DNA from: a virus
DNA length: 64,000 nucleotides
Virus record (IMG/VR): IMGVR_UViG_3300017644_000080
Strand: one strand, 5' to 3'
Each line of letters begins with the position of its first letter. The first letter of the stretch is position 1. The translations under genes were made by a program, and so were the position numbers. The notes beneath the pieces were generated by a model, which was not told the origin of the DNA, did no database searches, and worked only from the letters and a program-made list of their open reading frames with translations. Of the stretch, positions 1-64,000 are shown in pieces.

Positions 1-16
1 AGGAGATCGGATCGTC

Positions 17-451
17 GTGAGCAAAATCAACGTTGCCCTGTCCCTGTTTGTTGAACACGGCCGCCTGAAGGACGCAGCCGACTTCTACGTCGCCGCCTTT
101 GACGCAAAGTCGATCCAGTCCCACAGCCATGAAGGCCAGATAATGGCCGTCGATCTACAGCTGGGAACGCTCAACGTCTCCGTCGTAGGCGCGAATCCCA
201 AGCGGCAGGCCAACCCTTCACTCGGTGGCCCGTTTCATCCTCAAGCCGCAGGAGCTGTCAGCGCCTCTTTGCGGCTGACCGTTGACGATCTCAATGCCGT
301 GTTCGCCAAGGCAGTCGCCGCTGGTGCCACCGTTCGCGACGAAATAGGCTTGGACGATAGAGGGAGCCGATCCGCCTCCTTGTTCGATCCGTTCGGCCAC
401 CTATGGGGCCTATCTCAGCGTGAATCCGAGGACGAGCAACTCGCCGCCTGA
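17..451 (+). CDS. VOC / glyoxalase-PhnB-like small protein (144 aa, GTG start)
   Basis: Size and C-terminal DPFGHLWGL-type motif typical of the VOC (glyoxalase/bleomycin-resistance/PhnB) fold; recalled family resemblance only. Confidence 0.55.
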   Translation: MSKINVALSLFVEHGRLKDAADFYVAAFDAKSIQSHSHEGQIMAVDLQLGTLNVSVVGANPKRQANPSLGGPFHPQAAGAVSASLRLTVDDLNAVFAKAVAAGATVRDEIGLDDRGSRSASLFDPFGHLWGLSQRESEDEQLAA

Positions 452-544
452 ACTGTCTCACCCGACCTGTTGATCCGCGCTTGATGGTGGGAGCTGAAAG
501 CCGATGCTCCCGCCATGGATGCCGACTGGCAAGCTACTATGCCT

Positions 545-1393
545 TTAGCGAAACGGCTGGGACTTTCGCGCGAAGAAGGCAATGATTAGTGGGGGAATGG
601 TACCAAGAACCACTGAGACGCAGCCAACCACAAACTCCGCTGTGGTTGGCCAAGTCGGCCAAGCTGAAAAATCGATACCCGAGAAAAATTGTGTTCTCCC
701 CAAGAGGCACACGCCAGCAACCAAGGTCGCAAATATCTTCCAAAGAGGTATTCTGTGCAAGCCACTCGATAATGGCGCAAGACGAGCCACCAAGATGAGC
801 GCAAACGCGAACAATGCCGCCGCAGGCATTGGTGTCAACCGAGGTTTCGGTGAGGCCTGTTCTACAAGAACAGGAAAACCTGCAATGGGTAACAACCATT
901 CAAATACTGACTGATAATAACCCAGAAGGCCAACTAACGACAGAAGGATAGTCATAAACCATCCAACTAGACCAAAAACAAAAATATGCATAATCGGCAG
1001 CATGAACAAGGAACGACCAAACTCCTCGTACCGTAGCCTTAGGTACCGGATAAAACCAATATCGCTTGGTATATCCTCCTCTGGAGCGATAACGGGCGCA
1101 ACTATGCGACTGATCAACCACGCGTAGAGAAAATTACGGAGGCTTGGAGCATGCCCAGTCTCCTCTATTGATACCCGCACCCAAAACAGCAAAGCGGGGA
1201 GATAAAGAAGCGAAAGACAATCGATGGTCACCCATACACGCTCGAATATACCTCCTCTGCCTGAAGAGAATTCGGGCAGAGGAAATCTTGGGTCGACATT
1301 GGTCACGCGCACGAAGTACCAAGTTCCGATTATGTTCATCAACACGAACAAAATAATAACTACTATCCCCAACAGAGTTCCGAAGAATTCCAT
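545..1393 (-). CDS. polytopic inner-membrane protein, unknown function (282 aa)
   Basis: Multiple long hydrophobic segments throughout the translation; no recognisable catalytic motif. Confidence 0.5.
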   Translation of the reverse strand: MEFFGTLLGIVVIILFVLMNIIGTWYFVRVTNVDPRFPLPEFSSGRGGIFERVWVTIDCLSLLYLPALLFWVRVSIEETGHAPSLRNFLYAWLISRIVAPVIAPEEDIPSDIGFIRYLRLRYEEFGRSLFMLPIMHIFVFGLVGWFMTILLSLVGLLGYYQSVFEWLLPIAGFPVLVEQASPKPRLTPMPAAALFAFALILVARLAPLSSGLHRIPLWKIFATLVAGVCLLGRTQFFSGIDFSAWPTWPTTAEFVVGCVSVVLGTIPPLIIAFFARKSQPFR

Positions 1394-1540
1394 GCGAGGC
1401 CCCCTTGCTCGATTGAATGAACGCCGAGACTATTCCTGTTATTGTGGCAAATGCAACAGTAGAAAGCGTTATGCCTGCTCCAGCACGATTGGCGTTCTTT
1501 AAGCAATCGCACGCTGTCGGTCAGGAAGCCTGCTTCGCCT

Positions 1541-2143
1541 CTAGGTGGATCTACGCCGAGGTAGTCGGCGCGGGTTAGCAACACGCCACCCATTATAGTG
1601 GGGATGATTTGTCAGATAATATTCTATCGCTACAGTAGCCACATTTCGGAAGTTTTCATCGTTCCATAGTGCAATGATGCTCTTCCTCTTAAGACGATCC
1701 GTCTGCTTTGATCCCTGGTAAATCCAACCCAGATAGGCATCGAGTTTCCGTTTGTCCCGATTTTCCCAATGTCCATGCGGAACAGACGGAAAATAATCTG
1801 GGTCTCCCGGTCGGAAGAACCAATTCTTTAATCCACCAGCATCGGTCATGAAATGGATGTCGCCATGATCATCATGCCCTATTGAGCGTTCAACCAAGTC
1901 CCCTTTCTCATCTTCCTCTACCAATTCGCTTGGGCCATGGCCCCATTCATCGTCAATATGCCAATCATTTTGTCGTACGACTTCTTGTGCGAAAGCAGTG
2001 GCGGCGTCGTCTGGGTGTCCAATCTGTGACAGCACGGACATCCGTTCGAGATAGATCGTCCTTTGGATAAGGTCGAACTTGAGGGACATTCCCGTCAGAA
2101 ACAAAAAGTCTTGTGCGGCTTCTGTCGATAGAAATCTTGTCAC
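1541..2143 (-). CDS. hypothetical protein (200 aa), His/Asp-rich
   Basis: Long ORF with coherent codon usage; HDDHGD and HGHWENRD stretches suggest metal binding; no family recognised. Confidence 0.4.
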   Translation of the reverse strand: MTRFLSTEAAQDFLFLTGMSLKFDLIQRTIYLERMSVLSQIGHPDDAATAFAQEVVRQNDWHIDDEWGHGPSELVEEDEKGDLVERSIGHDDHGDIHFMTDAGGLKNWFFRPGDPDYFPSVPHGHWENRDKRKLDAYLGWIYQGSKQTDRLKRKSIIALWNDENFRNVATVAIEYYLTNHPHYNGWRVANPRRLPRRRST

Positions 2144-2261
2144 TTGTATTTCCGATGAATGGAGATTTTCGAAATCATAAATAGCTCCCTTCTGCTTGGA
2201 CGAAGAAGCGGAAGAGAGCTATAAGTCACCCTAGGAAAAGGATTAGCGCAAGAGTGCTCGT

Positions 2262-2603
2262 TCAAGCATTGTCGGAATTCGGCTGCTCGCGCTTTGCATC
2301 TTCAATCATGATGGAGTCACGGTATCTCGCTCTCAGCGCCAGATCGGGAACCGGAGTGTCGACTTCCGACATAAAGCCAAGATAAATGTTTGCCCAAGGA
2401 TCGTTTACCCAACGATGCCTCCGATAGATCGCAACGGCTTCATCTTTAACCGCTCGGTCTCCCTTTGCGAACCGAGTGATGACATCAATCTCATCGTTCG
2501 TGAGTTCTGTCTGCTCTTCTTTCTTGGGAGCAGTCGTTATCGGACCTGTCCCGAACAAATTGCTGAAGAAGTCACCCCAGATGCTCATGAAAATCCCTTC
2601 CAA
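2262..2603 (-). CDS. hypothetical protein (113 aa)
   Basis: ORF 9 nt downstream of the preceding minus-strand gene (stop 2613, start 2603); likely last gene of the metallophosphoesterase operon. Confidence 0.35.
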   Translation of the reverse strand: MEGIFMSIWGDFFSNLFGTGPITTAPKKEEQTELTNDEIDVITRFAKGDRAVKDEAVAIYRRHRWVNDPWANIYLGFMSEVDTPVPDLALRARYRDSIMIEDAKREQPNSDNA

Positions 2604-2612
2604 CGAATGATG

Positions 2613-3023
2613 CTATCGCTCTTCTACAGCGGTTAGAATTCCAGCCTCAGCGCCATCGACCTCTTTACCATTGCGTTTGGAGGTGATCTTCGGAAGCGGT
2701 TCCAACCCAGCGCGCTCGCGCATCTCTTCAAGGGGGACGATCTCATAGATTTCATCGATGACCTTGCGCCTGCGGTTGCTGAAGTCTGGCAAGAGCGGAG
2801 GCAAGAACCTCAAGACCCGTTTGCAAAACTCGATCAGATACACAAACGGCAACACCATCACAAAAATGATCGCCAACGGCAACATCGTAAATCGCTCGCA
2901 TAACTTGTAGAATGCAGCCTTATCAATCAGATGCCTGATCTCAGGGCAGGCGCGAGCTACCTTGATTTCACGGAAGTAGCCGCGACGGGGAGATACGAAG
3001 CGCCAAGGGAAGAATGGCTTCAT
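2613..3023 (-). CDS. hypothetical small membrane protein (136 aa)
   Basis: Hydrophobic central segment; start overlaps the stop of the upstream metallophosphoesterase by 4 nt (ATGA coupling). Confidence 0.4.
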   Translation of the reverse strand: MKPFFPWRFVSPRRGYFREIKVARACPEIRHLIDKAAFYKLCERFTMLPLAIIFVMVLPFVYLIEFCKRVLRFLPPLLPDFSNRRRKVIDEIYEIVPLEEMRERAGLEPLPKITSKRNGKEVDGAEAGILTAVEER

Positions 3024-3817
3024 CGCTTCCCCCCTTGGAACTGGTAACGAGGATCATCCAGGTCGATGATGAGATCGAACTGATACTCGCGGTTCTCGTT
3101 CACATAACCACGAGGATTGACGACGATATGAGTGTCATGAACCTGGTAGTCGAACGAGTTATGGACGTGACCATGCAGGCACAGATGAGGCCTGTATTCG
3201 TAGATCAGGTCGTCGAGGTTCGAGACGAACGACGAATTCAACGGATCGCCAGCAAACCGTCTGTGCACCGACAGCGGGTGAACGCCATGGTGGGTCACCA
3301 GAACGGTCTTGCCGTCGAACGGTCGAGCCAGCGCTTCCTCGATGAAAGCCCGCGATGCGATGTGCATGTCGAGCAGATGCTTCGGCATCAGGCGGGTATA
3401 CGGCTCCTTCCGATATTTGATCTGGTTGAAGTCGTTCATCGAACCAAGGGCGGACATCATGCCCAAGCCTTGGTCGCCCATGAGCTTGTAATCGGTCCAT
3501 AGCGTCGCGCCAATGAATCGAACGCCGTCGATCACCACCTCGTCGTTTTCAAGGAAGTGAATGTTCGGATACTTCTTGGCAACCTCACGAGCCTCAGCCA
3601 AACCATCGACCAGCGAGCCACGATAATATTCGTGGTTGCCCGCGACATAGATCGTTGGAACGTTGATGTGCTTGGCAATCCATTCGATGCCGCGCGCTGG
3701 AGATTTATTGACCAGATCACCTGTGCACACGCACACGTCCACACCTTCTGGCACCTTAAATCGGTGCGAGATGTCGTCAAATTCCAGGTGCAGATCCGAT
3801 AGCGGCCACAGTTTCAT
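3020..3817 (-). CDS. calcineurin-like metallophosphoesterase (265 aa), paralog of 17188-17997
   Basis: N-terminal LSDLHLE (DxH), GDLV (GD), GNHEYY (GNHE), and C-terminal HGHVH motifs of the calcineurin-like phosphoesterase fold. Confidence 0.8.
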   Translation of the reverse strand: MKLWPLSDLHLEFDDISHRFKVPEGVDVCVCTGDLVNKSPARGIEWIAKHINVPTIYVAGNHEYYRGSLVDGLAEAREVAKKYPNIHFLENDEVVIDGVRFIGATLWTDYKLMGDQGLGMMSALGSMNDFNQIKYRKEPYTRLMPKHLLDMHIASRAFIEEALARPFDGKTVLVTHHGVHPLSVHRRFAGDPLNSSFVSNLDDLIYEYRPHLCLHGHVHNSFDYQVHDTHIVVNPRGYVNENREYQFDLIIDLDDPRYQFQGGKR

Positions 3818-4057
3818 CTGAAAACTCCTTTCATCATTGTGTATGCACGAATTTTACAAGGCTGACAATAATAGGATTTTAGTTAATTCAGGGTGCGGCT
3901 ATTTATTTAGTAATTTAGATTGAATTGGCCATTAAAATAAGGAATATTGGTCTCGCTTTTTCATGGAGAATAGCGCGAGTTTACGAATAACGGAAAACGG
4001 GCCAATCCTACGTTATCGACGCGCTCCTGTGGATTGGCAACGACCTAAGGAGCGCAA
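3818..4057. promoter_or_regulatory. AT-rich divergent promoter region between metallophosphoesterase and RlmN-like operon
   Basis: 240-bp AT-rich gap between divergently oriented starts; AAGGAG Shine-Dalgarno 6 nt before the ATG at 4058. Confidence 0.4.
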
Positions 4058-4948
4058 ATGTCGACGAAATATGTGAATGGCTACGAAATTCTACCCTCGA
4101 AATTCGACCCCAGCATTAATTTCTCCAAGGCAACTAACGACGGCGGTATGATCGAAACCCGTTTCGTGCAGCGCCTGAAAGAGCGATTTATCGTCTATAT
4201 TTCATCGATGTCCGGCTGCGATAAGGCCTGCCGTTTCTGCCATCTAACTCAGACGGGCCAGACTATGGCCATGAACCTGACACGCGAACAGATGCTCGAA
4301 CAGGCTGAGACCGTTCTATCTTCGGCAGTCTACCCAGAAGCTAAGACCGTCCATTACAATTTCATGGCGCGTGGCGAGCCGATGACCAATCCAATGGTCA
4401 ATAAACATCTCTTCCATGATCTAAAGCTAGCGGCCGAGAAGCGCGGACTGTTCCCGCGCATCAAAATTTCCAGCATTCTTCCAACCGATTTTCACGCTTT
4501 CGATCCTGCAGTTCTATGGGACGAATCTAGTCCTGCAATTGACTTCTACTATTCGCTCTACAACACCGATCAGGCGTGGCGTAAGCGGTGGATTCCAAAG
4601 GCCCTGCAGCCGCAAGAAGCTCTTGCCTGGCTTGCCAAGTGGCAGCAGGTCACTGGCAATCGCGTCATTCTACATTGGGCGCTAATCGATGGTGAAAACG
4701 ACAGCGAGGCCAATGCACGTGAGGCGGCGCGTCTGGCGAACGAGGCTGGCCTGAATTGGGATTTCAATCTCGTCCGATACAATCCGGCCAACGACAAATC
4801 CAAGGAAGCTTCCGAGGAGCAGATCGAGCGATTTCTATCGGTGCTGCGCGCTGAGATCAACGATGCAAACCGCGTAAAGGTCATCCCACGCGTTGGTTTC
4901 GACGTCAAAGCTTCTTGCGGAATGTTTCTAACGCCTGAGGCAGCGTAA
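4058..4948 (+). CDS. RlmN/Cfr-family radical SAM protein, N-terminally truncated (296 aa)
   Basis: IVYISSMSGCDKACRFC aligns with RlmN TLCVSSQVGCALECKFC (CxxxCxxC cluster); GEPMTN matches the GEPLLN SAM motif; C-terminal KASCGMF matches the methyl-carrier Cys motif AACGQL; ~65 aa shorter at the N-terminus than RlmN; Tyr at the resolving-Cys position. Confidence 0.7.
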   Translation: MSTKYVNGYEILPSKFDPSINFSKATNDGGMIETRFVQRLKERFIVYISSMSGCDKACRFCHLTQTGQTMAMNLTREQMLEQAETVLSSAVYPEAKTVHYNFMARGEPMTNPMVNKHLFHDLKLAAEKRGLFPRIKISSILPTDFHAFDPAVLWDESSPAIDFYYSLYNTDQAWRKRWIPKALQPQEALAWLAKWQQVTGNRVILHWALIDGENDSEANAREAARLANEAGLNWDFNLVRYNPANDKSKEASEEQIERFLSVLRAEINDANRVKVIPRVGFDVKASCGMFLTPEAA

Positions 4949-5021
4949 CTGTAAAATCGGCCGACGATTTTGTTTAGCGAACGGCACCTCCTAATATGAG
5001 TAAGAAAGGAGGGCCATTGAC

Positions 5022-5969
5022 ATGCCTAATACACACCCAAATTCAACAGCCAAAACAGCTGCCGCAGCCGCCTTACTATTTGGTTCCCAACAAGATTTTG
5101 TGAGCGATTTCAGTAGACGAGTCCAGAGGGAAGTAGACAACTTTCTTGAGAATCAAATTGTCTACAAAGAGGGGTGGTATTCATGTAGCGACGAAATGCT
5201 TTCAGCCGCACCGACGTATCTAATAAGAGGTGCCTACGGTATGGCAAATGCCAATCCGTCAACCTTGGACATTATCGACGCCATTAATGGTCTGGCGGGA
5301 CTTGATCCCGATAAGGCGAAAATATTGAACAACGAAGGATTTGGCAAAACAACAACCTTTGAAGGTCATAGACTCTTAAATCAGTTCTACCAGCTTCGTA
5401 AGCTGACCATTGACGACTTAAGCACGGGCGTAAAATTAGTGTCGCCAGATGTCGAGAAATCTCATTTTAGCCAGATCGTTAAATTATGTTCCGAGTGCAC
5501 AAACATTCCCCTTGAAGACGTATCACGAACCTTAAAAGCGCGATTTCAAAGTGGAGACATATACAAAAGTGAGAGGATAAGGGTCGCGATTGACCCGAAC
5601 TTCTCTTTTAACAGTATTACTTATATTTGGGCAGAAAATGGCCGTATTGGCATTCACTGCAGTTCAAACGATATCAAAGATTACGCTGCTTTCAGGAGGC
5701 TCCTAAAAGACACCACGGCTTACGCGGACGCGTTTTCCGACATGGAAACAGGATTCAGTCCCAACGCGACTAGAGTTATCAATGGTGAAGAGAAAAAATT
5801 CAAAACACTATGGTTCCCCGAGGAAACGGCGGGGGAAATTGTCAGCTTTGCCATATTGCGTGAAAACACAATAATTTCTAAGTCGATTCTGGACGAATTT
5901 GGCTATGGTTTTGCGCCAGATGAACCGACTCCAGATGACGACCCAGAACTGCCAACGTTAAAACATTAA
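5022..5969 (+). CDS. hypothetical protein (315 aa), low-GC
   Basis: ORF 73 nt after the RlmN-like gene on the same strand; AT-richer than flanking DNA; no motif recognised. Confidence 0.5.
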   Translation: MPNTHPNSTAKTAAAAALLFGSQQDFVSDFSRRVQREVDNFLENQIVYKEGWYSCSDEMLSAAPTYLIRGAYGMANANPSTLDIIDAINGLAGLDPDKAKILNNEGFGKTTTFEGHRLLNQFYQLRKLTIDDLSTGVKLVSPDVEKSHFSQIVKLCSECTNIPLEDVSRTLKARFQSGDIYKSERIRVAIDPNFSFNSITYIWAENGRIGIHCSSNDIKDYAAFRRLLKDTTAYADAFSDMETGFSPNATRVINGEEKKFKTLWFPEETAGEIVSFAILRENTIISKSILDEFGYGFAPDEPTPDDDPELPTLKH

Positions 5970-5987
5970 TCACTGGTTGGTTTCCTG

Positions 5988-6755
5988 TTGCTCTATTATG
6001 ATTCCTACGAGGGCAACAGGAGCAAAGCAATGGATGTCAACACGATCAAAGAACGCGTAGAGGAATACGTCGAACAACAGATTGACGCCAATGTTTTTGA
6101 ACGTCCGCTCGCGGCCAATGCATGCATTGCGAGCGCCATCGCATATGCAGTCGGCAAAGGTACAAAGGACGAGCTGTCTCTGCTCCAGAAGACAACTATC
6201 CTTCTTCAGCTACCAGCCTTCGATAAATTCAGGATTGGCTATTATTCCGATCCCGATGACGAGCTTTCGAGCATCTTAGAACACGCGTTCGAAAAGGAAA
6301 TCGCGAGGCTATTCAAGAGCACGCACGTAAAGATCGCGGCCGAAACCATCGGCAGGCACCTTATCGCGGATGCTGAAGCCGCGTTAGAGATCGCGGAATA
6401 TCGTGATGATAGTGCATTCATCGATAGAATGGCACGAAATCAAGTCAGGGCGGCAATTCGACACCTAAAAGACCGAACAGCAGCTGAAGTCGACGTCGCC
6501 ACAGCAATCGACGCTGGTAGCATTTTAGGAGGCCTCAGATCGCGCCGGAATGATCACAAGCTCCATGTTCAACATGGAACAACCATCGAGCGCATCGACC
6601 AAATCACCGAAAAGCTGCGGCAACTCGATGTGCTAGCGCGTCCACATAAAAACGCCGACATGGATGCAGCCATTCTCGAAATGGTTGTAGACCTGAATAA
6701 TCAGAAGCCTGTCCTTGAGCAGGATGAAGGCACCGCGCCGTCAGTAGGCATGTAG
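5988..6755 (+). CDS. hypothetical protein (255 aa)
   Basis: ORF 18 nt after the previous gene; followed by a strong terminator. Confidence 0.5.
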   Translation: MLYYDSYEGNRSKAMDVNTIKERVEEYVEQQIDANVFERPLAANACIASAIAYAVGKGTKDELSLLQKTTILLQLPAFDKFRIGYYSDPDDELSSILEHAFEKEIARLFKSTHVKIAAETIGRHLIADAEAALEIAEYRDDSAFIDRMARNQVRAAIRHLKDRTAAEVDVATAIDAGSILGGLRSRRNDHKLHVQHGTTIERIDQITEKLRQLDVLARPHKNADMDAAILEMVVDLNNQKPVLEQDEGTAPSVGM

Positions 6756-6781
6756 TCTGGCTTGCCATATACAAGAATCCA

Positions 6782-6806
6782 AAGGGCGCTCGAAGCGCCC
6801 TTTTTG
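6782..6806. terminator. rho-independent terminator (bidirectional position)
   Basis: GGGCGC-tcgaa-GCGCCC hairpin followed by TTTTT; lies between convergent genes ending at 6755 and 6810. Confidence 0.7.
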
Positions 6807-6809
6807 TTG

Positions 6810-9794
6810 TCAGAATTTCAGCTTCAAGCCGACATTGAACGACGTCGCCAGCTTCCCTCCATCAGTAGGAATCTGGACCTCACCACCGTTCACAATCGAA
6901 AGCCTGTCGTTGAAGCTGTACTCGGCATACGATCCCAGAACGACGTTGGTCTTGCCGCGACGTGCGCCTTCCGAGGTGAATTCCGAACCGCTGATCGAGA
7001 GATCACGGCGGGACTTCGTGATGTCATGAGTGACTGCAACCTTGCCATAGAGACCAAGATCGCCCTTCCCGAGCTTGCGTTTGCCGCCGAACTTCACCCC
7101 GACTTCCGGACGGAACAGCTCGGTGCTCGATTTGCCGCTTTCTACGCCGCCAATGCCAGCTTCAGAGAAGGCATCTGTGCGCGAGTGGATGTAGGTCCCG
7201 GCGACGTACGGCGTGACGGTGTAAGCACCGAGCTGCGCGATATCGTAACCGAGTTCGACTTTGCCTGCGAAGACATTACCGCGATAGTCCGTACCCAGCT
7301 GATCGCCGAGACCGAAAATCGAACGAGTGACTTCGAACTTCTGACGCCCGTAAGCGACCTGGCCATTAAGAACCCACTTGTCATGGTTGAGGCCCGCATA
7401 GGCTCCGCCGAAATAGGTGTCGATATGATTGTCATTTGCCTGACCAGACACTTCGACCTTCATCGTATTCCAACCGCCGTAAACGCCAGCGACCAGATCG
7501 CTTGAAATTCGCTTGTCCATGCCGAAAACAACGCCGCCCAGAGCGTAGACAGCGTCTGACGCACCGTTTCTGCCCTTCAGACCGCCTACGCCACCGATGC
7601 CGTCCATCCAGTAGCCAGTCGTCTGATTGCGATCCAGACGAAGCTCATCGAGACGGTTGCTGATGCGGGACATAGGGATGTCAAGCGAGACAAGGCCAGC
7701 CTGCACCATCGACGGATGGACATCGCCTGAAATCTCTTCGAGGGCATTCCTGACTGCTTCGGCAGTGTCGAGCTGTTGAACACCAGCTCCCAGTTTAATC
7801 AGGTCGTTTGAGGCCAGCACAACTGATGTTTCGCCAGTCTTGTCAGCCTGAGATGCGACACTTTTTTCGATCAGCGTGGCAGACTGACAGGCGTTCGAGC
7901 TACCGCAAATGCTGCTCTCAGCAATCGAGGCTACGTCATAGCTGACGACAACATCATTACTCGTCAGATGATAGGCCCCGTTGACGAGATAGGTCGGTCG
8001 GAAATCGAAGCTTCCGAAATTTCCCGTAATCCCGCCCGCAGCAGACATAACGCTCGTCTGCCCATTGCGGACATAGGCATTCTCCACACCATCGATAGCG
8101 AGAAGGCCACCATTGATCGTCGCAGTTCCTGCAACATCGAGTTTGGAGCCGAGTACAACCGACAGCGAGCCGCCATCGTTGACGTAGTTGCCGTTGACCT
8201 TGAGCGTGCCAGTGTAAGGCCAGCCTGCATGCAAGATACCTTTGGAAGTAACATTGCCGAGCTGGCCATCGCCCCCAACGATGCCATTTTCTCCGATGTA
8301 GGTGTTGCCAATGATCAAACCATTTACGACCAGCGCACCATCATTGACGGTGGTCCCGCCCGTGTAGGTGTTGTTTCCAGCCAGTCGAAGAGTGCCATTG
8401 CCGTTCTTCACGAGACCGCCAGCACCGGAGATGTCGTTCTGCCAAACTGAACCGCCAGAAAACGAGACATTGAAGTCACCCCAATCGAATTTGCTAGGTC
8501 CACGAATGGCTTTGGCGACGTCGACCATACCGTAACCGAATACAGGATCGACACCTGGCGCACCGATATCACGCGCAGTACCGAGCAGAACCTGCCCGAT
8601 TTGGTCGCCCTTCATATAAGGAAACGTCTGCTTCACGAGGGCGGCCGACGCCGAGACCACAGGTGCTGCCGCCGATGTGCCCGCAAATAACTGAGAACCG
8701 CTCTCATAGGCATAGGTTGGCATGTCGATATTGACCGGAGCCGCGAGGCAGTATTTTGCGACCGGACCACACTTATTCGAATAACCTGGCATCTCTCCAG
8801 CATCGTTGACGGCAACGACGGTCAGATAACCGCCCGTCTGGAGACGGGAATCTGTGAGCTGCATTGCACCCCAATCACCTGGGTAGTCCTTGGAGTCGTT
8901 GGACGCTGACCAGACAAACAACATACCATGCTGATCGACATATTTGGCTGCTATCTGACGGAAATAATCGATGCCCGCCCCAACGGTACCGCCCTCTGAA
9001 AGGCTCCAACTCTTGGTTCCGATGGAATGGTTCACAATCGACACTCCATCGTTCAGCATGTCGGAATAAATCTGCTCGAATGTGGTATATGAAACGCTTC
9101 CGCCACGATCAAATAAATGGGCCTGAGAAACCTTGGCTCCTGGAGCTATACCGCCAACATAGCCCGCATTATTCTGCCAAGTTGAATCTGCATTTCCGGC
9201 AATAATCATGGAAACGCTGTCGCCATGGTTCGTATTCGTCTCTTGACTATTTTCAACATAATTGCGGAAGGCGACAATCTTGTCCTTCAGATATTTACCT
9301 TCTCCGCTGAAGCCAGTGTCCACGACGCCGACCACAACATTCTGTCCCGTGATACCTCGCGCGTAGGCATCGTGAGCGCCGAGCGTGGCCATCGTCCGCG
9401 ACGTTCTCGTCTTATAAATTACGGGTATCTGATAGGAGGCCTGCCGTGGAATCGGGACGTTCGCTAGGAATGCGCTGGCAGATCGACCGATGCCCTGAAC
9501 TGCAGATGGAATGGCTCGGCCTGGATCACGAAGCGCATCGATAGCCTTGTTTCCTACAACATCGACATATCTGAGCGCGGGAATGTATTTTTCACCGATT
9601 TCAGAGAATGGCGGGTTTTCACCCGGCGGTGGAGGTGGTGGTGTCCATCCTCCACCGCCGCCACCATTGCCAGGGCCGCCGCTGCCAGGATTACTGGGAC
9701 CATCCGAACCGCCACCGCCTCCACAAGCAGTCAGAAACGAGGTCGCCAGCAGAGCTGAGATAAGAAGCGTTTTTCTGATTTTTGAATTATCCAA
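6810..9794 (-). CDS. autotransporter with subtilisin-like (S8) serine protease passenger domain, lipoprotein-type signal (994 aa)
   Basis: N-terminal signal with LTAC lipobox and Gly-rich linker; S8 triad motifs VVGVVDTGF (Asp), HGDSVSMIIAG (His), GTSAAAPVVSASAALV (Ser); Gly-rich repeat passenger; C-terminal ~280-aa beta-barrel-like domain ending ...LKLKF. Confidence 0.85.
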   Translation of the reverse strand: MDNSKIRKTLLISALLATSFLTACGGGGGSDGPSNPGSGGPGNGGGGGGWTPPPPPPGENPPFSEIGEKYIPALRYVDVVGNKAIDALRDPGRAIPSAVQGIGRSASAFLANVPIPRQASYQIPVIYKTRTSRTMATLGAHDAYARGITGQNVVVGVVDTGFSGEGKYLKDKIVAFRNYVENSQETNTNHGDSVSMIIAGNADSTWQNNAGYVGGIAPGAKVSQAHLFDRGGSVSYTTFEQIYSDMLNDGVSIVNHSIGTKSWSLSEGGTVGAGIDYFRQIAAKYVDQHGMLFVWSASNDSKDYPGDWGAMQLTDSRLQTGGYLTVVAVNDAGEMPGYSNKCGPVAKYCLAAPVNIDMPTYAYESGSQLFAGTSAAAPVVSASAALVKQTFPYMKGDQIGQVLLGTARDIGAPGVDPVFGYGMVDVAKAIRGPSKFDWGDFNVSFSGGSVWQNDISGAGGLVKNGNGTLRLAGNNTYTGGTTVNDGALVVNGLIIGNTYIGENGIVGGDGQLGNVTSKGILHAGWPYTGTLKVNGNYVNDGGSLSVVLGSKLDVAGTATINGGLLAIDGVENAYVRNGQTSVMSAAGGITGNFGSFDFRPTYLVNGAYHLTSNDVVVSYDVASIAESSICGSSNACQSATLIEKSVASQADKTGETSVVLASNDLIKLGAGVQQLDTAEAVRNALEEISGDVHPSMVQAGLVSLDIPMSRISNRLDELRLDRNQTTGYWMDGIGGVGGLKGRNGASDAVYALGGVVFGMDKRISSDLVAGVYGGWNTMKVEVSGQANDNHIDTYFGGAYAGLNHDKWVLNGQVAYGRQKFEVTRSIFGLGDQLGTDYRGNVFAGKVELGYDIAQLGAYTVTPYVAGTYIHSRTDAFSEAGIGGVESGKSSTELFRPEVGVKFGGKRKLGKGDLGLYGKVAVTHDITKSRRDLSISGSEFTSEGARRGKTNVVLGSYAEYSFNDRLSIVNGGEVQIPTDGGKLATSFNVGLKLKF

Positions 9795-10137
9795 AACAGT
9801 TCTCCAAAAACGGCGAGATTATTCTCGCAATAACTTATTTATTGTTCAATTTTTATCCATCACGGGCAATTGCTCTTTTCTAGCTCAAACAAAAATTGCG
9901 AACAAATTAATGAAACGCCATCTAAAGCGTTGATTTCTAAGATGATTAAAGCTTGATACTCAAACTTACGTTGAACGACTTTGCCATCTTGTTGCCATCT
10001 GTCGGCAATTTCGGGTCAGAACCGTCACTTCTGCCAATTATCGAGAGTATGTTTTATTAGGATAAAAGACCCAATTCTCTTGCTGTTTTTCGGTATTCAT
10101 GCAAATTGAAGACCGAGACTAATAATTGGAGAGTTAA

Positions 10138-10593
10138 GTGGCCGTAGAAATTGAACGCAAGTTCCTTGTGAAAGACGATAGCTGGAAGGCGCACGTCGTC
10201 AGTAGCTATCACATCATTCAGGGATATCTCGTTGGCGAGCCAACTCTTGCAGTCCGCCTTCGGATTATAGACGACAAGGAAGCCCTTCTGACGATCAAGG
10301 GCAAGGGCGAAGGCATCGCACGTCCTGAATACGAGTACCCAATCCCGCTCGAAGACGCCAAGGGAATGCTGGCAATGTGTGGCACACGCGTGCTTGAGAA
10401 GACGCGCCATCTGATCAATGCCAACGACGGCCTCAAGTGGGAAGTCGATGTGTTCGCTGGTCGGCGCGCTGGTCTCGTTCTTGCAGAGATCGAGTTACCA
10501 AGTCTCGACACCGAGATTGAGCTGCCTGAATGGGCGGGCGAAGACGTGAGCGAGGACCCTCGTTATTTTAACGCAGTGCTGGCATTCACGTGA
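10138..10593 (+). CDS. CYTH-domain protein (CyaB/thiamine-triphosphatase-like), 151 aa
   Basis: N-terminal EIERKFLV motif (ExExK signature of CYTH) and typical size. Confidence 0.75.
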   Translation: MAVEIERKFLVKDDSWKAHVVSSYHIIQGYLVGEPTLAVRLRIIDDKEALLTIKGKGEGIARPEYEYPIPLEDAKGMLAMCGTRVLEKTRHLINANDGLKWEVDVFAGRRAGLVLAEIELPSLDTEIELPEWAGEDVSEDPRYFNAVLAFT

Positions 10594-10675
10594 AGGCAGG
10601 ACAACCTTTAAGATAGGTTGCGAAGCCTTTGGCTGACGAAGGCGGAAGCCTGGCGGACAGGATGTAATGATGACG

Positions 10676-11485
10676 TCAGCCGTGCATTTGCATGGCTGGC
10701 CGATAATTGCCCAAAAACCTCATGCAACTGTCGTCGAAATCGCAATTTATGAACTCGATGAGATCGTCATAAAGATCGTCGTTGCTACCCTGCCAAGCGA
10801 AGTGAAAGCGATCCTGAACATAGCGCCTGTTATCGGATAGGAAGGTTGTGAGAGCCTCCAAATCTTCCTCGATGTCGCGCTCCTCCTCCACGCCATCCTC
10901 CACTGCTCTGCCCAGGGCGTTGAGTTTTTCTGACATCTGGCTTTCACTAAGGCCGTTATACGAGAACTGATATTCTCGGGCCATTCCGACACATAAGTTT
11001 TCGACATAAGCGACATCCGCCCCAACGGTTTTCAGAACGGTGTGCATGTCATCCAGACACTCGTCCGCGAATGCCCCAACGAGATGGACCTTTTTGCCTT
11101 TCAGACTATGGTGCCAAGGATCAATTTCGAGAATGTGTCCATCACCTTCGTCGTAATATGGACGGGTGGCGTCACACCACGTAATTCCACGGTTCTCTTC
11201 CGAAATCTGATCAGGATCATAGTCATATTGGTCTTTGGTCCAGCCATAACCGTACTCGAAGCGTCGGAACTGTATCCCTTCTGTCCTGCAAAATTCCTCA
11301 ATTCGCACTTGCTGCGACTCGACCTCATGTTCATCGAAGAAGGACATGATGACTTCGTCCAGGTCATCCTTATTATTGTCGAGGAAGTCCATAATTTTCG
11401 ACAATTCAGTATCGATGTCAGTGCCGAATTTCTTCAATCCGGCATCCCACATCTCCTCGAAGTGATGGATAACAAGAACCGCCAT
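10676..11485 (-). CDS. highly acidic hypothetical protein (269 aa)
   Basis: Asp/Glu-rich throughout; no catalytic motif recognised. Confidence 0.45.
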   Translation of the reverse strand: MAVLVIHHFEEMWDAGLKKFGTDIDTELSKIMDFLDNNKDDLDEVIMSFFDEHEVESQQVRIEEFCRTEGIQFRRFEYGYGWTKDQYDYDPDQISEENRGITWCDATRPYYDEGDGHILEIDPWHHSLKGKKVHLVGAFADECLDDMHTVLKTVGADVAYVENLCVGMAREYQFSYNGLSESQMSEKLNALGRAVEDGVEEERDIEEDLEALTTFLSDNRRYVQDRFHFAWQGSNDDLYDDLIEFINCDFDDSCMRFLGNYRPAMQMHG

Positions 11486-11494
11486 ATTGCCTCC

Positions 11495-12253
11495 TCACAT
11501 CGCCATGGCAGGCCTTCTCGAAAGCTCGCGGTGAGCAACGAGGCCAGCAGTGATGTCACGAACAAGCGGCGTATTCCGAAGCCTATCCAGGAAGAATTCT
11601 GGCTTAAGCAAGTAGCTTTCTTTTGGGTCCATTCTGAAGCTCAGGGAACCATCGTCAGCCATATCAAGGATGTAGCGCATGCGATTGAGCTTGTAGCCGT
11701 CGTTAAGCACGCCCATAGCGCCTTCAGGGTGAGCGTCGACTAGTGGGCAGATATATTTCTCTGCCTTGCTGCGGCTGCAGCTGTCGATGACGATGTCGAG
11801 ACGGATCAGGAGTTCGAGAGCGCTCTTTTCGCCAGGGTTGCTAATACGAGAATTGGCGTCGACCCACAGATGAGGGTAGCTCCCAGTCGCTTTATGAAAA
11901 TTCTCAAGGGAATGTTCTGCAACGTAAATATTCCCTTTATTCCAGTCACCATTATCGCGACGGTAATATCGGTACAAAAATGCTGGGCCACCCATAGTTA
12001 CGCCATAGGCCCCGTTACCCAGATCGACCTCTGAAAAACTACGATCATCATTTTGCTGGTAAAATGTGCGCCCTGATAGAACGTCTTCAATGCAGGCCGG
12101 AACCATTCTCATTCCCAATTCCCTTTTCATTTCTGCATGCCATGACCATTTTTTGTCACATATCAAACGAGGGTTCTGGCAAATTCCCACCAGCCATCTT
12201 AATCCATTGTTTGAACTAATTTCTGCATTCGACAAGCGATACATCTGAGGCAT
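11495..12253 (-). CDS. hypothetical protein (252 aa)
   Basis: ORF 9 nt upstream of the acidic protein on the same strand, likely co-transcribed. Confidence 0.45.
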   Translation of the reverse strand: MPQMYRLSNAEISSNNGLRWLVGICQNPRLICDKKWSWHAEMKRELGMRMVPACIEDVLSGRTFYQQNDDRSFSEVDLGNGAYGVTMGGPAFLYRYYRRDNGDWNKGNIYVAEHSLENFHKATGSYPHLWVDANSRISNPGEKSALELLIRLDIVIDSCSRSKAEKYICPLVDAHPEGAMGVLNDGYKLNRMRYILDMADDGSLSFRMDPKESYLLKPEFFLDRLRNTPLVRDITAGLVAHRELSRRPAMAM

Positions 12254-13125
12254 TGTTTTTCCGCGAGAGGCACCGTAAATACCACTCAGCCAACTCGGTT
12301 GGTGCTTTGAGGAGATTGTTTGTGCTGATATCTACGTTGTTCATGGTTTCTTCGCTTGTGCTGGTCACGCCAGACAACATGCAATTGCCTGTTCGTTCGG
12401 ACGGTCCTGATTTTCGGATCTTTGAAAGCTCAGGCCTCGCGACCGAAAATGCGAAGGCCTCGGCTCGCATGACCAAGGAATCGGTCCTTGAATGGTGCGA
12501 TGCCAATCGTCCCGAGGAAGACAAGGACGAATGCGTCGGCAACTATATGGTAGACACGGTCTACCAGGCATCCGCCAACTGCAAAACCGGACTTCTCACT
12601 GACACCGATGGCGAGCAGTACCAGTACCTCGGCAAGGAAACCAAAGATGCCAACTGGCTTGGATACCCAACCTTCAAGGATGCCAAGGGCAAGAAGGTTC
12701 CGATGTCGTATGCTGGCGGTGGCATAGGCGTAGCCGCAATGTGGTGGACGCTCTGCCCGAACGTCACGCCCTATGACATTCAGCCCCTGAAGACGAAGCT
12801 GGAGAAATCCGACTTCTCCAAGGACACCAAGTCCGGCACGCTCGATGGCAAAAAGGTGATCGTCGACTACGGCAAGGGCGTAATCTCAGACACTGGCAAC
12901 AACGTTCTGTTCCGTGGAACGATCATCAAGAACGGCCCAATCGTCGGCATCTTCTATAAGCAGGCGGAAGGTTGCGACGCAGTTCCCTACATCGTCGAAG
13001 GCCATACCAATACCGACCAGAAGCGCAGGAAGATTCTGTCGCTAGCGGGAGCCGAACCTGCGCTCGAAGGTTGCAAGGTAGTCGGCAAGAAAGAGAACTT
13101 CCAGATGACTGTGACGCTGAAGTAG
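12253..13125 (+). CDS. probable secreted hypothetical protein (290 aa)
   Basis: N-terminal hydrophobic stretch LFVLISTLFMVSSLVLV consistent with a signal or anchor; true start may be an internal Met. Confidence 0.45.
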   Translation: MFFRERHRKYHSANSVGALRRLFVLISTLFMVSSLVLVTPDNMQLPVRSDGPDFRIFESSGLATENAKASARMTKESVLEWCDANRPEEDKDECVGNYMVDTVYQASANCKTGLLTDTDGEQYQYLGKETKDANWLGYPTFKDAKGKKVPMSYAGGGIGVAAMWWTLCPNVTPYDIQPLKTKLEKSDFSKDTKSGTLDGKKVIVDYGKGVISDTGNNVLFRGTIIKNGPIVGIFYKQAEGCDAVPYIVEGHTNTDQKRRKILSLAGAEPALEGCKVVGKKENFQMTVTLK

Positions 13126-13140
13126 CGTTAGCCAGAACAC

Positions 13141-13172
13141 AAACGGGCACCAATTGGTGCCCGTTTCGTTTC
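13141..13172. terminator. rho-independent terminator between convergent genes
   Basis: AAACGGGCACC-aatt-GGTGCCCGTTT hairpin followed by a T-rich run. Confidence 0.6.
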
Positions 13173-13689
13173 AATCGCTCTGATCTTCCAATTCCGCTTC
13201 CTGTTGAGCCTCGATCAGCACCTTCCGCAGCTTCGGTGACATCATGCTGATCGAAGTGGCTTCAGCCTCTTTGATCCTGTCGCAAATCTCGGCATGCCCC
13301 TTCTCGGCTTCGTCCCAAGTCGAGTAGCGAGCGAGGAGGCCGTAATCATGCTGAAAGTCGAGTTTCTGCTGCTTATCCCCGAGTGCCTGGACCTGTCGCT
13401 CGAACACCATAGTCTCGAAGATATGCGGTGGACCATCGCGAAAAAGATTGTGATCCAAGGACAGGAAGACCGTTGAGATCGTTGAAACGGCCGTGCGTGT
13501 CAGCGCCACCTGCCGATTGGGAGCATCTATACCTTCACCTGGGCCGGGGAAACCTTCCACAGGGACCGCTTCACGCCCAACCAGCTTGTACCACCTGCCT
13601 AGCGGATTCTTATCGTCCATAATCATGTGCAGACCATAGCCGAAGGTTCTGGAGACGCAAAGAGCCTCCCGAAAGAGGCTCCATCGCAA
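13171..13689 (-). CDS. hypothetical protein (172 aa)
   Basis: ORF directly downstream (1 nt) of the 82-aa ORF; last gene of the MazG-like operon before the terminator. Confidence 0.45.
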   Translation of the reverse strand: MRWSLFREALCVSRTFGYGLHMIMDDKNPLGRWYKLVGREAVPVEGFPGPGEGIDAPNRQVALTRTAVSTISTVFLSLDHNLFRDGPPHIFETMVFERQVQALGDKQQKLDFQHDYGLLARYSTWDEAEKGHAEICDRIKEAEATSISMMSPKLRKVLIEAQQEAELEDQSD

Positions 13690-13938
13690 TCAGTTGGCGA
13701 CGGCCAAAGCGGCTAAGGTCTTCTCAAGAGGCTTCCAATGTGGACAAGTCCACTTCGACTTTCGCTCGCGGCCGCTCGGGAGAATTCCGAAATCGCATGA
13801 CGATGGATGATCGACATCGACTACGCAGCGCGACGGTTTTTCGCCCTCGTCGTATTCGACAAAGCACAGATGTCGAACTCCATTCTTGTAATCGGACTGA
13901 TCATCCGCATAAACTGTGCTCTTTAAATCTTCTTCCAT
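13690..13938 (-). CDS. small Cys-containing hypothetical protein (82 aa)
   Basis: Four spaced Cys (C..C...C..C) could form a small Zn-binding module; no family recognised. Confidence 0.3.
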   Translation of the reverse strand: MEEDLKSTVYADDQSDYKNGVRHLCFVEYDEGEKPSRCVVDVDHPSSCDFGILPSGRERKSKWTCPHWKPLEKTLAALAVAN

Positions 13939-13976
13939 AAACCGAACTCCTTTTAATTGCCTTAATTAAAGAAATT

Positions 13977-14540
13977 CTAATTATTGTCAATATTTTTTTG
14001 GCTACTGGAAATAGCAATAGAAAATCTCGGTTCCGCGATCCCCGTTCCGCAGGTCCACTCGTAACCCTTATATTTACGCGAGCTATATGAACCCACTTCG
14101 ACGCCGTCTATCTCAAGATCGTAGCCAATTCCAGTCGGAACGATGTCAGGAGATATTCCGGAAATTTCCGTCATAAATGTTCGAGCATCGAGAGCAATCT
14201 CGAAATCCCTGCCATCGTAGGCATTCGTATCAAACAGCTCGACCTTCATGAAATATGGATGATGCGTAGCGTCAAAAACAGGTTCCTTGCGGAAACAAGG
14301 CGTCAGAGACACGAACTTCCCCTGCCCCAGTGTGCCGTTCATCAGGGCATCGACAAACGACTGTTCCGCAGACCCGACCAAAAGACCAAGATCGCGCAGT
14401 TCATAGGCGCGGCCGAGATCATCCAGTGTCGACTGAATACCGTCAAGGCTCGCATGCCACGGGAGATTTACCCTCTTGTAGTCCCGCGCCTCATACCATT
14501 GAAGCGCGGCGACAAGATATTCCCAATTAACGGCGACCAT
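13977..14540 (-). CDS. mini class-II aminoacyl-tRNA-synthetase-like catalytic core (SerRS-like), ~187 aa
   Basis: LTPCFRKEP...HHPYFMKVELF resembles SerRS motif 2 (TPCFRSEAGS...HQFNKVELV, as in the SerRS in this same window); GTGIAEPRFSIAI resembles motif 3 (GSGVAVGRLLIAI); start taken at the internal Met MVAVN that overlaps the upstream gene's stop by 14 nt; the 54-codon N-terminal extension in the ORF track is read-through of the upstream gene. Confidence 0.4.
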   Translation of the reverse strand: MVAVNWEYLVAALQWYEARDYKRVNLPWHASLDGIQSTLDDLGRAYELRDLGLLVGSAEQSFVDALMNGTLGQGKFVSLTPCFRKEPVFDATHHPYFMKVELFDTNAYDGRDFEIALDARTFMTEISGISPDIVPTGIGYDLEIDGVEVGSYSSRKYKGYEWTCGTGIAEPRFSIAISSSQKNIDNN

Positions 14541-15345
14541 TCGCAAATGCCCTCGCAGTGACCGCTGCCATCTCGCGCAGGCTCTGAAGCGAGATCGATG
14601 GATGATGCTTATCGAGATAGGCTTCAATAGCGCCCTGAAGATCAGCCAGCTCCACCAGAGCCATGATATCCACGCCCTGATTGATCGCATCCATGAACTC
14701 ATTGACCTCTTCCATGATCTTCGAAGGCTCGCCTAGAACGCCCTTCTCGATCTCGGCCAGGTGATATCCCGGCTTCGACTTCTTCGGCAGGAGGTCAGTG
14801 ATGTAATCCCAAAGGGTGTCAGCATCGATCTTGCGCTCGAACGGACAAATAGACGGACCATTCACTTCGCGAATGACGTTCGCCAGATCCTTGATGATCG
14901 GGCCGCGCTCCAGATAGGTGATCGCCTTCGTGGCACGGATGCGGTGGAAACCAGTTTCAGCGAACTCGTAACTGGTGCCAGCGCTCATGTGATAGGTGCT
15001 GCCCTGACGCAGGAAGCCGCGTGCTACCGGAACAGGGTCTTTGCTATCGCCAGGCTTACAGGACACCTGAACGATCTCGTGGTCGCCTTCAGGCGAGTTT
15101 TCCAGAAACCACTCTTCATGGGTGATGTTGCCGAGGAGAATATGAGAGTGGAACCGATATCGATGATCGTGGAGTTCCTCTTCCGGCGTGTCGGCCAGCA
15201 ACTCAGGATGCCAGAAGTGAATTCGGGTGTCCTTGGTGAGTTTCAGCTGGATAAATCCGAGACCGAACCAGTGTGGTGAGGATCCGAAAGAACGCAGGTA
15301 GTCGACGTCCAGAAATTGATCCAGACGGCCGTTAAAAATGCCCAT
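14527..15345 (-). CDS. two-domain protein: N-terminal His-rich domain of unknown function + C-terminal MazG-like NTP pyrophosphohydrolase domain (272 aa)
   Basis: C-terminal EEVNEFMDAI ... ELADLQGAIEAY matches the all-alpha MazG/HisE pyrophosphohydrolase signature; N-terminal HFWHP...HDHRYRFHSH cluster suggests a metal site (cupin or oxygenase-like?) but no family recognised. Confidence 0.55.
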   Translation of the reverse strand: MGIFNGRLDQFLDVDYLRSFGSSPHWFGLGFIQLKLTKDTRIHFWHPELLADTPEEELHDHRYRFHSHILLGNITHEEWFLENSPEGDHEIVQVSCKPGDSKDPVPVARGFLRQGSTYHMSAGTSYEFAETGFHRIRATKAITYLERGPIIKDLANVIREVNGPSICPFERKIDADTLWDYITDLLPKKSKPGYHLAEIEKGVLGEPSKIMEEVNEFMDAINQGVDIMALVELADLQGAIEAYLDKHHPSISLQSLREMAAVTARAFANGRR

Positions 15346-15493
15346 AGCGAGACCTCTTTTTATTGGAATTCATGTCCTATGGGAGGACTTATTTTCTGGA
15401 TCGTCAACCTGATCTTCGGATTAATTATGCCAACAATATCTACAAAAAGGGCCTCAAGATTATCTCCGAGGCCCCAACTCTCAAAAATACAGT

Positions 15494-16072
15494 TCAATAC
15501 ATGCCATTGCCAAGGGACGCAGCAGCATATTCCTCACCTTCAGCACCATTTTGGGTCACTTCGTTGATCTGGGCGACCACGTCTGAGAAGAGACCGACAT
15601 TGTCCGTTTTCAGGGCTACTTCGAGATTGTTGTAGATTTGCTGAAGCATGTTGAGATTCGCTGCATCCGAATTATCCAAGCCAGCAACCTCAAGGTTATA
15701 AGGTGCAACGATGTTCAGGTTGTCTTTCACGTCCTGAATATGCTGCTTCATCGAAGCCGCAAGTTCGATAGCGCCGTTAACATCGCCGTCTTCCAGCATG
15801 TCACTGAGGTGCCAGTAATTTTCATTCAGTGTTGCGAACTCACCTTCGACAAGGTCGTTCCTCATATTTACGGATTGCTCGTAGGCAACAATGACCGGAT
15901 CATTTTGAAGATTCACAGTGGTTTCGCCGCTATTGACGTAGAGCGCGCCAGTGAGTGCGGCGGCTGTTACAGCGGCGGTGAAGAGCCTGTTCTCAGTGGC
16001 TTCGGCCATCCATTCAGACAGTTTTGACATGGTTTTCTCCCAATTCTCTGATGAATTATTGGGCACCGGCAT
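15494..16072 (-). CDS. probable exported protein, paralog A (MSKLxxWM family)
   Basis: Internal Met MSKLSEWMAEATENRLFTAAVTAAALTGALYV parallels the N-terminus of the protein at 16599-17129; hydrophobic signal-like segment. Confidence 0.45.
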   Translation of the reverse strand: MPVPNNSSENWEKTMSKLSEWMAEATENRLFTAAVTAAALTGALYVNSGETTVNLQNDPVIVAYEQSVNMRNDLVEGEFATLNENYWHLSDMLEDGDVNGAIELAASMKQHIQDVKDNLNIVAPYNLEVAGLDNSDAANLNMLQQIYNNLEVALKTDNVGLFSDVVAQINEVTQNGAEGEEYAAASLGNGMY

Positions 16073-16146
16073 GACACTAACAATGAAAAAATCGAGCTTG
16101 CTGGTTTGGGATATGCAGCCTACCTTTGAAAGTATAAAGGCGAGAA

Positions 16147-16533
16147 TTGTTTATGACTAGAATTGAACGTCTGTTGATTATATGTCTGCTGGTATCGCGC
16201 TCTATGGAAGTCGACAAAACGGTCGAATTCGTGGATGTGATTGAGAGCGGGTGCCTAGCGCACGAGCAGGATTCTATCCAGTACAAGAACAATCTTGTTG
16301 CGGCTGCAAAGACCGCTCCAATCGACGACAAATATGGTCCCATACTGATGCTCCTGCTTCAGGCGCACCAAATTGAGAGCACCATGGAGCTTCTTCAGAA
16401 GCATGAAGACCACCTCGACAAAATACTGGCGGCACTTCAGCAGCCCGCCCAAAACCGTATTGCTGAAAAGGTGCTCATAAAGAAGCTGTCCGACTTCGTG
16501 AAATTCCATCCTTCAGCCGAACAGGTCGTATAA
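16147..16533 (+). CDS. hypothetical protein (128 aa)
   Basis: ORF on the opposite strand between the two paralogs, followed by a terminator. Confidence 0.35.
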   Translation: MFMTRIERLLIICLLVSRSMEVDKTVEFVDVIESGCLAHEQDSIQYKNNLVAAAKTAPIDDKYGPILMLLLQAHQIESTMELLQKHEDHLDKILAALQQPAQNRIAEKVLIKKLSDFVKFHPSAEQVV

Positions 16534-16553
16534 GCAGCCTAATATTCTTGAAT

Positions 16554-16586
16554 GAAAAACCCGCCGATTGGCGGGTTCATTGTTTC
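16554..16586. terminator. rho-independent terminator (bidirectional position)
   Basis: AAAAACCCGCC-gatt-GGCGGGTT hairpin followed by cattgtttc; between convergent genes ending at 16533 and 16599. Confidence 0.65.
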
Positions 16587-16598
16587 AATGCAGAGGAT

Positions 16599-17129
16599 TC
16601 ACCGTCCCATGGAAGGCAACGGCTCCATCTCTTCCGAGATGTCAAATCGTTGCTTATCTTCCAAGGCGACATAGAGGTTCATCACGGCAGTTTCGATTTT
16701 GCCCTGGTCCTTTGATGCCAAGGCAGGCTCAAGAGCATCCAACGCCTGATAGAAGTCGACGTGAACACCATCAACTTTGGCCGTCATTTCGATCCCGTAC
16801 TGCATCGTCGCAGGCAAACGCGCTCCTACGTTACGGACATGCTCAAAGAAATCACGTCCGTATTTCCGAGCTTCCTCAGTTTTGCCCTGGAGAAGCATCG
16901 TACGAAGGCGGCTATAATGCGCTGGGAACATTCTGATCTGTTCCTGAGCCAGACTGTCAGCCTGTTCCATTGACGCAGCGACCTTAGCCAGTTCGGTTGG
17001 ATGATCAGTCATGCCCATGTAGTGCTTGACGCCATCGGTCGTGACATTAAGGGCCGCCAAAACACCAAGAGACATAACGAAGGTCTTGTTGGAGATTTCC
17101 TTTTCCATCCAGTCTTTTAATTTCGACAT
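16599..17129 (-). CDS. probable exported protein, paralog B (MSKLxxWM family), 176 aa
   Basis: MSKLKDWMEKEISNKTFVMSLGVLAALNV N-terminus is homologous to paralog A; similar length. Confidence 0.45.
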   Translation of the reverse strand: MSKLKDWMEKEISNKTFVMSLGVLAALNVTTDGVKHYMGMTDHPTELAKVAASMEQADSLAQEQIRMFPAHYSRLRTMLLQGKTEEARKYGRDFFEHVRNVGARLPATMQYGIEMTAKVDGVHVDFYQALDALEPALASKDQGKIETAVMNLYVALEDKQRFDISEEMEPLPSMGR

Positions 17130-17187
17130 CTGTTCCTCCTGAATGATTTAATCATATCAGGATCGAACATCGGCGCGCTTGAGACAA

Positions 17188-17997
17188 TCAGATTTCGATT
17201 ACTTTTCCGAACTCGAACCCTTCATTTTCAATGGCATAGCCGCGTGGATTGCAGACAATGCGTGTCTTGCCTACCATATAATCAAACTGCTGATGCACAT
17301 GACCATGCACCCAAAGATCAGGCTGTCGCCTCTCGATTAAATCCGACAAATCGGACACGAACGCCCCATTGGTAGCGTCACCTTCGAACTTCGGGTGAAG
17401 CGATTTCCGATGCGGAGCATGATGGCTCACCACAACTGTTTTGCCATCGTGCGGAACAGCCAAGGTGTCGTCGATGAAAGCCCTCGTTTCCTGATGCAGC
17501 TGCACGAGGTCAGCAGGCCTGATGTGACGTGGGATAACCCCGTCCCCTTTGGGTGTCTGCAGGTAGATGTTGACGTAGTCTGCCAACCCATTCTTTGCGG
17601 CCCACATGGCGCTCTTGATCGCGGTCTCACGCTCATCTCCAGAGGCTGGAGCATCGATTGCGAAGTCCGTCCACAACGTACCGCCCAGGAAACGCACACC
17701 ATCGATAACTGCGGCGCTATTGTCGAGGAAGGTCACACCCTGCGCGTTTGCGATGAGCTTGGCGTTCTTGCGGCCGCCTTCGATAGATGTGTCATAGAAC
17801 TCGTGATTGCCAGGCACCCAAACAACAGGCATTCGAGGCCGGATTACGTTGCCAACCCAATTGACCCCTAGATGCATGGAATCTGTGACGTCGCCAGCCA
17901 ACACGCAAACATCGGCTTGCGGGTATCGATCCGGCTTCACGAGCTTAATCGCATCGCTCTCGGGAATATGTAAGTCGGACAAAATCCAAATACGCAT
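17188..17997 (-). CDS. calcineurin-like metallophosphoesterase (269 aa), paralog of 3020-3817
   Basis: ILSDLHIPE, AGDVTD, PGNHEFY, HGHVH motifs; N-terminus MRIWILSDLH closely parallels MKLWPLSDLH of the first copy. Confidence 0.8.
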   Translation of the reverse strand: MRIWILSDLHIPESDAIKLVKPDRYPQADVCVLAGDVTDSMHLGVNWVGNVIRPRMPVVWVPGNHEFYDTSIEGGRKNAKLIANAQGVTFLDNSAAVIDGVRFLGGTLWTDFAIDAPASGDERETAIKSAMWAAKNGLADYVNIYLQTPKGDGVIPRHIRPADLVQLHQETRAFIDDTLAVPHDGKTVVVSHHAPHRKSLHPKFEGDATNGAFVSDLSDLIERRQPDLWVHGHVHQQFDYMVGKTRIVCNPRGYAIENEGFEFGKVIEI

Positions 17998-18073
17998 TCG
18001 TTATGCATACTCGGCTGATGATCTGCCGTCAATCATTCAAAAAAAAATACGAAAATAATGTTGACAATTAATT

Positions 18074-19738
18074 ATGAGAAAAATAAACAGGCCGCAACAA
18101 AAGGGATTTTTCATGAGCTTTCCAGTCCCAACCTCCATCTTGTATGGCCTCAAGCACGTGGATTTTGCCAAATCGCAAACCCATTATTCCTACTGGAAAA
18201 ATGATCCAGATAAGGAAATCAAGATCGATCTTTCGAAGTTGTCCGACGATGCGGTCTATGAGCTTTCTGCGGCCTTTAAGCAGGCTGACATCATGCGCAA
18301 CGTGCGGATGCTGGATTCGATCCTTGAAAGCCGCCTTGGAAAAAAGGATCAGACGGTAAGGGGGCTGGAAAGTCTCGTCGATCTCCTGAAGAGCTATCTG
18401 GAAGACGGTCAAATTAATAAATGGATTTTCCGCCGAGAAAAAGATGGCCAGCTTTACCCCTATCTCGTGACGAGAATCCAGATGTGCGACACTGAAAATT
18501 CCCGCCAGAAGGACAAGGAAGATCACTTCGTCGCCATGCGCATCGTCGCCTATGGGATTTCAGAAAGAAATGGAAAGATGGAGACCAAAACGGATACGAT
18601 TTCGTTTTATCGCCATCAGGTCTCCAATCGCAGAATTTCCAAAATCCTCTCTGATTCTGATCTGTTCAAGGAAACCAAGGAGCTGATCGCTGAGCACGAA
18701 GCTCAGGTGGCGCGCTACCGTGAGATTATCATGCCTGGATTCGCAAAACAGTTTGTAGCCAATGGCAGGACTGTAAGGATCGGATACGGTGGCAAGGACA
18801 TCACCCTGAACAAAGCTCGTGTCATCCATGACCTGTCGTCGAGCGATTTTGGCGCGTACAATGATATGATGGATGCCGAAACAAAGACCGATGACATCGG
18901 AGAATTTCCGTGCCCTATGCACCCAATGGTCAGGGTCTTCGATCTCGAAGGGCACGACTTCCATTGGATTAATGGCAGCTTGGTTGAGCCATACGTCTAC
19001 AAAGACCTGCTCAAGCATCTGGTTCTGCCAGAATCCCATCACGATCTTCTCGACATGCTGACCGACGATCTGACTGACTTCTCGCATGACTTTGTCGAAG
19101 GCAAAACCGCTGGCAACCTGATCATTTGCAAAGGCCCTCCCGGTGTCGGTAAGACTCTTACTGGCGAACTCTATTCCGAGCACAAGAAGGTTCCTCTGAT
19201 CGTGCTCAGGGCCGGAAAACTCGGTACCACGGTTGCGGAAGTCACCAAGGGTATGAAGCAATATCTGGAGTGGGCCGCAAGGTGGGGTTGCCCGCTACTC
19301 GTCAATGAATGCGACATCTACATCGCCAAACGCGGCGACAATATCAATCTGAATGCAATCGTCGCCGAAATGCTCCAACTGGTGGAATATTATCCAGGCC
19401 TTCTGTTCATGACGACCAACCGTCCCGACGATATCGACGATGCATTCGTCAGTCGCGCCTTGGCGATCATCGATTACGAGGCTCCGAAGGGTGATCTCGT
19501 TGCCGAAAGTTGGCGGCAGATTGCCTCCCTTCATGGGTTGAAAATGGATGGCAAGATGATCAAGAAGCTTCAGCAGCTCTTCCCGTCAATTGTCCCGCGC
19601 GACATGAAAATGCTGTTGAAGCTGGCCATGAAGAGGACTAAGCGCACAGGAGAAAAGATTTCGCCCGACCTGTTGCGCAAAATGGCCATGTTCCGTGCCA
19701 TCAAGATGTCCGAGAATGCCGCCGACTTGCTTAACTAA
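18074..19738 (+). CDS. AAA+ ATPase with ~340-aa N-terminal domain of unknown function (554 aa)
   Basis: Walker A ICKGPPGVGKT; Walker B LLVNECDIY; sensor-1 region FMTTNRPDDIDDAFVSR typical of classic-clade AAA proteins; divergent from the metallophosphoesterase at 17188-17997. Confidence 0.85.
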   Translation: MRKINRPQQKGFFMSFPVPTSILYGLKHVDFAKSQTHYSYWKNDPDKEIKIDLSKLSDDAVYELSAAFKQADIMRNVRMLDSILESRLGKKDQTVRGLESLVDLLKSYLEDGQINKWIFRREKDGQLYPYLVTRIQMCDTENSRQKDKEDHFVAMRIVAYGISERNGKMETKTDTISFYRHQVSNRRISKILSDSDLFKETKELIAEHEAQVARYREIIMPGFAKQFVANGRTVRIGYGGKDITLNKARVIHDLSSSDFGAYNDMMDAETKTDDIGEFPCPMHPMVRVFDLEGHDFHWINGSLVEPYVYKDLLKHLVLPESHHDLLDMLTDDLTDFSHDFVEGKTAGNLIICKGPPGVGKTLTGELYSEHKKVPLIVLRAGKLGTTVAEVTKGMKQYLEWAARWGCPLLVNECDIYIAKRGDNINLNAIVAEMLQLVEYYPGLLFMTTNRPDDIDDAFVSRALAIIDYEAPKGDLVAESWRQIASLHGLKMDGKMIKKLQQLFPSIVPRDMKMLLKLAMKRTKRTGEKISPDLLRKMAMFRAIKMSENAADLLN

Positions 19739-19761
19739 GCAGGCATTCACAAAGAGAATAC

Positions 19762-19797
19762 ATATCGGCCGTCAGCACAAATGTTGGCGGCCGATAT
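19762..19797. repeat. perfect 10-bp inverted repeat with 16-nt spacer (hairpin, possible terminator or regulatory site)
   Basis: ATATCGGCCG ... CGGCCGATAT located 24 nt after the AAA+ stop; T-tract downstream is weak. Confidence 0.5.
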
Positions 19798-19858
19798 TCG
19801 TAATAAATCGCAAATTTGTTTCTTTAATTCGAATTGACGACTGATTTTCGCTTGCGAA

Positions 19859-21127
19859 TTGATCCAGGAAAACGGTATTATAGAGCCTCAAATTATGAGG
19901 TTAAAATTGGCCAAGCTCCCAACTTTTAAGACGAAAGCCACAGACGTGCACGGAAATTTCGTCTGCGACATCAACATGGATGGTGTCCTTCTAAGTTTTG
20001 ATAGCCGACGCGCTCTTGTTGTGCTTGAAAAGTTGGCAAACGGACAGACTGATTACGGGCATCTACCCATCTACAAGGGTATGCCACGTCATCATCTTGA
20101 GGGCATCATCAATAGCGCCACTTCGGCTGATCTATACGAAAACGACCTTCATTCCGACGCAAAGACATTTTTTGAACAGATCGGCGGAAGCGCGGGTTTC
20201 CGCCAGTTTACTGAATTGAATAGTTACCGAGAGCGGCTGGAGAGGAAAAAAGACCGCATTTTCCGAGAAATGGTCGATGTCAACGCCGCCACTTTTGTGC
20301 TTGCTCCCGCATCCAAGAACGAGCTGCTTTATGACGCCTTCAGTGAAAAATTTGCCGATGTCGAGACCTTGCTTATGCAATACAGCATGCCCAAGGACAT
20401 CTTTGAAATGGGCGACAACGCCGACCGGCACAAAGCCTTTGAGAAATGGGTTCGAGAGAACGGACGCCCTTATGCGTGGGACACAATTCGCGATGACTGG
20501 AAGGGCCTTACAGTCGATGACGTTCTAGGTTGCTGGGATGATATCTTTGACGAAGACGATGAAGACGCAGACCCTTCGGACAGAAGCCTGCTCGCCGAAC
20601 TCATTTCAGAGGTGAAGGCCACCATCGAATGTCAACTCGATAGCGATCATTATGAAGATGCCTGTCACGACGTCGTGGATATCGATGGAATCGATGGCAT
20701 TGTCACGGCCTGGTTCGACGAAAAGGGCGACCTCAGACAGAACGACGACGGCAAACTGATGGCGGACCAGAACCTCAAGAATCGACTGGCGAATTGGGGC
20801 GAAAAGCAGTCCATCACATCATACCATCGAGATTCGAGCACGGTCGTGGGCTTGCATCCCGATGTGACCGAAGCTGAATGCAAACAGTTTCTGGAACGCG
20901 AATTCTCTGGCGTATGTATCGAAATCGACAAAGTCGAGAATATGTGGCGTTTGCCGCTTTCGGAAGGTGTGCAAGCGCTTGCTGAGAAGCTTGAGCCGCT
21001 CGGCATCTGGCTAACTAATGGGCCATATGACCAGAACTATCGGATCAGGTCGACACCAGCCGATCTGGATGCAGAGTTCCCAACCTTGGAGCTGGCCTTC
21101 GAATTCGCCCAGGAGCTTGTTCGATGA
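19859..21127 (+). CDS. acidic hypothetical protein (422 aa)
   Basis: First gene of a five-gene block with overlapping stops and starts; Asp/Glu-rich; no motif recognised. Confidence 0.5.
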   Translation: MIQENGIIEPQIMRLKLAKLPTFKTKATDVHGNFVCDINMDGVLLSFDSRRALVVLEKLANGQTDYGHLPIYKGMPRHHLEGIINSATSADLYENDLHSDAKTFFEQIGGSAGFRQFTELNSYRERLERKKDRIFREMVDVNAATFVLAPASKNELLYDAFSEKFADVETLLMQYSMPKDIFEMGDNADRHKAFEKWVRENGRPYAWDTIRDDWKGLTVDDVLGCWDDIFDEDDEDADPSDRSLLAELISEVKATIECQLDSDHYEDACHDVVDIDGIDGIVTAWFDEKGDLRQNDDGKLMADQNLKNRLANWGEKQSITSYHRDSSTVVGLHPDVTEAECKQFLEREFSGVCIEIDKVENMWRLPLSEGVQALAEKLEPLGIWLTNGPYDQNYRIRSTPADLDAEFPTLELAFEFAQELVR

Positions 21128-21747
21128 GCTTCAACCTCCTACCGATTGAAGAGCAGTTTCCCGCCCTCCTTGCGCATCTGGACACCTTGACCGACGAAAA
21201 CCATCCAGAGGAGATGCGGCCGAGCTATCTCAGAAGGCTTGTGATGGAAGCTAGCCATCGCCCCGACCTTCCACGCGACAAGATTTGTCGTTGGCTCGGC
21301 TACTCCTACGGCATCGTCACGGCGAGGCATCCGAACCTGAGCCGGATTTTCTCCTTCAATGAACCAAAGTTCGGCGAAGATTTTTCAGACCACCCCATCG
21401 TCAAGGCGTCACTCCAGGTCCTCGGCAACCTACAATCCACCATGCTACGCAGGCAAAAATTAATGGCTTCTGACGGAGATCGTCATGACAGTCATTACAC
21501 CGAAGACAATGACCATGTCTCGAATTTAATAGAAAAACTCATCGAAGACGCGATGCGCGATGCAAAATACATCGGCGTAAATGCTCTTAGTCTTCGCGTG
21601 GGATTTATTCAGGGCTATATGGTATCATACTATTTTCTCGATGTGAGCGAAGAACGGAATTTCACCAGACCCATCTTCCATAAAGCATACGAGGAACTTG
21701 GCATTCGTCCGCCCAAAAGCGTGGCGATCAGCAAACGGGAGGCGTAA
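21124..21747 (+). CDS. hypothetical protein (207 aa)
   Basis: Start overlaps the upstream stop (ATGA) and stop overlaps the next start (TAATG): translational coupling. Confidence 0.5.
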   Translation: MSFNLLPIEEQFPALLAHLDTLTDENHPEEMRPSYLRRLVMEASHRPDLPRDKICRWLGYSYGIVTARHPNLSRIFSFNEPKFGEDFSDHPIVKASLQVLGNLQSTMLRRQKLMASDGDRHDSHYTEDNDHVSNLIEKLIEDAMRDAKYIGVNALSLRVGFIQGYMVSYYFLDVSEERNFTRPIFHKAYEELGIRPPKSVAISKREA

Positions 21748-22283
21748 TGGTCGTGCTCGACGCAAAAGCAGTTCAATCTTCATGTGAGGCGGCGCTCTCG
21801 AATTATTCGAAATGGGCAAACTCGGGCTTTTGGGCCAGCTTTTTCCAAGTCGATCTGAACCTCGCCCAGGAAAAAATTGAGAAGCTTCCTAGCGTACACG
21901 TTCGAGAGCAGATGTGCATTTCCCTGATCTCGGGCATTGAAACAGTGACGTCAGCGGAAATGAATAGCCGCCTGAGCTACATGGAAGCCGTGCTCAAGGA
22001 TATGAGAGAACGGGAATTGTCCCTTCTTGAGCGCTATTTTGCTTTGCGACGGGACGGCCTAAGCGCACTCTTCCTGGCCGCCATCTCGATGATGCTGATC
22101 GTCTTCATGATCGGAATGCAGCAAGACGCATTTGCGATTGCCGTATCGACCGTACTCCTCGTCACTGCCATCGGGTGTTTCATGATGGGCAGGAAATCGT
22201 TCAAAAATAAGTATCTCAACATCAAGCGCGAAGCCGGAAATCCCGGCAACCGCCAACGTTTTATCCTATGGGGCCAATCTTAA
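21747..22283 (+). CDS. N-terminal soluble domain + C-terminal two-TM hairpin protein (178 aa)
   Basis: Two hydrophobic helices LSALFLAAISMMLIVFMIGM / AFAIAVSTVLLVTAIGCFMMG at the C-terminus; translationally coupled to neighbours. Confidence 0.5.
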   Translation: MVVLDAKAVQSSCEAALSNYSKWANSGFWASFFQVDLNLAQEKIEKLPSVHVREQMCISLISGIETVTSAEMNSRLSYMEAVLKDMRERELSLLERYFALRRDGLSALFLAAISMMLIVFMIGMQQDAFAIAVSTVLLVTAIGCFMMGRKSFKNKYLNIKREAGNPGNRQRFILWGQS

Positions 22284-22813
22284 TGTCCGACCAGAAACCA
22301 ACAGTAAACACCGCAGACAAGATACTGGCGGACCTCGTAGCGTTTTCAAAAATGGGGTTCTCTACAGGGTATTTCCGTATCGACCGAGACATCGATTCAG
22401 CTGCATTGCCGAGCGAAAGGCTGCGCCGACAATACCTCGAATATGAAGCCAAGCACGGCCGTAGCACCGACAGCTATGAGGAAATAGAGCAAAGGCACCA
22501 ATACGTTCATGATATTGTAGCCCAACTTGAAACTCGTGAACGCGATCTCGTTGAAAAATTCAAGAAGAGCAAAAGAAAGGGCACTGACGCCTTTTTTGGA
22601 ACAGTCGTATTGACGTTCCTGATCGCAATCGTTGCCACCCAGTTCTTCGACGAAGAGAAGGAAGCCGCGTCGGCCGCTCTCAATGTTTTGTCTGTGCTGC
22701 CAATAATCTACATTCCGACCTATATTTTCATGAAGGTTCGCGCTAAGAAGCTCTACGAAAAGGCCCATACCCTCAGCAACCTGAGCTGGGTGTTCCCATG
22801 GAGCAAGAAGTAG
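22268..22813 (+). CDS. N-terminal soluble domain + C-terminal two-TM hairpin protein (181 aa), architectural paralog of the previous gene
   Basis: C-terminal helices FFGTVVLTFLIAIVATQFF / ALNVLSVLPIIYIPTYIFM; 16-nt overlap with the upstream gene. Confidence 0.5.
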   Translation: MGPILMSDQKPTVNTADKILADLVAFSKMGFSTGYFRIDRDIDSAALPSERLRRQYLEYEAKHGRSTDSYEEIEQRHQYVHDIVAQLETRERDLVEKFKKSKRKGTDAFFGTVVLTFLIAIVATQFFDEEKEAASAALNVLSVLPIIYIPTYIFMKVRAKKLYEKAHTLSNLSWVFPWSKK

Positions 22814-23082
22814 GTCTACCGCGAGGATACGTGACCAAGACTGACCGAACGAAAGAAGGCGTGAAGCGGCGGGTTTCACGCTTCCGCGAACGCGAAAAAG
22901 AACGTCACCTTCAGATCGCCCTTGCAGCTGCGAGGCTAGTCCTGGGCAAAGACGTCGGAGACGCACGCAGGGCGCTCGCTGATTTCATCGACAAGCAATC
23001 CAAGCAAACAGACATTCCCGACGACTACGCGTCCACCCTGATGGATGCCGCCGACGCTTTGCGTTCGAAACGGCGACTCTGA
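22798..23082 (+). CDS. small basic hypothetical protein (94 aa)
   Basis: Arg/Lys-rich N-terminal half (possible nucleic-acid binding); overlaps the upstream gene by 16 nt. Confidence 0.4.
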   Translation: MEQEVGLPRGYVTKTDRTKEGVKRRVSRFREREKERHLQIALAAARLVLGKDVGDARRALADFIDKQSKQTDIPDDYASTLMDAADALRSKRRL

Positions 23083-23199
23083 AGTCCATATTTGCTTTTT
23101 GGGGATATTCACTGCACAGCAAATATGCGTCTTTTAGCAAATATCGTTTGAGCCATTGTCCATTGCGCTTTTCAACTCGTAAAATGGCCATGATCAAGA

Positions 23200-24432
23200 A
23201 TGGAAGGCCATCAAATGTATTTTCTCACCGATCTGCGTAAATTGATCGACAACAGAACTTCTGTGCCGGAAGTCCAGAATGTTTTGGACAATATCCTGAC
23301 GGTCGCGACCGAGAGCAGCAAAAACTTCTATCTTGATCCAAACGAAGCAAAGCTCGTCGACGATGTGATCGACTGGGTGATTGCCGAGGCTCACAGCGGT
23401 AAAGAGTGGCCGTATACCAAAGGACGCAATGGTCTTCCAACACGACTCCAGGGCATCACCTGTGTCGAGGATCTGCGCATGGCACTTGCTGTGGCAGAGG
23501 CCGAGAACGGCGGCCTGTTCACCCTTCCAGACATGCCGGACTACGAGGATTACGTAACAGGCTTTCCGGATGGCGCTCATGTCGTGCGTCTAACAGCGAA
23601 CGAAGCTTACCGCCGCGAGATCATGAACATGAACAGCAATATTCGGTTCTGGGGGATTTTCGACAAAGACGACCTTGAGAACGGTAAGCGCAGCTACTGG
23701 TCCATCAGGGATGCTGACGGACATGTGCTAGCGGGCATCGCCCTCAATCGCTTTGCAATTTGCTCAGTAGCGGGTTTTAACGGCGTTATTGTCGATGAGG
23801 AGATCGTCAACAACTACATCCGGCCGTTGATCGAGGAGTTCGACCTGAAGGCGATGGAGCCTCTTGCCGTTCCTCACCTTGTCATGGACGCCAATGGCGA
23901 TTTCCATGACATCTACAATCTTCCAGACGGAATCACAGTCCACGGAAACATGATCCTTTATGACAATTATCCCAAGATCGCGTCCCTTCCTGACAACATG
24001 ACTATTCAAGGGCAGTTTGTGATTAACAGGAACATAAATCTCAGATCAACTCCGAAAAATCTCGTGGCGACCGATGGAATTGGTTTCATCAAATGCCCAA
24101 ATTTGACCGAGATCGGAGAGGGCAACAGCTCTACCAATAATTACAGTTCCTTCGACGGCAGCCCAATCAAGGCAATAGGCAAAGACTGCTATTTCCCAGA
24201 GGGCGTGGTTATCAACGGACAGATGAGAAAGGATGCACCTCAGACGAGCCTTCTCAAAAAGATATCGGATGCCTTCCGCGCCAAGCCAGCTCGGCGCTCT
24301 TTGGTGGATATTATTCGTCAGGTCAACGAAGACGAAACCAAGCGCATTACGGCCATTCAGGACTACATGGACGATGAGCTGCAAACGCGCGATTTCCCAG
24401 GCATGGAACGCGAAAACACGTTAAGAATTTAA
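23200..24432 (+). CDS. hypothetical protein (410 aa)
   Basis: Long ORF 117 nt after the coupled block; the C-terminal half carries degenerate short repeats (LPDGITVHGNM / LPDNMTIQGQF / ...); no family recognised. Confidence 0.5.
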   Translation: MEGHQMYFLTDLRKLIDNRTSVPEVQNVLDNILTVATESSKNFYLDPNEAKLVDDVIDWVIAEAHSGKEWPYTKGRNGLPTRLQGITCVEDLRMALAVAEAENGGLFTLPDMPDYEDYVTGFPDGAHVVRLTANEAYRREIMNMNSNIRFWGIFDKDDLENGKRSYWSIRDADGHVLAGIALNRFAICSVAGFNGVIVDEEIVNNYIRPLIEEFDLKAMEPLAVPHLVMDANGDFHDIYNLPDGITVHGNMILYDNYPKIASLPDNMTIQGQFVINRNINLRSTPKNLVATDGIGFIKCPNLTEIGEGNSSTNNYSSFDGSPIKAIGKDCYFPEGVVINGQMRKDAPQTSLLKKISDAFRAKPARRSLVDIIRQVNEDETKRITAIQDYMDDELQTRDFPGMERENTLRI

Positions 24433-24453
24433 GCAGGAGTAATCCTGCCTAAC

Positions 24454-24819
24454 TCACTTTCCGAAGGTATCAATCAGGGCCTGACAACTCGCATCATGGT
24501 CGTTCTTCAACGAGTCCGCTCCACGCTCTTCGACCTGCAGGTTGTATTCAACCAACTTCTGGACCACAAAATTCTGAGCGTCTTGTTCGGAAATATTCAG
24601 GGTTGAAGCCTCGAACATGAACTCGTCTCCGAGAGTCGCCAGGACGTCTGCCGCAAATGGAGAAATGATGTTTTTTCCATCGAAACCATTCTTGATGGCT
24701 GTATATGCCATGCACTGGCCGAGCTTCTTGTATTGCGCGTCGTCAGCGGCACCGGCGACAGACGCTCCCGCAAGGAATGAAAAAGCGAAGGTAGACGCAA
24801 AAATCTTGGCGGTCTTCAT
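24454..24819 (-). CDS. small secreted protein (121 aa)
   Basis: Classical signal peptide MKTAKIFASTFAFSFLAGASVAGA followed by a hydrophilic domain. Confidence 0.5.
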   Translation of the reverse strand: MKTAKIFASTFAFSFLAGASVAGAADDAQYKKLGQCMAYTAIKNGFDGKNIISPFAADVLATLGDEFMFEASTLNISEQDAQNFVVQKLVEYNLQVEERGADSLKNDHDASCQALIDTFGK

Positions 24820-24963
24820 ATCGGAAAATCCTTATGTTTCCTATCATTTTAGCCATAAATCCTTAGCTTCAACAAGGGCGATGACGCTGATCTTCTTGAA
24901 ATAAAGGTAGACGGTCTTCATCCTAATAACTGGAGAAAACAAAACCCCGCCAAGGACATAATA

Positions 24964-25497
24964 ATGACTCCCTATGATGATATGAAAAGAAAATACGACA
25001 GCGATGAAATTGTGTCGCAGCTTTCAGCTCCAATGAAAAAGTGGGCTAAAATGGGTTTTATGCGAGGATTCGCTGGTCTAAGAACCGAAGCCCTCCCCAA
25101 GGGCAAAATGGTACTGCCCTCAGCCGCATTCAATGAATTAGCTCAACAAACCATCAAGGAGGGCAATCCTACTGATGAAGAAATCCAAATCAGGAAGGCA
25201 TATGTAGCCGAGGTCGATCAGAAGCTTAGAGAAATGCAGGGCGAAGCAATCAATCGCCATTTTAAATTCGCGGCCATCGGCCAGTCCGTCGACATCATGA
25301 TGGCTATCGCCATCCTAGCTCTGGTCATCGGCTTGATAGTTCGCGTTGGAGCATATCATCCTTTAACGATGAGCCTGATCCTCCTGATGGCCGTAAAGCT
25401 CTTATTTGTTCGCCATAGTGCAAAGCGCGTCCTCAATATCGCGCAAGCTGCCTTCAAATCGAAAGCGGATCAGATCCGCCTGCCTTGGATGGTCTGA
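24964..25497 (+). CDS. N-terminal soluble domain + C-terminal two-TM hairpin protein (177 aa); third member of this architecture
   Basis: C-terminal helices SVDIMMAIAILALVIGLIV / LTMSLILLMAVKLLFV; same layout as 21747-22283 and 22268-22813. Confidence 0.45.
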   Translation: MTPYDDMKRKYDSDEIVSQLSAPMKKWAKMGFMRGFAGLRTEALPKGKMVLPSAAFNELAQQTIKEGNPTDEEIQIRKAYVAEVDQKLREMQGEAINRHFKFAAIGQSVDIMMAIAILALVIGLIVRVGAYHPLTMSLILLMAVKLLFVRHSAKRVLNIAQAAFKSKADQIRLPWMV

Positions 25498-25514
25498 CAG
25501 GCGGATCGTTGGCT

Positions 25515-26552
25515 TCAAGCCCAAGGGCCTGCATTGGCCCTTGCAGGCATTACAGGCGCTGCGGACGGCGCTCTGGCACCCGCATAAGTCATAAGCGACT
25601 TCACCCGTTTATCGATGGTCGGATGCGTCGAAAACAGATCGCCAGCAAAAGACCGAGCATTATCGAAGAACATGCCCCTAACTTCATTCGGCACGCCTTG
25701 AACATCAGAGCGACCGGAAATCTTCAGAAGAGCCGACACCATCGCGTCAGGGTTCTTGGTCATCCGAACAGCCTCAAGATCGGCCATGTATTCGCGGGTT
25801 CGCGACAGGGCAAGCTGCGTCATGACGGAGAGCACGCGCGTGACGATCAAGATCGTAAAAGCGATCAGGATCAGGATCAAAATCGCGGCTAAGCCGCCAC
25901 CCTTGTCGTTACCGCTCTTCTTGCTCGATGACGTTGAGCCTAGGGCACGAACGAGAATGTCGCCATTCCTGAACAAGAACTCCATGATCAACGTGAAGAT
26001 GCCCACGAAGACGCTGGCGATCACCATCAGACGCACGTCACCATGCTTGATGTGAGCAAGCTCATGCGCAAGCACGCCTTCCAGTTCATCCTTGTTCAGC
26101 TTGCGCATCAGCCCACGCGTGACCGCGACCATGTACTGGCGCTTTGTAAGGCCGGAGGCGAAAGCATTCATCGCATCGGTTTCGATGATGCTGAGCCTCG
26201 GCATCGGCATGCCTTTGGTGATGCAAAGGTTCTCCAGCAGATTGTAGAGTTCTGGCTCCTGCTTGCGGGATACGGACCTCGCACCCATGGCAAGATTGAT
26301 CAGTCGCACGTTCAGGAAGAACGCAATCACGAACCAGACTCCGACACCCATTACGACATAAGGAATGGTTGGAGGCAGAGCGTAGATGCCAGCCTCCAAG
26401 GCTTCCATAACGGGCATTCCTGCAAGCCCCAACTGAACGATGAGACCTGCATAGACGATCAGGGCCACGAACACAGGGAACATGGCGAGAAGGAACATCG
26501 ACTTAATACCGTTGTTCCAGATTTGGGTCTGACTGCCCGTTCCTTGGATCAT
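25515..26552 (-). CDS. htpX: M48-family zinc metalloprotease HtpX-like (345 aa)
   Basis: HELAHIKHGD (HExxH) and EYMADLEA motifs, four TM segments, typical HtpX length. Confidence 0.9.
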   Translation of the reverse strand: MIQGTGSQTQIWNNGIKSMFLLAMFPVFVALIVYAGLIVQLGLAGMPVMEALEAGIYALPPTIPYVVMGVGVWFVIAFFLNVRLINLAMGARSVSRKQEPELYNLLENLCITKGMPMPRLSIIETDAMNAFASGLTKRQYMVAVTRGLMRKLNKDELEGVLAHELAHIKHGDVRLMVIASVFVGIFTLIMEFLFRNGDILVRALGSTSSSKKSGNDKGGGLAAILILILIAFTILIVTRVLSVMTQLALSRTREYMADLEAVRMTKNPDAMVSALLKISGRSDVQGVPNEVRGMFFDNARSFAGDLFSTHPTIDKRVKSLMTYAGARAPSAAPVMPARANAGPWA

Positions 26553-26577
26553 TCAACTAGAACCTCTCTGGACCTAA

Positions 26578-27141
26578 TCAGAACTGAACCGTAGGGGCGC
26601 GCTCTTCCTGCTGACGAGCTTCGTCGGTCAGGGTGAACATCGTTTCAGCCTTGAAGCCGAACGCCGAAGCGTAGAGGACGGCCGGGAACACTTCGATGGC
26701 GCTGTTATATTCAGCGACAGAGCCGTTCAGGAAGCGACGGGAAGCGGCAACCTTGTTCTCAATGTCGGAGAGTTCGCGCTGGAGATCGAGGAAGCTCTGG
26801 TTAGCCTTCAGGTCAGGATAGGCTTCAGCCACAGCAAACAGCTTGCCGAGAGCGGCAGTCATCATGCCTTCAGCCTGAGCAACACCACCTGGCGAAGTAG
26901 CACCATTGGCGGCTGCACGAGCCTTCAGAACGGCTTCGAGGGTATCCTTCTCGTGTGCAGCGTAGCCTTTGACAGTGTTGACCAGATTGCCGACCAGATC
27001 GCTACGAGCACGAATTTGAGCATCGATATCACTGGACGCCTGGCGAACGTTTTGGCGAAGGCGAACCAGACGATTGTAGCCGAAAATAAGAAACAGGCCG
27101 ATTACAGCCACGATAGCTAGCAAAATACCCAAAATTTCCAT
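26578..27141 (-). CDS. lemA: LemA-family protein (187 aa)
   Basis: N-terminal TM followed by the conserved LemA core (GYNRLVRLRQNV...); the classic LemA-HtpX gene pair. Confidence 0.85.
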   Translation of the reverse strand: MEILGILLAIVAVIGLFLIFGYNRLVRLRQNVRQASSDIDAQIRARSDLVGNLVNTVKGYAAHEKDTLEAVLKARAAANGATSPGGVAQAEGMMTAALGKLFAVAEAYPDLKANQSFLDLQRELSDIENKVAASRRFLNGSVAEYNSAIEVFPAVLYASAFGFKAETMFTLTDEARQQEERAPTVQF

Positions 27142-27569
27142 TCATTGCTCCTTTGTTTTCGAAATTCGAGTTTCACGAAGAAACCCACTTTCCCAATTTA
27201 ATTGGGCTTTATTATATGCAAGATCAAGAGTTTGCAACTCTTTTCCGATCAGATTTTCGAAATTATAAAAAGAGAAATCACCCGCAAAGGACGGCTAGCA
27301 AAATGGAATCATTCACAATAATGGAGAAAGCCATAAATTTATTGTGTTTACTGGAGATGCAGCTAGTGAAATTCCGAAGAGTTTTCCTTGGTCGCCACAA
27401 GGCCTAACACAGTGGCTTCATGCTATGAGATAGCGCTTGCGGCGACCAACCTCTTTATTGCGGACATATGCTCTCAACAGCTTATCGTTGATCACATACT
27501 TGCATGTGACAACCGCAGTTTGCGACATGCTAAAAATACGGCCATATTTCGATGGCAATAATTATTTAG

Positions 27570-28034
27570 GTGCTCACAATGCGTTTCAAAGAACTCGACC
27601 GCGAACCATTCCCAATCGAAGTGAACGAGGAAAATATCGCCTTAGCGAAGGAATTTCTGTTTGAAAAATGGGTCGAACGCCACAACGAGCGCGAAGAAGA
27701 AAATCGAAAGCTCGTGGGATCGACATGGCACCGCTCTGCCCCTACCGATCTATCGGATTCCTACAAGTTCAGCGCCCTATTTTCGAGCGTGGTGTTCGGT
27801 GGCGAGATCGCTGGGAATTATGACCACGTCTTCACGCTGGTCGATGACGAAGTCCTAGATCTCAATGAAGACGCGGCCGACGTCACTGCCTTGGATGATC
27901 CACACTATGAAGACGATGATTTCATCTATGGTGGAGACTTCAAGGAATCCATTAGCTCCTGCATCCCACGCGTTAGGCAATGGCTCGCCGATTTTGCTGC
28001 TGAACTTGATCTCAGAACAGGCCTGAAGATTTGA
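27570..28034 (+). CDS. acidic hypothetical protein (154 aa)
   Basis: ORF preceded by an AT-rich region; Asp/Glu-rich. Confidence 0.4.
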   Translation: MLTMRFKELDREPFPIEVNEENIALAKEFLFEKWVERHNEREEENRKLVGSTWHRSAPTDLSDSYKFSALFSSVVFGGEIAGNYDHVFTLVDDEVLDLNEDAADVTALDDPHYEDDDFIYGGDFKESISSCIPRVRQWLADFAAELDLRTGLKI

Positions 28035-28118
28035 GGAAACGTCTTAAATCCTACTGCCTCTTATGGTGTCGATGGATCGCCGGACAGGTACATATATAGC
28101 GACAACATTTCAGTTACG

Positions 28119-28754
28119 CTAAACACCAGGCTGCGGATTTTGTTCGTAATAGAACCGAGTGATATCCGTCGCATAAAAAGAGTGCTTCTTCTCTTCCTTG
28201 GACGGAGGCGTGTCCAATTCCGGTAGCAAAACCTCAACAGCTGTTTCGACGTCTGGATATTCTGACGCCACAAAGCGATGGTTCCCGCGAAAGAAGGTGA
28301 CATGCCACCCAATCCCACCAACTGCGCCTTCTCGGGGCTTTTCCTCGGCATTATGATTGGCATGCAATGACTTCATGCGACCATCGACACGATTGACTGC
28401 CGCGAAGGTTCTCTTTGTCTGCCCAAAACCTTTAAATTCATGCCAGCAATGAAAGGTCCAGTCGCCCATCTCAAACGTCTTATCCTGATGGCGATGCCAA
28501 TCAACAAGCTCACTGACGGTATGAGATTTGGTCGTCCGCGAATATCCGCTGACGACAGCGGAATTCATCAATGGCACTTCCATTTGGAGAACAACGGATT
28601 CGCCAAACCAGCACTTCACTCCGCGACCATTCTCTCCGCGCCATACATCCCCAACATGAGTGCCATCCAGTTCTACGCGCCATCTAGCCCGTTCCAAGAA
28701 ACCATACACGATCTGGTTTGTATGTTCGATCTTAATTAGAACTGGCTCAGACAT
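28119..28754 (-). CDS. hypothetical protein (211 aa), His/Trp-rich
   Basis: Third gene of the DsbB-RNaseJ operon; 9-nt spacing from the upstream gene. Confidence 0.45.
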   Translation of the reverse strand: MSEPVLIKIEHTNQIVYGFLERARWRVELDGTHVGDVWRGENGRGVKCWFGESVVLQMEVPLMNSAVVSGYSRTTKSHTVSELVDWHRHQDKTFEMGDWTFHCWHEFKGFGQTKRTFAAVNRVDGRMKSLHANHNAEEKPREGAVGGIGWHVTFFRGNHRFVASEYPDVETAVEVLLPELDTPPSKEEKKHSFYATDITRFYYEQNPQPGV

Positions 28755-28763
28755 GACAATCTC

Positions 28764-29183
28764 CTAAACTGCAGCAGAAGGATTAGCGGCGTCGATAGCA
28801 GATTGAGCTTCCTTATATGCCTTCTGCCGCTCTCTATATAATCTCAACCAATCCTCGCCCCATTCCTCCTGCGCCGCCTTGATTGCATCTACACGCTCAC
28901 GCGCAGCAAGGGCTTCAGGCTTCCCCTTTTCGGTAATCTCCCAAAGCATGTCAGCCTTGGCACCCATGATTGAGAGGCCGAACTTCGTCGACCGCACCCA
29001 ACCGTTCCGACGAGCCTGTTTGAAAGCAGGCTTTAGATAGCTATCGTCTGGAGGGAAGCTGTTTTTGAACTCGCCGTCTGAACCCACAAACCAGGACATC
29101 ACCGTATCGAGATGCTTGGGATGTTTTGGAAAATAGCGTCCGACCATCTCTTCATTATGGTTCATGGGCTTCTTGCGAGCCAT
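28764..29183 (-). CDS. basic hypothetical protein (139 aa)
   Basis: Starts 8 nt after the RNase J-like stop; Lys/Arg-rich. Confidence 0.45.
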   Translation of the reverse strand: MARKKPMNHNEEMVGRYFPKHPKHLDTVMSWFVGSDGEFKNSFPPDDSYLKPAFKQARRNGWVRSTKFGLSIMGAKADMLWEITEKGKPEALAARERVDAIKAAQEEWGEDWLRLYRERQKAYKEAQSAIDAANPSAAV

Positions 29184-29191
29184 CGATCCTC

Positions 29192-30709
29192 CTAGGCCAC
29201 CATCGGTGACGGGGTTGCATCGAAGTGGTCATAAACCGCTTCCGGATTGTTGCTGTCCCAAGGCACGAAGATGCCTCGATCATATCCTGCCCGTTCGGCG
29301 ACGAGATCGACCTGCAGATGAGCAACCTTCTTGATGCCCTGCTGATTGATCGCAAACACAGTGCCTTCCTGCGGCAGGCTGACCTGCTCGACGCCATTGC
29401 TGAGCGCGATATCGGCATGGGCTTCCATGTGGCGATCTTCACCATGAACGGGGATCGCAAAGCGCGGACGAACGATCTCATACATGGCGGCGATCTCGTT
29501 CCCGACAGCGTGGCCAGTCACGTGAAGCGGGGAACCGCGATATTCCTTTTCAAGGATACGAACTTGCTTGGAGCGGAGCGTATCGAAGATGGAATAGAGA
29601 TCCTCTTCGTTGCCGGGGATGACGCGAGCCGAGTGAACGACGGTATCGGTATGATGCACAGCCGGAAGCCGGAAATTCTCACCAGCCGCATATTTGGCAA
29701 GAGCCGCATTCTGTTCGCCTTGCGCGCCCGTGCAGATCAAAACCATTTCACGACGATCCAAGCCTCGCAGATGCGATGGCTCCTTCAGGAAAGGCATGAC
29801 GCCATCCATCAGGCCAAGATCGCGTGCGATCTCTTCGTTGCGGCGCAGAGAACGACCAGCAAGTGCAACCTGGCGGCCTGTGGCGGCTGCTGCACGGCCG
29901 ATGGAAGCGACACGGGCAATGTTGGTAGCAAAGCAGCTCACGACACAGAGGCCCTGAGCCTTCTTGAATACCTTCGCCATGCCAGTGGCGACATCGCGCT
30001 CCGAAGTGACCGAACCCTGCCGATCAGCATTAGTGCTGTCGCAGATCATGGCGAGAACGCCTTCGTCACCCAGCGCCTGAAGCGCCTTCATGTTGGTCGG
30101 ACGACCAACAACTGGATGCGGATCGAATTTCCAGTCACCCGTATGGAAGACCTTGCCGACAGGCGTATCGAATACGAGGCCAACGCATTCCGGCACCGAG
30201 TGCGTCATGCGGATCGTATCGATATACATGTTGCCGACCCTCAGCCTGTTCCCAGGCTGGAACTGGCGCATCTTCACGCGGCCCAGCGTTCCGGCTTCAG
30301 CGAAACGACTCTGGAGAACCTTGGTAGCAAACGGGGTTGCGTAGATCGGGCATTTGATCGTTGGCCAAAGGCGATGAACGGCACCGATATGGTCTTCATG
30401 AGCATGCGTAACCACGAGACCAGAAAGCCTCGGCAGAACATCTTTCAGGGAATTCAAATCAGGGAAAATGGCGTCGACGCCATCAATGTCACGAGGAGCG
30501 AAAGCCGATCCTGCGTCTACAAGAACCCACTCGCCATCGTAGCCATAGAGGGTCCAGTTCATTCCGATCTGTCCAGTACCGCCTACGGTGCACACGAGAA
30601 TTGAATCTCGTCCTGGGATCGGAAGCTTCGTTGGTGAATCATTCGACTTCGGATTTAATAATTCGACTTTTAGCTGGGATTTACCCAAAACATCTTCTTT
30701 TTCTTTCAT
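29192..30709 (-). CDS. rnj: RNase J-family metallo-beta-lactamase / beta-CASP ribonuclease (~505 aa)
   Basis: VVTHAHEDHIGAV (HxHxDH metallo-beta-lactamase motif II); N-terminal VGGTGQIGMNWTLYGYDGEW resembles the RNase J start; start placed at the internal Met MKEKED (the ORF track extends to 30766). Confidence 0.75.
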   Translation of the reverse strand: MKEKEDVLGKSQLKVELLNPKSNDSPTKLPIPGRDSILVCTVGGTGQIGMNWTLYGYDGEWVLVDAGSAFAPRDIDGVDAIFPDLNSLKDVLPRLSGLVVTHAHEDHIGAVHRLWPTIKCPIYATPFATKVLQSRFAEAGTLGRVKMRQFQPGNRLRVGNMYIDTIRMTHSVPECVGLVFDTPVGKVFHTGDWKFDPHPVVGRPTNMKALQALGDEGVLAMICDSTNADRQGSVTSERDVATGMAKVFKKAQGLCVVSCFATNIARVASIGRAAAATGRQVALAGRSLRRNEEIARDLGLMDGVMPFLKEPSHLRGLDRREMVLICTGAQGEQNAALAKYAAGENFRLPAVHHTDTVVHSARVIPGNEEDLYSIFDTLRSKQVRILEKEYRGSPLHVTGHAVGNEIAAMYEIVRPRFAIPVHGEDRHMEAHADIALSNGVEQVSLPQEGTVFAINQQGIKKVAHLQVDLVAERAGYDRGIFVPWDSNNPEAVYDHFDATPSPMVA

Positions 30710-30813
30710 GCTCTTTCTTTTCCACTTAATTAATCCAAATGTCAATTCAGAGCACGCATGAAACAATAAAAATAAGAAAGCGGGCTATCGTTGTTGCATA
30801 GATGCCGCACTGG

Positions 30814-31338
30814 TTACCGCCACTTTGAGATTCGTTGACGCCAGATTTTCACCAGCGCCGTTGCCAGCAAAGCCATAACTGCCAAACAGACTAAGGCGTT
30901 CATACCCGATAGACTGAGGCCGAGAATACGAAACGCAGGCTCCGTGCATGAAACCATTTGCGTCTTCTGAATAGCCTGAAGCAAGTCAGCGGCATTAACT
31001 CCGGATTTCAAATTAAGAGAGCCGCATGCGGTCGGACCATCCCAGAATTTCCACTCGGCACCTGCATGGTAAGCCGAGATAGCAAGGCTGTACCCATAGA
31101 TTAGGAACGTGAAAGCGATCATCGGATACATTTTCCGATATGGCGCAGCACCCCAAGCCAGCGTCAGCAACAGTAATGGAATGCCAACATAATGCGAAAT
31201 CCGTCCCTTATAGCAGAGTTCACATGGTAGATAGCCGCCGATGTGTTCAAGCCCCAGTGCGATTCCAATCGCTGTGAATGAAATCAACAACGCAAGCGAA
31301 ACAAGACGATCTGGGGTTTTCAGCATTCTCATGTGCAT
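30814..31338 (-). CDS. DsbB-family disulfide oxidoreductase-like membrane protein (174 aa)
   Basis: Four TM helices, first periplasmic loop Cys pair CELCYKGR, second pair C...C (TACGS...VSCTE), as in DsbB. Confidence 0.65.
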   Translation of the reverse strand: MHMRMLKTPDRLVSLALLISFTAIGIALGLEHIGGYLPCELCYKGRISHYVGIPLLLLTLAWGAAPYRKMYPMIAFTFLIYGYSLAISAYHAGAEWKFWDGPTACGSLNLKSGVNAADLLQAIQKTQMVSCTEPAFRILGLSLSGMNALVCLAVMALLATALVKIWRQRISKWR

Positions 31339-31474
31339 TCCTATCTATATTTTTTACCCGTAAACCTTAAATCAGGAATGCCCCCGAGGAGAACCCACAA
31401 AATTATTTTCTTAAAAAATTATTGACAAACCCCTTTTTGCAAAGCCTTTAAGGCAGGTATTTTCGCAATAATGC

Positions 31475-32533
31475 GTGTTCAAATCCATAAAGGAGTTTTT
31501 TGTGATTAACCCATCAGCCTACGTCCTCAACCCCGCTTCCTCCGATCCCTTCGCGTTTGTATTCCAGATTTTCACGTCCATCATTATCGGCATTGTCGTT
31601 GCGATTCTTGTTCGATCCTGCTTCGTGATGGTCCGTGAAAAGACGTTCAAGACCACCGTTCTGTTTGGCGGCAGATATTTCCGCACTCTGAAGCCTGGTT
31701 TGCACCTGAAGCTCCCGTACCCGATTGAAATGGTCGACATGACCAAGCATACCGTCATTGCCGAGCTTCCAGTTGAAGTGAAGTCACTAACGAAGGATCG
31801 CGCCAATATCTCGCTCGGCGTGCGTGTCCAGTACGTCGCCAACGAAAACAAGGCCTACGAAGCGGCTTACATGCTGGAAAATCCCGAAGTCCAGATTCGC
31901 TCGTACATCGAAAATACCATGCGTGCGCAGATCACCACGATGAACGTTGAAGAGGTCTTCTCTTCGACCAATGAATTCGAGCGCAGCGTGCAGACCGAAC
32001 TGGAAACGCGTTTCCATGATTATGGCTACAACATCATCAACGTTCTGATCGACCAGCCTCAGCTGTCGAAGGAACTCACCGAAGCCTATCAGGCCAAGCT
32101 TGTGGCAGTTCAGCTTCAGGCAGCCGCTACGGCTGAAGGCGAAGCAACCCGCATCAAGATGGTCGCCAAGGCGAATGCCGAAGGTGAGAGCCTCGTCGTC
32201 AAGGCAGAGGCATTCAAGAAGTTCCGCCAGATTGTCGCCGAGGGCAACGCAACAGCCATCAACGCCTTCTTGAAAAATCTCCCTGACTCTTCAATCACAG
32301 GTAAGGACGTCATGAACTTTTTCGCAGGCATCGACGAGCGTGATGCTCTTCGAGATGTCGGCCAGCATGGTGGCCGTGTAGTCATGATCGCTGGTCAGAC
32401 GAACGGCAACCCGATTGCCACCACTACGGCGGCTGTTGAAGCTGCTCTCGAAAGCGGCACCGCAACCAGCGGCGCAGGCAAAAAGACCAAGAAGGTCGAG
32501 GACCTTATCGAAGCCCCTGCCGGAGGCAAGTAA
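31475..32533 (+). CDS. SPFH / band-7 domain membrane protein (352 aa)
   Basis: N-terminal TM (IFTSIIIGIVVAILV) followed by a typical SPFH core and an Ala/Glu-rich coiled-coil tail. Confidence 0.85.
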   Translation: MFKSIKEFFVINPSAYVLNPASSDPFAFVFQIFTSIIIGIVVAILVRSCFVMVREKTFKTTVLFGGRYFRTLKPGLHLKLPYPIEMVDMTKHTVIAELPVEVKSLTKDRANISLGVRVQYVANENKAYEAAYMLENPEVQIRSYIENTMRAQITTMNVEEVFSSTNEFERSVQTELETRFHDYGYNIINVLIDQPQLSKELTEAYQAKLVAVQLQAAATAEGEATRIKMVAKANAEGESLVVKAEAFKKFRQIVAEGNATAINAFLKNLPDSSITGKDVMNFFAGIDERDALRDVGQHGGRVVMIAGQTNGNPIATTTAAVEAALESGTATSGAGKKTKKVEDLIEAPAGGK

Positions 32534-32552
32534 GTCCGACAAGAGAGTAAAA

Positions 32553-32590
32553 AAAAGGCGCTGGATTTTCCTGCGCCTTTTTTTGTTTTC
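32553..32590. terminator. rho-independent terminator
   Basis: AAGGCGC ... GCGCCTT hairpin followed by TTTTTTTG right after the SPFH stop. Confidence 0.7.
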
Positions 32591-32741
32591 ATGCTCCACG
32601 GCAAAGAATGCCCGATAATTAATCCTCATTCCTTATTTTTGGCGAGACTTTTCCATTTAAATAAGTTAGACAATCTCACCTTTTAATTCGAATAAAGGTT
32701 TGTCGGAAGGAGCGGCCTCGTTTGCCGAGGCAATTTACGTC

Positions 32742-34874
32742 ATGGAAAAATCGAAGCGAGTTCTATTTCTAATGGAAAAATGGCAGGAGCGCGTGATGGA
32801 GCGTTCCAACGACGACCATTCCAGGACAGAAGATTTCAAAGGCGTTGAAAGCCTGGTTTCGTTCGACCCGACTCCTCGACATGAATATCTCGACTGGATT
32901 TGCCGAACCTATGTCGGCCAATCATTCCTGCTTGAAGATGCCAGCCGCGTCTTCGACACCCTCACCGTTTTTCATCGCTACAAACACCGCCTGCCTGTCG
33001 CGCAACGTGACATTGGCCTTCTCAAAAGCGAACAGGATCTATGGGAGCTTGTGGAGCGCTTCACTCCTCAGAATGGGGAGGAAGAACCAGCTGAAGGCAA
33101 GGAGCTGAAGCGACAGGAAAAGGCAAAGGCGCTGAGCGAAAGCGACATCCTCGAAAGCGAGGACCTCGATGGCTGGACGGTCGCTAGCCCGAAAACCCAT
33201 TTTGCAGCACGCTGGTGGTCCAAAGGCACCCGCTGGTGTACGGGCATGAAGAAGCCTGCCTATTTCAACAACTATGTGCGAAGTGGTCCTCTACGCGTCT
33301 TTATTTCGCCATCGGGCGAGAAGCTCCAGGCACATGTAGCTACACTCACATTCTGCGATGCGGCCGACCGCAGACTCTCAAATAACGCGTTCCTCGATCA
33401 AATCCCCGCGCCTGCGCTCAAAATGCTGCAGGATGACGCAATTCGATCCATGGACAAGCTAGGCATTTTTTCAAGAATTCCAGCTCCGCTACGGTCTGAA
33501 TCCATGATCGAAAAAGCCAAACAGGAAGGTTTTGATCAAGCCGTTACGCTTGCCGAAAACTCAGACGGCTACTTGCTGAAATATCTTCCGTCCATGCTAT
33601 CGATGTGGGCATTCGGTCTGATTTCTGAGAATGAATTCGGGCGCGGTGGACAGCGAGCAGACGTCATCCTGATGCGGGCCGAGACAGTGCTCGCCCATTA
33701 TTACGACTCTTCTAATGGAGCCACGCTGTGCGATCAGATCAAGAACACGACGGACGTAGATTTTATCCGCAAGTGCGCGTCCAGCATGCTTTGCCTATGG
33801 GAGAGAAATAATAATTTCCCGAATAAATTCGTCAATGTCATCGGCAAAGCTTTTGCAGACGAATATTTCGATCAGGCGACGTGGGACGCATACTTCGCCA
33901 AGGCGGCAAAAAAGCTTCGTAACAACAATGATCTCACCATTCCGGTTGCCGAGCGTTACATTTCGGACGAAATGGCCGACGCCTTGGCGAAATACAATCT
34001 TCTGACCATCCTGCCTCAATCAATGATCACTCCTGAGCGTGTCGATATCTTCGTTGCAGACACACCTGAGAACATCAGCCGCGTTGCTTATCACGGTCAC
34101 GAGCACATGATTTCCGATGAAGCAATCGCAACTGCAGCTAAATGGAAGAAGGGCAAAGGTCTTGCCTATGTCCCATACGAGCGCTTGTCCCAGGAATTGT
34201 TCCATAGCGTCGTCAAAGAACATCCGACAGCCATCTATCACGCTGACCAACGTCATTTGACGCATGAGCTAATCGACTACGTCGTCTCGATTGTGCCTAG
34301 CGCGATCATCAACATTCCAGAACGTTTTGTGACAGAAGAACTGGTTCTTAAGGCGATCTCCATCAACGGTAGTCTGTTCCAGCAGCTGAATCAGAAATGG
34401 AAAACTCAAGCCGTCACTGAATTAGCGTTGCGTGTCTCTCCAAATGTCTTCGTCAACACAGATTGCTATCTAACCTATGAGCAATTCAGAAACGGCGTTG
34501 CCATCGTTGGTAGCTCTCTCTCGCGGGTTCCGCTGATTTATAGAACCATCGAAATGTGCGAAGCCGCATTGCTCGCTCACGTCGCTGACGCAGTCGCTCA
34601 TGTGCCGCCACGCGTACTTGCCGCCATTAAAGAGCGGCGAGATAGCAACCCCGACAGCCCTTTAAAGACGCACACTTCCGGCTGGAACCGTCCGCTTTCC
34701 AAGCGTTATGCGCCGAATGATCCTATCCATTCATTCTTTCCAGATGACGACACCGTTTTACCTGAACGTCTCCAGAAGTTGATGCACGCTGACAAAGTGA
34801 CCGCTATCAGCACTGATCCTGACGGTCTGCTCGCGAGACAGCTTGTAGATGCTCCTATGACGATGGCCATGTAG
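32742..34874 (+). CDS. large twin protein A: conserved N-terminal domain + DUF4116-like C-terminal repeats (~710 aa)
   Basis: About 40% identical over the N-terminal ~250 aa to the next gene (RYKHRLPVAQRDIG..., DGWTVASPKTHFAARWWSKGTRWCTGMK...); the C-terminal region has repeated ~35-aa units; start set at the Met matching the paralog's N-terminus. Confidence 0.6.
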   Translation: MEKSKRVLFLMEKWQERVMERSNDDHSRTEDFKGVESLVSFDPTPRHEYLDWICRTYVGQSFLLEDASRVFDTLTVFHRYKHRLPVAQRDIGLLKSEQDLWELVERFTPQNGEEEPAEGKELKRQEKAKALSESDILESEDLDGWTVASPKTHFAARWWSKGTRWCTGMKKPAYFNNYVRSGPLRVFISPSGEKLQAHVATLTFCDAADRRLSNNAFLDQIPAPALKMLQDDAIRSMDKLGIFSRIPAPLRSESMIEKAKQEGFDQAVTLAENSDGYLLKYLPSMLSMWAFGLISENEFGRGGQRADVILMRAETVLAHYYDSSNGATLCDQIKNTTDVDFIRKCASSMLCLWERNNNFPNKFVNVIGKAFADEYFDQATWDAYFAKAAKKLRNNNDLTIPVAERYISDEMADALAKYNLLTILPQSMITPERVDIFVADTPENISRVAYHGHEHMISDEAIATAAKWKKGKGLAYVPYERLSQELFHSVVKEHPTAIYHADQRHLTHELIDYVVSIVPSAIINIPERFVTEELVLKAISINGSLFQQLNQKWKTQAVTELALRVSPNVFVNTDCYLTYEQFRNGVAIVGSSLSRVPLIYRTIEMCEAALLAHVADAVAHVPPRVLAAIKERRDSNPDSPLKTHTSGWNRPLSKRYAPNDPIHSFFPDDDTVLPERLQKLMHADKVTAISTDPDGLLARQLVDAPMTMAM

Positions 34875-34950
34875 CGTTGTCGTTTTCGGAAGGTTTGGAC
34901 GGCTGGTTCCATGCAGCGCCAAGTGGTCTCCTGACTGAAGGAGATTTCAT

Positions 34951-37215
34951 ATGGCAATTACACCGAGACTGCTCTTCCTCAAGAAAAAATGGGACGAGCG
35001 CCTAGTCGAAAGGCAGGCGAAGGATAGCTCGCATCCACAGGACGTCAATCCGATGGACTTCCTGATCGATATCGATCCAACGAAGAAGCGTGAATACACT
35101 GACTGGCTATGCCGCACATATGTCTCGGGTAATTTTCGCTACGAGGATCGTGACCGCGTAAAGGTCACACTCGAACTCTTCAATCGCTACAAACACCGCC
35201 TCCCAGTCGAACAGCGAGACATCGGCCGCATGAAGACGGAACAGGATGTCTGGGCCATCGTCGAGGGCTTTCTGCCGAAGGAAGACAATGAAGATTCAAC
35301 GCCTGGTGGACGCGAGAAGAAACGCCACGAGCGCGCAAAGGCAATGGCAGAGAGTGATCTCGTTGATAGTGAACTGAGCGACGGCTGGATTATCGCTTCG
35401 CCAAATACACACTTCGCTTCCCGATGGTGGGGCAGAGGTACGCGATGGTGCACCGCCATGAAAACACCCGAGCACTACGACGCCTATATGGAAACCAGCC
35501 CTCTACGCATATTCATCACACCTGAAGGCAAGAAGTTGCAGGCCCATATTTCTTCGATGACGATCTGTGATGATCGGGACGTCGCCTTGAACTTTTCCAT
35601 TATGGCGAAGACGCTGCCAGAAGCGGGGCTAGAACTCCTGAGACGAGATTTAGTTACGTGTTTCGAAAAGGCCGATATAAACCTTCTTGAAAATCCATCG
35701 GACACACCTGACGAAATACTGAACGAAGTCACTAAAAATGCCCTTCGTCAGAAATTGAAAACAATAGCAGATGTAGAAATGGCATCATCAAAGGACGGCT
35801 GGTCACTTAGAATGCTTGAGACAAAGTATTCCAAGTGGTTCCGTCATTTAAATGAAGGTGCAGACATACCACTGCAGAAGGGCACCGTTCGCCAAGACGG
35901 TAATATAATCTATCTCACAAAAAATGATAAAGTAACAAATGTGTTTCCTTTTCACAGCAGGGAACGGGACAAAGCAAGGACCGCCAAGCTCCTTGATGCA
36001 ATCGTTGCTACTAATGATCGAGAATTCATTGAGGCGTGCGCAGAAAACCTGATGGAAGCGTGGCTCGACAAAATGGTCGCATCAAATATTGTCAATCAGT
36101 TCATGGATAAATTTCCTGATGATTGCAAAAACGATAATTTCTGGCAGGCATACACGAAAGGGTTTGCAGCATACACCCGAAGTGCGGAGTTTGTATCACC
36201 TCCAGAAAAATACCTCACTGGAGAAGTTACGAAGCAAGTCGCAACATATAACCTGCCGAGAATTCCTCTCCATTTGATGTCCCGAGAAATCGTTGAAAAT
36301 GGTCTTTCAGGATCGGGAAGTGAAGGTAAAAGATTCGCAAAGGAGAACGATTTGTTCCGCTTCATGACGGAAAAGGAAATATTGAACTTTGCAACTCTCA
36401 CAAAAGGGGATGACGTCGAATATCTGCCAAATAAATACATAACGCCATTTTTTGCGGAAAGATTTGTCGAGCAGCGGCCAGCACATATTGGCCTGCTCGA
36501 TTTGGCTACGGAATACAAATCAACGGGCGTCAGCGTAATCACTGAGGATTTGTGTCTAAAAGCAATCGAACTATCTCAGGCGGCGATTAGCTCGATCCCA
36601 AGAAGGATGCTCACACCAGAAATGTGTCACCACGCCATTCAACATCACAGGTTCGCAATCAATGAAATCCCCGAGGTCATGCGGACGCCTGAGATGTACA
36701 TGGAAAGTATCGCAAAAGAGCCAGATACAATCTCTTATGTCCATAGCGATGCAATATTAATTCCGTATGATACGTTCTTGGCGGCGGTAACAAAAAGCTC
36801 AAGCCATCTTGGCATTGTCCCATTACCTTATCGTACAGTCGATATGTGCCAAGCAGCTTTATCTGAACTAAACGTGATAAATACAGACGTCTCGCACCCT
36901 GAAGCCATAGAAAACGTTAGAACTCAAAAAATTGAAGCCATCGCAAAGCACATTCCACCGAATGTCGCACGCCAGATTCCCGAAGTAAAAGCCATCATGG
37001 ATGCACGCCATTGGCAAGGCGATTTCTTGGCACGTAGTTACAGCAATGACCCATATATCCGAGAATTTGTACCTAGTGACGATATCCCCGATGCCCTTCC
37101 GCGCCTGTTTAAAGGTACGGCGAAAAAGGAATTTTCGAGCATGCCTGACAACGTCATCGAAATCATGGAAGAATTTGAGGCGATGCGTTTGAGTTCATCA
37201 CAAATGCATCCGTAG
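34951..37215 (+). CDS. large twin protein B, paralog of 32742-34874 (754 aa)
   Basis: RYKHRLPVEQRDIG, DGWIIASPNTHFASRWWGRGTRWCTAMK; C-terminal repeats of the form ...LTPEMCHHAIQHHRFAINEIPEVMRTPEMYMESIAKEPDTISYV... Confidence 0.6.
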   Translation: MAITPRLLFLKKKWDERLVERQAKDSSHPQDVNPMDFLIDIDPTKKREYTDWLCRTYVSGNFRYEDRDRVKVTLELFNRYKHRLPVEQRDIGRMKTEQDVWAIVEGFLPKEDNEDSTPGGREKKRHERAKAMAESDLVDSELSDGWIIASPNTHFASRWWGRGTRWCTAMKTPEHYDAYMETSPLRIFITPEGKKLQAHISSMTICDDRDVALNFSIMAKTLPEAGLELLRRDLVTCFEKADINLLENPSDTPDEILNEVTKNALRQKLKTIADVEMASSKDGWSLRMLETKYSKWFRHLNEGADIPLQKGTVRQDGNIIYLTKNDKVTNVFPFHSRERDKARTAKLLDAIVATNDREFIEACAENLMEAWLDKMVASNIVNQFMDKFPDDCKNDNFWQAYTKGFAAYTRSAEFVSPPEKYLTGEVTKQVATYNLPRIPLHLMSREIVENGLSGSGSEGKRFAKENDLFRFMTEKEILNFATLTKGDDVEYLPNKYITPFFAERFVEQRPAHIGLLDLATEYKSTGVSVITEDLCLKAIELSQAAISSIPRRMLTPEMCHHAIQHHRFAINEIPEVMRTPEMYMESIAKEPDTISYVHSDAILIPYDTFLAAVTKSSSHLGIVPLPYRTVDMCQAALSELNVINTDVSHPEAIENVRTQKIEAIAKHIPPNVARQIPEVKAIMDARHWQGDFLARSYSNDPYIREFVPSDDIPDALPRLFKGTAKKEFSSMPDNVIEIMEEFEAMRLSSSQMHP

Positions 37216-37267
37216 TTAAAGATAGATTGTCTTCTAAATAGCAAGCGACTATCAGATATCAAAAACG

Positions 37268-37300
37268 AAGAAGGCGGCTCAATGGCCGCCTTCATTATTT
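37268..37300. terminator. rho-independent terminator (bidirectional position)
   Basis: GAAGGCGGC-tcaatg-GCCGCCTTC hairpin followed by an A/T-rich run, between convergent genes. Confidence 0.6.
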
Positions 37301-37585
37301 CAGGACGCTCCAGAGACGTTGAAGAAGCCTCTCTGTCGTCGGACTCGGCCGCTTGTTGGTATCGACATTGAGCCACTCTCCTTCCCATCCTACGAACTGC
37401 TTCTGTATCCGCAATTTGCCGAATATATGCCATCCAGCAGTTTCGACCGTCATGACCATTTTCAGGCCGTAACGCTTATCGACCACATGATCCACAACCC
37501 GAACCTTCTGGCCGAAAGTTAGAAGACCGAGTTCAAGGCCGACCAGCGCTATCACCGCCAAAAACATGATTTCCCAAGCCGTCAT
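37295..37585 (-). CDS. small membrane protein (96 aa)
   Basis: N-terminal TM (IMFLAVIALVGLELGLL); last ORF downstream of the coiled-coil module. Confidence 0.35.
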   Translation of the reverse strand: MTAWEIMFLAVIALVGLELGLLTFGQKVRVVDHVVDKRYGLKMVMTVETAGWHIFGKLRIQKQFVGWEGEWLNVDTNKRPSPTTERLLQRLWSVLK

Positions 37586-37685
37586 CGAACGCTCTCCGTC
37601 ACGGCAGTGTGCGCCTTGGCGCGATACCGCAAAGAGGAAGCCTGCGAGGCCACCACAAACGCAGTCGTTTTCTCAACCAGATGCA

Positions 37686-37900
37686 TCAGAAACCACCTCC
37701 GGTCGATGAATCGTCGCCGCCAAAGCCACCACCAGAGGACCACGAGGACGAACCGCCGAAACCACCACCTGAAGAGTCCGACCCCCAAGAAGACGAGGAC
37801 GATGACGAACTGCTGGAGCTACTTGAGCTTGAACCACCCCAACTCGACGACGAACTGCCGCTCGAAGACGAGTAGTAGTCATCAGACGGACGATGCGAGC
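37686..37900. repeat. low-complexity GS-rich coding repeat
   Basis: Runs of (AGC/TCG/GGT)-type codons encoding Ser/Gly; generates a spurious Pro/Glu-rich antisense ORF (37609-37875). Confidence 0.6.
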
Positions 37901-39125
37901 GCTGGACCGCGTCCCAAAACACCGAAGCTGTGATGACACCCGTTGCCAGATTATCGATCATGCGATCATCGACCTTATCGCTGAAACGGTCAGACGAGCC
38001 GCTCCAGCCACGGCGACGCAGCTTGCTTTCTGCCTCATCGAGCGCATTCATCCGCTTCTCGAATTCAAGCTTTCCAGGCGTAAGCTGGAGAATCTGAACG
38101 CGAATGTTATCGTGGCTGGCTTCCAGAGCGCTGATTTTATTTACCAGCTGATCGTCTTCCGTACTTTCAGTCTTCCGCGCCAGAGCATGAAGATCGCTAA
38201 TGCCGAGCTTCGCCAGCTGTTCTGCGTAGGTCTTGGTGATGCGGAACAGGTCTTCGTCGGTCGCGTGAGCCGCTTCTGAAATGTACTCCGACGCCTGACG
38301 AACTTCGGCCCGAAGCGTCGAAATATCGCTGTCGATCTGCTTCAGCTGCTTGTTCGAATTATCGACCTTCTCCTTGAGCGGGAATACCTGCTCATGGGTC
38401 TGACGATAGATTACGTCCAATGCGGCCGCATCTGCATCATGATCGACGTGGACCTTTTGCATGCGCTCTTTGAACCACTCAGGGATCGCGTGCAGGATTT
38501 CGTAGTCGCCCTTCTTGCGCTTAAACGAGATCAGGTTCGCCAGCCATCCGTCGATACGGGCAGTCAGGCCGAAGCTCTTATATTCAGGCGTGCCGAAATT
38601 GCGCTTGATCAGATACGCGAAAAACGGGTCCTGTTCGTAAGCCACACGCTTTTCGTCAAGCTCTGCCTTGGCGCGATTAAGCTTGCGTTCAAGGCTCTCA
38701 AGCGTTTCCGTTACACCCGCCAAGTGGTTGCGCAGACGGATAGCCTCTTCGTCTTCCTCAAAGCGGATATTGGCTTCCTTGTTGGCCTTGTCATAGACCT
38801 CAAAGGCCGCATTGGTATCGCGAGCCACGACTTCGCGCCGTTCGCGTTTCTCAGCGATCTTTTGCTCAGCCTGCTTGATGGTAGCCTTGGCTTCGTTGAT
38901 ACGTTGTTCGCGAGACTTCAACATGGTCTCGATGTTCTTCGGCAGAGCGACGTCCTGATTCAGATGAATCGCGGCCAGCTGCTGAAGAAGCCTTGCCTGT
39001 TCCTGAACCACACCGCTCAGTTCGCGCTCAAGACCAGCAATTTGGCTAGTCACGATGCGCGCCTGACGCTGGAGTTCATCACGCTTGCTGGCGAGCTTGT
39101 GTGCGATTTCTCTTCCTGTAGCCAT
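37686..39125 (-). CDS. coiled-coil protein with C-terminal Gly/Ser-rich low-complexity tail (479 aa)
   Basis: Heptad-like Ala/Glu/Lys/Arg-rich sequence over ~400 aa; C-terminal SSSSGSSSSSWGGSSSS...GGGFGGSSSWSSGGGFGG...GGGF tail. Confidence 0.5.
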   Translation of the reverse strand: MATGREIAHKLASKRDELQRQARIVTSQIAGLERELSGVVQEQARLLQQLAAIHLNQDVALPKNIETMLKSREQRINEAKATIKQAEQKIAEKRERREVVARDTNAAFEVYDKANKEANIRFEEDEEAIRLRNHLAGVTETLESLERKLNRAKAELDEKRVAYEQDPFFAYLIKRNFGTPEYKSFGLTARIDGWLANLISFKRKKGDYEILHAIPEWFKERMQKVHVDHDADAAALDVIYRQTHEQVFPLKEKVDNSNKQLKQIDSDISTLRAEVRQASEYISEAAHATDEDLFRITKTYAEQLAKLGISDLHALARKTESTEDDQLVNKISALEASHDNIRVQILQLTPGKLEFEKRMNALDEAESKLRRRGWSGSSDRFSDKVDDRMIDNLATGVITASVFWDAVQRSHRPSDDYYSSSSGSSSSSWGGSSSSSSSSSSSSSSSWGSDSSGGGFGGSSSWSSGGGFGGDDSSTGGGF

Positions 39126-39141
39126 TTAAATATCCCCTTCC

Positions 39142-40332
39142 TTACCAGCGCGTGATCATCTGATTATTCTGCTGCGGAATTGACCACTTGAATTCCAGCG
39201 TGCCAGCAGGTTTCTTGCCGACCTCGAAATCGTCGATGACACCATCCGACTGCTTGTCGTGACCAACCTTGTTGTAAGTCGCCTCAGGAACACGGATGCC
39301 CCAATGCGTCACTGTCTCGGTATTGCCCGTTTCGAAATTTTTGATCGGGAAAGAGACAGCGACACCATTCACGTCCAACGCCTCGACGATCAGGTAATAA
39401 ACCTTCGTCCGATTGTTATCGGGAGTGCGCCAGACACCTGAACGAACGCCAGCCCGATCAACAATACGAAGCGTCAAAGGCGACTGAATGCGGTTGATCT
39501 GCTCGTCGAGGCTTCGCTTGGCTGCATTGAAGGCAACAATGTCACCCTTGCGAGCCGCAGTTTCGACTGGGCCGAAGAGCGGCGTGAGAGAACGTTTTGC
39601 GCCATCGTCCATAGACATCCTCAGAGTTTCACTCTTGGTTGTCTCGAAATTGCTGATCAAAGTTGCGATTGCAGCCTTGGCCTTCAGTGACGAAGCCATT
39701 TCATTGAGTGCATCGATATTCTTCCGCGCATCCGCAACGCGCTTCGCTTCAAGAAACTGTAGTGTCGCATCGCGAAGATTGTCTGCATGCGCCTTGGCAA
39801 CTTCGTCCTTGTATTCCGTCGCGGCAGTAACTGCGGCCGTATGAGCGCTCTTTAGCGCTTGCGGAAGACGCGTCTCGATATCCAGCTTTAATTCTGCAGC
39901 AAGGCGTTCCTGTTCGGCCTTCGCGGCAATTTCAGCGCGCTCACGAGGCTTAACAACGAACTCGCTATGAATAAATACGGCAGAGCCGTACAGAAAACCG
40001 ATTGATGCAAGTGCTGTTGCTGTGCGGAGGGCGATTTTGCCACGATTAATCCACATGCGAGCAAAAAGACGCGGCAGTCCAGGCGCAAGCGGCTCATGGA
40101 CATAGCGATTTTTGTCCATATCATCGACGGCACGTTCGATAATTTCGTCCGAGACAACGGTGCCCTGCGATTCATACCACTGACGAAGTTTCGCTTTGAG
40201 AGCCGCACGACGATCATCCGAGAGCATTTCTGTCTCTTGAATAGCCATTTCATGACGGATGGTGTCGACGGTATCTGCCGCCATCAAAACGTCTTCAAGT
40301 GTTGGAGCATTTTTCACTGCAATAGCTGACAT
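39142..40332 (-). CDS. single-pass membrane protein with periplasmic coiled-coil and C-terminal beta-rich domain (396 aa)
   Basis: One TM around LRTATALASIGFLYGSAVFI at residues ~100-122; Ala/Lys/Glu-rich coiled-coil after it; no family recognised. Confidence 0.45.
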   Translation of the reverse strand: MSAIAVKNAPTLEDVLMAADTVDTIRHEMAIQETEMLSDDRRAALKAKLRQWYESQGTVVSDEIIERAVDDMDKNRYVHEPLAPGLPRLFARMWINRGKIALRTATALASIGFLYGSAVFIHSEFVVKPRERAEIAAKAEQERLAAELKLDIETRLPQALKSAHTAAVTAATEYKDEVAKAHADNLRDATLQFLEAKRVADARKNIDALNEMASSLKAKAAIATLISNFETTKSETLRMSMDDGAKRSLTPLFGPVETAARKGDIVAFNAAKRSLDEQINRIQSPLTLRIVDRAGVRSGVWRTPDNNRTKVYYLIVEALDVNGVAVSFPIKNFETGNTETVTHWGIRVPEATYNKVGHDKQSDGVIDDFEVGKKPAGTLEFKWSIPQQNNQMITRW

Positions 40333-40401
40333 TAAGCCTATTCCCTTGTCGATTTAAGCAGGAAGCGTGGGGCCAAAACCATTTCAGCCCCACGCCGAGA
40401 A

Positions 40402-41583
40402 TTAAGCGTTAACGGTCAGACCAGGAGCCTTGCCGCTGGCAACCAGATCGGCAATGCGACGCTTGCCATCTTCGACATAATCGCGAATTTCCTTCGCGTT
40501 CTGCTCCGATTCCTTGCGCATATCGGCAATGATCTTGGTGCTGTTTTCCTGGAACTCGACAACCGAGTCGACCAGCTTCTTCACCGACTGGGCGCGAATG
40601 CTCGGCCCATAACCCTTGCGGAGCGCATTTTCGGTAACCTTCGTGCCGACATCAGCGATGCTTTCAAGGCTCTTGGAAATGCCGTCATGCATAGCGTCCA
40701 AAGCCTGCGTGGCTTCATGGAGACCAAGCAGACCTGTGTAGGTCGCCTTGAGCGCCGTCAGAACCGAGCTGTTGGTGCTCATGAAAGCAACCGACTGCTT
40801 GAACAGGCGATCCTTGGCCATATGGGATTCAGCCAGCTTCGCCATAGTCACTTCGGTGACGGAGTAGGAAACCTGCAAATTGTTGGCGAGGTCCGTCGCA
40901 ATCTGCCAGCGATCTTCGACGGCCTTTGCAGCACGCTGCGCTTCATCGCGTTCCAGTTCGAGTCGGCTCTTCTCCTGCGGAGATGCGTCAGAAGCCTGCT
41001 GAACCAACGCCATTGCATCGGCAACCTTCGCCTGAGCGGCCTTAAGGTCCTCATCGAGAAGAGCCTTGATTTCGTAAGCGATGATCTCAGCTTCCTTGAT
41101 CGAGCTACGGAAATCCGCATAGGCTTCAAGAATGTTGCGCTCACGCTCCACCTGACTGCCGACGTCCTTGATCACTGCGTCGAACGTCTTGCGGATGGCG
41201 TCGAAGCGATCCGAAATGTCGCCGCGAGTGAGTTTCATGACGACGTTCGATACGCGGTCACCAATGGTCGGAGCAGAACGTTCAGCCTGCACAACAAGGC
41301 GCTTGGAGTCATCGCGAATGCTGTCGAAACTCTTTACGATTTCGTCGAAACGATTGCTGAAATTGATCTGAGAAATCTGGTTCGCAACCAGGCTGTCGAA
41401 ATTCTGCTGGTGAGACAGCGTGCGGGCAATAACGAGAACGCGATCTTCGTCGACATCGGAAATTCGCTTCAGAAGATCAACAATTGGAGCAGTGCCAGTG
41501 TCAGGCGAACCAACGCCGAGCACCTTCAGGCTATCAAGAGCCTTCTGGAGGAATTTCGGGGCAGTCTTCGTCACTTCAGTCAT
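40402..41583 (-). CDS. all-alpha coiled-coil protein, tentatively TelA/KlaB-like (toxic-anion-resistance family), 393 aa
   Basis: Size (~390 aa), all-helical composition, and a downstream membrane-protein gene resemble the telA(klaB)-telB arrangement; assignment from recalled family features, not a diagnostic motif. Confidence 0.35.
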   Translation of the reverse strand: MTEVTKTAPKFLQKALDSLKVLGVGSPDTGTAPIVDLLKRISDVDEDRVLVIARTLSHQQNFDSLVANQISQINFSNRFDEIVKSFDSIRDDSKRLVVQAERSAPTIGDRVSNVVMKLTRGDISDRFDAIRKTFDAVIKDVGSQVERERNILEAYADFRSSIKEAEIIAYEIKALLDEDLKAAQAKVADAMALVQQASDASPQEKSRLELERDEAQRAAKAVEDRWQIATDLANNLQVSYSVTEVTMAKLAESHMAKDRLFKQSVAFMSTNSSVLTALKATYTGLLGLHEATQALDAMHDGISKSLESIADVGTKVTENALRKGYGPSIRAQSVKKLVDSVVEFQENSTKIIADMRKESEQNAKEIRDYVEDGKRRIADLVASGKAPGLTVNA

Positions 41584-42020
41584 TCGCGTTGTTTCCTTTC
41601 AACAATTTCGTTTTCAGAGCATTCGATTGCCTGAGATATTTCAGATCGCCAATCGAACTCCCTCGGCGCATCACGCCTTTTTCTAAATGTCAGGTAATTT
41701 ATCCGCCCTTTAATGTCAACATATTTTCACGTATTTATAGCCCCTTCCCGAATAAATCTCCTTTAATTATTCTCTTTCGCTTTCTTGCCGATTTAGGCTG
41801 ATCGCAAGTCCTTGAATTTAAAGCCCCAAAAAGCCTCATATGCGGAAATAATTGCCGATCCGTGCTGCCGATTGCCCAGTATTCCTCCTTTATTTAAACA
41901 TGTCCCGAATTCGAAAGGAGGTTGCGGAGTCGAACAAAATCATTTACTCGTCAACAAATTTAATTGAAACTCAAATGGAGTTCAGATATCTGACCCATAT
42001 TGGAAAAGGCAGATTTACGC
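41584..42020. promoter_or_regulatory. long AT-rich divergent intergenic region
   Basis: About 430 bp between divergent TelA-like and AddB-like genes; contains short direct repeats (TTGCCGAT x2) near 41780-41880. Confidence 0.35.
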
Positions 42021-44687
42021 ATGACGAAAGCAATTAATGGGCTTAGTTTTCGAAAAACCATTTTGGTCAATGGCCGTCTGGCACTGCGCACCGAACGACT
42101 GCGCCTAGCCCGAGAACAGGTCAGCGGAACTCAGGTAATGGCTATTGAACATTTCGCCGAGCGTCTCGCTGGCGGTTTTCTGCGAATGGTCGACACCCGC
42201 ACGCTCAAGGAAATTATCGGTAAAGTTCTTCCTGAAACCGATATTGGCGAGCTTGAACCAATCAAGAATCTGCCGGGGATGACATCGGCGGCAGCTGACA
42301 CCCTCATGAAAATGTGGCTCGCGCGCCCAGATATTGACGCCATCAAGGATCACAAGCGCATCCAGGCAATTCTTTCGCTTGAAAAAGCTGTCGTTGCCGC
42401 CCTTCCCGCTCACATGAAGCGGCCAAATGACATCATCGAGATCGCAATCACACGTGCTCATCACGCTCCGTCCATTTTTGGCGATGTGACTATTAGCGGT
42501 ATGACCGAACTTCATCCGGTCTGGCGTCCTCTGATCACTGAGGTGTCCAAGCACATCAACATCGAATGGAACGCTGGTCCGCGAGAGGTCTCGCCTTGGA
42601 TTGAGGAAGCGATGAAGGTAAGGCGCTCTGAGCCTAAGACACCAGAAGTCCAATCATATATCTGCGGCACCGCGCTTCACGAAGTCATAGAGTCAGTGCG
42701 TTGGGCGCGTAAGCTGATGTCGGAAGGCGTATTGCCCCGTGATATCGCTATCGCAAGCGTTTCAACGACTGCTTATGACGAACACATGCTGGCGGTCTGC
42801 TCTGACAGCAAGCTCGGCATTCATTTCGCTCACGGCATTTCCTGCGTCCATCGCATCGAAGGTCAGGCGGCAAGCGCTCTTGCCGATATTTTGCTACGTG
42901 GTCTCTCACAGAAGCGCGTCCAACGTCTTCTCGATCTCCTGCAGGGACTTGGTTCGGAAGCCGTAAAAGGCCTTCCTGGCGACTGGAGCCGTAACTTCCG
43001 ACCAGATGCCGCACTCACCGAACTGCCTCGTTGGGAAAAAACGCTGAATAGCAAGCCGTATCTCGCTGAACTCAAGAATATCCTGCTTCCTATCCTGACG
43101 CTCGTCTCCAAGGGCATCGAGGTTGCAGCGGAAGCAGGAGAAAAGCTGTTTCATGGTCAAGCAAAGAAGATTTGGGACGCCGCGCTTCTTGAAGGTCCCG
43201 CCGCCGCACTCGACCGCACAATTCCAATGCAGCGCATTGATGATGGCGAAGACCCTCACTCGTCTGCATGTTTCATGTCTGCTGAAAAGCTAGCTGCGTC
43301 GCCGCGTCCATATGTTCGTCTGATTGGCCTCACGTCCCGCGACTGGCCACGTCAGTCCGGCGAAGACGCATTGATCCCTGACTACATCATTCCATCGAAC
43401 ATCCTCGATCCTATGCCGCGCTCGGATATCGACCGTCGCGATTACAATACGATCAAGGCAACGACTGAAAAACTGCTCGTCCTTTCGTGGCCGCGACGTG
43501 ATGCTGAAAGCCGTCAGCTGGGCGTCAGCCGTCTGGTTACGCAGATCGAGCGCGACAACGGCAAGCCTATTCAGCTTACTGATCGTCCAGATCACGCTTT
43601 CTCGGAAGCCGACCGCCTGTTTGCCCGCGACAAGGAATACGCGACATCCCCGCACGCAATTTCGGCTGCTACTTGCTGGAAGAATTGGCGCTCCAAGGAT
43701 CTGACTGCACATGATGGTCTGATCGCCCCCAGCCATCCACGCATCCAAGACGTCTTCGACCAGTACCATTCCGCCACGTCTATTCGCCTGCTTCTGCGCG
43801 ATCCGATTGGCTTTGTATGGCGATATGCGCTTGGATTCAGCGCCCCTGAATATGAAGACGCTCCTCTGTTTGCCGATGCCCGCGAGTTCGGCAACATCGT
43901 CCACGACATTCTCAAGCAGACTGTCGACCAGCTGATCCGCAAGGGCGGCTTCGCAAATGCCTCGCCAGAGGACATTTCTCGCACGATTGACGAACAGTCG
44001 ATCAATGTAGGTATGCGCGTCGAAATGTCGAAGCCGATCCCGCCAAAGCTGATCTGGTTCGGCATGATGGAGCGTGCCACCAAATTCGCAAAAGCGGCAC
44101 TGCTGAGCGAGATTGAAAGATATCCAGATCAGGTGACGTACGCGGAAGTTCCGTTCGGCGGCAAGATTGAGCTGAAAGAGGAATCTTTCCCGTGGGACAT
44201 CGAGCAGGAAGTCACAATTCCTGGGACGGGCCTGAAGCTACAGGGCATCATTGACCGTCTGGATTTTTCCACGTCTACGCCGAAGGCTCGCGTTATCGAT
44301 TACAAGTCGGGCAAGACCCCGAAAAACATCGACGACCTCATCATCGGTGGTGGCAACGAAATCCAGCGCGCCATCTACGGCTTCGTCGTGAAGTCGCTGA
44401 TGGGTGGCAATGCTGAGGTTGAGACTGGCCTGCTTTATCCGGAAACCGGAACCTTCGCAATGCTGGAAGAACCGGATGAAGTGTTGGCACAGGTCGCCAA
44501 TGGAGTGCTGATCGCCAAGGAATCTCTAGAGCGCGGTAACGCGATCCCCGGCATCGGCACCAGTGAAGCATACAACGACATGCGTTTTGCGCTGCCAGCA
44601 AACGCCGCAGCAACCTATCTGCTGCGCAAAAACCAGACGTTCCTTGATCGTATCGGTGAAGCGGCAGAGATTTGGGAGCACAAATAA
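42021..44687 (+). CDS. addB: AddB-like nuclease subunit (PD-(D/E)xK) of a two-gene helicase-nuclease, ~889 aa
   Basis: C-terminal GIIDRLDFSTST...RVIDYKSGK matches the RecB-family nuclease motif; no N-terminal Walker A; stop 1 nt before the AddA-like start. Confidence 0.6.
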   Translation: MTKAINGLSFRKTILVNGRLALRTERLRLAREQVSGTQVMAIEHFAERLAGGFLRMVDTRTLKEIIGKVLPETDIGELEPIKNLPGMTSAAADTLMKMWLARPDIDAIKDHKRIQAILSLEKAVVAALPAHMKRPNDIIEIAITRAHHAPSIFGDVTISGMTELHPVWRPLITEVSKHINIEWNAGPREVSPWIEEAMKVRRSEPKTPEVQSYICGTALHEVIESVRWARKLMSEGVLPRDIAIASVSTTAYDEHMLAVCSDSKLGIHFAHGISCVHRIEGQAASALADILLRGLSQKRVQRLLDLLQGLGSEAVKGLPGDWSRNFRPDAALTELPRWEKTLNSKPYLAELKNILLPILTLVSKGIEVAAEAGEKLFHGQAKKIWDAALLEGPAAALDRTIPMQRIDDGEDPHSSACFMSAEKLAASPRPYVRLIGLTSRDWPRQSGEDALIPDYIIPSNILDPMPRSDIDRRDYNTIKATTEKLLVLSWPRRDAESRQLGVSRLVTQIERDNGKPIQLTDRPDHAFSEADRLFARDKEYATSPHAISAATCWKNWRSKDLTAHDGLIAPSHPRIQDVFDQYHSATSIRLLLRDPIGFVWRYALGFSAPEYEDAPLFADAREFGNIVHDILKQTVDQLIRKGGFANASPEDISRTIDEQSINVGMRVEMSKPIPPKLIWFGMMERATKFAKAALLSEIERYPDQVTYAEVPFGGKIELKEESFPWDIEQEVTIPGTGLKLQGIIDRLDFSTSTPKARVIDYKSGKTPKNIDDLIIGGGNEIQRAIYGFVVKSLMGGNAEVETGLLYPETGTFAMLEEPDEVLAQVANGVLIAKESLERGNAIPGIGTSEAYNDMRFALPANAAATYLLRKNQTFLDRIGEAAEIWEHK

Positions 44688-44688
44688 T

Positions 44689-47600
44689 ATGCTGAATGAC
44701 TCGACAGCTCGCCGTACGGCCCTTCTTGAAATCAATCGCACCCTCATGGTTGAGGCGGGCGCTGGATCGGGCAAGACATCGCTCATGGCAGGCCGCATCA
44801 TTTCGATGCTCGCCAACGGCGTTCACCCTCGCGACATCGCAGCTGTGTCCTTTACGGAAATGGCCGCAGCGGAATTGATGGGCCGCGTCAGTGATACGAT
44901 TGACGACGTTCTGAAAGGCACGCCTCCGGCCGACCTTCGCGCATCCTACGATGGCGGAAATATCGATCCCGAAGGCCAGGCCAAACTGCAGGAAGCGCAG
45001 CATCACCTCGGTGAAATGACCTGCACGACCATCCACGGTTTCTGCAAGCGCCTTCTGAAGCCTTATCCCGTTGAAGCCGACATCGATCCAGGCGCGGCGA
45101 TCCTCGACGCTACGCAGGCCTCACTTCTGTTCGAAGATGTGTTCAACGAATGGATTCGTGAGCGTCTCAACAGTGAGGACTATCACAAGGACATCATCAC
45201 TGAGATGGTGGCCACCCATTCCGACACAAAGGAAGCTATCGAAACGATCCGCCGTCTCGCAGACCAGCTTCGCGGTTCGCCAGACCTCTTCCTTCACAAG
45301 CAGGAATTTGACCTTGCACCTGCCAATCAACTGATTGATCAGATCGAGAAATACGAAAAATGGATCGCAGGCCTTGGCTTTGAAGCCGAAGGTAATGAGG
45401 ACATTCGTGCGGACTTCGCGCAACTGCGAAAAGAGCTGCGCGCCGCCATGGGACTGCCCAAGCATCAGGCCCTGATGAACATCATCCGGCTGAAGCTATC
45501 CTCGTCCGTTCTCAAGGTCGATGGAGGTTTCCGCGTCTACAAGATGAAGGGCAAGTGGCAGGCCGCCGCTCCTTCGAAAAAGGTCGGCGAAGACTGCAAC
45601 ACGGAAGCGACCGAACGCTATAACGAGATTGCCGCTGGCTACGAAGCTCTGAAGACCATGGCTGCGTCAGCCGCCCTCACGATCCTTGAGAGCGAAATTC
45701 GCCCGATGCTTGATCGCTATCGCGACCGTAAGCGTCAGGGTGCCGCCCTAGACTTCGAGGACCTGCTCGTCGCCACCCGTCAGCTCCTGCAGAACTATCC
45801 CGAGATCGCCAAGGCTCTTGGCCAGCGCTACAAGCACGTGCTCGTCGACGAATTTCAGGACACCGATCCGGTCCAGACCGAAATCTTCAAACACCTCTGC
45901 TTCGACCGCGATGCCGATGGCGAATGGGTCCCGCGTCCAGGCGCGATCTTCCTTGTGGGTGACCCCAAGCAGGGCATCTATCGCTTCCGTGGCGCAGACG
46001 TGAAGACCTATCTGGATATGCGCAACCTTCTCGAAAAGCACGACTCGACGTCGATCCTGAAGATTTCGACGAACTTTCGTTCGAGCAAAGGCATTCTGGA
46101 TTACGTAAACGACGTCTTTGACGTTCCGTTGAGCGCTCCCTCACAGCCAGGCTTTACCGCACTCGATCCATTCCGGCAGGACACCAGCAAACACCCGTCT
46201 GTGGCGACGATAAAGATTGGCGAACTGGATAACATTGCCGAGACACGTGACGAAGAAGCCCGTCAGATTGCAGAAATGGCGCGCAGGCTGATCAACACCT
46301 TCCCCGTCTTCGACAAGAAACTCGGTGCTACCCGCCCATGCAAACCGTCTGACATAGCTCTACTCGCGCCTACTGGCTCCGATCTGTGGCGCTACGAACA
46401 TGCCCTTGAAGAAGAAGGCATCTCTGTCGCCACGCAGGCTGGCAAGGGCATGTTCCAGCGTCAGGAAGTTCAGGACATGATTGCGATCACTCGCGTCCTG
46501 GCCGATCCGCGTGACCACCTTGCTCTCGGTGCTCTCCTGCGCGGGCCGCTGGTGGGCATGACAGAAACTGAGCTTCTCGATGCAGCCCACGGTCTTCCAA
46601 AGTTGGAAGACGGCGGACTTGCTCATCTGCACGTTGGTATCGACACAGGCCTGATCAAGAACCCTGTGCTCAAGACGGTGCTGGCCCAGCTGAATGCGCT
46701 TCGCAATTCTGGCAAATACACGACACCCTATGATGTCCTTTCCAGCGCCGTCGATGTGCTCAATGTTCGGGCGACTGTGAAGGCTCGCCATTCGAAGTCG
46801 CCCCACCGTGCTCTTGCCAACGTCGACCGCTTCCTCGAAATGAGCCGTCCTTACACAACCCGTGGCCTGCGCGCGTTCTCAGACGAAGTCCGCTCACTCT
46901 GGGAGGATGGCGAACGCATCGCCGAAGCACATCCAGACGGTGAAGATCAGTCGGTCTCCATCATCACCATGCACTCTTCCAAGGGACTGGAGTGGCCTGT
47001 GGTTTTCGTCATCAACACGATGACCGAAATCATGCGTTCCAAGCCTCTGGTCGTCGACGTCAGCTCGCGGCAAATCTCGATGCCGTTCTTTGGCTTCCAG
47101 CCAAACGGCTATAGCGAACTGAAGCAAATCTCAGATCAGGAGTCCCACAACGAGCGCGTTCGCCTGCTTTATGTGGCCACCACCCGTGCTCGCGACCTTC
47201 TCGTTGTCCCTGTGCATGAGAAGACTACCGAAAGGCAGTGGGCAACGGTTACGGACCTGAAGTTGCAGGACATCCAAACGATGGAGCTGGAAGGCTTCTC
47301 GAACGCGATGCGCGTGCAGCGCGACGTCACCGTTAACAATCAGGATGCGAAGACTTTCGCCGAGCAGACCGCTGCAATCCTCGCGGCCAAGAAGCCTGTC
47401 ATCAACAAGACCCCTTCCCGTCACGAAAGCCATGCATCGAGTTTGCGGATTTCGCTTGATGACCTGATTGACGCCGAACCAGTCGCCGATCCTTCCGAAT
47501 TCGTCCAGGGCAGTGCTGAACGCGGCGTTGTCATGCACAAGCTGATGGAAGAAATCCTGACTGGCGAACTGACAGACAATGAACCAGAGATCGAAAACCG

Positions 47601-47991
47601 TGCACGCGAACTGATCCAGCAAATGATCGCCTCCAAAGAGGATGAGATCAAAGACATGGATGCTCGCGTCATGGCCAAGGAGATCATGCAGACGCTGGCA
47701 TTGCCGCAAATCGCATCTATCCGTCATCGTCTCGTGCCAGAACTCGCAACCAGCTCGTCCTACGAGGACGACAAGTTCGAAGGCGTTACGTTCGGCATTA
47801 TGGACGCCGCCGAAATTAGCGACAGTGGCGTGGTCGAAACGATCATCGACTGGAAGTCTGACAGAAGTCCAACAGCGGCAACTATTGAATTTTACCGCGA
47901 TCAGATGTCAGACTATATGAAAATGAATTCGGCCAAACGCGGCTTGATCGTTTTCATGGCGAGCGGAAAAATCCTAGACATTGCCGCGTAA
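44689..47991 (+). CDS. addA: AddA-like UvrD/PcrA-family helicase with C-terminal RecB-type nuclease (1100 aa)
   Basis: Walker A VEAGAGSGKT near the N-terminus; DEFQDTDP motif II; GDPKQGIYRFRGAD motif III; C-terminal GIMDAAEIS...IIDWKSD nuclease motif; ATG at 44689 preferred over the ORF-track upstream extension. Confidence 0.75.
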   Translation: MLNDSTARRTALLEINRTLMVEAGAGSGKTSLMAGRIISMLANGVHPRDIAAVSFTEMAAAELMGRVSDTIDDVLKGTPPADLRASYDGGNIDPEGQAKLQEAQHHLGEMTCTTIHGFCKRLLKPYPVEADIDPGAAILDATQASLLFEDVFNEWIRERLNSEDYHKDIITEMVATHSDTKEAIETIRRLADQLRGSPDLFLHKQEFDLAPANQLIDQIEKYEKWIAGLGFEAEGNEDIRADFAQLRKELRAAMGLPKHQALMNIIRLKLSSSVLKVDGGFRVYKMKGKWQAAAPSKKVGEDCNTEATERYNEIAAGYEALKTMAASAALTILESEIRPMLDRYRDRKRQGAALDFEDLLVATRQLLQNYPEIAKALGQRYKHVLVDEFQDTDPVQTEIFKHLCFDRDADGEWVPRPGAIFLVGDPKQGIYRFRGADVKTYLDMRNLLEKHDSTSILKISTNFRSSKGILDYVNDVFDVPLSAPSQPGFTALDPFRQDTSKHPSVATIKIGELDNIAETRDEEARQIAEMARRLINTFPVFDKKLGATRPCKPSDIALLAPTGSDLWRYEHALEEEGISVATQAGKGMFQRQEVQDMIAITRVLADPRDHLALGALLRGPLVGMTETELLDAAHGLPKLEDGGLAHLHVGIDTGLIKNPVLKTVLAQLNALRNSGKYTTPYDVLSSAVDVLNVRATVKARHSKSPHRALANVDRFLEMSRPYTTRGLRAFSDEVRSLWEDGERIAEAHPDGEDQSVSIITMHSSKGLEWPVVFVINTMTEIMRSKPLVVDVSSRQISMPFFGFQPNGYSELKQISDQESHNERVRLLYVATTRARDLLVVPVHEKTTERQWATVTDLKLQDIQTMELEGFSNAMRVQRDVTVNNQDAKTFAEQTAAILAAKKPVINKTPSRHESHASSLRISLDDLIDAEPVADPSEFVQGSAERGVVMHKLMEEILTGELTDNEPEIENRARELIQQMIASKEDEIKDMDARVMAKEIMQTLALPQIASIRHRLVPELATSSSYEDDKFEGVTFGIMDAAEISDSGVVETIIDWKSDRSPTAATIEFYRDQMSDYMKMNSAKRGLIVFMASGKILDIAA

Positions 47992-48032
47992 AAGCGGCAA
48001 TCGTCATTTGGAAAGCAGGGGGTACTTTTAAA

Positions 48033-49622
48033 ATGGATTCAAAGCCGCAACTGGTCAGCGATCAGGATATTGATTCAATTGCCCAGATACTTGAAGACAG
48101 AATGAATGACAATGCACGTTTCATTGACGCTATGAATGTTGATGACAACGATTTTGCAGATTTGGATCATGAAACTTATCGGTGCACAGCAGAATTCAAA
48201 ACTGACGTTATTTTTGACATCGATTTTTATATAGACACCCACGCAGGAACGTCCGACGACGACAGATTCCCACTGCTCAGCGATAAAGCTTCCGTCGCAA
48301 GCCAACTTGCCAAGGCGTCTGAACTTCGTGGGAAATACGAAAAACCAGAGTTCATAAAAGAATTCGTAAAAGCCGGAAAAAGGAAAGTCCAGCTTGCTGA
48401 CGCACACGTTGCTCGCAACAGTTATTCCTGCACCTCCTGTAGCGGTCGCGGCTCTAACAGCTGCTCCAATTGTAGTGGGCACGGCACGACCACGTGTTAC
48501 AAATGCACCTTTGGTACAGTGATGTGCTTCCATTGCGGCGGATCGGGAAAAGCGGACCCATCAGCCAGTCGCCACCGTACTCCATGTTCTTTGTGTTTCG
48601 GCTCGGGACGCAGACGTTGTGACGATTGCGAAGGAACTACGAAGATCACCTGCGGGTCATGTGATGGTGCAGGAGATATTAGATGTGGCACTTGTCAGCA
48701 AACAGGTGCTTTGACTGACTTCTATGGCGTCAAATACACCGCCGAATTCAAACACAATATGATAAATTCGACGTTCCTGGAGGATGAATTTTATCCGCTT
48801 CATGATTGGATGCACAGCGGATACGCAAACGCGAATACAAAGAGCTTGCAGTCCCCTTCCATGACCATACACAAGGTCGAGTTGGACCAAAATCCGACAT
48901 TGGAAAAGGCCAGACATGGGCTGATCATAAAGATCGATGCATTAAAGCTGACGCTTGATGGCAAGTACAAGAACAAGCCGATTTCAGCCAGATACATCAT
49001 GTTTGACAAACCTTGGGTTTGGTACAGCCCGTATTTGGATGAAGCCGTCGATGGAATAGCCGAGCAAGCTCAGAAACTGGCGAACAGTTCACCGTCCGAG
49101 TTTCTTGCCCAGATGTCGAAGCACCCGCTCATCAATGAAGCCCTGAGGAAAGGATGGGATCGCGACGACACCCATGGCGCAAAGTGGGCAGAAAAAATCC
49201 AGCAGGACAGCCTCGGCTCGATAAGTCAGGAAGCTGCAAGGCCGATATTCGTCGCCTTCCGTCATTGCATGGAAAACCACGAGAAAGCGACCGTCAGGAA
49301 GACATTCAAACTGCCATTACTCGCAACGTTCCTGCTCTGGCTCGGGACGCAGTACATGGACCTTCCGTGGGTGATATCCCATGGCGGCATAGGGACCATA
49401 TTCCTCGTCCTTTACGTTCTCGCCCCTTACTTCATCACCAGCAAGATGATCCAATCGAGCGTCAAAAGGCGCATGCGCAAGGAAACAGGCGCAGACCAGG
49501 AACCGAAGCTGGGCGTTGCCGGACGCGTAGTGCCGATACTCAGCTCTGCGCTTTTCGCAGCCACCTGGCTCTTCGGCTTTCAGTTGTCCCATATCATGAT
49601 CGCTGGTCGTCCATTATTCTGA
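48033..49622 (+). CDS. membrane protein with DnaJ-type CxxCxGxG zinc-finger cluster (529 aa)
   Basis: Eight CxxC motifs in ~120 aa (CTSCSGRG, CSNCSGHG, CYKCTFGT, CFHCGGSG, CSLCFGSG, CDDCEGTT, CGSCDGAG, CGTCQQTG); three C-terminal TM helices; 41 nt after the AddA-like stop. Confidence 0.55.
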   Translation: MDSKPQLVSDQDIDSIAQILEDRMNDNARFIDAMNVDDNDFADLDHETYRCTAEFKTDVIFDIDFYIDTHAGTSDDDRFPLLSDKASVASQLAKASELRGKYEKPEFIKEFVKAGKRKVQLADAHVARNSYSCTSCSGRGSNSCSNCSGHGTTTCYKCTFGTVMCFHCGGSGKADPSASRHRTPCSLCFGSGRRRCDDCEGTTKITCGSCDGAGDIRCGTCQQTGALTDFYGVKYTAEFKHNMINSTFLEDEFYPLHDWMHSGYANANTKSLQSPSMTIHKVELDQNPTLEKARHGLIIKIDALKLTLDGKYKNKPISARYIMFDKPWVWYSPYLDEAVDGIAEQAQKLANSSPSEFLAQMSKHPLINEALRKGWDRDDTHGAKWAEKIQQDSLGSISQEAARPIFVAFRHCMENHEKATVRKTFKLPLLATFLLWLGTQYMDLPWVISHGGIGTIFLVLYVLAPYFITSKMIQSSVKRRMRKETGADQEPKLGVAGRVVPILSSALFAATWLFGFQLSHIMIAGRPLF

Positions 49623-49640
49623 CCAAAACGAATAACGCCA

Positions 49641-49678
49641 AAAACGCCGTCTACTCCTGCTAGGCGGCGTCTTTTTGT
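49641..49678. terminator. rho-independent terminator overlapping convergent gene ends
   Basis: AACGCCG ... CGGCGT hairpin followed by CTTTTTG. Confidence 0.55.
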
Positions 49679-50442
49679 CGGATCGAGAAGTGCAGCGTAT
49701 CCATGTCGTATCCGCGCTGGATCAACGCCTCAAGCAGCGTTTCTGAAGGTTCCTTCGGCCCAAGCATCCGCTGAATCTGCTCACGACCATATCCCAAGCG
49801 AGACCACTCATTCTCCAGCCGATCACGGCCGGGATTATTGACGTCCCATTCCTCAAATGCGTTGCTTACGACGCGCGCATCCGGACTCTCGGCTCCTGCT
49901 CCACCCCAGGCATAGCAAAGCTGCTTTGTATTTCTGTCTTCTGGAGGGGAACCCCAATAGACCCTGAGTTCGCCTGGCTTGGCTCTTTTCAGGGAATAAC
50001 GCTTGGGGCTTGTTGCTGGAGCCGCGCCTTCTGGCTTCAGGGCAACCGAGAACTTTAGAGTTGTTTTATCATAGCCACGCTCTTCGAGGATCGAGACGAG
50101 GTTCGTATATCGCAACTTGTCCTCAAAAATTGAAATCAGTAAGTGCGCGTCGCTGCTTCGTGCTCCGTGGCCGCCAAAGGCATATACTAGGCTTGGCGAA
50201 TTATATGTATCATATCGACCCCATGCGACTTTGAGCGTGCGAGGCTTGGCTTCAATCTGATAAATACGACGACGCTTAATGGCTGGCGAGCCTGACATTT
50301 TTATCTCCGAGGACGAAGGAATTATGCGATCTGATTGGTCGATAATCCATTGAGATAACAATACAGGATAATTCCCATTGTCGCTGGTAATTTGAATGTT
50401 ATTTTGATAATTATTCACCGAAAGGATTTCAAATGAGAGCAC
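49660..50442 (-). CDS. hypothetical protein with internal duplicated ~60-aa domain (260 aa)
   Basis: Two repeats: ...SSDAHLLISIFEDKLRYTNLVSILEERGYDKTTLKFS and ...SPDARVVSNAFEEWDVNN...LLEALIQRGYDMDTLHFS. Confidence 0.45.
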   Translation of the reverse strand: MLSFEILSVNNYQNNIQITSDNGNYPVLLSQWIIDQSDRIIPSSSEIKMSGSPAIKRRRIYQIEAKPRTLKVAWGRYDTYNSPSLVYAFGGHGARSSDAHLLISIFEDKLRYTNLVSILEERGYDKTTLKFSVALKPEGAAPATSPKRYSLKRAKPGELRVYWGSPPEDRNTKQLCYAWGGAGAESPDARVVSNAFEEWDVNNPGRDRLENEWSRLGYGREQIQRMLGPKEPSETLLEALIQRGYDMDTLHFSIRQKDAA

Positions 50443-50585
50443 TCCTCAACTGGCTATTTCCGACAAAACCTCAGCGCATGTGCAAAACGCATGGCTGCAG
50501 GCACGAGCAGCCAAACCTTCTGGATGAGAAATGCCTGATCTGCCGCCTGCCTATGGACGACTGAGATTATCCGCTATTGAATGTG

Positions 50586-51542
50586 CTAGCGGCCCATTCC
50601 GTTCACGAGATCCGGCTTGTTAACCCAGGTCAGATGTTCATCGAGAAGCTGGTCTTCTCCTCGCCACGTATATGCTGCCAGAACGCCATCCTTCGCAATC
50701 GAGAAGTCGAGACAAGCGATCTTAGGCGAGAGTAGATATGGCGTTCCGCTCATCCAGTAGTGACCGAAGAACGTCAGCTTGTTCGATGGCGCGATCTTCA
50801 GATGATCCGGCAGCTCGATCTCAGGCAGGTCCTCTAGGCCTTCTTCCGGCATGACAGCATTGCGATAGTTCGTGGCGTCGTCTTTCCACCACTGAATACG
50901 CGACTTGCGCCGGACAACGCCCCCTTTGTCTGTGAAGGTGAACCCTTCCGGCAGATCGACTTCCAATCCCTTCAGGACGATCTCAATAGGACTATTGAGG
51001 TCGTGGCCCTGCTCGAAGCTCGCAAACAGAGCATCGCGCTTCATGGAGCCGTCTTCGTTTAGATGAGGCTTCAGAGTATCGAGAGACTTAGGGTGCCAGC
51101 ACGCGTGCGTAGCTCGTAACTCATCAGTCTCGAAGGAAACGGGCAGGGTCGAGAAAAATTCGACCATTTCTTTATGGAGATCGCTGTCTTCACCAACGGC
51201 TTCTATGAACGCCTTGTGCTGAAAGCGGTTCTTGGGTCCACGAAGACGCATGTGACGGCCAGACTTGCTGCCAGGAACAGGAGTAGCGTAGCCGATTGCG
51301 TTGAGTTCGTGATTGCCCATCAGAACATGGGCGGTACCAGCATCACGCATGCGGCGAGCGATGTCGATGGAAAGGAGCTGGTCGGGTCCGCGATCAATCA
51401 GATCGCCCAAGAAAACAGCCATCCGGTTCGGATTTGAATGACGGTATGCGCCATTTTTGTTTTCGTAGCCGAGATTGTCTAGTAGCGCTTCAAGCGCATC
51501 TGCGTGACCGTGAATATCTCCAATAAAATCGTATTCCATCAT
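50586..51542 (-). CDS. PPP-family Ser/Thr phosphatase / ApaH-like metallophosphoesterase (318 aa)
   Basis: GDIHGH, GDLIDRGPD, GNHE motifs of the PPP (PP-lambda/PrpE/ApaH) family. Confidence 0.8.
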   Translation of the reverse strand: MMEYDFIGDIHGHADALEALLDNLGYENKNGAYRHSNPNRMAVFLGDLIDRGPDQLLSIDIARRMRDAGTAHVLMGNHELNAIGYATPVPGSKSGRHMRLRGPKNRFQHKAFIEAVGEDSDLHKEMVEFFSTLPVSFETDELRATHACWHPKSLDTLKPHLNEDGSMKRDALFASFEQGHDLNSPIEIVLKGLEVDLPEGFTFTDKGGVVRRKSRIQWWKDDATNYRNAVMPEEGLEDLPEIELPDHLKIAPSNKLTFFGHYWMSGTPYLLSPKIACLDFSIAKDGVLAAYTWRGEDQLLDEHLTWVNKPDLVNGMGR

Positions 51543-51903
51543 ACCTTCTTTTTATTTTTATTTATCACTCCTATGAGACCTCAATAATCTGCAAACAGCA
51601 ACGGTTAGCCTTCTGACACATCCAAGGAATCAAGCTCGTTTTCGATGTCCAGGAGTTCCTTATTTAAGGCGGCCAATTTGTTCCCGCTCGGATCGATTGT
51701 GGGATATGCCTCGATAGTCTCAATATCCTGCAGTATTTCTGTATGCCTATCGACTAAGGAATCAAATCGAGAATATGCCATAGTTCACCCGCTTTAACGT
51801 GGCCGAATGCCAATAATAGCCTTGCCTTCCTCGCGGTCGAAGCTCCGATAGGCTGGCGCAAGAGGCGTAACCATGACACCCCCCCGCGATGTCGCAACCG
51901 AAA

Positions 51904-53196
51904 TTACTTCGGCTGAATGATCTCCAAGCCGCCCATGTAAGGCCGAAGAGCGGTCGGGATCGTAATCGTACCGTCCTCGTTCTGATAGTTCTCCATGATC
52001 GCGATCAAGAGGCGGCCGACAGCGACACCCGAACCATTGAGGGTGTGAACGAATTCAGTGCCCTTCTGGCCGCGCGTCTTGTGGCGAGCATTCATACGAC
52101 GGGCCTGGAAGTCGCCGCAGTACGAGCAGCTCGAAATCTCACGGTAGGTCTTCTGACCGGGCAGCCAGACTTCGATGTCGTAGGTCTTACGGGAGCTGAA
52201 GCCCATATCGCCGCCGCATAGTAGCATCACGCGGTACGGAAGCTCGAACGCCTGCAGAACAGCCTCAGCAGCACCTAGCATGCGCTCCAGTTCCGCTTCG
52301 CCGTCCTCTTCCTTCACAATCGACACCAGCTCGACCTTGTTGAACTGATGCTGACGAAGAATGCCACGGACGTCGCGGCCAGCCGAACCAGCTTCCGAGC
52401 GGAAGCACGGAGTAAGCGCGGTGAAGCGCTGAGGCAGGCTTTCCGTCTCCACGATCTGATCCGCGACAAGATTGGTGAGCGAGACCTCCGCAGTCGGGAT
52501 CAGATAGCGGCCATCAGTCGTTTTGAAGAGGTCTTCCTCAAACTTCGGAAGCTGCCCTGTACCGAACATAGCGTTTTCGCGCACCAGCAGCGGCACCTGG
52601 CACTCCTCGTAGCCGTGCTTGGCGGCCATATCGAGCATGAACTGCCCAAGCGCACGTTCCATCCTGGCGATACCACCACGAAGGACGACAAAGCGCGAAC
52701 CCGAGATGCGGCCAGCGCTCTCGAAATCAAGACCACCGAGTTCTTCACCAAGCTCGAAATGCTGCTTGGGTTCGAATCCCATTTCGGGGATCACACCCAC
52801 GGTGCGAACAAGGACATTTGCCTTCTCGTCAGCGCCAGCAGGCACGCTATCGAGCGGGAGGTTCGGGAACGTAGCGAGGCGATCATTCAGAGCATCACCA
52901 ACCGCTTTCGCCTTGACCTCCAGCAACGAAATGCTTTCCTTCAGCGTCGCGACATCCTGCTTGAGAGCATCCCCCGACGCCTTGTCGCCAGCCTTGTAGA
53001 AGGCTCCGATTTTCGCGGAAAGAACCTTGATCTCATGGTTTTTTGTTTCGATTTCCGAGTTCGTTTCATTCACGGCATCACGGCTATCGCGAACAAACTC
53101 GAAAATGAACATAGCGTCGTCACGCGTGTAACCGCGCTTCTCAAGGCCCGCTACGAATGCGTCCTTGTTTTCAATAATGGTTTTAGCGTTATGCAT
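51904..53196 (-). CDS. serS: seryl-tRNA synthetase, bacterial type (430 aa)
   Basis: N-terminal coiled-coil arm; class-II motifs TPCFRSEAGSAGRD...HQFNKVELV (motif 2) and GSGVAVGRLLIAIMENYQ (motif 3); C-terminal ALRPYMGGLEII. Confidence 0.9.
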   Translation of the reverse strand: MHNAKTIIENKDAFVAGLEKRGYTRDDAMFIFEFVRDSRDAVNETNSEIETKNHEIKVLSAKIGAFYKAGDKASGDALKQDVATLKESISLLEVKAKAVGDALNDRLATFPNLPLDSVPAGADEKANVLVRTVGVIPEMGFEPKQHFELGEELGGLDFESAGRISGSRFVVLRGGIARMERALGQFMLDMAAKHGYEECQVPLLVRENAMFGTGQLPKFEEDLFKTTDGRYLIPTAEVSLTNLVADQIVETESLPQRFTALTPCFRSEAGSAGRDVRGILRQHQFNKVELVSIVKEEDGEAELERMLGAAEAVLQAFELPYRVMLLCGGDMGFSSRKTYDIEVWLPGQKTYREISSCSYCGDFQARRMNARHKTRGQKGTEFVHTLNGSGVAVGRLLIAIMENYQNEDGTITIPTALRPYMGGLEIIQPK

Positions 53197-53229
53197 TTAT
53201 CCTGCTTTCAAAGCCTATTCTATGATCCC

Positions 53230-53811
53230 TTACTTACCAGCGTCCTTGCTGGAAATCTCTCGCGTTTTCTTGAGAGATTTTGAGATCATAGATCGAAGCT
53301 GATCCCGATAGAGGGCATCATCCTTCTTCTTCGGTTTGAAATAGCCCCAGTTATCGAGCAGCAACAGAAATTGCTGATGCTGCTCACGCGTCAGCTTCAT
53401 GATGTCATTCATGAAGCTGTGCATGACCACGACACGCGGATCGCCGTCAGGCGACATCGTGATAACCATCTTCGTATCCGCATTCGGATCAGTCTTTTCG
53501 ACCAATCCCCCAACGAAATCCTGGCGATCATGGTTTGCTTCAAACCACGGCAACAGATCGCTGCAATCAATGATCGGCACGTATTGGACGCCGCCATCAG
53601 CTTCGTCGATGCGCTTCACGATGCCGTCGCTTACGAGAGTGTCCAACGCATCCTGCGCACGCTTGGTAGGACGAACCGCCTTCATGCCAAATCGAAGCAC
53701 ACCTTTATTCGGCTCAAGCATGCCAAACCAAGCCGCACAAATTGCCTTCACTTCATCAGTAAGTTTCTCAAACTTTTCGATGCTCATAATTAAATTCCTC
53801 TTCGCGGGCAT
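53230..53811 (-). CDS. hypothetical protein (193 aa)
   Basis: ORF 33 nt upstream of serS on the same strand. Confidence 0.45.
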   Translation of the reverse strand: MPAKRNLIMSIEKFEKLTDEVKAICAAWFGMLEPNKGVLRFGMKAVRPTKRAQDALDTLVSDGIVKRIDEADGGVQYVPIIDCSDLLPWFEANHDRQDFVGGLVEKTDPNADTKMVITMSPDGDPRVVVMHSFMNDIMKLTREQHQQFLLLLDNWGYFKPKKKDDALYRDQLRSMISKSLKKTREISSKDAGK

Positions 53812-53871
53812 TTAAACACCAACGACAGATAAATAGCAACAAAATTATCCAGAAAATAAACGGTATATTGT

Positions 53872-54450
53872 TTAAAAATTCAAAGCATAATCTTCGATTT
53901 TGCCAAGTCGCTGGTAGTCCGGAATTATTATTCCCAGAGCTGTAACAGATCCAGAGAGAAAACCGCCGAGTTCAACCCGAATGGTCTCGTCATTTCTGTA
54001 TATGGCTGCGGCCAGACGATGATATCCATCATAGACGCTGGTCGAGCCGCCATCAGGTGAATTGAACTCGATCTCGATTGGCTCATCGGAGCCGTTCTGA
54101 ACGAGATAGGCGATCCGCTCTTCGTGTTTGGCCGCTCCCCAAGATCGATCATAAACAGATTTGACGGCTGAATATGGCTCGTTTTCGAAGCGGGAAGCCT
54201 CAATCGCCGCCTTCACACCTTCGATGGATACGCCTTCACCGTCGTGCCAAGGCGAAATCTCGAATGGATTGAACTCGGCAAGTCGCTTAAGCGGCAACAA
54301 GCCAATCAAGCGGCCCTCTTCATCTGGATGAAAGGACACGAGGTGTTCAGGGCCGCCCCAAAGGTCGGCTTCCTCAATTGCAATAATCTCGAACTCGTCT
54401 TCGTCCATCACCACGTCTCTAGAACAGCAAACGGACTCACCGTCGCCCAC
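53872..54450 (-). CDS. small protein with ParB/Srx-like DGxHRxxA motif (192 aa)
   Basis: C-terminal SVYDGYHRLAAAIY matches the DGhHRxxA signature of the ParB/sulfiredoxin nuclease-like fold. Confidence 0.4.
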   Translation of the reverse strand: MGDGESVCCSRDVVMDEDEFEIIAIEEADLWGGPEHLVSFHPDEEGRLIGLLPLKRLAEFNPFEISPWHDGEGVSIEGVKAAIEASRFENEPYSAVKSVYDRSWGAAKHEERIAYLVQNGSDEPIEIEFNSPDGGSTSVYDGYHRLAAAIYRNDETIRVELGGFLSGSVTALGIIIPDYQRLGKIEDYALNF

Positions 54451-54617
54451 GTAAGGCCATCGTACTCGACCAGGTGGTGTTCTCCAAACTGGTCCAGAAC
54501 ATCAAAGACCCCTTGATCCGCATAAGGCTGCGTCTCACCGACAAACTGGACCTTTCGACCCAGGTCGTCATCCATCACCGACAATTCGATTTCATCGCCA
54601 ATCTTGGGCTGTTTCAT
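54408..54617 (-). CDS. small hypothetical protein (~69 aa)
   Basis: Internal Met MKQPKIGDE overlaps the upstream stop by ATGA; acidic. Confidence 0.3.
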   Translation of the reverse strand: MKQPKIGDEIELSVMDDDLGRKVQFVGETQPYADQGVFDVLDQFGEHHLVEYDGLTWATVSPFAVLETW

Positions 54618-55621
54618 GCCATTTCTCCTTCCAAGATGCCCGCATCCAGTCGCCCCTTCTCGGTGACGACATAACCAACACCACCGCTCTCGATCCAACC
54701 AGCTGTCATCAGATCATTGATCTCACCGTTGCTAATGTCGAACGCACCGCATCTCGCACGAGGATTGGAGCGCTTACTGTAAGCATGCAGACCACCCGCC
54801 GCATGGGCATCTGCGAGCAGCTTTTTACGTTTTGAGGTCATCTTGATCGTAGCGACATAGGCATCACGAATGGCCTTCGTCTTGGCTTCCTCAGCCTGTT
54901 TCAATGCAGACGAGATTTTTTCAGAGATCACAATCACTTCGGAGATGGTGGCAATACCGCTCACTTTGATGTCGAACTCGTCCGTCTCAAATCCGTTCTC
55001 CTGCAAGATCGAGTGAACGAGTGCTTTATGCTGAGGATGAAACTGGAAAAGTTCACCGCAGGAGGTTTCGACCGAATACGGACCAGAAGGCTCCTTGAAA
55101 GACACCTGCATCAAGTCGCCTTGAGAGTTTTTGACACGCAGGAATCCACGGCCAAATTCAAAGCCAGTTGGTTGCCTTTCAAAGCGCGATCCGCCTGCAG
55201 CGACAAATGCGTCGAGAATTGGCTGCGCGGCAGTGGAATCAGCAGCATGATCCCGTGCACGTTCTGCAGTGACTCTGTCCAGATGGCGAGCGATGGCTGC
55301 CGAGTCGTGCTTGCCGTAAGTATGGTCTACGAATTTCAAACAGTCTTTGACTGCATTCCCTTCACGACGAGGTTCATCAAGGCGACCGATGATGACAATT
55401 CTGTTTGCTTCGGTGGTGCCGACATTCCAGTCATAGACGACGCTGTTCCCCAGCCCACCATAGTTGAGACCCTGCACAAAAGATTCAGCTGTCCTGCCAT
55501 CTGGGAACGAATGAATTTCAACCAGGAACGACGGGAGCTGATCAACTGATGTCAGCGGCTCACCATCGAGCGCGGCGATGCCTGTATTGTTATCCAGATT
55601 GACGAACAGCTCGACCCTCAC
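54614..55621 (-). CDS. hypothetical protein (335 aa)
   Basis: Start overlaps the upstream gene's stop (translational coupling). Confidence 0.45.
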   Translation of the reverse strand: MRVELFVNLDNNTGIAALDGEPLTSVDQLPSFLVEIHSFPDGRTAESFVQGLNYGGLGNSVVYDWNVGTTEANRIVIIGRLDEPRREGNAVKDCLKFVDHTYGKHDSAAIARHLDRVTAERARDHAADSTAAQPILDAFVAAGGSRFERQPTGFEFGRGFLRVKNSQGDLMQVSFKEPSGPYSVETSCGELFQFHPQHKALVHSILQENGFETDEFDIKVSGIATISEVIVISEKISSALKQAEEAKTKAIRDAYVATIKMTSKRKKLLADAHAAGGLHAYSKRSNPRARCGAFDISNGEINDLMTAGWIESGGVGYVVTEKGRLDAGILEGEMA

Positions 55622-56013
55622 TCCACGCCTCCTGGCTTGTCTGGATCTTCGGGATGACGCTCAGCCCGGATGTGATACTTGGCTTTAGAAGACCGGAGGG
55701 TCGACAGGATGCGGGCGATCTCACCATAAGTCAGCTGGTTTTCAGCGACAGAGGTTGCGAACACATCGCCGAGCATCTTCAGGGACGAGGTCAACGTATC
55801 TTCAGGGAGACTATAGGTGGGCCATTCAGTTGCGGCCTGTGTTTCAGACAATCCACGGCGCGCAGCAGCGATCCAGTACCGCTCAATCTCATTGAATACG
55901 AAATATACATCGGCATATTCCATTTCACTGATTTCGATAAAATGACTGGATGCATCGAGTCCGAACTTGGCCTCAGCCTTGTTAACGATCATTTCTCTCT
56001 TATGGATTTTCAT
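55618..56013 (-). CDS. hypothetical protein (131 aa)
   Basis: ORF 23 nt after the PPP phosphatase gene. Confidence 0.4.
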   Translation of the reverse strand: MKIHKREMIVNKAEAKFGLDASSHFIEISEMEYADVYFVFNEIERYWIAAARRGLSETQAATEWPTYSLPEDTLTSSLKMLGDVFATSVAENQLTYGEIARILSTLRSSKAKYHIRAERHPEDPDKPGGVE

Positions 56014-56036
56014 TTTCCCGTTCCAAGTAACCCAAC

Positions 56037-56888
56037 TTAAGCTGCCATCGCGAATTCAACGTATTCATTCTTGTTGAGCACAGTACCGAGACCGCGATCA
56101 AGGCGAATTGGTTCAACATCGACGACAGATTTCGCACTGCCATCGGTCTGAAAGAAGCGGTACGAGCCATCTTCAATTGCGACGGCAGTCAGACGGCCAC
56201 TTTCATAAGCACCAGTGTCGATAGAAATACGGTTCTCGGTAACGACAGGCTTGTCACCAACGACAGTGTGGCCGTGCACGACTACGTTCTGCAGATGGCC
56301 GACATGTTCCAAGAACGGGTCCCTGATCCACATCAGGTCTTTCTCGTTCTGATCAGCCAGCGAGGCCTTCGGATCGATGCCAGCATGAGCAAACACGATG
56401 CCATCTACGACAGCCATCGACTTGGCGGTTGCAAACATACGCAGGTGATCGCCATGCATGGTTCGCACGAGTTCGATAGCCTCGTTCAGGTCACCATAGT
56501 GATAAGAAGCCAGCGTCTCAATGCCGCCGCGCGAAATCCAAGCGGCCGCATAACGGCGATCACGCTCGTGAATAGCCTTCAGAAATAGATCGTCATGATT
56601 ACCCTTGAGGACGATGGAGCCTTCGTACTCAACGAGAGCTTCGGCAACGATGTCCATGGCCTGACGCGAACGAGGCCCTTTATCACAGATATCGCCGAGG
56701 AAGATAAAACGGGGCGCGGCACCATGGGTAGAGGCGTCATTTACAGCGTGAGCAATAATCGCATTCAGAAGATCAGCTCGACCGTGTACATCACCAATTG
56801 CATAAGTGATTGTCTTCGACATTTTCTCGCCCCTTTTGGATGCGAGAATTAATATCATTATTGAATGGGTTGTCAATAAAATATTCAA
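56037..56888 (-). CDS. PPP-family Ser/Thr phosphatase-like metallophosphoesterase (283 aa)
   Basis: YAIGDVHGR, FLGDICDKGP, LKGNHD motifs. Confidence 0.8.
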   Translation of the reverse strand: MNILLTTHSIMILILASKRGEKMSKTITYAIGDVHGRADLLNAIIAHAVNDASTHGAAPRFIFLGDICDKGPRSRQAMDIVAEALVEYEGSIVLKGNHDDLFLKAIHERDRRYAAAWISRGGIETLASYHYGDLNEAIELVRTMHGDHLRMFATAKSMAVVDGIVFAHAGIDPKASLADQNEKDLMWIRDPFLEHVGHLQNVVVHGHTVVGDKPVVTENRISIDTGAYESGRLTAVAIEDGSYRFFQTDGSAKSVVDVEPIRLDRGLGTVLNKNEYVEFAMAA

Positions 56889-56950
56889 ATAAAAAGGCGA
56901 GAACTCCGCAATTAATTACGAAATCCCCGCGTCTCTAACATTCCAGAATC

Positions 56951-57520
56951 TTATTTTCGTTTCAAGTCCTGAATCACCAGATTTCCGCTATCAATATCCT
57001 GCAGCATTCGCGTAAGCATTTCGGCATCGCCTTTGTTTTTGGCGACCTTGGCTTCTACAGCCTCGATATCCTTTTTCAGGACATCGATCCGCTCGCTGTA
57101 AAATTCGGCGCTTGAATCCGCGTTTTTCAAAGCCCATTCGACAGCCTCGCGTTTATCGGTGAAATGCGAATTGTCGTACTGCAGAACACCAGAATGCGTG
57201 GTGTTGGGAAATCCGAGCTTCTCGGCCTTGTCCTCGACAATCTGGTTGCCATCCCACGTATAGACGGTGGTAGATTCCGAGAATTCATCTGCCTTGTTTA
57301 GCAGCTCTACGAACAGGTTGGGATCAGCTTTGATTTCATTTTGATACCGCATGAGTTCGCCTTTCCGATCCCACAAATCGTCGTAAGGCTTGATGATCAC
57401 ACCTTCAGCTGTGATGCCGATCAAATTCGGTGCCATGGGCGAACCGATATAAACCATGTCGCCAACCTTGTGCACTATATGACCGACCTTATAATGTTCC
57501 TTGATGGCTTTAACGCCCAT
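56951..57520 (-). CDS. hypothetical protein, tandem paralog 1 (189 aa)
   Basis: MGVKAIKEHYKVGH...; ~35-40% identical to the adjacent gene. Confidence 0.45.
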   Translation of the reverse strand: MGVKAIKEHYKVGHIVHKVGDMVYIGSPMAPNLIGITAEGVIIKPYDDLWDRKGELMRYQNEIKADPNLFVELLNKADEFSESTTVYTWDGNQIVEDKAEKLGFPNTTHSGVLQYDNSHFTDKREAVEWALKNADSSAEFYSERIDVLKKDIEAVEAKVAKNKGDAEMLTRMLQDIDSGNLVIQDLKRK

Positions 57521-57573
57521 AGTTCTCTCCTGATTTTTGATTGCTTCGTTTTGCCAGCACTAAGCAGCCGTGC

Positions 57574-58110
57574 TCACTCTCCTTCAGGGCTAGAAAGTGC
57601 CTTCAGGGTTTCGACGTTAGCGGCATATCGATCTCGTCGCGTCTTAGTATCTTCAATTTCTTTCTGAAGATCGGCAAGCCGTCTCTCTTCCCATTTCACA
57701 GCAGACTCGGCATCCTTCAACGCCCATTCAATGGCTTCGTTGCGATCAGTAGTGAATAGGTTTTCGTACATAATATGGCCATCATGGGTAAGATTTGGCC
57801 AGCCGAGTTCTTCGCAGAAATGTTCGGTGATTTCAGCACCTTCGTATGAGTAGACGCGGATCGAACGTTCGAAGACGTCTTCCTGCCTGATTAATTTGAG
57901 AAGCAGTTCTGGATCGGATACAAGCGCCTTATAAACCCGATCCAGCTCATTGCCTTCGCGTACAAACAAGTCGTCCTTCTTGTGAATTTTTCCCTCAAAA
58001 TCGAAGGCGATAATATCTGGCACGAGCGCTGAGCCAATGGTGATCAGCCCATCTCTAACGTGAACATTGTGCTTGATTTCGTAATGCTCTTTAATTGCTT
58101 TCCAACCCAT
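57574..58110 (-). CDS. hypothetical protein, tandem paralog 2 (178 aa)
   Basis: MGWKAIKEHYEIKH...; shared motifs (WALK(D/N)A, G(W/F)PN(L/T)TH) with the previous gene. Confidence 0.45.
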   Translation of the reverse strand: MGWKAIKEHYEIKHNVHVRDGLITIGSALVPDIIAFDFEGKIHKKDDLFVREGNELDRVYKALVSDPELLLKLIRQEDVFERSIRVYSYEGAEITEHFCEELGWPNLTHDGHIMYENLFTTDRNEAIEWALKDAESAVKWEERRLADLQKEIEDTKTRRDRYAANVETLKALSSPEGE

Positions 58111-58319
58111 GTTCAGGACCCTTTATCTGGATATATATTCCTGTCAATAAGCAGAATTTAAATGGATTTGTCAATTAATTTTGAGTTTTTATTTTGTTTT
58201 GCGTTATTTCATCCCGTTCATTTAGATATAGAATGAATCCTGGCCTCCAAAGCATGACGATGGATCAGGCGCGCTTCTCCCCTTCTGAGAACATCATTCA
58301 GGACTGAAACTTTAGCTTA

Positions 58320-59048
58320 TCAGATGGTGAACTTGATGCCGTCATCATCGAGCGACGGCTTCGGCCGGATTATAACGGCAACTGCATGCCGAGTATCTGT
58401 GGCAATATCGGCCGCGAAACGGTGCCAGCCGTCCAGAATGGCCAATCCCTGATCATTGCCGTTATCTACGACGAACTTTGGGGTGTGGTGCTTTTCCAGA
58501 ACCAAATCTGAGTAGCCTGCCGAGCCTTCAGCAAGGTGGATTTCGTGCTGTTCAACCAGCCATTTAATCCACTCGTCCCGAGACTGAATGGCGAGCATTT
58601 GACCGACGTCAAACTGCTTGTCGACCTCGATGTCCGCATCCTCTTTTGCGCAACCACACACTTCGGAGTCCCACCACGAATGCGCTTCTCTGATAGCGGC
58701 GTCGAGAGTTGGATCGGGATCAGGTCTTAGCCATGACCTCACTGTCAGCCAGGCTTCATATCGGCCGAGGGTAACCAAGTCATCATGAGACAACTTCGTC
58801 TCTCGTTTCCCGAAAAAGAAGCTGTCGATGTCGTCCTGATCGAACTCCTTCCAGATGATGCCGTAGATATCCTCGGTCTTCCCAAGCGCCTCATCCACAC
58901 CTGTCTTGAAGCCTTCTACGTGAGCTGGAGACCAACCAAACATGCCAGCTGCGATCTCCATCCGACGTAGGATTTCTTCCTTGATATAGCTCATCTTCTT
59001 TATCCAGAAATGTGCCTCCACTTTCACTAAATTAAGTGCAAGCAACAA
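58320..59048 (-). CDS. protein with C-terminal ParB/Srx-like DGxHRxxA motif (242 aa)
   Basis: GLAILDGWHRFAADI near the C-terminus; second such protein in the window. Confidence 0.4.
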   Translation of the reverse strand: MLLALNLVKVEAHFWIKKMSYIKEEILRRMEIAAGMFGWSPAHVEGFKTGVDEALGKTEDIYGIIWKEFDQDDIDSFFFGKRETKLSHDDLVTLGRYEAWLTVRSWLRPDPDPTLDAAIREAHSWWDSEVCGCAKEDADIEVDKQFDVGQMLAIQSRDEWIKWLVEQHEIHLAEGSAGYSDLVLEKHHTPKFVVDNGNDQGLAILDGWHRFAADIATDTRHAVAVIIRPKPSLDDDGIKFTI

Positions 59049-59099
59049 AAAATCCCGCCTTGAAAGCGGGATTCGAATTTTTCTAGAAAGTCAAAACTC

Positions 59100-60971
59100 T
59101 TAATTCTGCTGACCGCCCGTTTTCCAACGCGACCGCTCTTCGAAGATGACCTCAATCATCCTATCGAGTTCCTCGCTGGTCAGGCCATCAGTGATGCCCT
59201 TAAGACGCTGACGTTCCTTGTCCATCTTATAGCGCTTCATCACTTCGCTATTCTCGTTGTCGACGATGCTCTGGACACCTTCCTCAGCGATGTTAACGCG
59301 CAGGTTCTTGAACTTCGTCACGAATACGACGCCAGGATTGATGTTCTCGATTTCCATGCGAACCGGATCACCGACCTTGGTCACCACGATGTCGCCGATC
59401 TTCTCTTCCGTGATCTCGAAAATCTTGTTCGGAACCGTATCAATCGAGACGTAGAAGTTCGTCTTACCGTTCTGGACATAAGGCATGTGCGTCACGACGA
59501 GACCTTCAATAGCTTCGCTTTCTGCGTCATGCTTGGCTTCAAAGGCGCTGTCACGCGAGGAACGCTGCAGAGCACGGCTGTATTCGGTCACAGCGGCCTG
59601 CACAGACGATCCGATACCGACGATGTTGCGGTTGTCCTGAGCGACGATAGCGAAGCCCTTACGAACGCCAGAACCATCCACGACAATCGAGAAGTAGGCT
59701 TCGCTGCCGTTGATCGAGATCAGGATTGGCTCGGCAGCTTCGTAGCCACGGTAGTTCGAGTATGCTTGCGTCAGAACCTCACGGGCCGTTTCTTCGGTGA
59801 TGCCAGCGCGCTGATAGAAGGTGATGTCGCCCGTACGAGCGTCAGCGATATAAACGCCAGAGGATGCACCTTCCGATTTCGCGTTCTGAAACTGAGTGCC
59901 AGAGTAGTAGACGATCTTGCCATTCGGATCGATGGTGACAGAGATGCCTTTGGTGCTCTGGATCACGTTGTTGCCCGAGATCGCGCAAGCCCACCAACCC
60001 TGAGAGTAGCAACCCCAATCGTCAAAACGCTCTGCAACCTTCTCCTGCGGGTAGACGCGGTCGATCCATGCCGGAACATCTTCAGGCTTCGAATATTCCT
60101 TCAAATCGCCAGTCGTCGCATTGATGACGACCCACTTCACTGGCTGATAGGCAGAGAAGCCTACCGTTGGATACATGAGCGGCACAATCCAATACGGAAC
60201 GCCTTCAGGATCGATCTGAAAGATCGGCTCATCATAGCGGTAATTAATATAGCCTGCCGAGTAGACGCGACGACCGACAGAATCGTTGAAGAAGGCTCCC
60301 TCACCGATCTTGATCGGATGGTTCTGAACAAACTTGGTGTCCAGCTCATTGGCCTGTGAAACCATGATGTAGCCAGGCGTCGTTCCGAAATTCATGTATC
60401 GGAAGAAACTCGAATGCTCCAGCGGAGCCACCCAGAAGAACTTGCCATTGATTTCGTTGCCCCACATGTCACCGATAGTGACGCGCGAACCGACACCCTG
60501 CTCATCAGAGCTGGAAATCAATTCAGCTGCCCGCTTACGAGCCATTGCAGAGGTCACGAGGCGAACCTGTGTCTGGTCAGTCAGTGGCATTGCCGCATCA
60601 CGACTGGCTACTACAGGCTTCACAAGGTTTGCGTATTTTTCCGCATTAATCATGCCGTGAGTCGACACAAACGCGACAATGAGGAACCCGAAAAATACGA
60701 CAGCATAAGCGATAATCGCCAAACCCAATGTCTCTGCTTCACTTCGTGCGAACAATGCAGAGGCAAAGAACGAAATCGCCCAGAAGATCAGGATGGCGAA
60801 AATGGATTCAACCAACCAAGGGTCGAGGGGTAGCATGAAAATGTAGGACACAACCCAACCAAGGATGGCACCGAGAATACCCATCCCCACAGAAAATCGA
60901 CCAGTGACGAGAACGCCATTAATCATGAAAATTGCGGCGGTCGCGGCCGCCCACAAACCATAACTGAACAA
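59100..60971 (-). CDS. large membrane protein, N-terminal 3-4 TM + ~480-aa extracytoplasmic domain (623 aa)
   Basis: Hydrophobic helices in the first ~110 aa, then a hydrophilic beta-rich domain; first gene after the divergent promoter at ~61000. Confidence 0.5.
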   Translation of the reverse strand: MFSYGLWAAATAAIFMINGVLVTGRFSVGMGILGAILGWVVSYIFMLPLDPWLVESIFAILIFWAISFFASALFARSEAETLGLAIIAYAVVFFGFLIVAFVSTHGMINAEKYANLVKPVVASRDAAMPLTDQTQVRLVTSAMARKRAAELISSSDEQGVGSRVTIGDMWGNEINGKFFWVAPLEHSSFFRYMNFGTTPGYIMVSQANELDTKFVQNHPIKIGEGAFFNDSVGRRVYSAGYINYRYDEPIFQIDPEGVPYWIVPLMYPTVGFSAYQPVKWVVINATTGDLKEYSKPEDVPAWIDRVYPQEKVAERFDDWGCYSQGWWACAISGNNVIQSTKGISVTIDPNGKIVYYSGTQFQNAKSEGASSGVYIADARTGDITFYQRAGITEETAREVLTQAYSNYRGYEAAEPILISINGSEAYFSIVVDGSGVRKGFAIVAQDNRNIVGIGSSVQAAVTEYSRALQRSSRDSAFEAKHDAESEAIEGLVVTHMPYVQNGKTNFYVSIDTVPNKIFEITEEKIGDIVVTKVGDPVRMEIENINPGVVFVTKFKNLRVNIAEEGVQSIVDNENSEVMKRYKMDKERQRLKGITDGLTSEELDRMIEVIFEERSRWKTGGQQN

Positions 60972-61136
60972 ACCAGTATCTCCTTTAGCTTCGCGTACTG
61001 CGCGTATTTAATGTGGCTTTTACATTTCTACGTTAAATATGTCAAATATTTTCGAGAAAATCTGAATAAATAAACAAATTTGATATTGATGTCGTCCTCC
61101 TAAAATGCTATATCGAGCGCGAATAAGGAGAAAATA
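60972..61136. promoter_or_regulatory. AT-rich divergent promoter region
   Basis: 165-bp AT-rich gap between the minus-strand array and the plus-strand AbiE pair; AAGGAG 7 nt before the ATG at 61137. Confidence 0.4.
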
Positions 61137-61769
61137 ATGTCGAGCGCCTGGACAAAGGAAGATTTCAACGGCTGGATGGACCGCAACGGTCTCACCTATG
61201 TTGAGGCTTGTGAAGTCCTGAACCTCTCCATCGACGACGTTTGTCATCTGATGGATGGCACCAAACCAGTCTGGGCAGAAGATCAGGAACGTGCTGAACG
61301 TTTCGAAGCCAGCCGCTTTGTATCCGATGACATCGACATGGCCGCCGCCCTTGCTGAACTCTCCAACACCTGCAAGCTGTGCCCGCAGGGCGTCATCACG
61401 GGTGTCAGTGCAGCCGCTCTCCGTGGCTGGACAACAGCCAACACGCATGTTTACTTCGTCGCCCTCCTTCCCGCGCATGTCGGCAAGCCACTTCCTTCGA
61501 ATGTGGTTCCGGTTGTCACGGACAACATTCTGGATCGCGTTGAAGTCCGTAAGGACGTTGAGGGCGGCTGGTATCGTCTCGCTGATCCAGTTCGCACGGT
61601 TGTCGATGCTGTCCGTGACGACGTCTCTCAGGACCGTTTCTCGGTCGAGGAACTCGTTCGCGAAGCCATCGCTGAAGGTGTGGATCGCGCTGAGCTGCTC
61701 GATTTCGCTCAGAAGCAGGGCGAACATGCGGTCGAGCGTCTGAACTTCTACCTCTCTCAGATCGAGTAG
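61137..61769 (+). CDS. AbiEi-like antitoxin / transcriptional regulator (210 aa)
   Basis: Immediately upstream of an AbiEii-family gene with 66-nt spacing; size and layout of type IV TA antitoxins. Confidence 0.5.
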   Translation: MSSAWTKEDFNGWMDRNGLTYVEACEVLNLSIDDVCHLMDGTKPVWAEDQERAERFEASRFVSDDIDMAAALAELSNTCKLCPQGVITGVSAAALRGWTTANTHVYFVALLPAHVGKPLPSNVVPVVTDNILDRVEVRKDVEGGWYRLADPVRTVVDAVRDDVSQDRFSVEELVREAIAEGVDRAELLDFAQKQGEHAVERLNFYLSQIE

Positions 61770-61835
61770 GATGGTTTGTCCAATGCTGAAGTCGAAGCCA
61801 TCATCAGGTGACTTCGATTTCAGCAGGACACCGAT

Positions 61836-62699
61836 ATGCAGCCAGGCGATCAGATCGCAGAATCCATCAGACAACGCGCAAAGAACTCTGGGTTCGATCC
61901 TCTCGACGCCATGCGCAGGTATGTCATGGAGCGCTTCATCGTCCGCCTAAACATGGCTGACAAAGCTGACAAGGTCGTACTCAAGGGCGGTATGGTCTGG
62001 TGGCTACGACCGGAACTCGCCGAACACGCTCGTTCAACCTACGATGTCGACATTCATCTCCACGTCCCCGAGAAGCACGAAGACGTCGTCACACTGTTCC
62101 AGTCAGCCCAAGAGATCGACTGCCAGGACGGCTGTCGATTCGAATTCAAGAAGATCAGGAAACTGGAACACGCTGGTGATCACGAAGGCCTGCGCGTGAT
62201 GGTCCGCGCCTACATCGGCACCAAGTTCGTCGATTTCCATAGCGATATCGGCTTCGGCGGCACCAAGCCATCCAACCTTGCTGCGACCAGCTTCAAGTCG
62301 ATGCATCCTCGCGTTTCAGGCGGCAGCATCCTGATGACCCCTCCAGAATTCGTCGTTTCGGAAAAGCTCTCAGCCATCATCAAGAACGGAATGACCAATA
62401 CCCGCATCAAGGACTACAACGACCTATACGTTCTGTCGGAGATTGGGATTGACGGAGCTGACCTCGCTTATGCGTTGGAGACCACATTCACGGATCGCAA
62501 CCAGGATATCCCCTCAGACATTGGCGAAGTCCCTGGTCTCACATCAGAATACGCGGCCGCAAATCAGGAAGCATGGGAGCGCTGGTTGGTGCAGGCAAAT
62601 CGCTCTACAAAGATGCCGAAGGATTTTGGGGAAGTCGTCGAAAAAGTCAGCGAATTTGCAGACGCAATTTTCTCTTACAAGAACTCCCCTGCCCCGTAG
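61836..62699 (+). CDS. AbiEii/AbiGii-family nucleotidyltransferase toxin (DUF1814), 287 aa
   Basis: NTase motifs LKGGMVWWL...RSTYDVDIHL (hG[GS]...DxD) and the C-terminal RIKDYNDLYVL motif characteristic of AbiEii. Confidence 0.7.
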   Translation: MQPGDQIAESIRQRAKNSGFDPLDAMRRYVMERFIVRLNMADKADKVVLKGGMVWWLRPELAEHARSTYDVDIHLHVPEKHEDVVTLFQSAQEIDCQDGCRFEFKKIRKLEHAGDHEGLRVMVRAYIGTKFVDFHSDIGFGGTKPSNLAATSFKSMHPRVSGGSILMTPPEFVVSEKLSAIIKNGMTNTRIKDYNDLYVLSEIGIDGADLAYALETTFTDRNQDIPSDIGEVPGLTSEYAAANQEAWERWLVQANRSTKMPKDFGEVVEKVSEFADAIFSYKNSPAP

Positions 62700-62705
62700 T
62701 ATCGT

Positions 62706-63392
62706 TCAGGTCCACCAATAAGCAATAATTGGGCGCAATTTATTAATACCAGCATCGTTCATGATACCCAGTTTCTTAAGATACCAACGAATTTCACTCG
62801 GAATCTGAGGAACAACCTTTAAGTTTTCCTTCCATCTCTGTTCCTCCGGAGTGATTGGGAAACGATAATCGTCCATACGAATTGGTGTACCGTCAGGCTC
62901 CATGATGTAATGGCAGAAAACGTCAAAACCTTCATTCAGGTAGCGAATGCGATCCTCAGGACGCCAATTATCTTCTGTCATACCTGGCCGCCAGCGCTCA
63001 ATCATCTGATCGAGGTAGTCACTCCGACGACACCATTCCTTCCGATACGTGAGATTTGGGAAAAAGATGATGTGTCGAGGATCACGGTCGTCAGGGCCAA
63101 AGACCAGTTGATAGAGATCTTCCGCCCTTCCGATATCGGCAGGTTTCCGGTTTCCGTCCGTATAAGTCTTTGAAAGAAGCCGTAGTTCGCTAAACGACGG
63201 GATAGGGTCAGTGCCGTACCAAACCTTGTTATGTTCCTCCAGCGGAACAGTCAGCATTTCATCTGTCGCACTGTCAAAGATGTTTTCGAAAACCTGCTTG
63301 GTCTTATGCGCTTCGCAATCAAGAATTACCTCATTCTCGAAATCATGCCACGGCATGCCATATCCAATTGCGTTGTAAAAAGCGCTTCCCAT
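62706..63392 (-). CDS. hypothetical protein (228 aa), Trp/Asp-rich
   Basis: Convergent with the AbiE pair; no family recognised. Confidence 0.45.
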   Translation of the reverse strand: MGSAFYNAIGYGMPWHDFENEVILDCEAHKTKQVFENIFDSATDEMLTVPLEEHNKVWYGTDPIPSFSELRLLSKTYTDGNRKPADIGRAEDLYQLVFGPDDRDPRHIIFFPNLTYRKEWCRRSDYLDQMIERWRPGMTEDNWRPEDRIRYLNEGFDVFCHYIMEPDGTPIRMDDYRFPITPEEQRWKENLKVVPQIPSEIRWYLKKLGIMNDAGINKLRPIIAYWWT

Positions 63393-63566
63393 CCACGTCT
63401 CCTATTATTTGAGATCTGTATTATTGACTAGCCGTCAAAGAACTCAAGCGATTTTGGGATTATTCCTCAATTGGTGCAGTCTCATTCATGTTTCAGACGA
63501 TGCGGTGTTGTGAAACGTATCGCCATCAGAGAAGGTTGAGTATGCATACCACTCAAGGAGATTAAT

Positions 63567-64000
63567 ATGGGAACTTGGTCCGCACCTCAGACAAGAGAAG
63601 CAGCAAACCAGCTTGCTGAAATTCTATCGGAGAAAGTGCCCGTGAAATTGGCACCTGGGATTTTTTATCATCTCGTCGGCGACGACACCCTATTTGACAT
63701 GTTCGATGACGCGGCCGAAGTCGACCCGGAGAGCGATGCACGTGGCTTGGTTATTTACAAACTATTCGATTGGAATGTCCTCCTGCCTGAACATGCCATG
63801 AAGTATCCGAATGAGGATGGCGCTCACAAAATGATTTCCGACATTATCGACGAGCATCTGCCGAACATTGGAGCTGACGACATGCTCCTGAAGATTTCAA
63901 AGATGACCAACGAGGAGCAGGTCAAGGAGGCCATCACCTTTAGTTGCGATTTCTCTAACGAACAGCTCGAAACAATGATTATCAGTCCTTCGCCGCTGCC
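63567..64000 (+). CDS. hypothetical protein, 3'-truncated by the window end
   Basis: ATG at 63567 preceded by AGGAG; open frame to the end of the window (MGTWSAPQTREAANQLAE...). Confidence 0.4.
   Translation, partial: MGTWSAPQTREAANQLAEILSEKVPVKLAPGIFYHLVGDDTLFDMFDDAAEVDPESDARGLVIYKLFDWNVLLPEHAMKYPNEDGAHKMISDIIDEHLPNIGADDMLLKISKMTNEEQVKEAITFSCDFSNEQLETMIISPSPL

Follow-up and report, generated by a model that had tools for sequence, protein, structure and literature searches.

The 64,000-nucleotide stretch of DNA analysed here (the window; IMG/VR record IMGVR_UViG_3300017644_000080) carries on its minus strand a full-length gene, serS, for a bacterial-type seryl-tRNA synthetase (SerRS). This SerRS is probably an auxiliary enzyme, a long-resident xenolog on giant accessory replicons of Hyphomicrobiales that are mosaic, low in GC and rich in ORFans, and most likely represents a second, horizontally acquired copy in its host. 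The carrier replicons are most likely megaplasmid-like and have some genes in common with jumbo phages. A second SerRS copy is of an already known kind, while the carrier element is undescribed. Among the options raised in the initial annotation, a synthetase borne on a mobile element is favoured because serS is a conserved resident of a family of giant, low-GC, ORFan-rich mosaic replicons and its product falls outside the Hyphomicrobiales radiation.

Integrity and phylogenetic position of the SerRS

The SerRS scored 486.6 bits against the serS equivalog model NCBIfam TIGR00414 (cut-off 301.65), contains the Pfam domains PF00587 (tRNA-synt_2b) and PF02403 (Seryl_tRNA_N), and matched the P. aeruginosa SerRS 6hdz with an E value of 1.8e-124. 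Class II motifs 1-3 are all intact (GYEECQVP, FRSEAGSAGRDVRGILRQHQFNKVE and GSGVAVGRLLIAIMENYQ), and of the 92 columns with at least 95% conservation across 118 other SerRS, 91 are retained. The active site is wholly preserved, as are motifs 2 and 3 and the residues that bind serine. The earlier description of a complete bacterial-type enzyme with all class II motifs is thus borne out. Judged from its sequence, the SerRS has all the features for seryl-adenylate formation and serine transfer to tRNA-Ser and is apparently functional.

The SerRS is under strong purifying selection (dN/dS 0.04-0.07 at dS of about 1-1.5 among element relatives) and is the best-conserved gene product of its neighbourhood, being 88-94% identical between relatives as against 31-90% for its neighbours. 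The coiled-coil arm that binds tRNA is evolving far more rapidly than the core. The arm is of normal length, with PF02403 above the cut-off, and showed 26% identity to alphaproteobacterial arms, whereas alphaproteobacterial pairs of equal core identity gave 41 +/- 6%, in agreement with the divergent N-terminal arm noted before.

In the NJ analyses the element SerRS formed a separate clade (bootstrap 100%) outside the Hyphomicrobiales SerRS radiation. Alphaproteobacteria were closest to this clade (distance 0.54-0.59), with a sister-group bootstrap of only 14-39. Identity to the SerRS of Hyphomicrobiales was 54-60%, while these were 70-83% identical among themselves (72-83% for Mesorhizobium and Phyllobacteriaceae). 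In its codon usage serS does not stand out from the rest of the window (cosine 0.92), and its GC3 is only mildly raised (z = 1.6); the gene therefore did not arrive recently.

The genomic context also differs from that of canonical serS loci. Of 54 alphaproteobacterial serS loci, 49 had SurE and Pcm genes at most 10 kb from serS and 41 had TatC there, whereas the window and the related loci of the element family contain none of the three, as the initial annotation had stated for the window (no tatABC, surE or pcm). The GC content of the element family is 42-52%, compared with 61-65% at canonical Mesorhizobium serS loci. Canonical SerRS (TIGR00414; P. aeruginosa 6hdz, Aquifex 2dq3) have the same coiled-coil arm and class II core; the window gene differs from them in the missing neighbours, in its divergent arm, in branching outside the SerRS of the order to which its host apparently belongs, and in its location on a giant replicon that is low in GC and rich in ORFans. 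Since no tRNA genes were found in the window or related loci, a partnership with an element-encoded tRNA-Ser is not indicated.

The gene run around serS

The features of the run, all on the minus strand, are as follows.

56897..56930, minus: terminator-like hairpin of 15 pairs and a T-run, with a CTTTTTATTT tail (terminator scan)
56849..56876, minus: possible promoter-like sequence, TTGACA, 16 nt, TATTAA (read by eye)
56037..56822, minus: PPP-family metallophosphoesterase (PP-lambda/NinI/ApaH/PrpE-like), 261 aa (Pfam Metallophos, 42.1 bits)
55618..56013, minus: 131-aa protein, function unassigned (ORF call)
54614..55621, minus: 335-aa protein, its GTG start overlapping the upstream stop in GTGA (ORF call, junction sequence)
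54408..54617, minus: 69-aa ORF, translationally coupled on both sides through ATGA and TGATG (junction sequences)
53872..54408, minus: protein of 178 aa, ParB/Srx-fold core, invariant DGxHR motif
53230..53787, minus: 185-aa protein (193 aa from start 53811), function unassigned (ORF call)
51904..53196, minus: serS, bacterial-type (class IIa) seryl-tRNA synthetase, full length, 430 aa (profile matches)
51605..51781, minus: 58-aa ORF downstream of serS (ORF call)
50586..51542, minus: second PPP-family metallophosphoesterase, 318 aa (Pfam Metallophos, 44.2 bits)
50492..50513, minus: first terminator-like site downstream of serS, weak tail, possibly the end of the unit

The tight spacing proposed for this run was found again, with three overlapping start/stop junctions (GTGA at 55621/55618, ATGA at 54617/54614 and TGATG at 54410/54406) and the 33-nt gap before serS (53197-53229), which contains an AGGA ribosome-binding site. 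The promoter scan gave no promoter-like match in this gap. Nor did it report the promoter-like sequence at 56849..56876, because the -10 hexamer of that sequence fails the rule of the scan. The terminator-like hairpin at 56897..56930 stands between the phosphatase gene and the next gene upstream (56951-57520). The phosphatase is probably the first gene of the transcription unit, and serS would be co-transcribed with its upstream neighbours from a promoter before the phosphatase, as suggested by the short gaps, the overlapping stops and starts and the terminator just upstream of the phosphatase gene.

Some details of the earlier description need correction. The array does open with a phosphatase, not from 56888 but most likely from the ATG at 56822, since all relatives are 260-261 aa long. 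The gene list overlooked the 69-aa gene (54617-54408), a counterpart of which (68-69 aa) was called at the equivalent place in relatives L001, L106, L108 and L125, and the same-strand run continues upstream as far as about 61874. Nor is serS the last gene: downstream of it the minus strand continues with the 58-aa ORF, the second phosphatase (51542-50586) and a 260-aa ORF, and the terminator scan gave no terminator-like site directly 3' of serS. An extra gene of 154-176 aa is inserted between serS and the 58-aa ORF in L001, L106 and L108.

The first phosphatase matched phrog_246 'NinI-like' (4.2e-40) and scored under the cut-offs of every ApaH, PrpE and PrpA equivalog; the second weakly resembles Pnkp-phosphatase, PrpE and ApaH and is 77-78% identical across relatives. 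The 131-aa and 335-aa proteins (31-88% and 61-90% identical across relatives, respectively) had no family match in Pfam or PHROG. The ParB/Srx-like protein of the initial annotation was recovered; it was ruled out as a partition ParB, being without HTH or C-terminal domains. The 185-aa protein had no Pfam or PHROG match and is restricted to this element family, with only 6 protein clusters among 5.8 billion; its AF2 model is of low confidence (pLDDT 65) and gave no more than faint winged-helix-like matches. Its gene adjoins serS upstream in every relative (L001, L002, L106-L110, L125 and L127).

A single functional array is nevertheless too strong a picture, because the most divergent relative, L002, lacks all four genes that separate the phosphatase gene from the 185-aa gene, the ParB/Srx-like one included, because the ParB/Srx-like protein is found in Neorhizobium and other elements with no SerRS alongside, and because recombination breakpoints lie within the serS block, with an identity mosaic between relatives. 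The part of the array that holds is the core of phosphatase, 185-aa protein and SerRS, which alone are conserved together across relatives, and not the four intervening genes. The flanking phosphatases and the ParB/Srx-like protein would be co-located cargo rather than obligatory partners.

The carrier replicon

At the DNA level, the serS block shares 95-98% identity with a 1.19-Mb contig of Mesorhizobium sp. SP-1A (GCA_032460275.1; the genus label is the submitter's), and also occurs on many metagenome contigs of up to 1.0 Mb. SP-1A is the sole NCBI organism holding these element proteins, which have RefSeq WP_ accessions, and the element family had no match in INPHARED, PLSDB, IMG/VR or GTDB representatives. 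About two thirds of the 58 ORFs in the window are without a Pfam family. The remaining content includes four metallophosphoesterases, an AbiEii toxin, several paralogue pairs, an autotransporter, a TA module and core-like genes (AddAB, RNase J, HtpX-like M48, LemA, SPFH and DsbB), and ART-PolyVal and DprA genes lie just outside the window. No replication, partition, conjugation or virion genes were found in the 64 kb plus a 9-kb flank. The window shares a three-gene DUF6384 cassette and an AAA ATPase with rhizobial and Pseudomonas megaplasmids; the ATPase also matches PBS1/AR9, and two window genes are shared with Yersinia phage phiR1-37. A pair of MazG-like and small class II aaRS-like genes (13977-15345) is syntenic with gp132/gp133 of Caulobacter phage CcrColossus (69% and 40% identity).

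Competing explanations

The SerRS could instead be the sole housekeeping enzyme, either of a mislabelled low-GC organism or of a host that lost its native serS, with the contig as a chromosome or essential chromid; we consider this option, close to the sole serS in an island of the initial annotation, unlikely. It would agree with the wholly intact and strongly constrained enzyme, the core-like genes and the contigs of 1.0-1.19 Mb, a size in the range of chromosomes or chromids, and cluster look-ups of ten canonical Hyphomicrobiales SerRS did not list SP-1A and gave no second serS for it. In PLSDB records of Azospirillum (1.8 Mb), Bosea (692 kb) and Sphingomonas (880 kb), serS likewise lies on large non-chromosomal replicons and encodes SerRS 54-58% identical to that of the window. 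However, those are presumably own, vertically inherited copies, whereas the GC and gene content of the window are foreign to the named host and its SerRS is a divergent xenolog. The low identity to every Hyphomicrobiales SerRS, the missing tatABC-serS-surE-pcm context, the many ORFs without Pfam match, and the GC and mosaic recombination of the relatives all argue against a housekeeping gene, as does the restriction of these proteins to SP-1A among NCBI genomes. The WP_ accessions suggest that its assembly passed RefSeq screening, which would probably have rejected an assembly containing the chromosome of another organism.

It is quite improbable that the element is a huge or jumbo phage, in free or integrated form, whose SerRS aids translation during infection. 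SerRS are present on IMG/VR contigs of 415-578 kb and in the cultured Brevundimonas jumbo phages vB_BpoS-Gurke, -Papperlapapp, -Domovoi and -Marchewka (Dolichocephalovirinae, 320-357 kb), where, as here, a full-length SerRS related to host enzymes yet distinct is found amid hypothetical genes of a very large, Alphaproteobacteria-associated mobile genome. The CcrColossus-like pair, the NinI-like phosphatases and the matches to PBS1/AR9 and phiR1-37 point the same way. However, the Brevundimonas-phage SerRS are 45-47% identical to that of the window and share no neighbours with it, and at least 24 tRNAs are encoded by those phages, against none here. Genes for capsid, portal, terminase or tail proteins are absent from about 73 kb here, the lone 'virion structural protein' PHROG match being the LemA protein beside the M48 peptidase, and contigs of 1.0-1.19 Mb are larger than the 841 kb given for the largest phage genome (10.1101/2025.02.27.640493). 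The absence of the family from IMG/VR also speaks against a phage; the autotransporter, AddAB and TA module fit a plasmid better, and the AAA ATPase and DUF6384 cassette are closer to megaplasmids. Far less probable is a SerRS that confers self-resistance or replaces the target of albomycin/SB-217452 or another seryl-adenylate mimic, which the initial annotation had also considered. Such second copies exist, as in the albomycin-resistant SerRS2 of Streptomyces, likewise an additional SerRS outside the housekeeping context; SerRS2 belongs with a biosynthetic cluster and is described as sharing about 30% identity with the housekeeping SerRS (PMC9437257). In contrast, the window and its flanks contain no NRPS, siderophore, nucleoside-antibiotic or export genes, identity is about 60%, the active site is unchanged, and the fast-evolving part is the tRNA-binding arm and not the adenylate pocket. 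A non-translational paralogue, i.e., an amino-acid:carrier-protein ligase or a SLIMP-like regulator, is equally hard to credit. SerRS-derived proteins of such kinds are known, and the divergent arm and the separate small class II aaRS-like gene could suggest one; however, the known examples are truncated or catalytically altered, whereas the window SerRS is full length, passes the equivalog model with its catalytic residues and a normal-length arm, and has no carrier-protein gene nearby.

As an auxiliary copy on a giant accessory replicon, the SerRS would be a catalytically competent bacterial-type enzyme that supplies the replicon with its own Ser-tRNA-Ser. By analogy, it may boost or buffer charging at times when the host's own enzyme or tRNA pool falls short or comes under attack; the same role has been proposed for the tRNA synthetases found in metagenomic huge phages (Al-Shayeb et al. 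2020). The SerRS of the cultured Brevundimonas jumbo phages are a precedent, as is a related ORFan-rich contig on which a truncated ThrRS gene and a Tpt1-like gene were found.

Identity and placement of the seryl-tRNA synthetase

Judged from its sequence, the serS product is an intact and constrained enzyme of the bacterial type, complete with its class II motifs as had been proposed. It scored 486.6 bits against the NCBIfam serS equivalog TIGR00414 (cut-off 301.65), covering model positions 1-418 of 418, while the class II core was recognised by PF00587 at 134 bits (Pfam) and motifs 1, 2 and 3 were located at residues 195, 265 and 388. Across 118 other SerRS, 92 columns reach at least 95% conservation; the window SerRS keeps all but one of them (91/92), and the only change, L317F, is common to the whole clade. 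The best solved relative was the SerRS of P. aeruginosa (E 1.8e-124). Among the SerRS relatives, dN/dS was 0.04-0.07 at a dS of about 1-1.5. A methanogen-type SerRS or a SerRS-like amino acid:carrier-protein ligase was considered and rejected, as the serS_MJ models TIGR00415 and NF002120 gave only 15.8 and 20.3 bits, far below their cut-offs of 489 and 611.

The N-terminal antiparallel coiled-coil arm of SerRS binds the long variable arm of tRNA-Ser. In the window SerRS this arm is full length (PF02403, residues 1-114, 40.9 bits against a cut-off of 28.2), and the divergence attributed to it earlier was borne out: its first 105 residues were 26% identical to alphaproteobacterial arms, compared with the 41 ± 6% expected from alphaproteobacterial pairs of matched core identity. 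Inside the clade, too, the arm is the faster-changing part: identity to the most distant member is 42% in the arm and 85% in the core.

A search of 5.8 billion proteins gave a small group of close relatives of the enzyme, at 73-100% identity. Its listed representatives come from metagenome sources only (JGI, Logan and ENA), and the next matches were alphaproteobacterial SerRS at about 60% identity. The NJ tree recovered the group with 100% bootstrap, its sister not being settled by the tree. The group is closer to Alphaproteobacteria (best distance 0.54-0.59) than to a betaproteobacterium (0.75), and its mean distance to Alphaproteobacteria (0.67) exceeds the mean among Alphaproteobacteria (0.53). 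Canonical SerRS of Mesorhizobium, Aquamicrobium, Pseudaminobacter, Chelativorans, Pseudochrobactrum and Rhizobium are mutually 69-83% identical, and the window SerRS is 54-60% identical to the canonical SerRS of these six genera. The window serS is not a vertically inherited Hyphomicrobiales serS and is probably a second copy. No member from Mesorhizobium sp. SP-1A, an isolate carrying a contig that matches part of the window, was listed in the 90% clusters of ten Hyphomicrobiales SerRS, and identical-sequence look-ups for the window SerRS and for the sequence P0001 returned no match.

The gene run around serS

A tight minus-strand gene run extends from about 56.9 kb to 49.7 kb of the window.

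Features of the minus-strand gene run, in order of transcription
56930-56897, minus strand: terminator-like hairpin just upstream of the phosphatase, from the scan
56876-56849, minus strand: promoter-like TTGACA-N16-TATTAA, read by eye and not accepted by the scan's rule
56822-56037, minus strand: PPP-type metallophosphoesterase, 261 aa, first in the run (ORF call)
Following the phosphatase, minus strand: ORFs of 131, 335 and 69 aa, then the 178-aa protein, then the 185-aa protein (ORF order)
53196-51904, minus strand: SerRS, 430 aa (ORF call)
After serS, minus strand: 58-aa ORF (ORF call)
51542-50586, minus strand: second PPP phosphatase, 318 aa, after the 58-aa ORF
After the second PPP phosphatase, minus strand: 260-aa ORF, last listed in the run

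Three junctions in the run overlap (GTGA, ATGA and TGATG). The gap before serS measured 33 nt, as in the initial annotation; it holds an AGGA ribosome-binding site, and the promoter scan found no promoter-like match within it. The hairpin and the promoter-like sequence both lie directly upstream of the phosphatase, which fits a transcription unit starting there, and serS is probably expressed together with its upstream neighbours. No terminator-like site was found directly after serS, the next one on the minus strand being at 50513-50492. Therefore serS is not the last gene of the run, as it had appeared to be; the 58-aa ORF, the second PPP phosphatase and the 260-aa ORF come after it. Apart from such small corrections, the observation as a whole was confirmed.

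The absence of classical serS neighbours also held. In a complete Labrenzia genome used as control, the order was scpB, tatA, tatB, tatC, serS, surE, pcm and then an M23 peptidase, and of 54 alphaproteobacterial serS loci searched with full flanks, 49 had SurE and Pcm and 41 had TatC. By comparison, SurE, Pcm and TatC were found neither in the window nor in any related element locus.

The proposal of a single array was right as to the tight spacing of PPP phosphatase, ParB/Srx-fold protein and serS, but the array is a mosaic rather than a unit, as seen in recombination within it and in homologues of its ParB/Srx-fold protein that occur without SerRS. One relative is the closest match for the block upstream of the 178-aa gene and another for the block downstream, and this switch implies recombination. 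Metagenome contigs of 164-275 kb keep the gene order around serS; the relative that has diverged furthest, with a SerRS 73% identical, keeps only the phosphatase, a 179-aa protein and SerRS side by side.

The 178-aa protein (53872-54408) has the ParB/Srx fold, with a DGxHR-type motif after a hydrophobic strand, whose D127, G128, H130 and R131 do not vary among 19 homologues. It is not a partition ParB, since it comprises only 178 aa and has no Pfam ParBc match; it also had no NCBIfam match, and the partition-ParB architecture of HTH plus dimerisation domain was not found in it. Direct comparison revealed a paralogue at 58320-59048. Its homologues in Neorhizobium tomejilense, as on further ORFan-rich contigs, lack an accompanying SerRS, and the protein is therefore better seen as co-located cargo than as a partner of SerRS. 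In N. tomejilense (GCA_023667605.1, a 1.97 Mb contig) and in metagenomes, the homologue (loci L114-L117) is 47% identical and lies in an ORFan-rich region of 60% GC without SerRS, together with genes for a metallophosphoesterase, a RecD2-like helicase, DnaJ, T5orf172, a YAcAr/DprA-like protein and DUF8359. The region may be a distant relative of the element, carried by another rhizobial genus. The 340-aa neighbour in Neorhizobium was considered as a counterpart of the window's 335-aa protein and rejected, the two not being homologous.

The 185-aa protein is confined to the element family and always lies directly before serS. A scan with its family matched only two contigs, of about 1.2-1.5 kb; the structure model was poor and the fold search gave no credible match. 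The PPP phosphatases flanking serS matched Metallophos at 42.1 and 44.2 bits (Pfam), are NinI-like in PHROG, and both contain the GDxHG, GDxxDxG and GNH[DE] motifs as read in translation. Equivalog models for ApaH, PrpE, PrpA/B and Pnkp gave 20-60 bits against cut-offs of 176-750. The 64 kb hold four metallophosphoesterases, all on the minus strand (3020-3817, 17188-17997, 50586-51542 and 56037-56822), of which the two flanking serS are PPP-type and the other two YfcE/acc_ester-like. Given this number, a phosphatase beside serS is less remarkable than it looks.

The carrier replicon and the place of SerRS on it

The 90% cluster of the window SerRS includes WP_315922393.1 of Mesorhizobium sp. 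SP-1A, encoded on a contig of 1,189,113 bp. The SP-1A locus has the same genes as window positions 41899-62498 at 95-98% DNA identity, and SP-1A was the only NCBI organism found with these proteins. A member of the sister SerRS cluster was found on 151 JGI contigs, the longest of 1.0 Mb. The GC content is 42-52% across the element loci versus 61-65% at the canonical serS loci of Mesorhizobium and relatives; the 21-kb SP-1A locus and the window have about 52%, canonical Mesorhizobium serS loci 61-64%. Among five related loci (L001, L002, L106, L108 and L125) and the window, regional GC spans the same 42-52% at SerRS identities of 73-96%, and gene-by-gene identity to the window changes partner inside the block. 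This pattern suggests that the element family drifts fast in composition and recombines often.

About two thirds of the 58 ORFs of the window have no Pfam family. Recognisable genes include those for an autotransporter subtilase, an AAA ATPase, RNase J, AddAB, an M48 peptidase with LemA, SPFH, DsbB, CYTH, an AbiEii toxin, the four metallophosphoesterases and a DUF6384 cassette, and no Rfam family was found in the window. The 9 kb past its right end in SP-1A contain ART-PolyVal, DUF6927, DprA, a methyltransferase and ORFans. Megablast of 24 kb against phage and plasmid collections, IMG/VR scans with a 623-aa protein and the AAA protein, and a JGI metagenome scan with the first 40 nt of the window gave no match, and no literature on strain SP-1A or its accession was found. 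Nothing similar was among the matches listed for the species-representative genome collection, an absence independently backed by the lack of NCBI members besides SP-1A.

The carrier is favoured to be a megaplasmid-like accessory replicon, based on its megaplasmid links, the lack of virion genes in the window and its 9-kb flank, and a size beyond that of the largest phage genome quoted. Over 97% of its length, the AAA ATPase shares 38% identity with large-plasmid proteins of Pseudomonas and enterobacteria, and a three-gene cassette occurs at 28-38% identity on megaplasmids of Rhizobium, Bradyrhizobium, Methylorubrum, Microvirga and Pseudomonas:

37686-41583, minus strand: DUF6384 cassette, consisting of a coiled-coil protein with Ser/Gly-rich tail, a DUF6384 protein and a 393-aa protein

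An integrated island and a mis-labelled chromosome are alternatives, as is a huge phage. The last is suggested by two genes of this cassette in the Yersinia jumbo phage phiR1-37 (g190/g191), by the NinI-like phosphatases and by a MazG-like and small aaRS-like pair syntenic with phage CcrColossus. However, no tRNA gene was found in the window or in 10 related loci, which represent part of the replicon, and the 64-kb window plus the 9-kb flank, again part of the replicon, hold no gene for virions, packaging, replication, partition or conjugation; tRNAs of the element, virion genes and packaging genes are what would be expected with the aaRS of jumbo or huge phages. Moreover, the carrier measures at least 1.19 Mb, whereas the largest phage genome quoted in the literature consulted is 841 kb (10.1101/2025.02.27.640493).

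On this megaplasmid-like replicon, a mobile-element-borne aaRS is the best supported of the roles initially suggested for the enzyme: SerRS is fixed in a family of large, mosaic, ORFan-rich and low-GC replicons that occurs in an isolate labelled Mesorhizobium. The enzyme would supply the replicon with its own capacity for Ser-tRNA-Ser charging. Extra tRNA synthetases are known on mobile genomes such as those of huge phages and giant viruses, and resistance copies from antibiotic producers. The closest described parallel is the annotated SerRS of cultured Brevundimonas jumbo phages, and the window SerRS resembles phage-encoded auxiliary aaRS in being distinct from yet related to host enzymes. 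A resistance SerRS, on the other hand, found no support, 91/92 conserved columns being kept; self-resistance SerRS of the albomycin type are linked to a biosynthetic cluster, whereas no antibiotic biosynthetic genes were found in the window or its flanks.

A bolder reading, to which we give little credence, holds jointly that the carrier is a new class of megabase rhizobial replicon, neither classical megaplasmid nor phage, and that the conserved trio of phosphatase, 185-aa protein and SerRS is a functional unit. Such a replicon, ORFan-dominated and low in GC, would be building a partly autonomous translation and RNA toolkit of SerRS, the small class-II aaRS-like protein and RNase J; relatives have a truncated ThrRS and Tpt1. 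The trio could be a counter-measure against host or competitor systems disabling aminoacylation. Phosphorylation of aaRSs is known from HipA-type kinases, and the trio's phosphatase could undo it or clear Ap4A, while SerRS, through its fast-evolving arm, could follow an altered or element-specific tRNA-Ser.

What the present case adds is a SerRS that is well conserved and under strong constraint, on a mostly uncharacterised replicon of megabase scale. SerRS on a mobile genome is an already known kind of thing; the carrier stands out more and may be of greater interest, about two thirds of its genes being without family and the replicon absent from the phage, plasmid and species-representative collections searched (for the last, among the matches listed). 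As the replicon is present in the cultured Mesorhizobium strain SP-1A, it is within experimental reach, and what the element gains from its own synthetase is experimentally tractable.

Other genes of the element family

A second aaRS-related locus lies at 13977-15345 on the minus strand. The C-terminal 180 residues of its 241-aa ORF gave E 1.8e-40 against phrog_4806, a small phage protein that resembles a class II core and is labelled 'histidyl tRNA synthetase'; the preceding 272-aa ORF is MazG-like in its last 83 residues, which are 69% identical to gp132 of Caulobacter phage CcrColossus, and the pair is syntenic with gp132/gp133. The 241-aa ORF had no Pfam or NCBIfam match and the 272-aa ORF no Pfam match. 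L120, a different ORFan-rich contig of 91 kb with a ParB/Srx-like homologue, carries a truncated ThrRS-like gene (3543-4784, minus strand) with catalytic and anticodon domains and no N-terminal editing domains, and a Tpt1/KptA RNA 2'-phosphotransferase-like gene (8257-8787, plus strand). These two genes suggest that such elements repeatedly recruit class II synthetases.

The complete AddB/AddA helicase-nuclease pair (42000-47991, plus strand) is 81-88% conserved in relatives, among the best-conserved features of the element besides SerRS, and its GC3 is mildly raised too. The 529-aa protein at 48033-49622 (plus strand) diverges fast (33-59% identical in relatives); it has CxxCxGxG-like cysteine repeats resembling by eye a DnaJ-type zinc finger, C-terminal membrane helices and no Pfam match at 1e-3. 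The 994-aa autotransporter (6810-9794, minus strand), with a subtilase (S8) passenger, PATR repeat and beta-barrel, gives the element a surface or secreted protease of diderm type. A PHROG 'virion structural protein' at 26578-27141 was rejected as such, being actually of the LemA family (Pfam 2.5e-52) and adjoining the M48 (HtpX-like) peptidase in a pair at 25515-27141 (minus strand). Two further pairs of element-specific proteins, in tandem or close together, are candidate paralogues: 56951-57520 and 57574-58110, both matching one gene of L001, and 32700-34874 and 34951-37215 (724 and 754 aa), for which the basis is a shared weak phrog_28193 match only. The stretch 61020-62699 encodes the AbiEii nucleotidyltransferase toxin (287 aa), which is 100% identical in SP-1A, and an upstream 284-aa ORF that overlaps the toxin gene on the opposite strand and may be an AbiEi-like partner.
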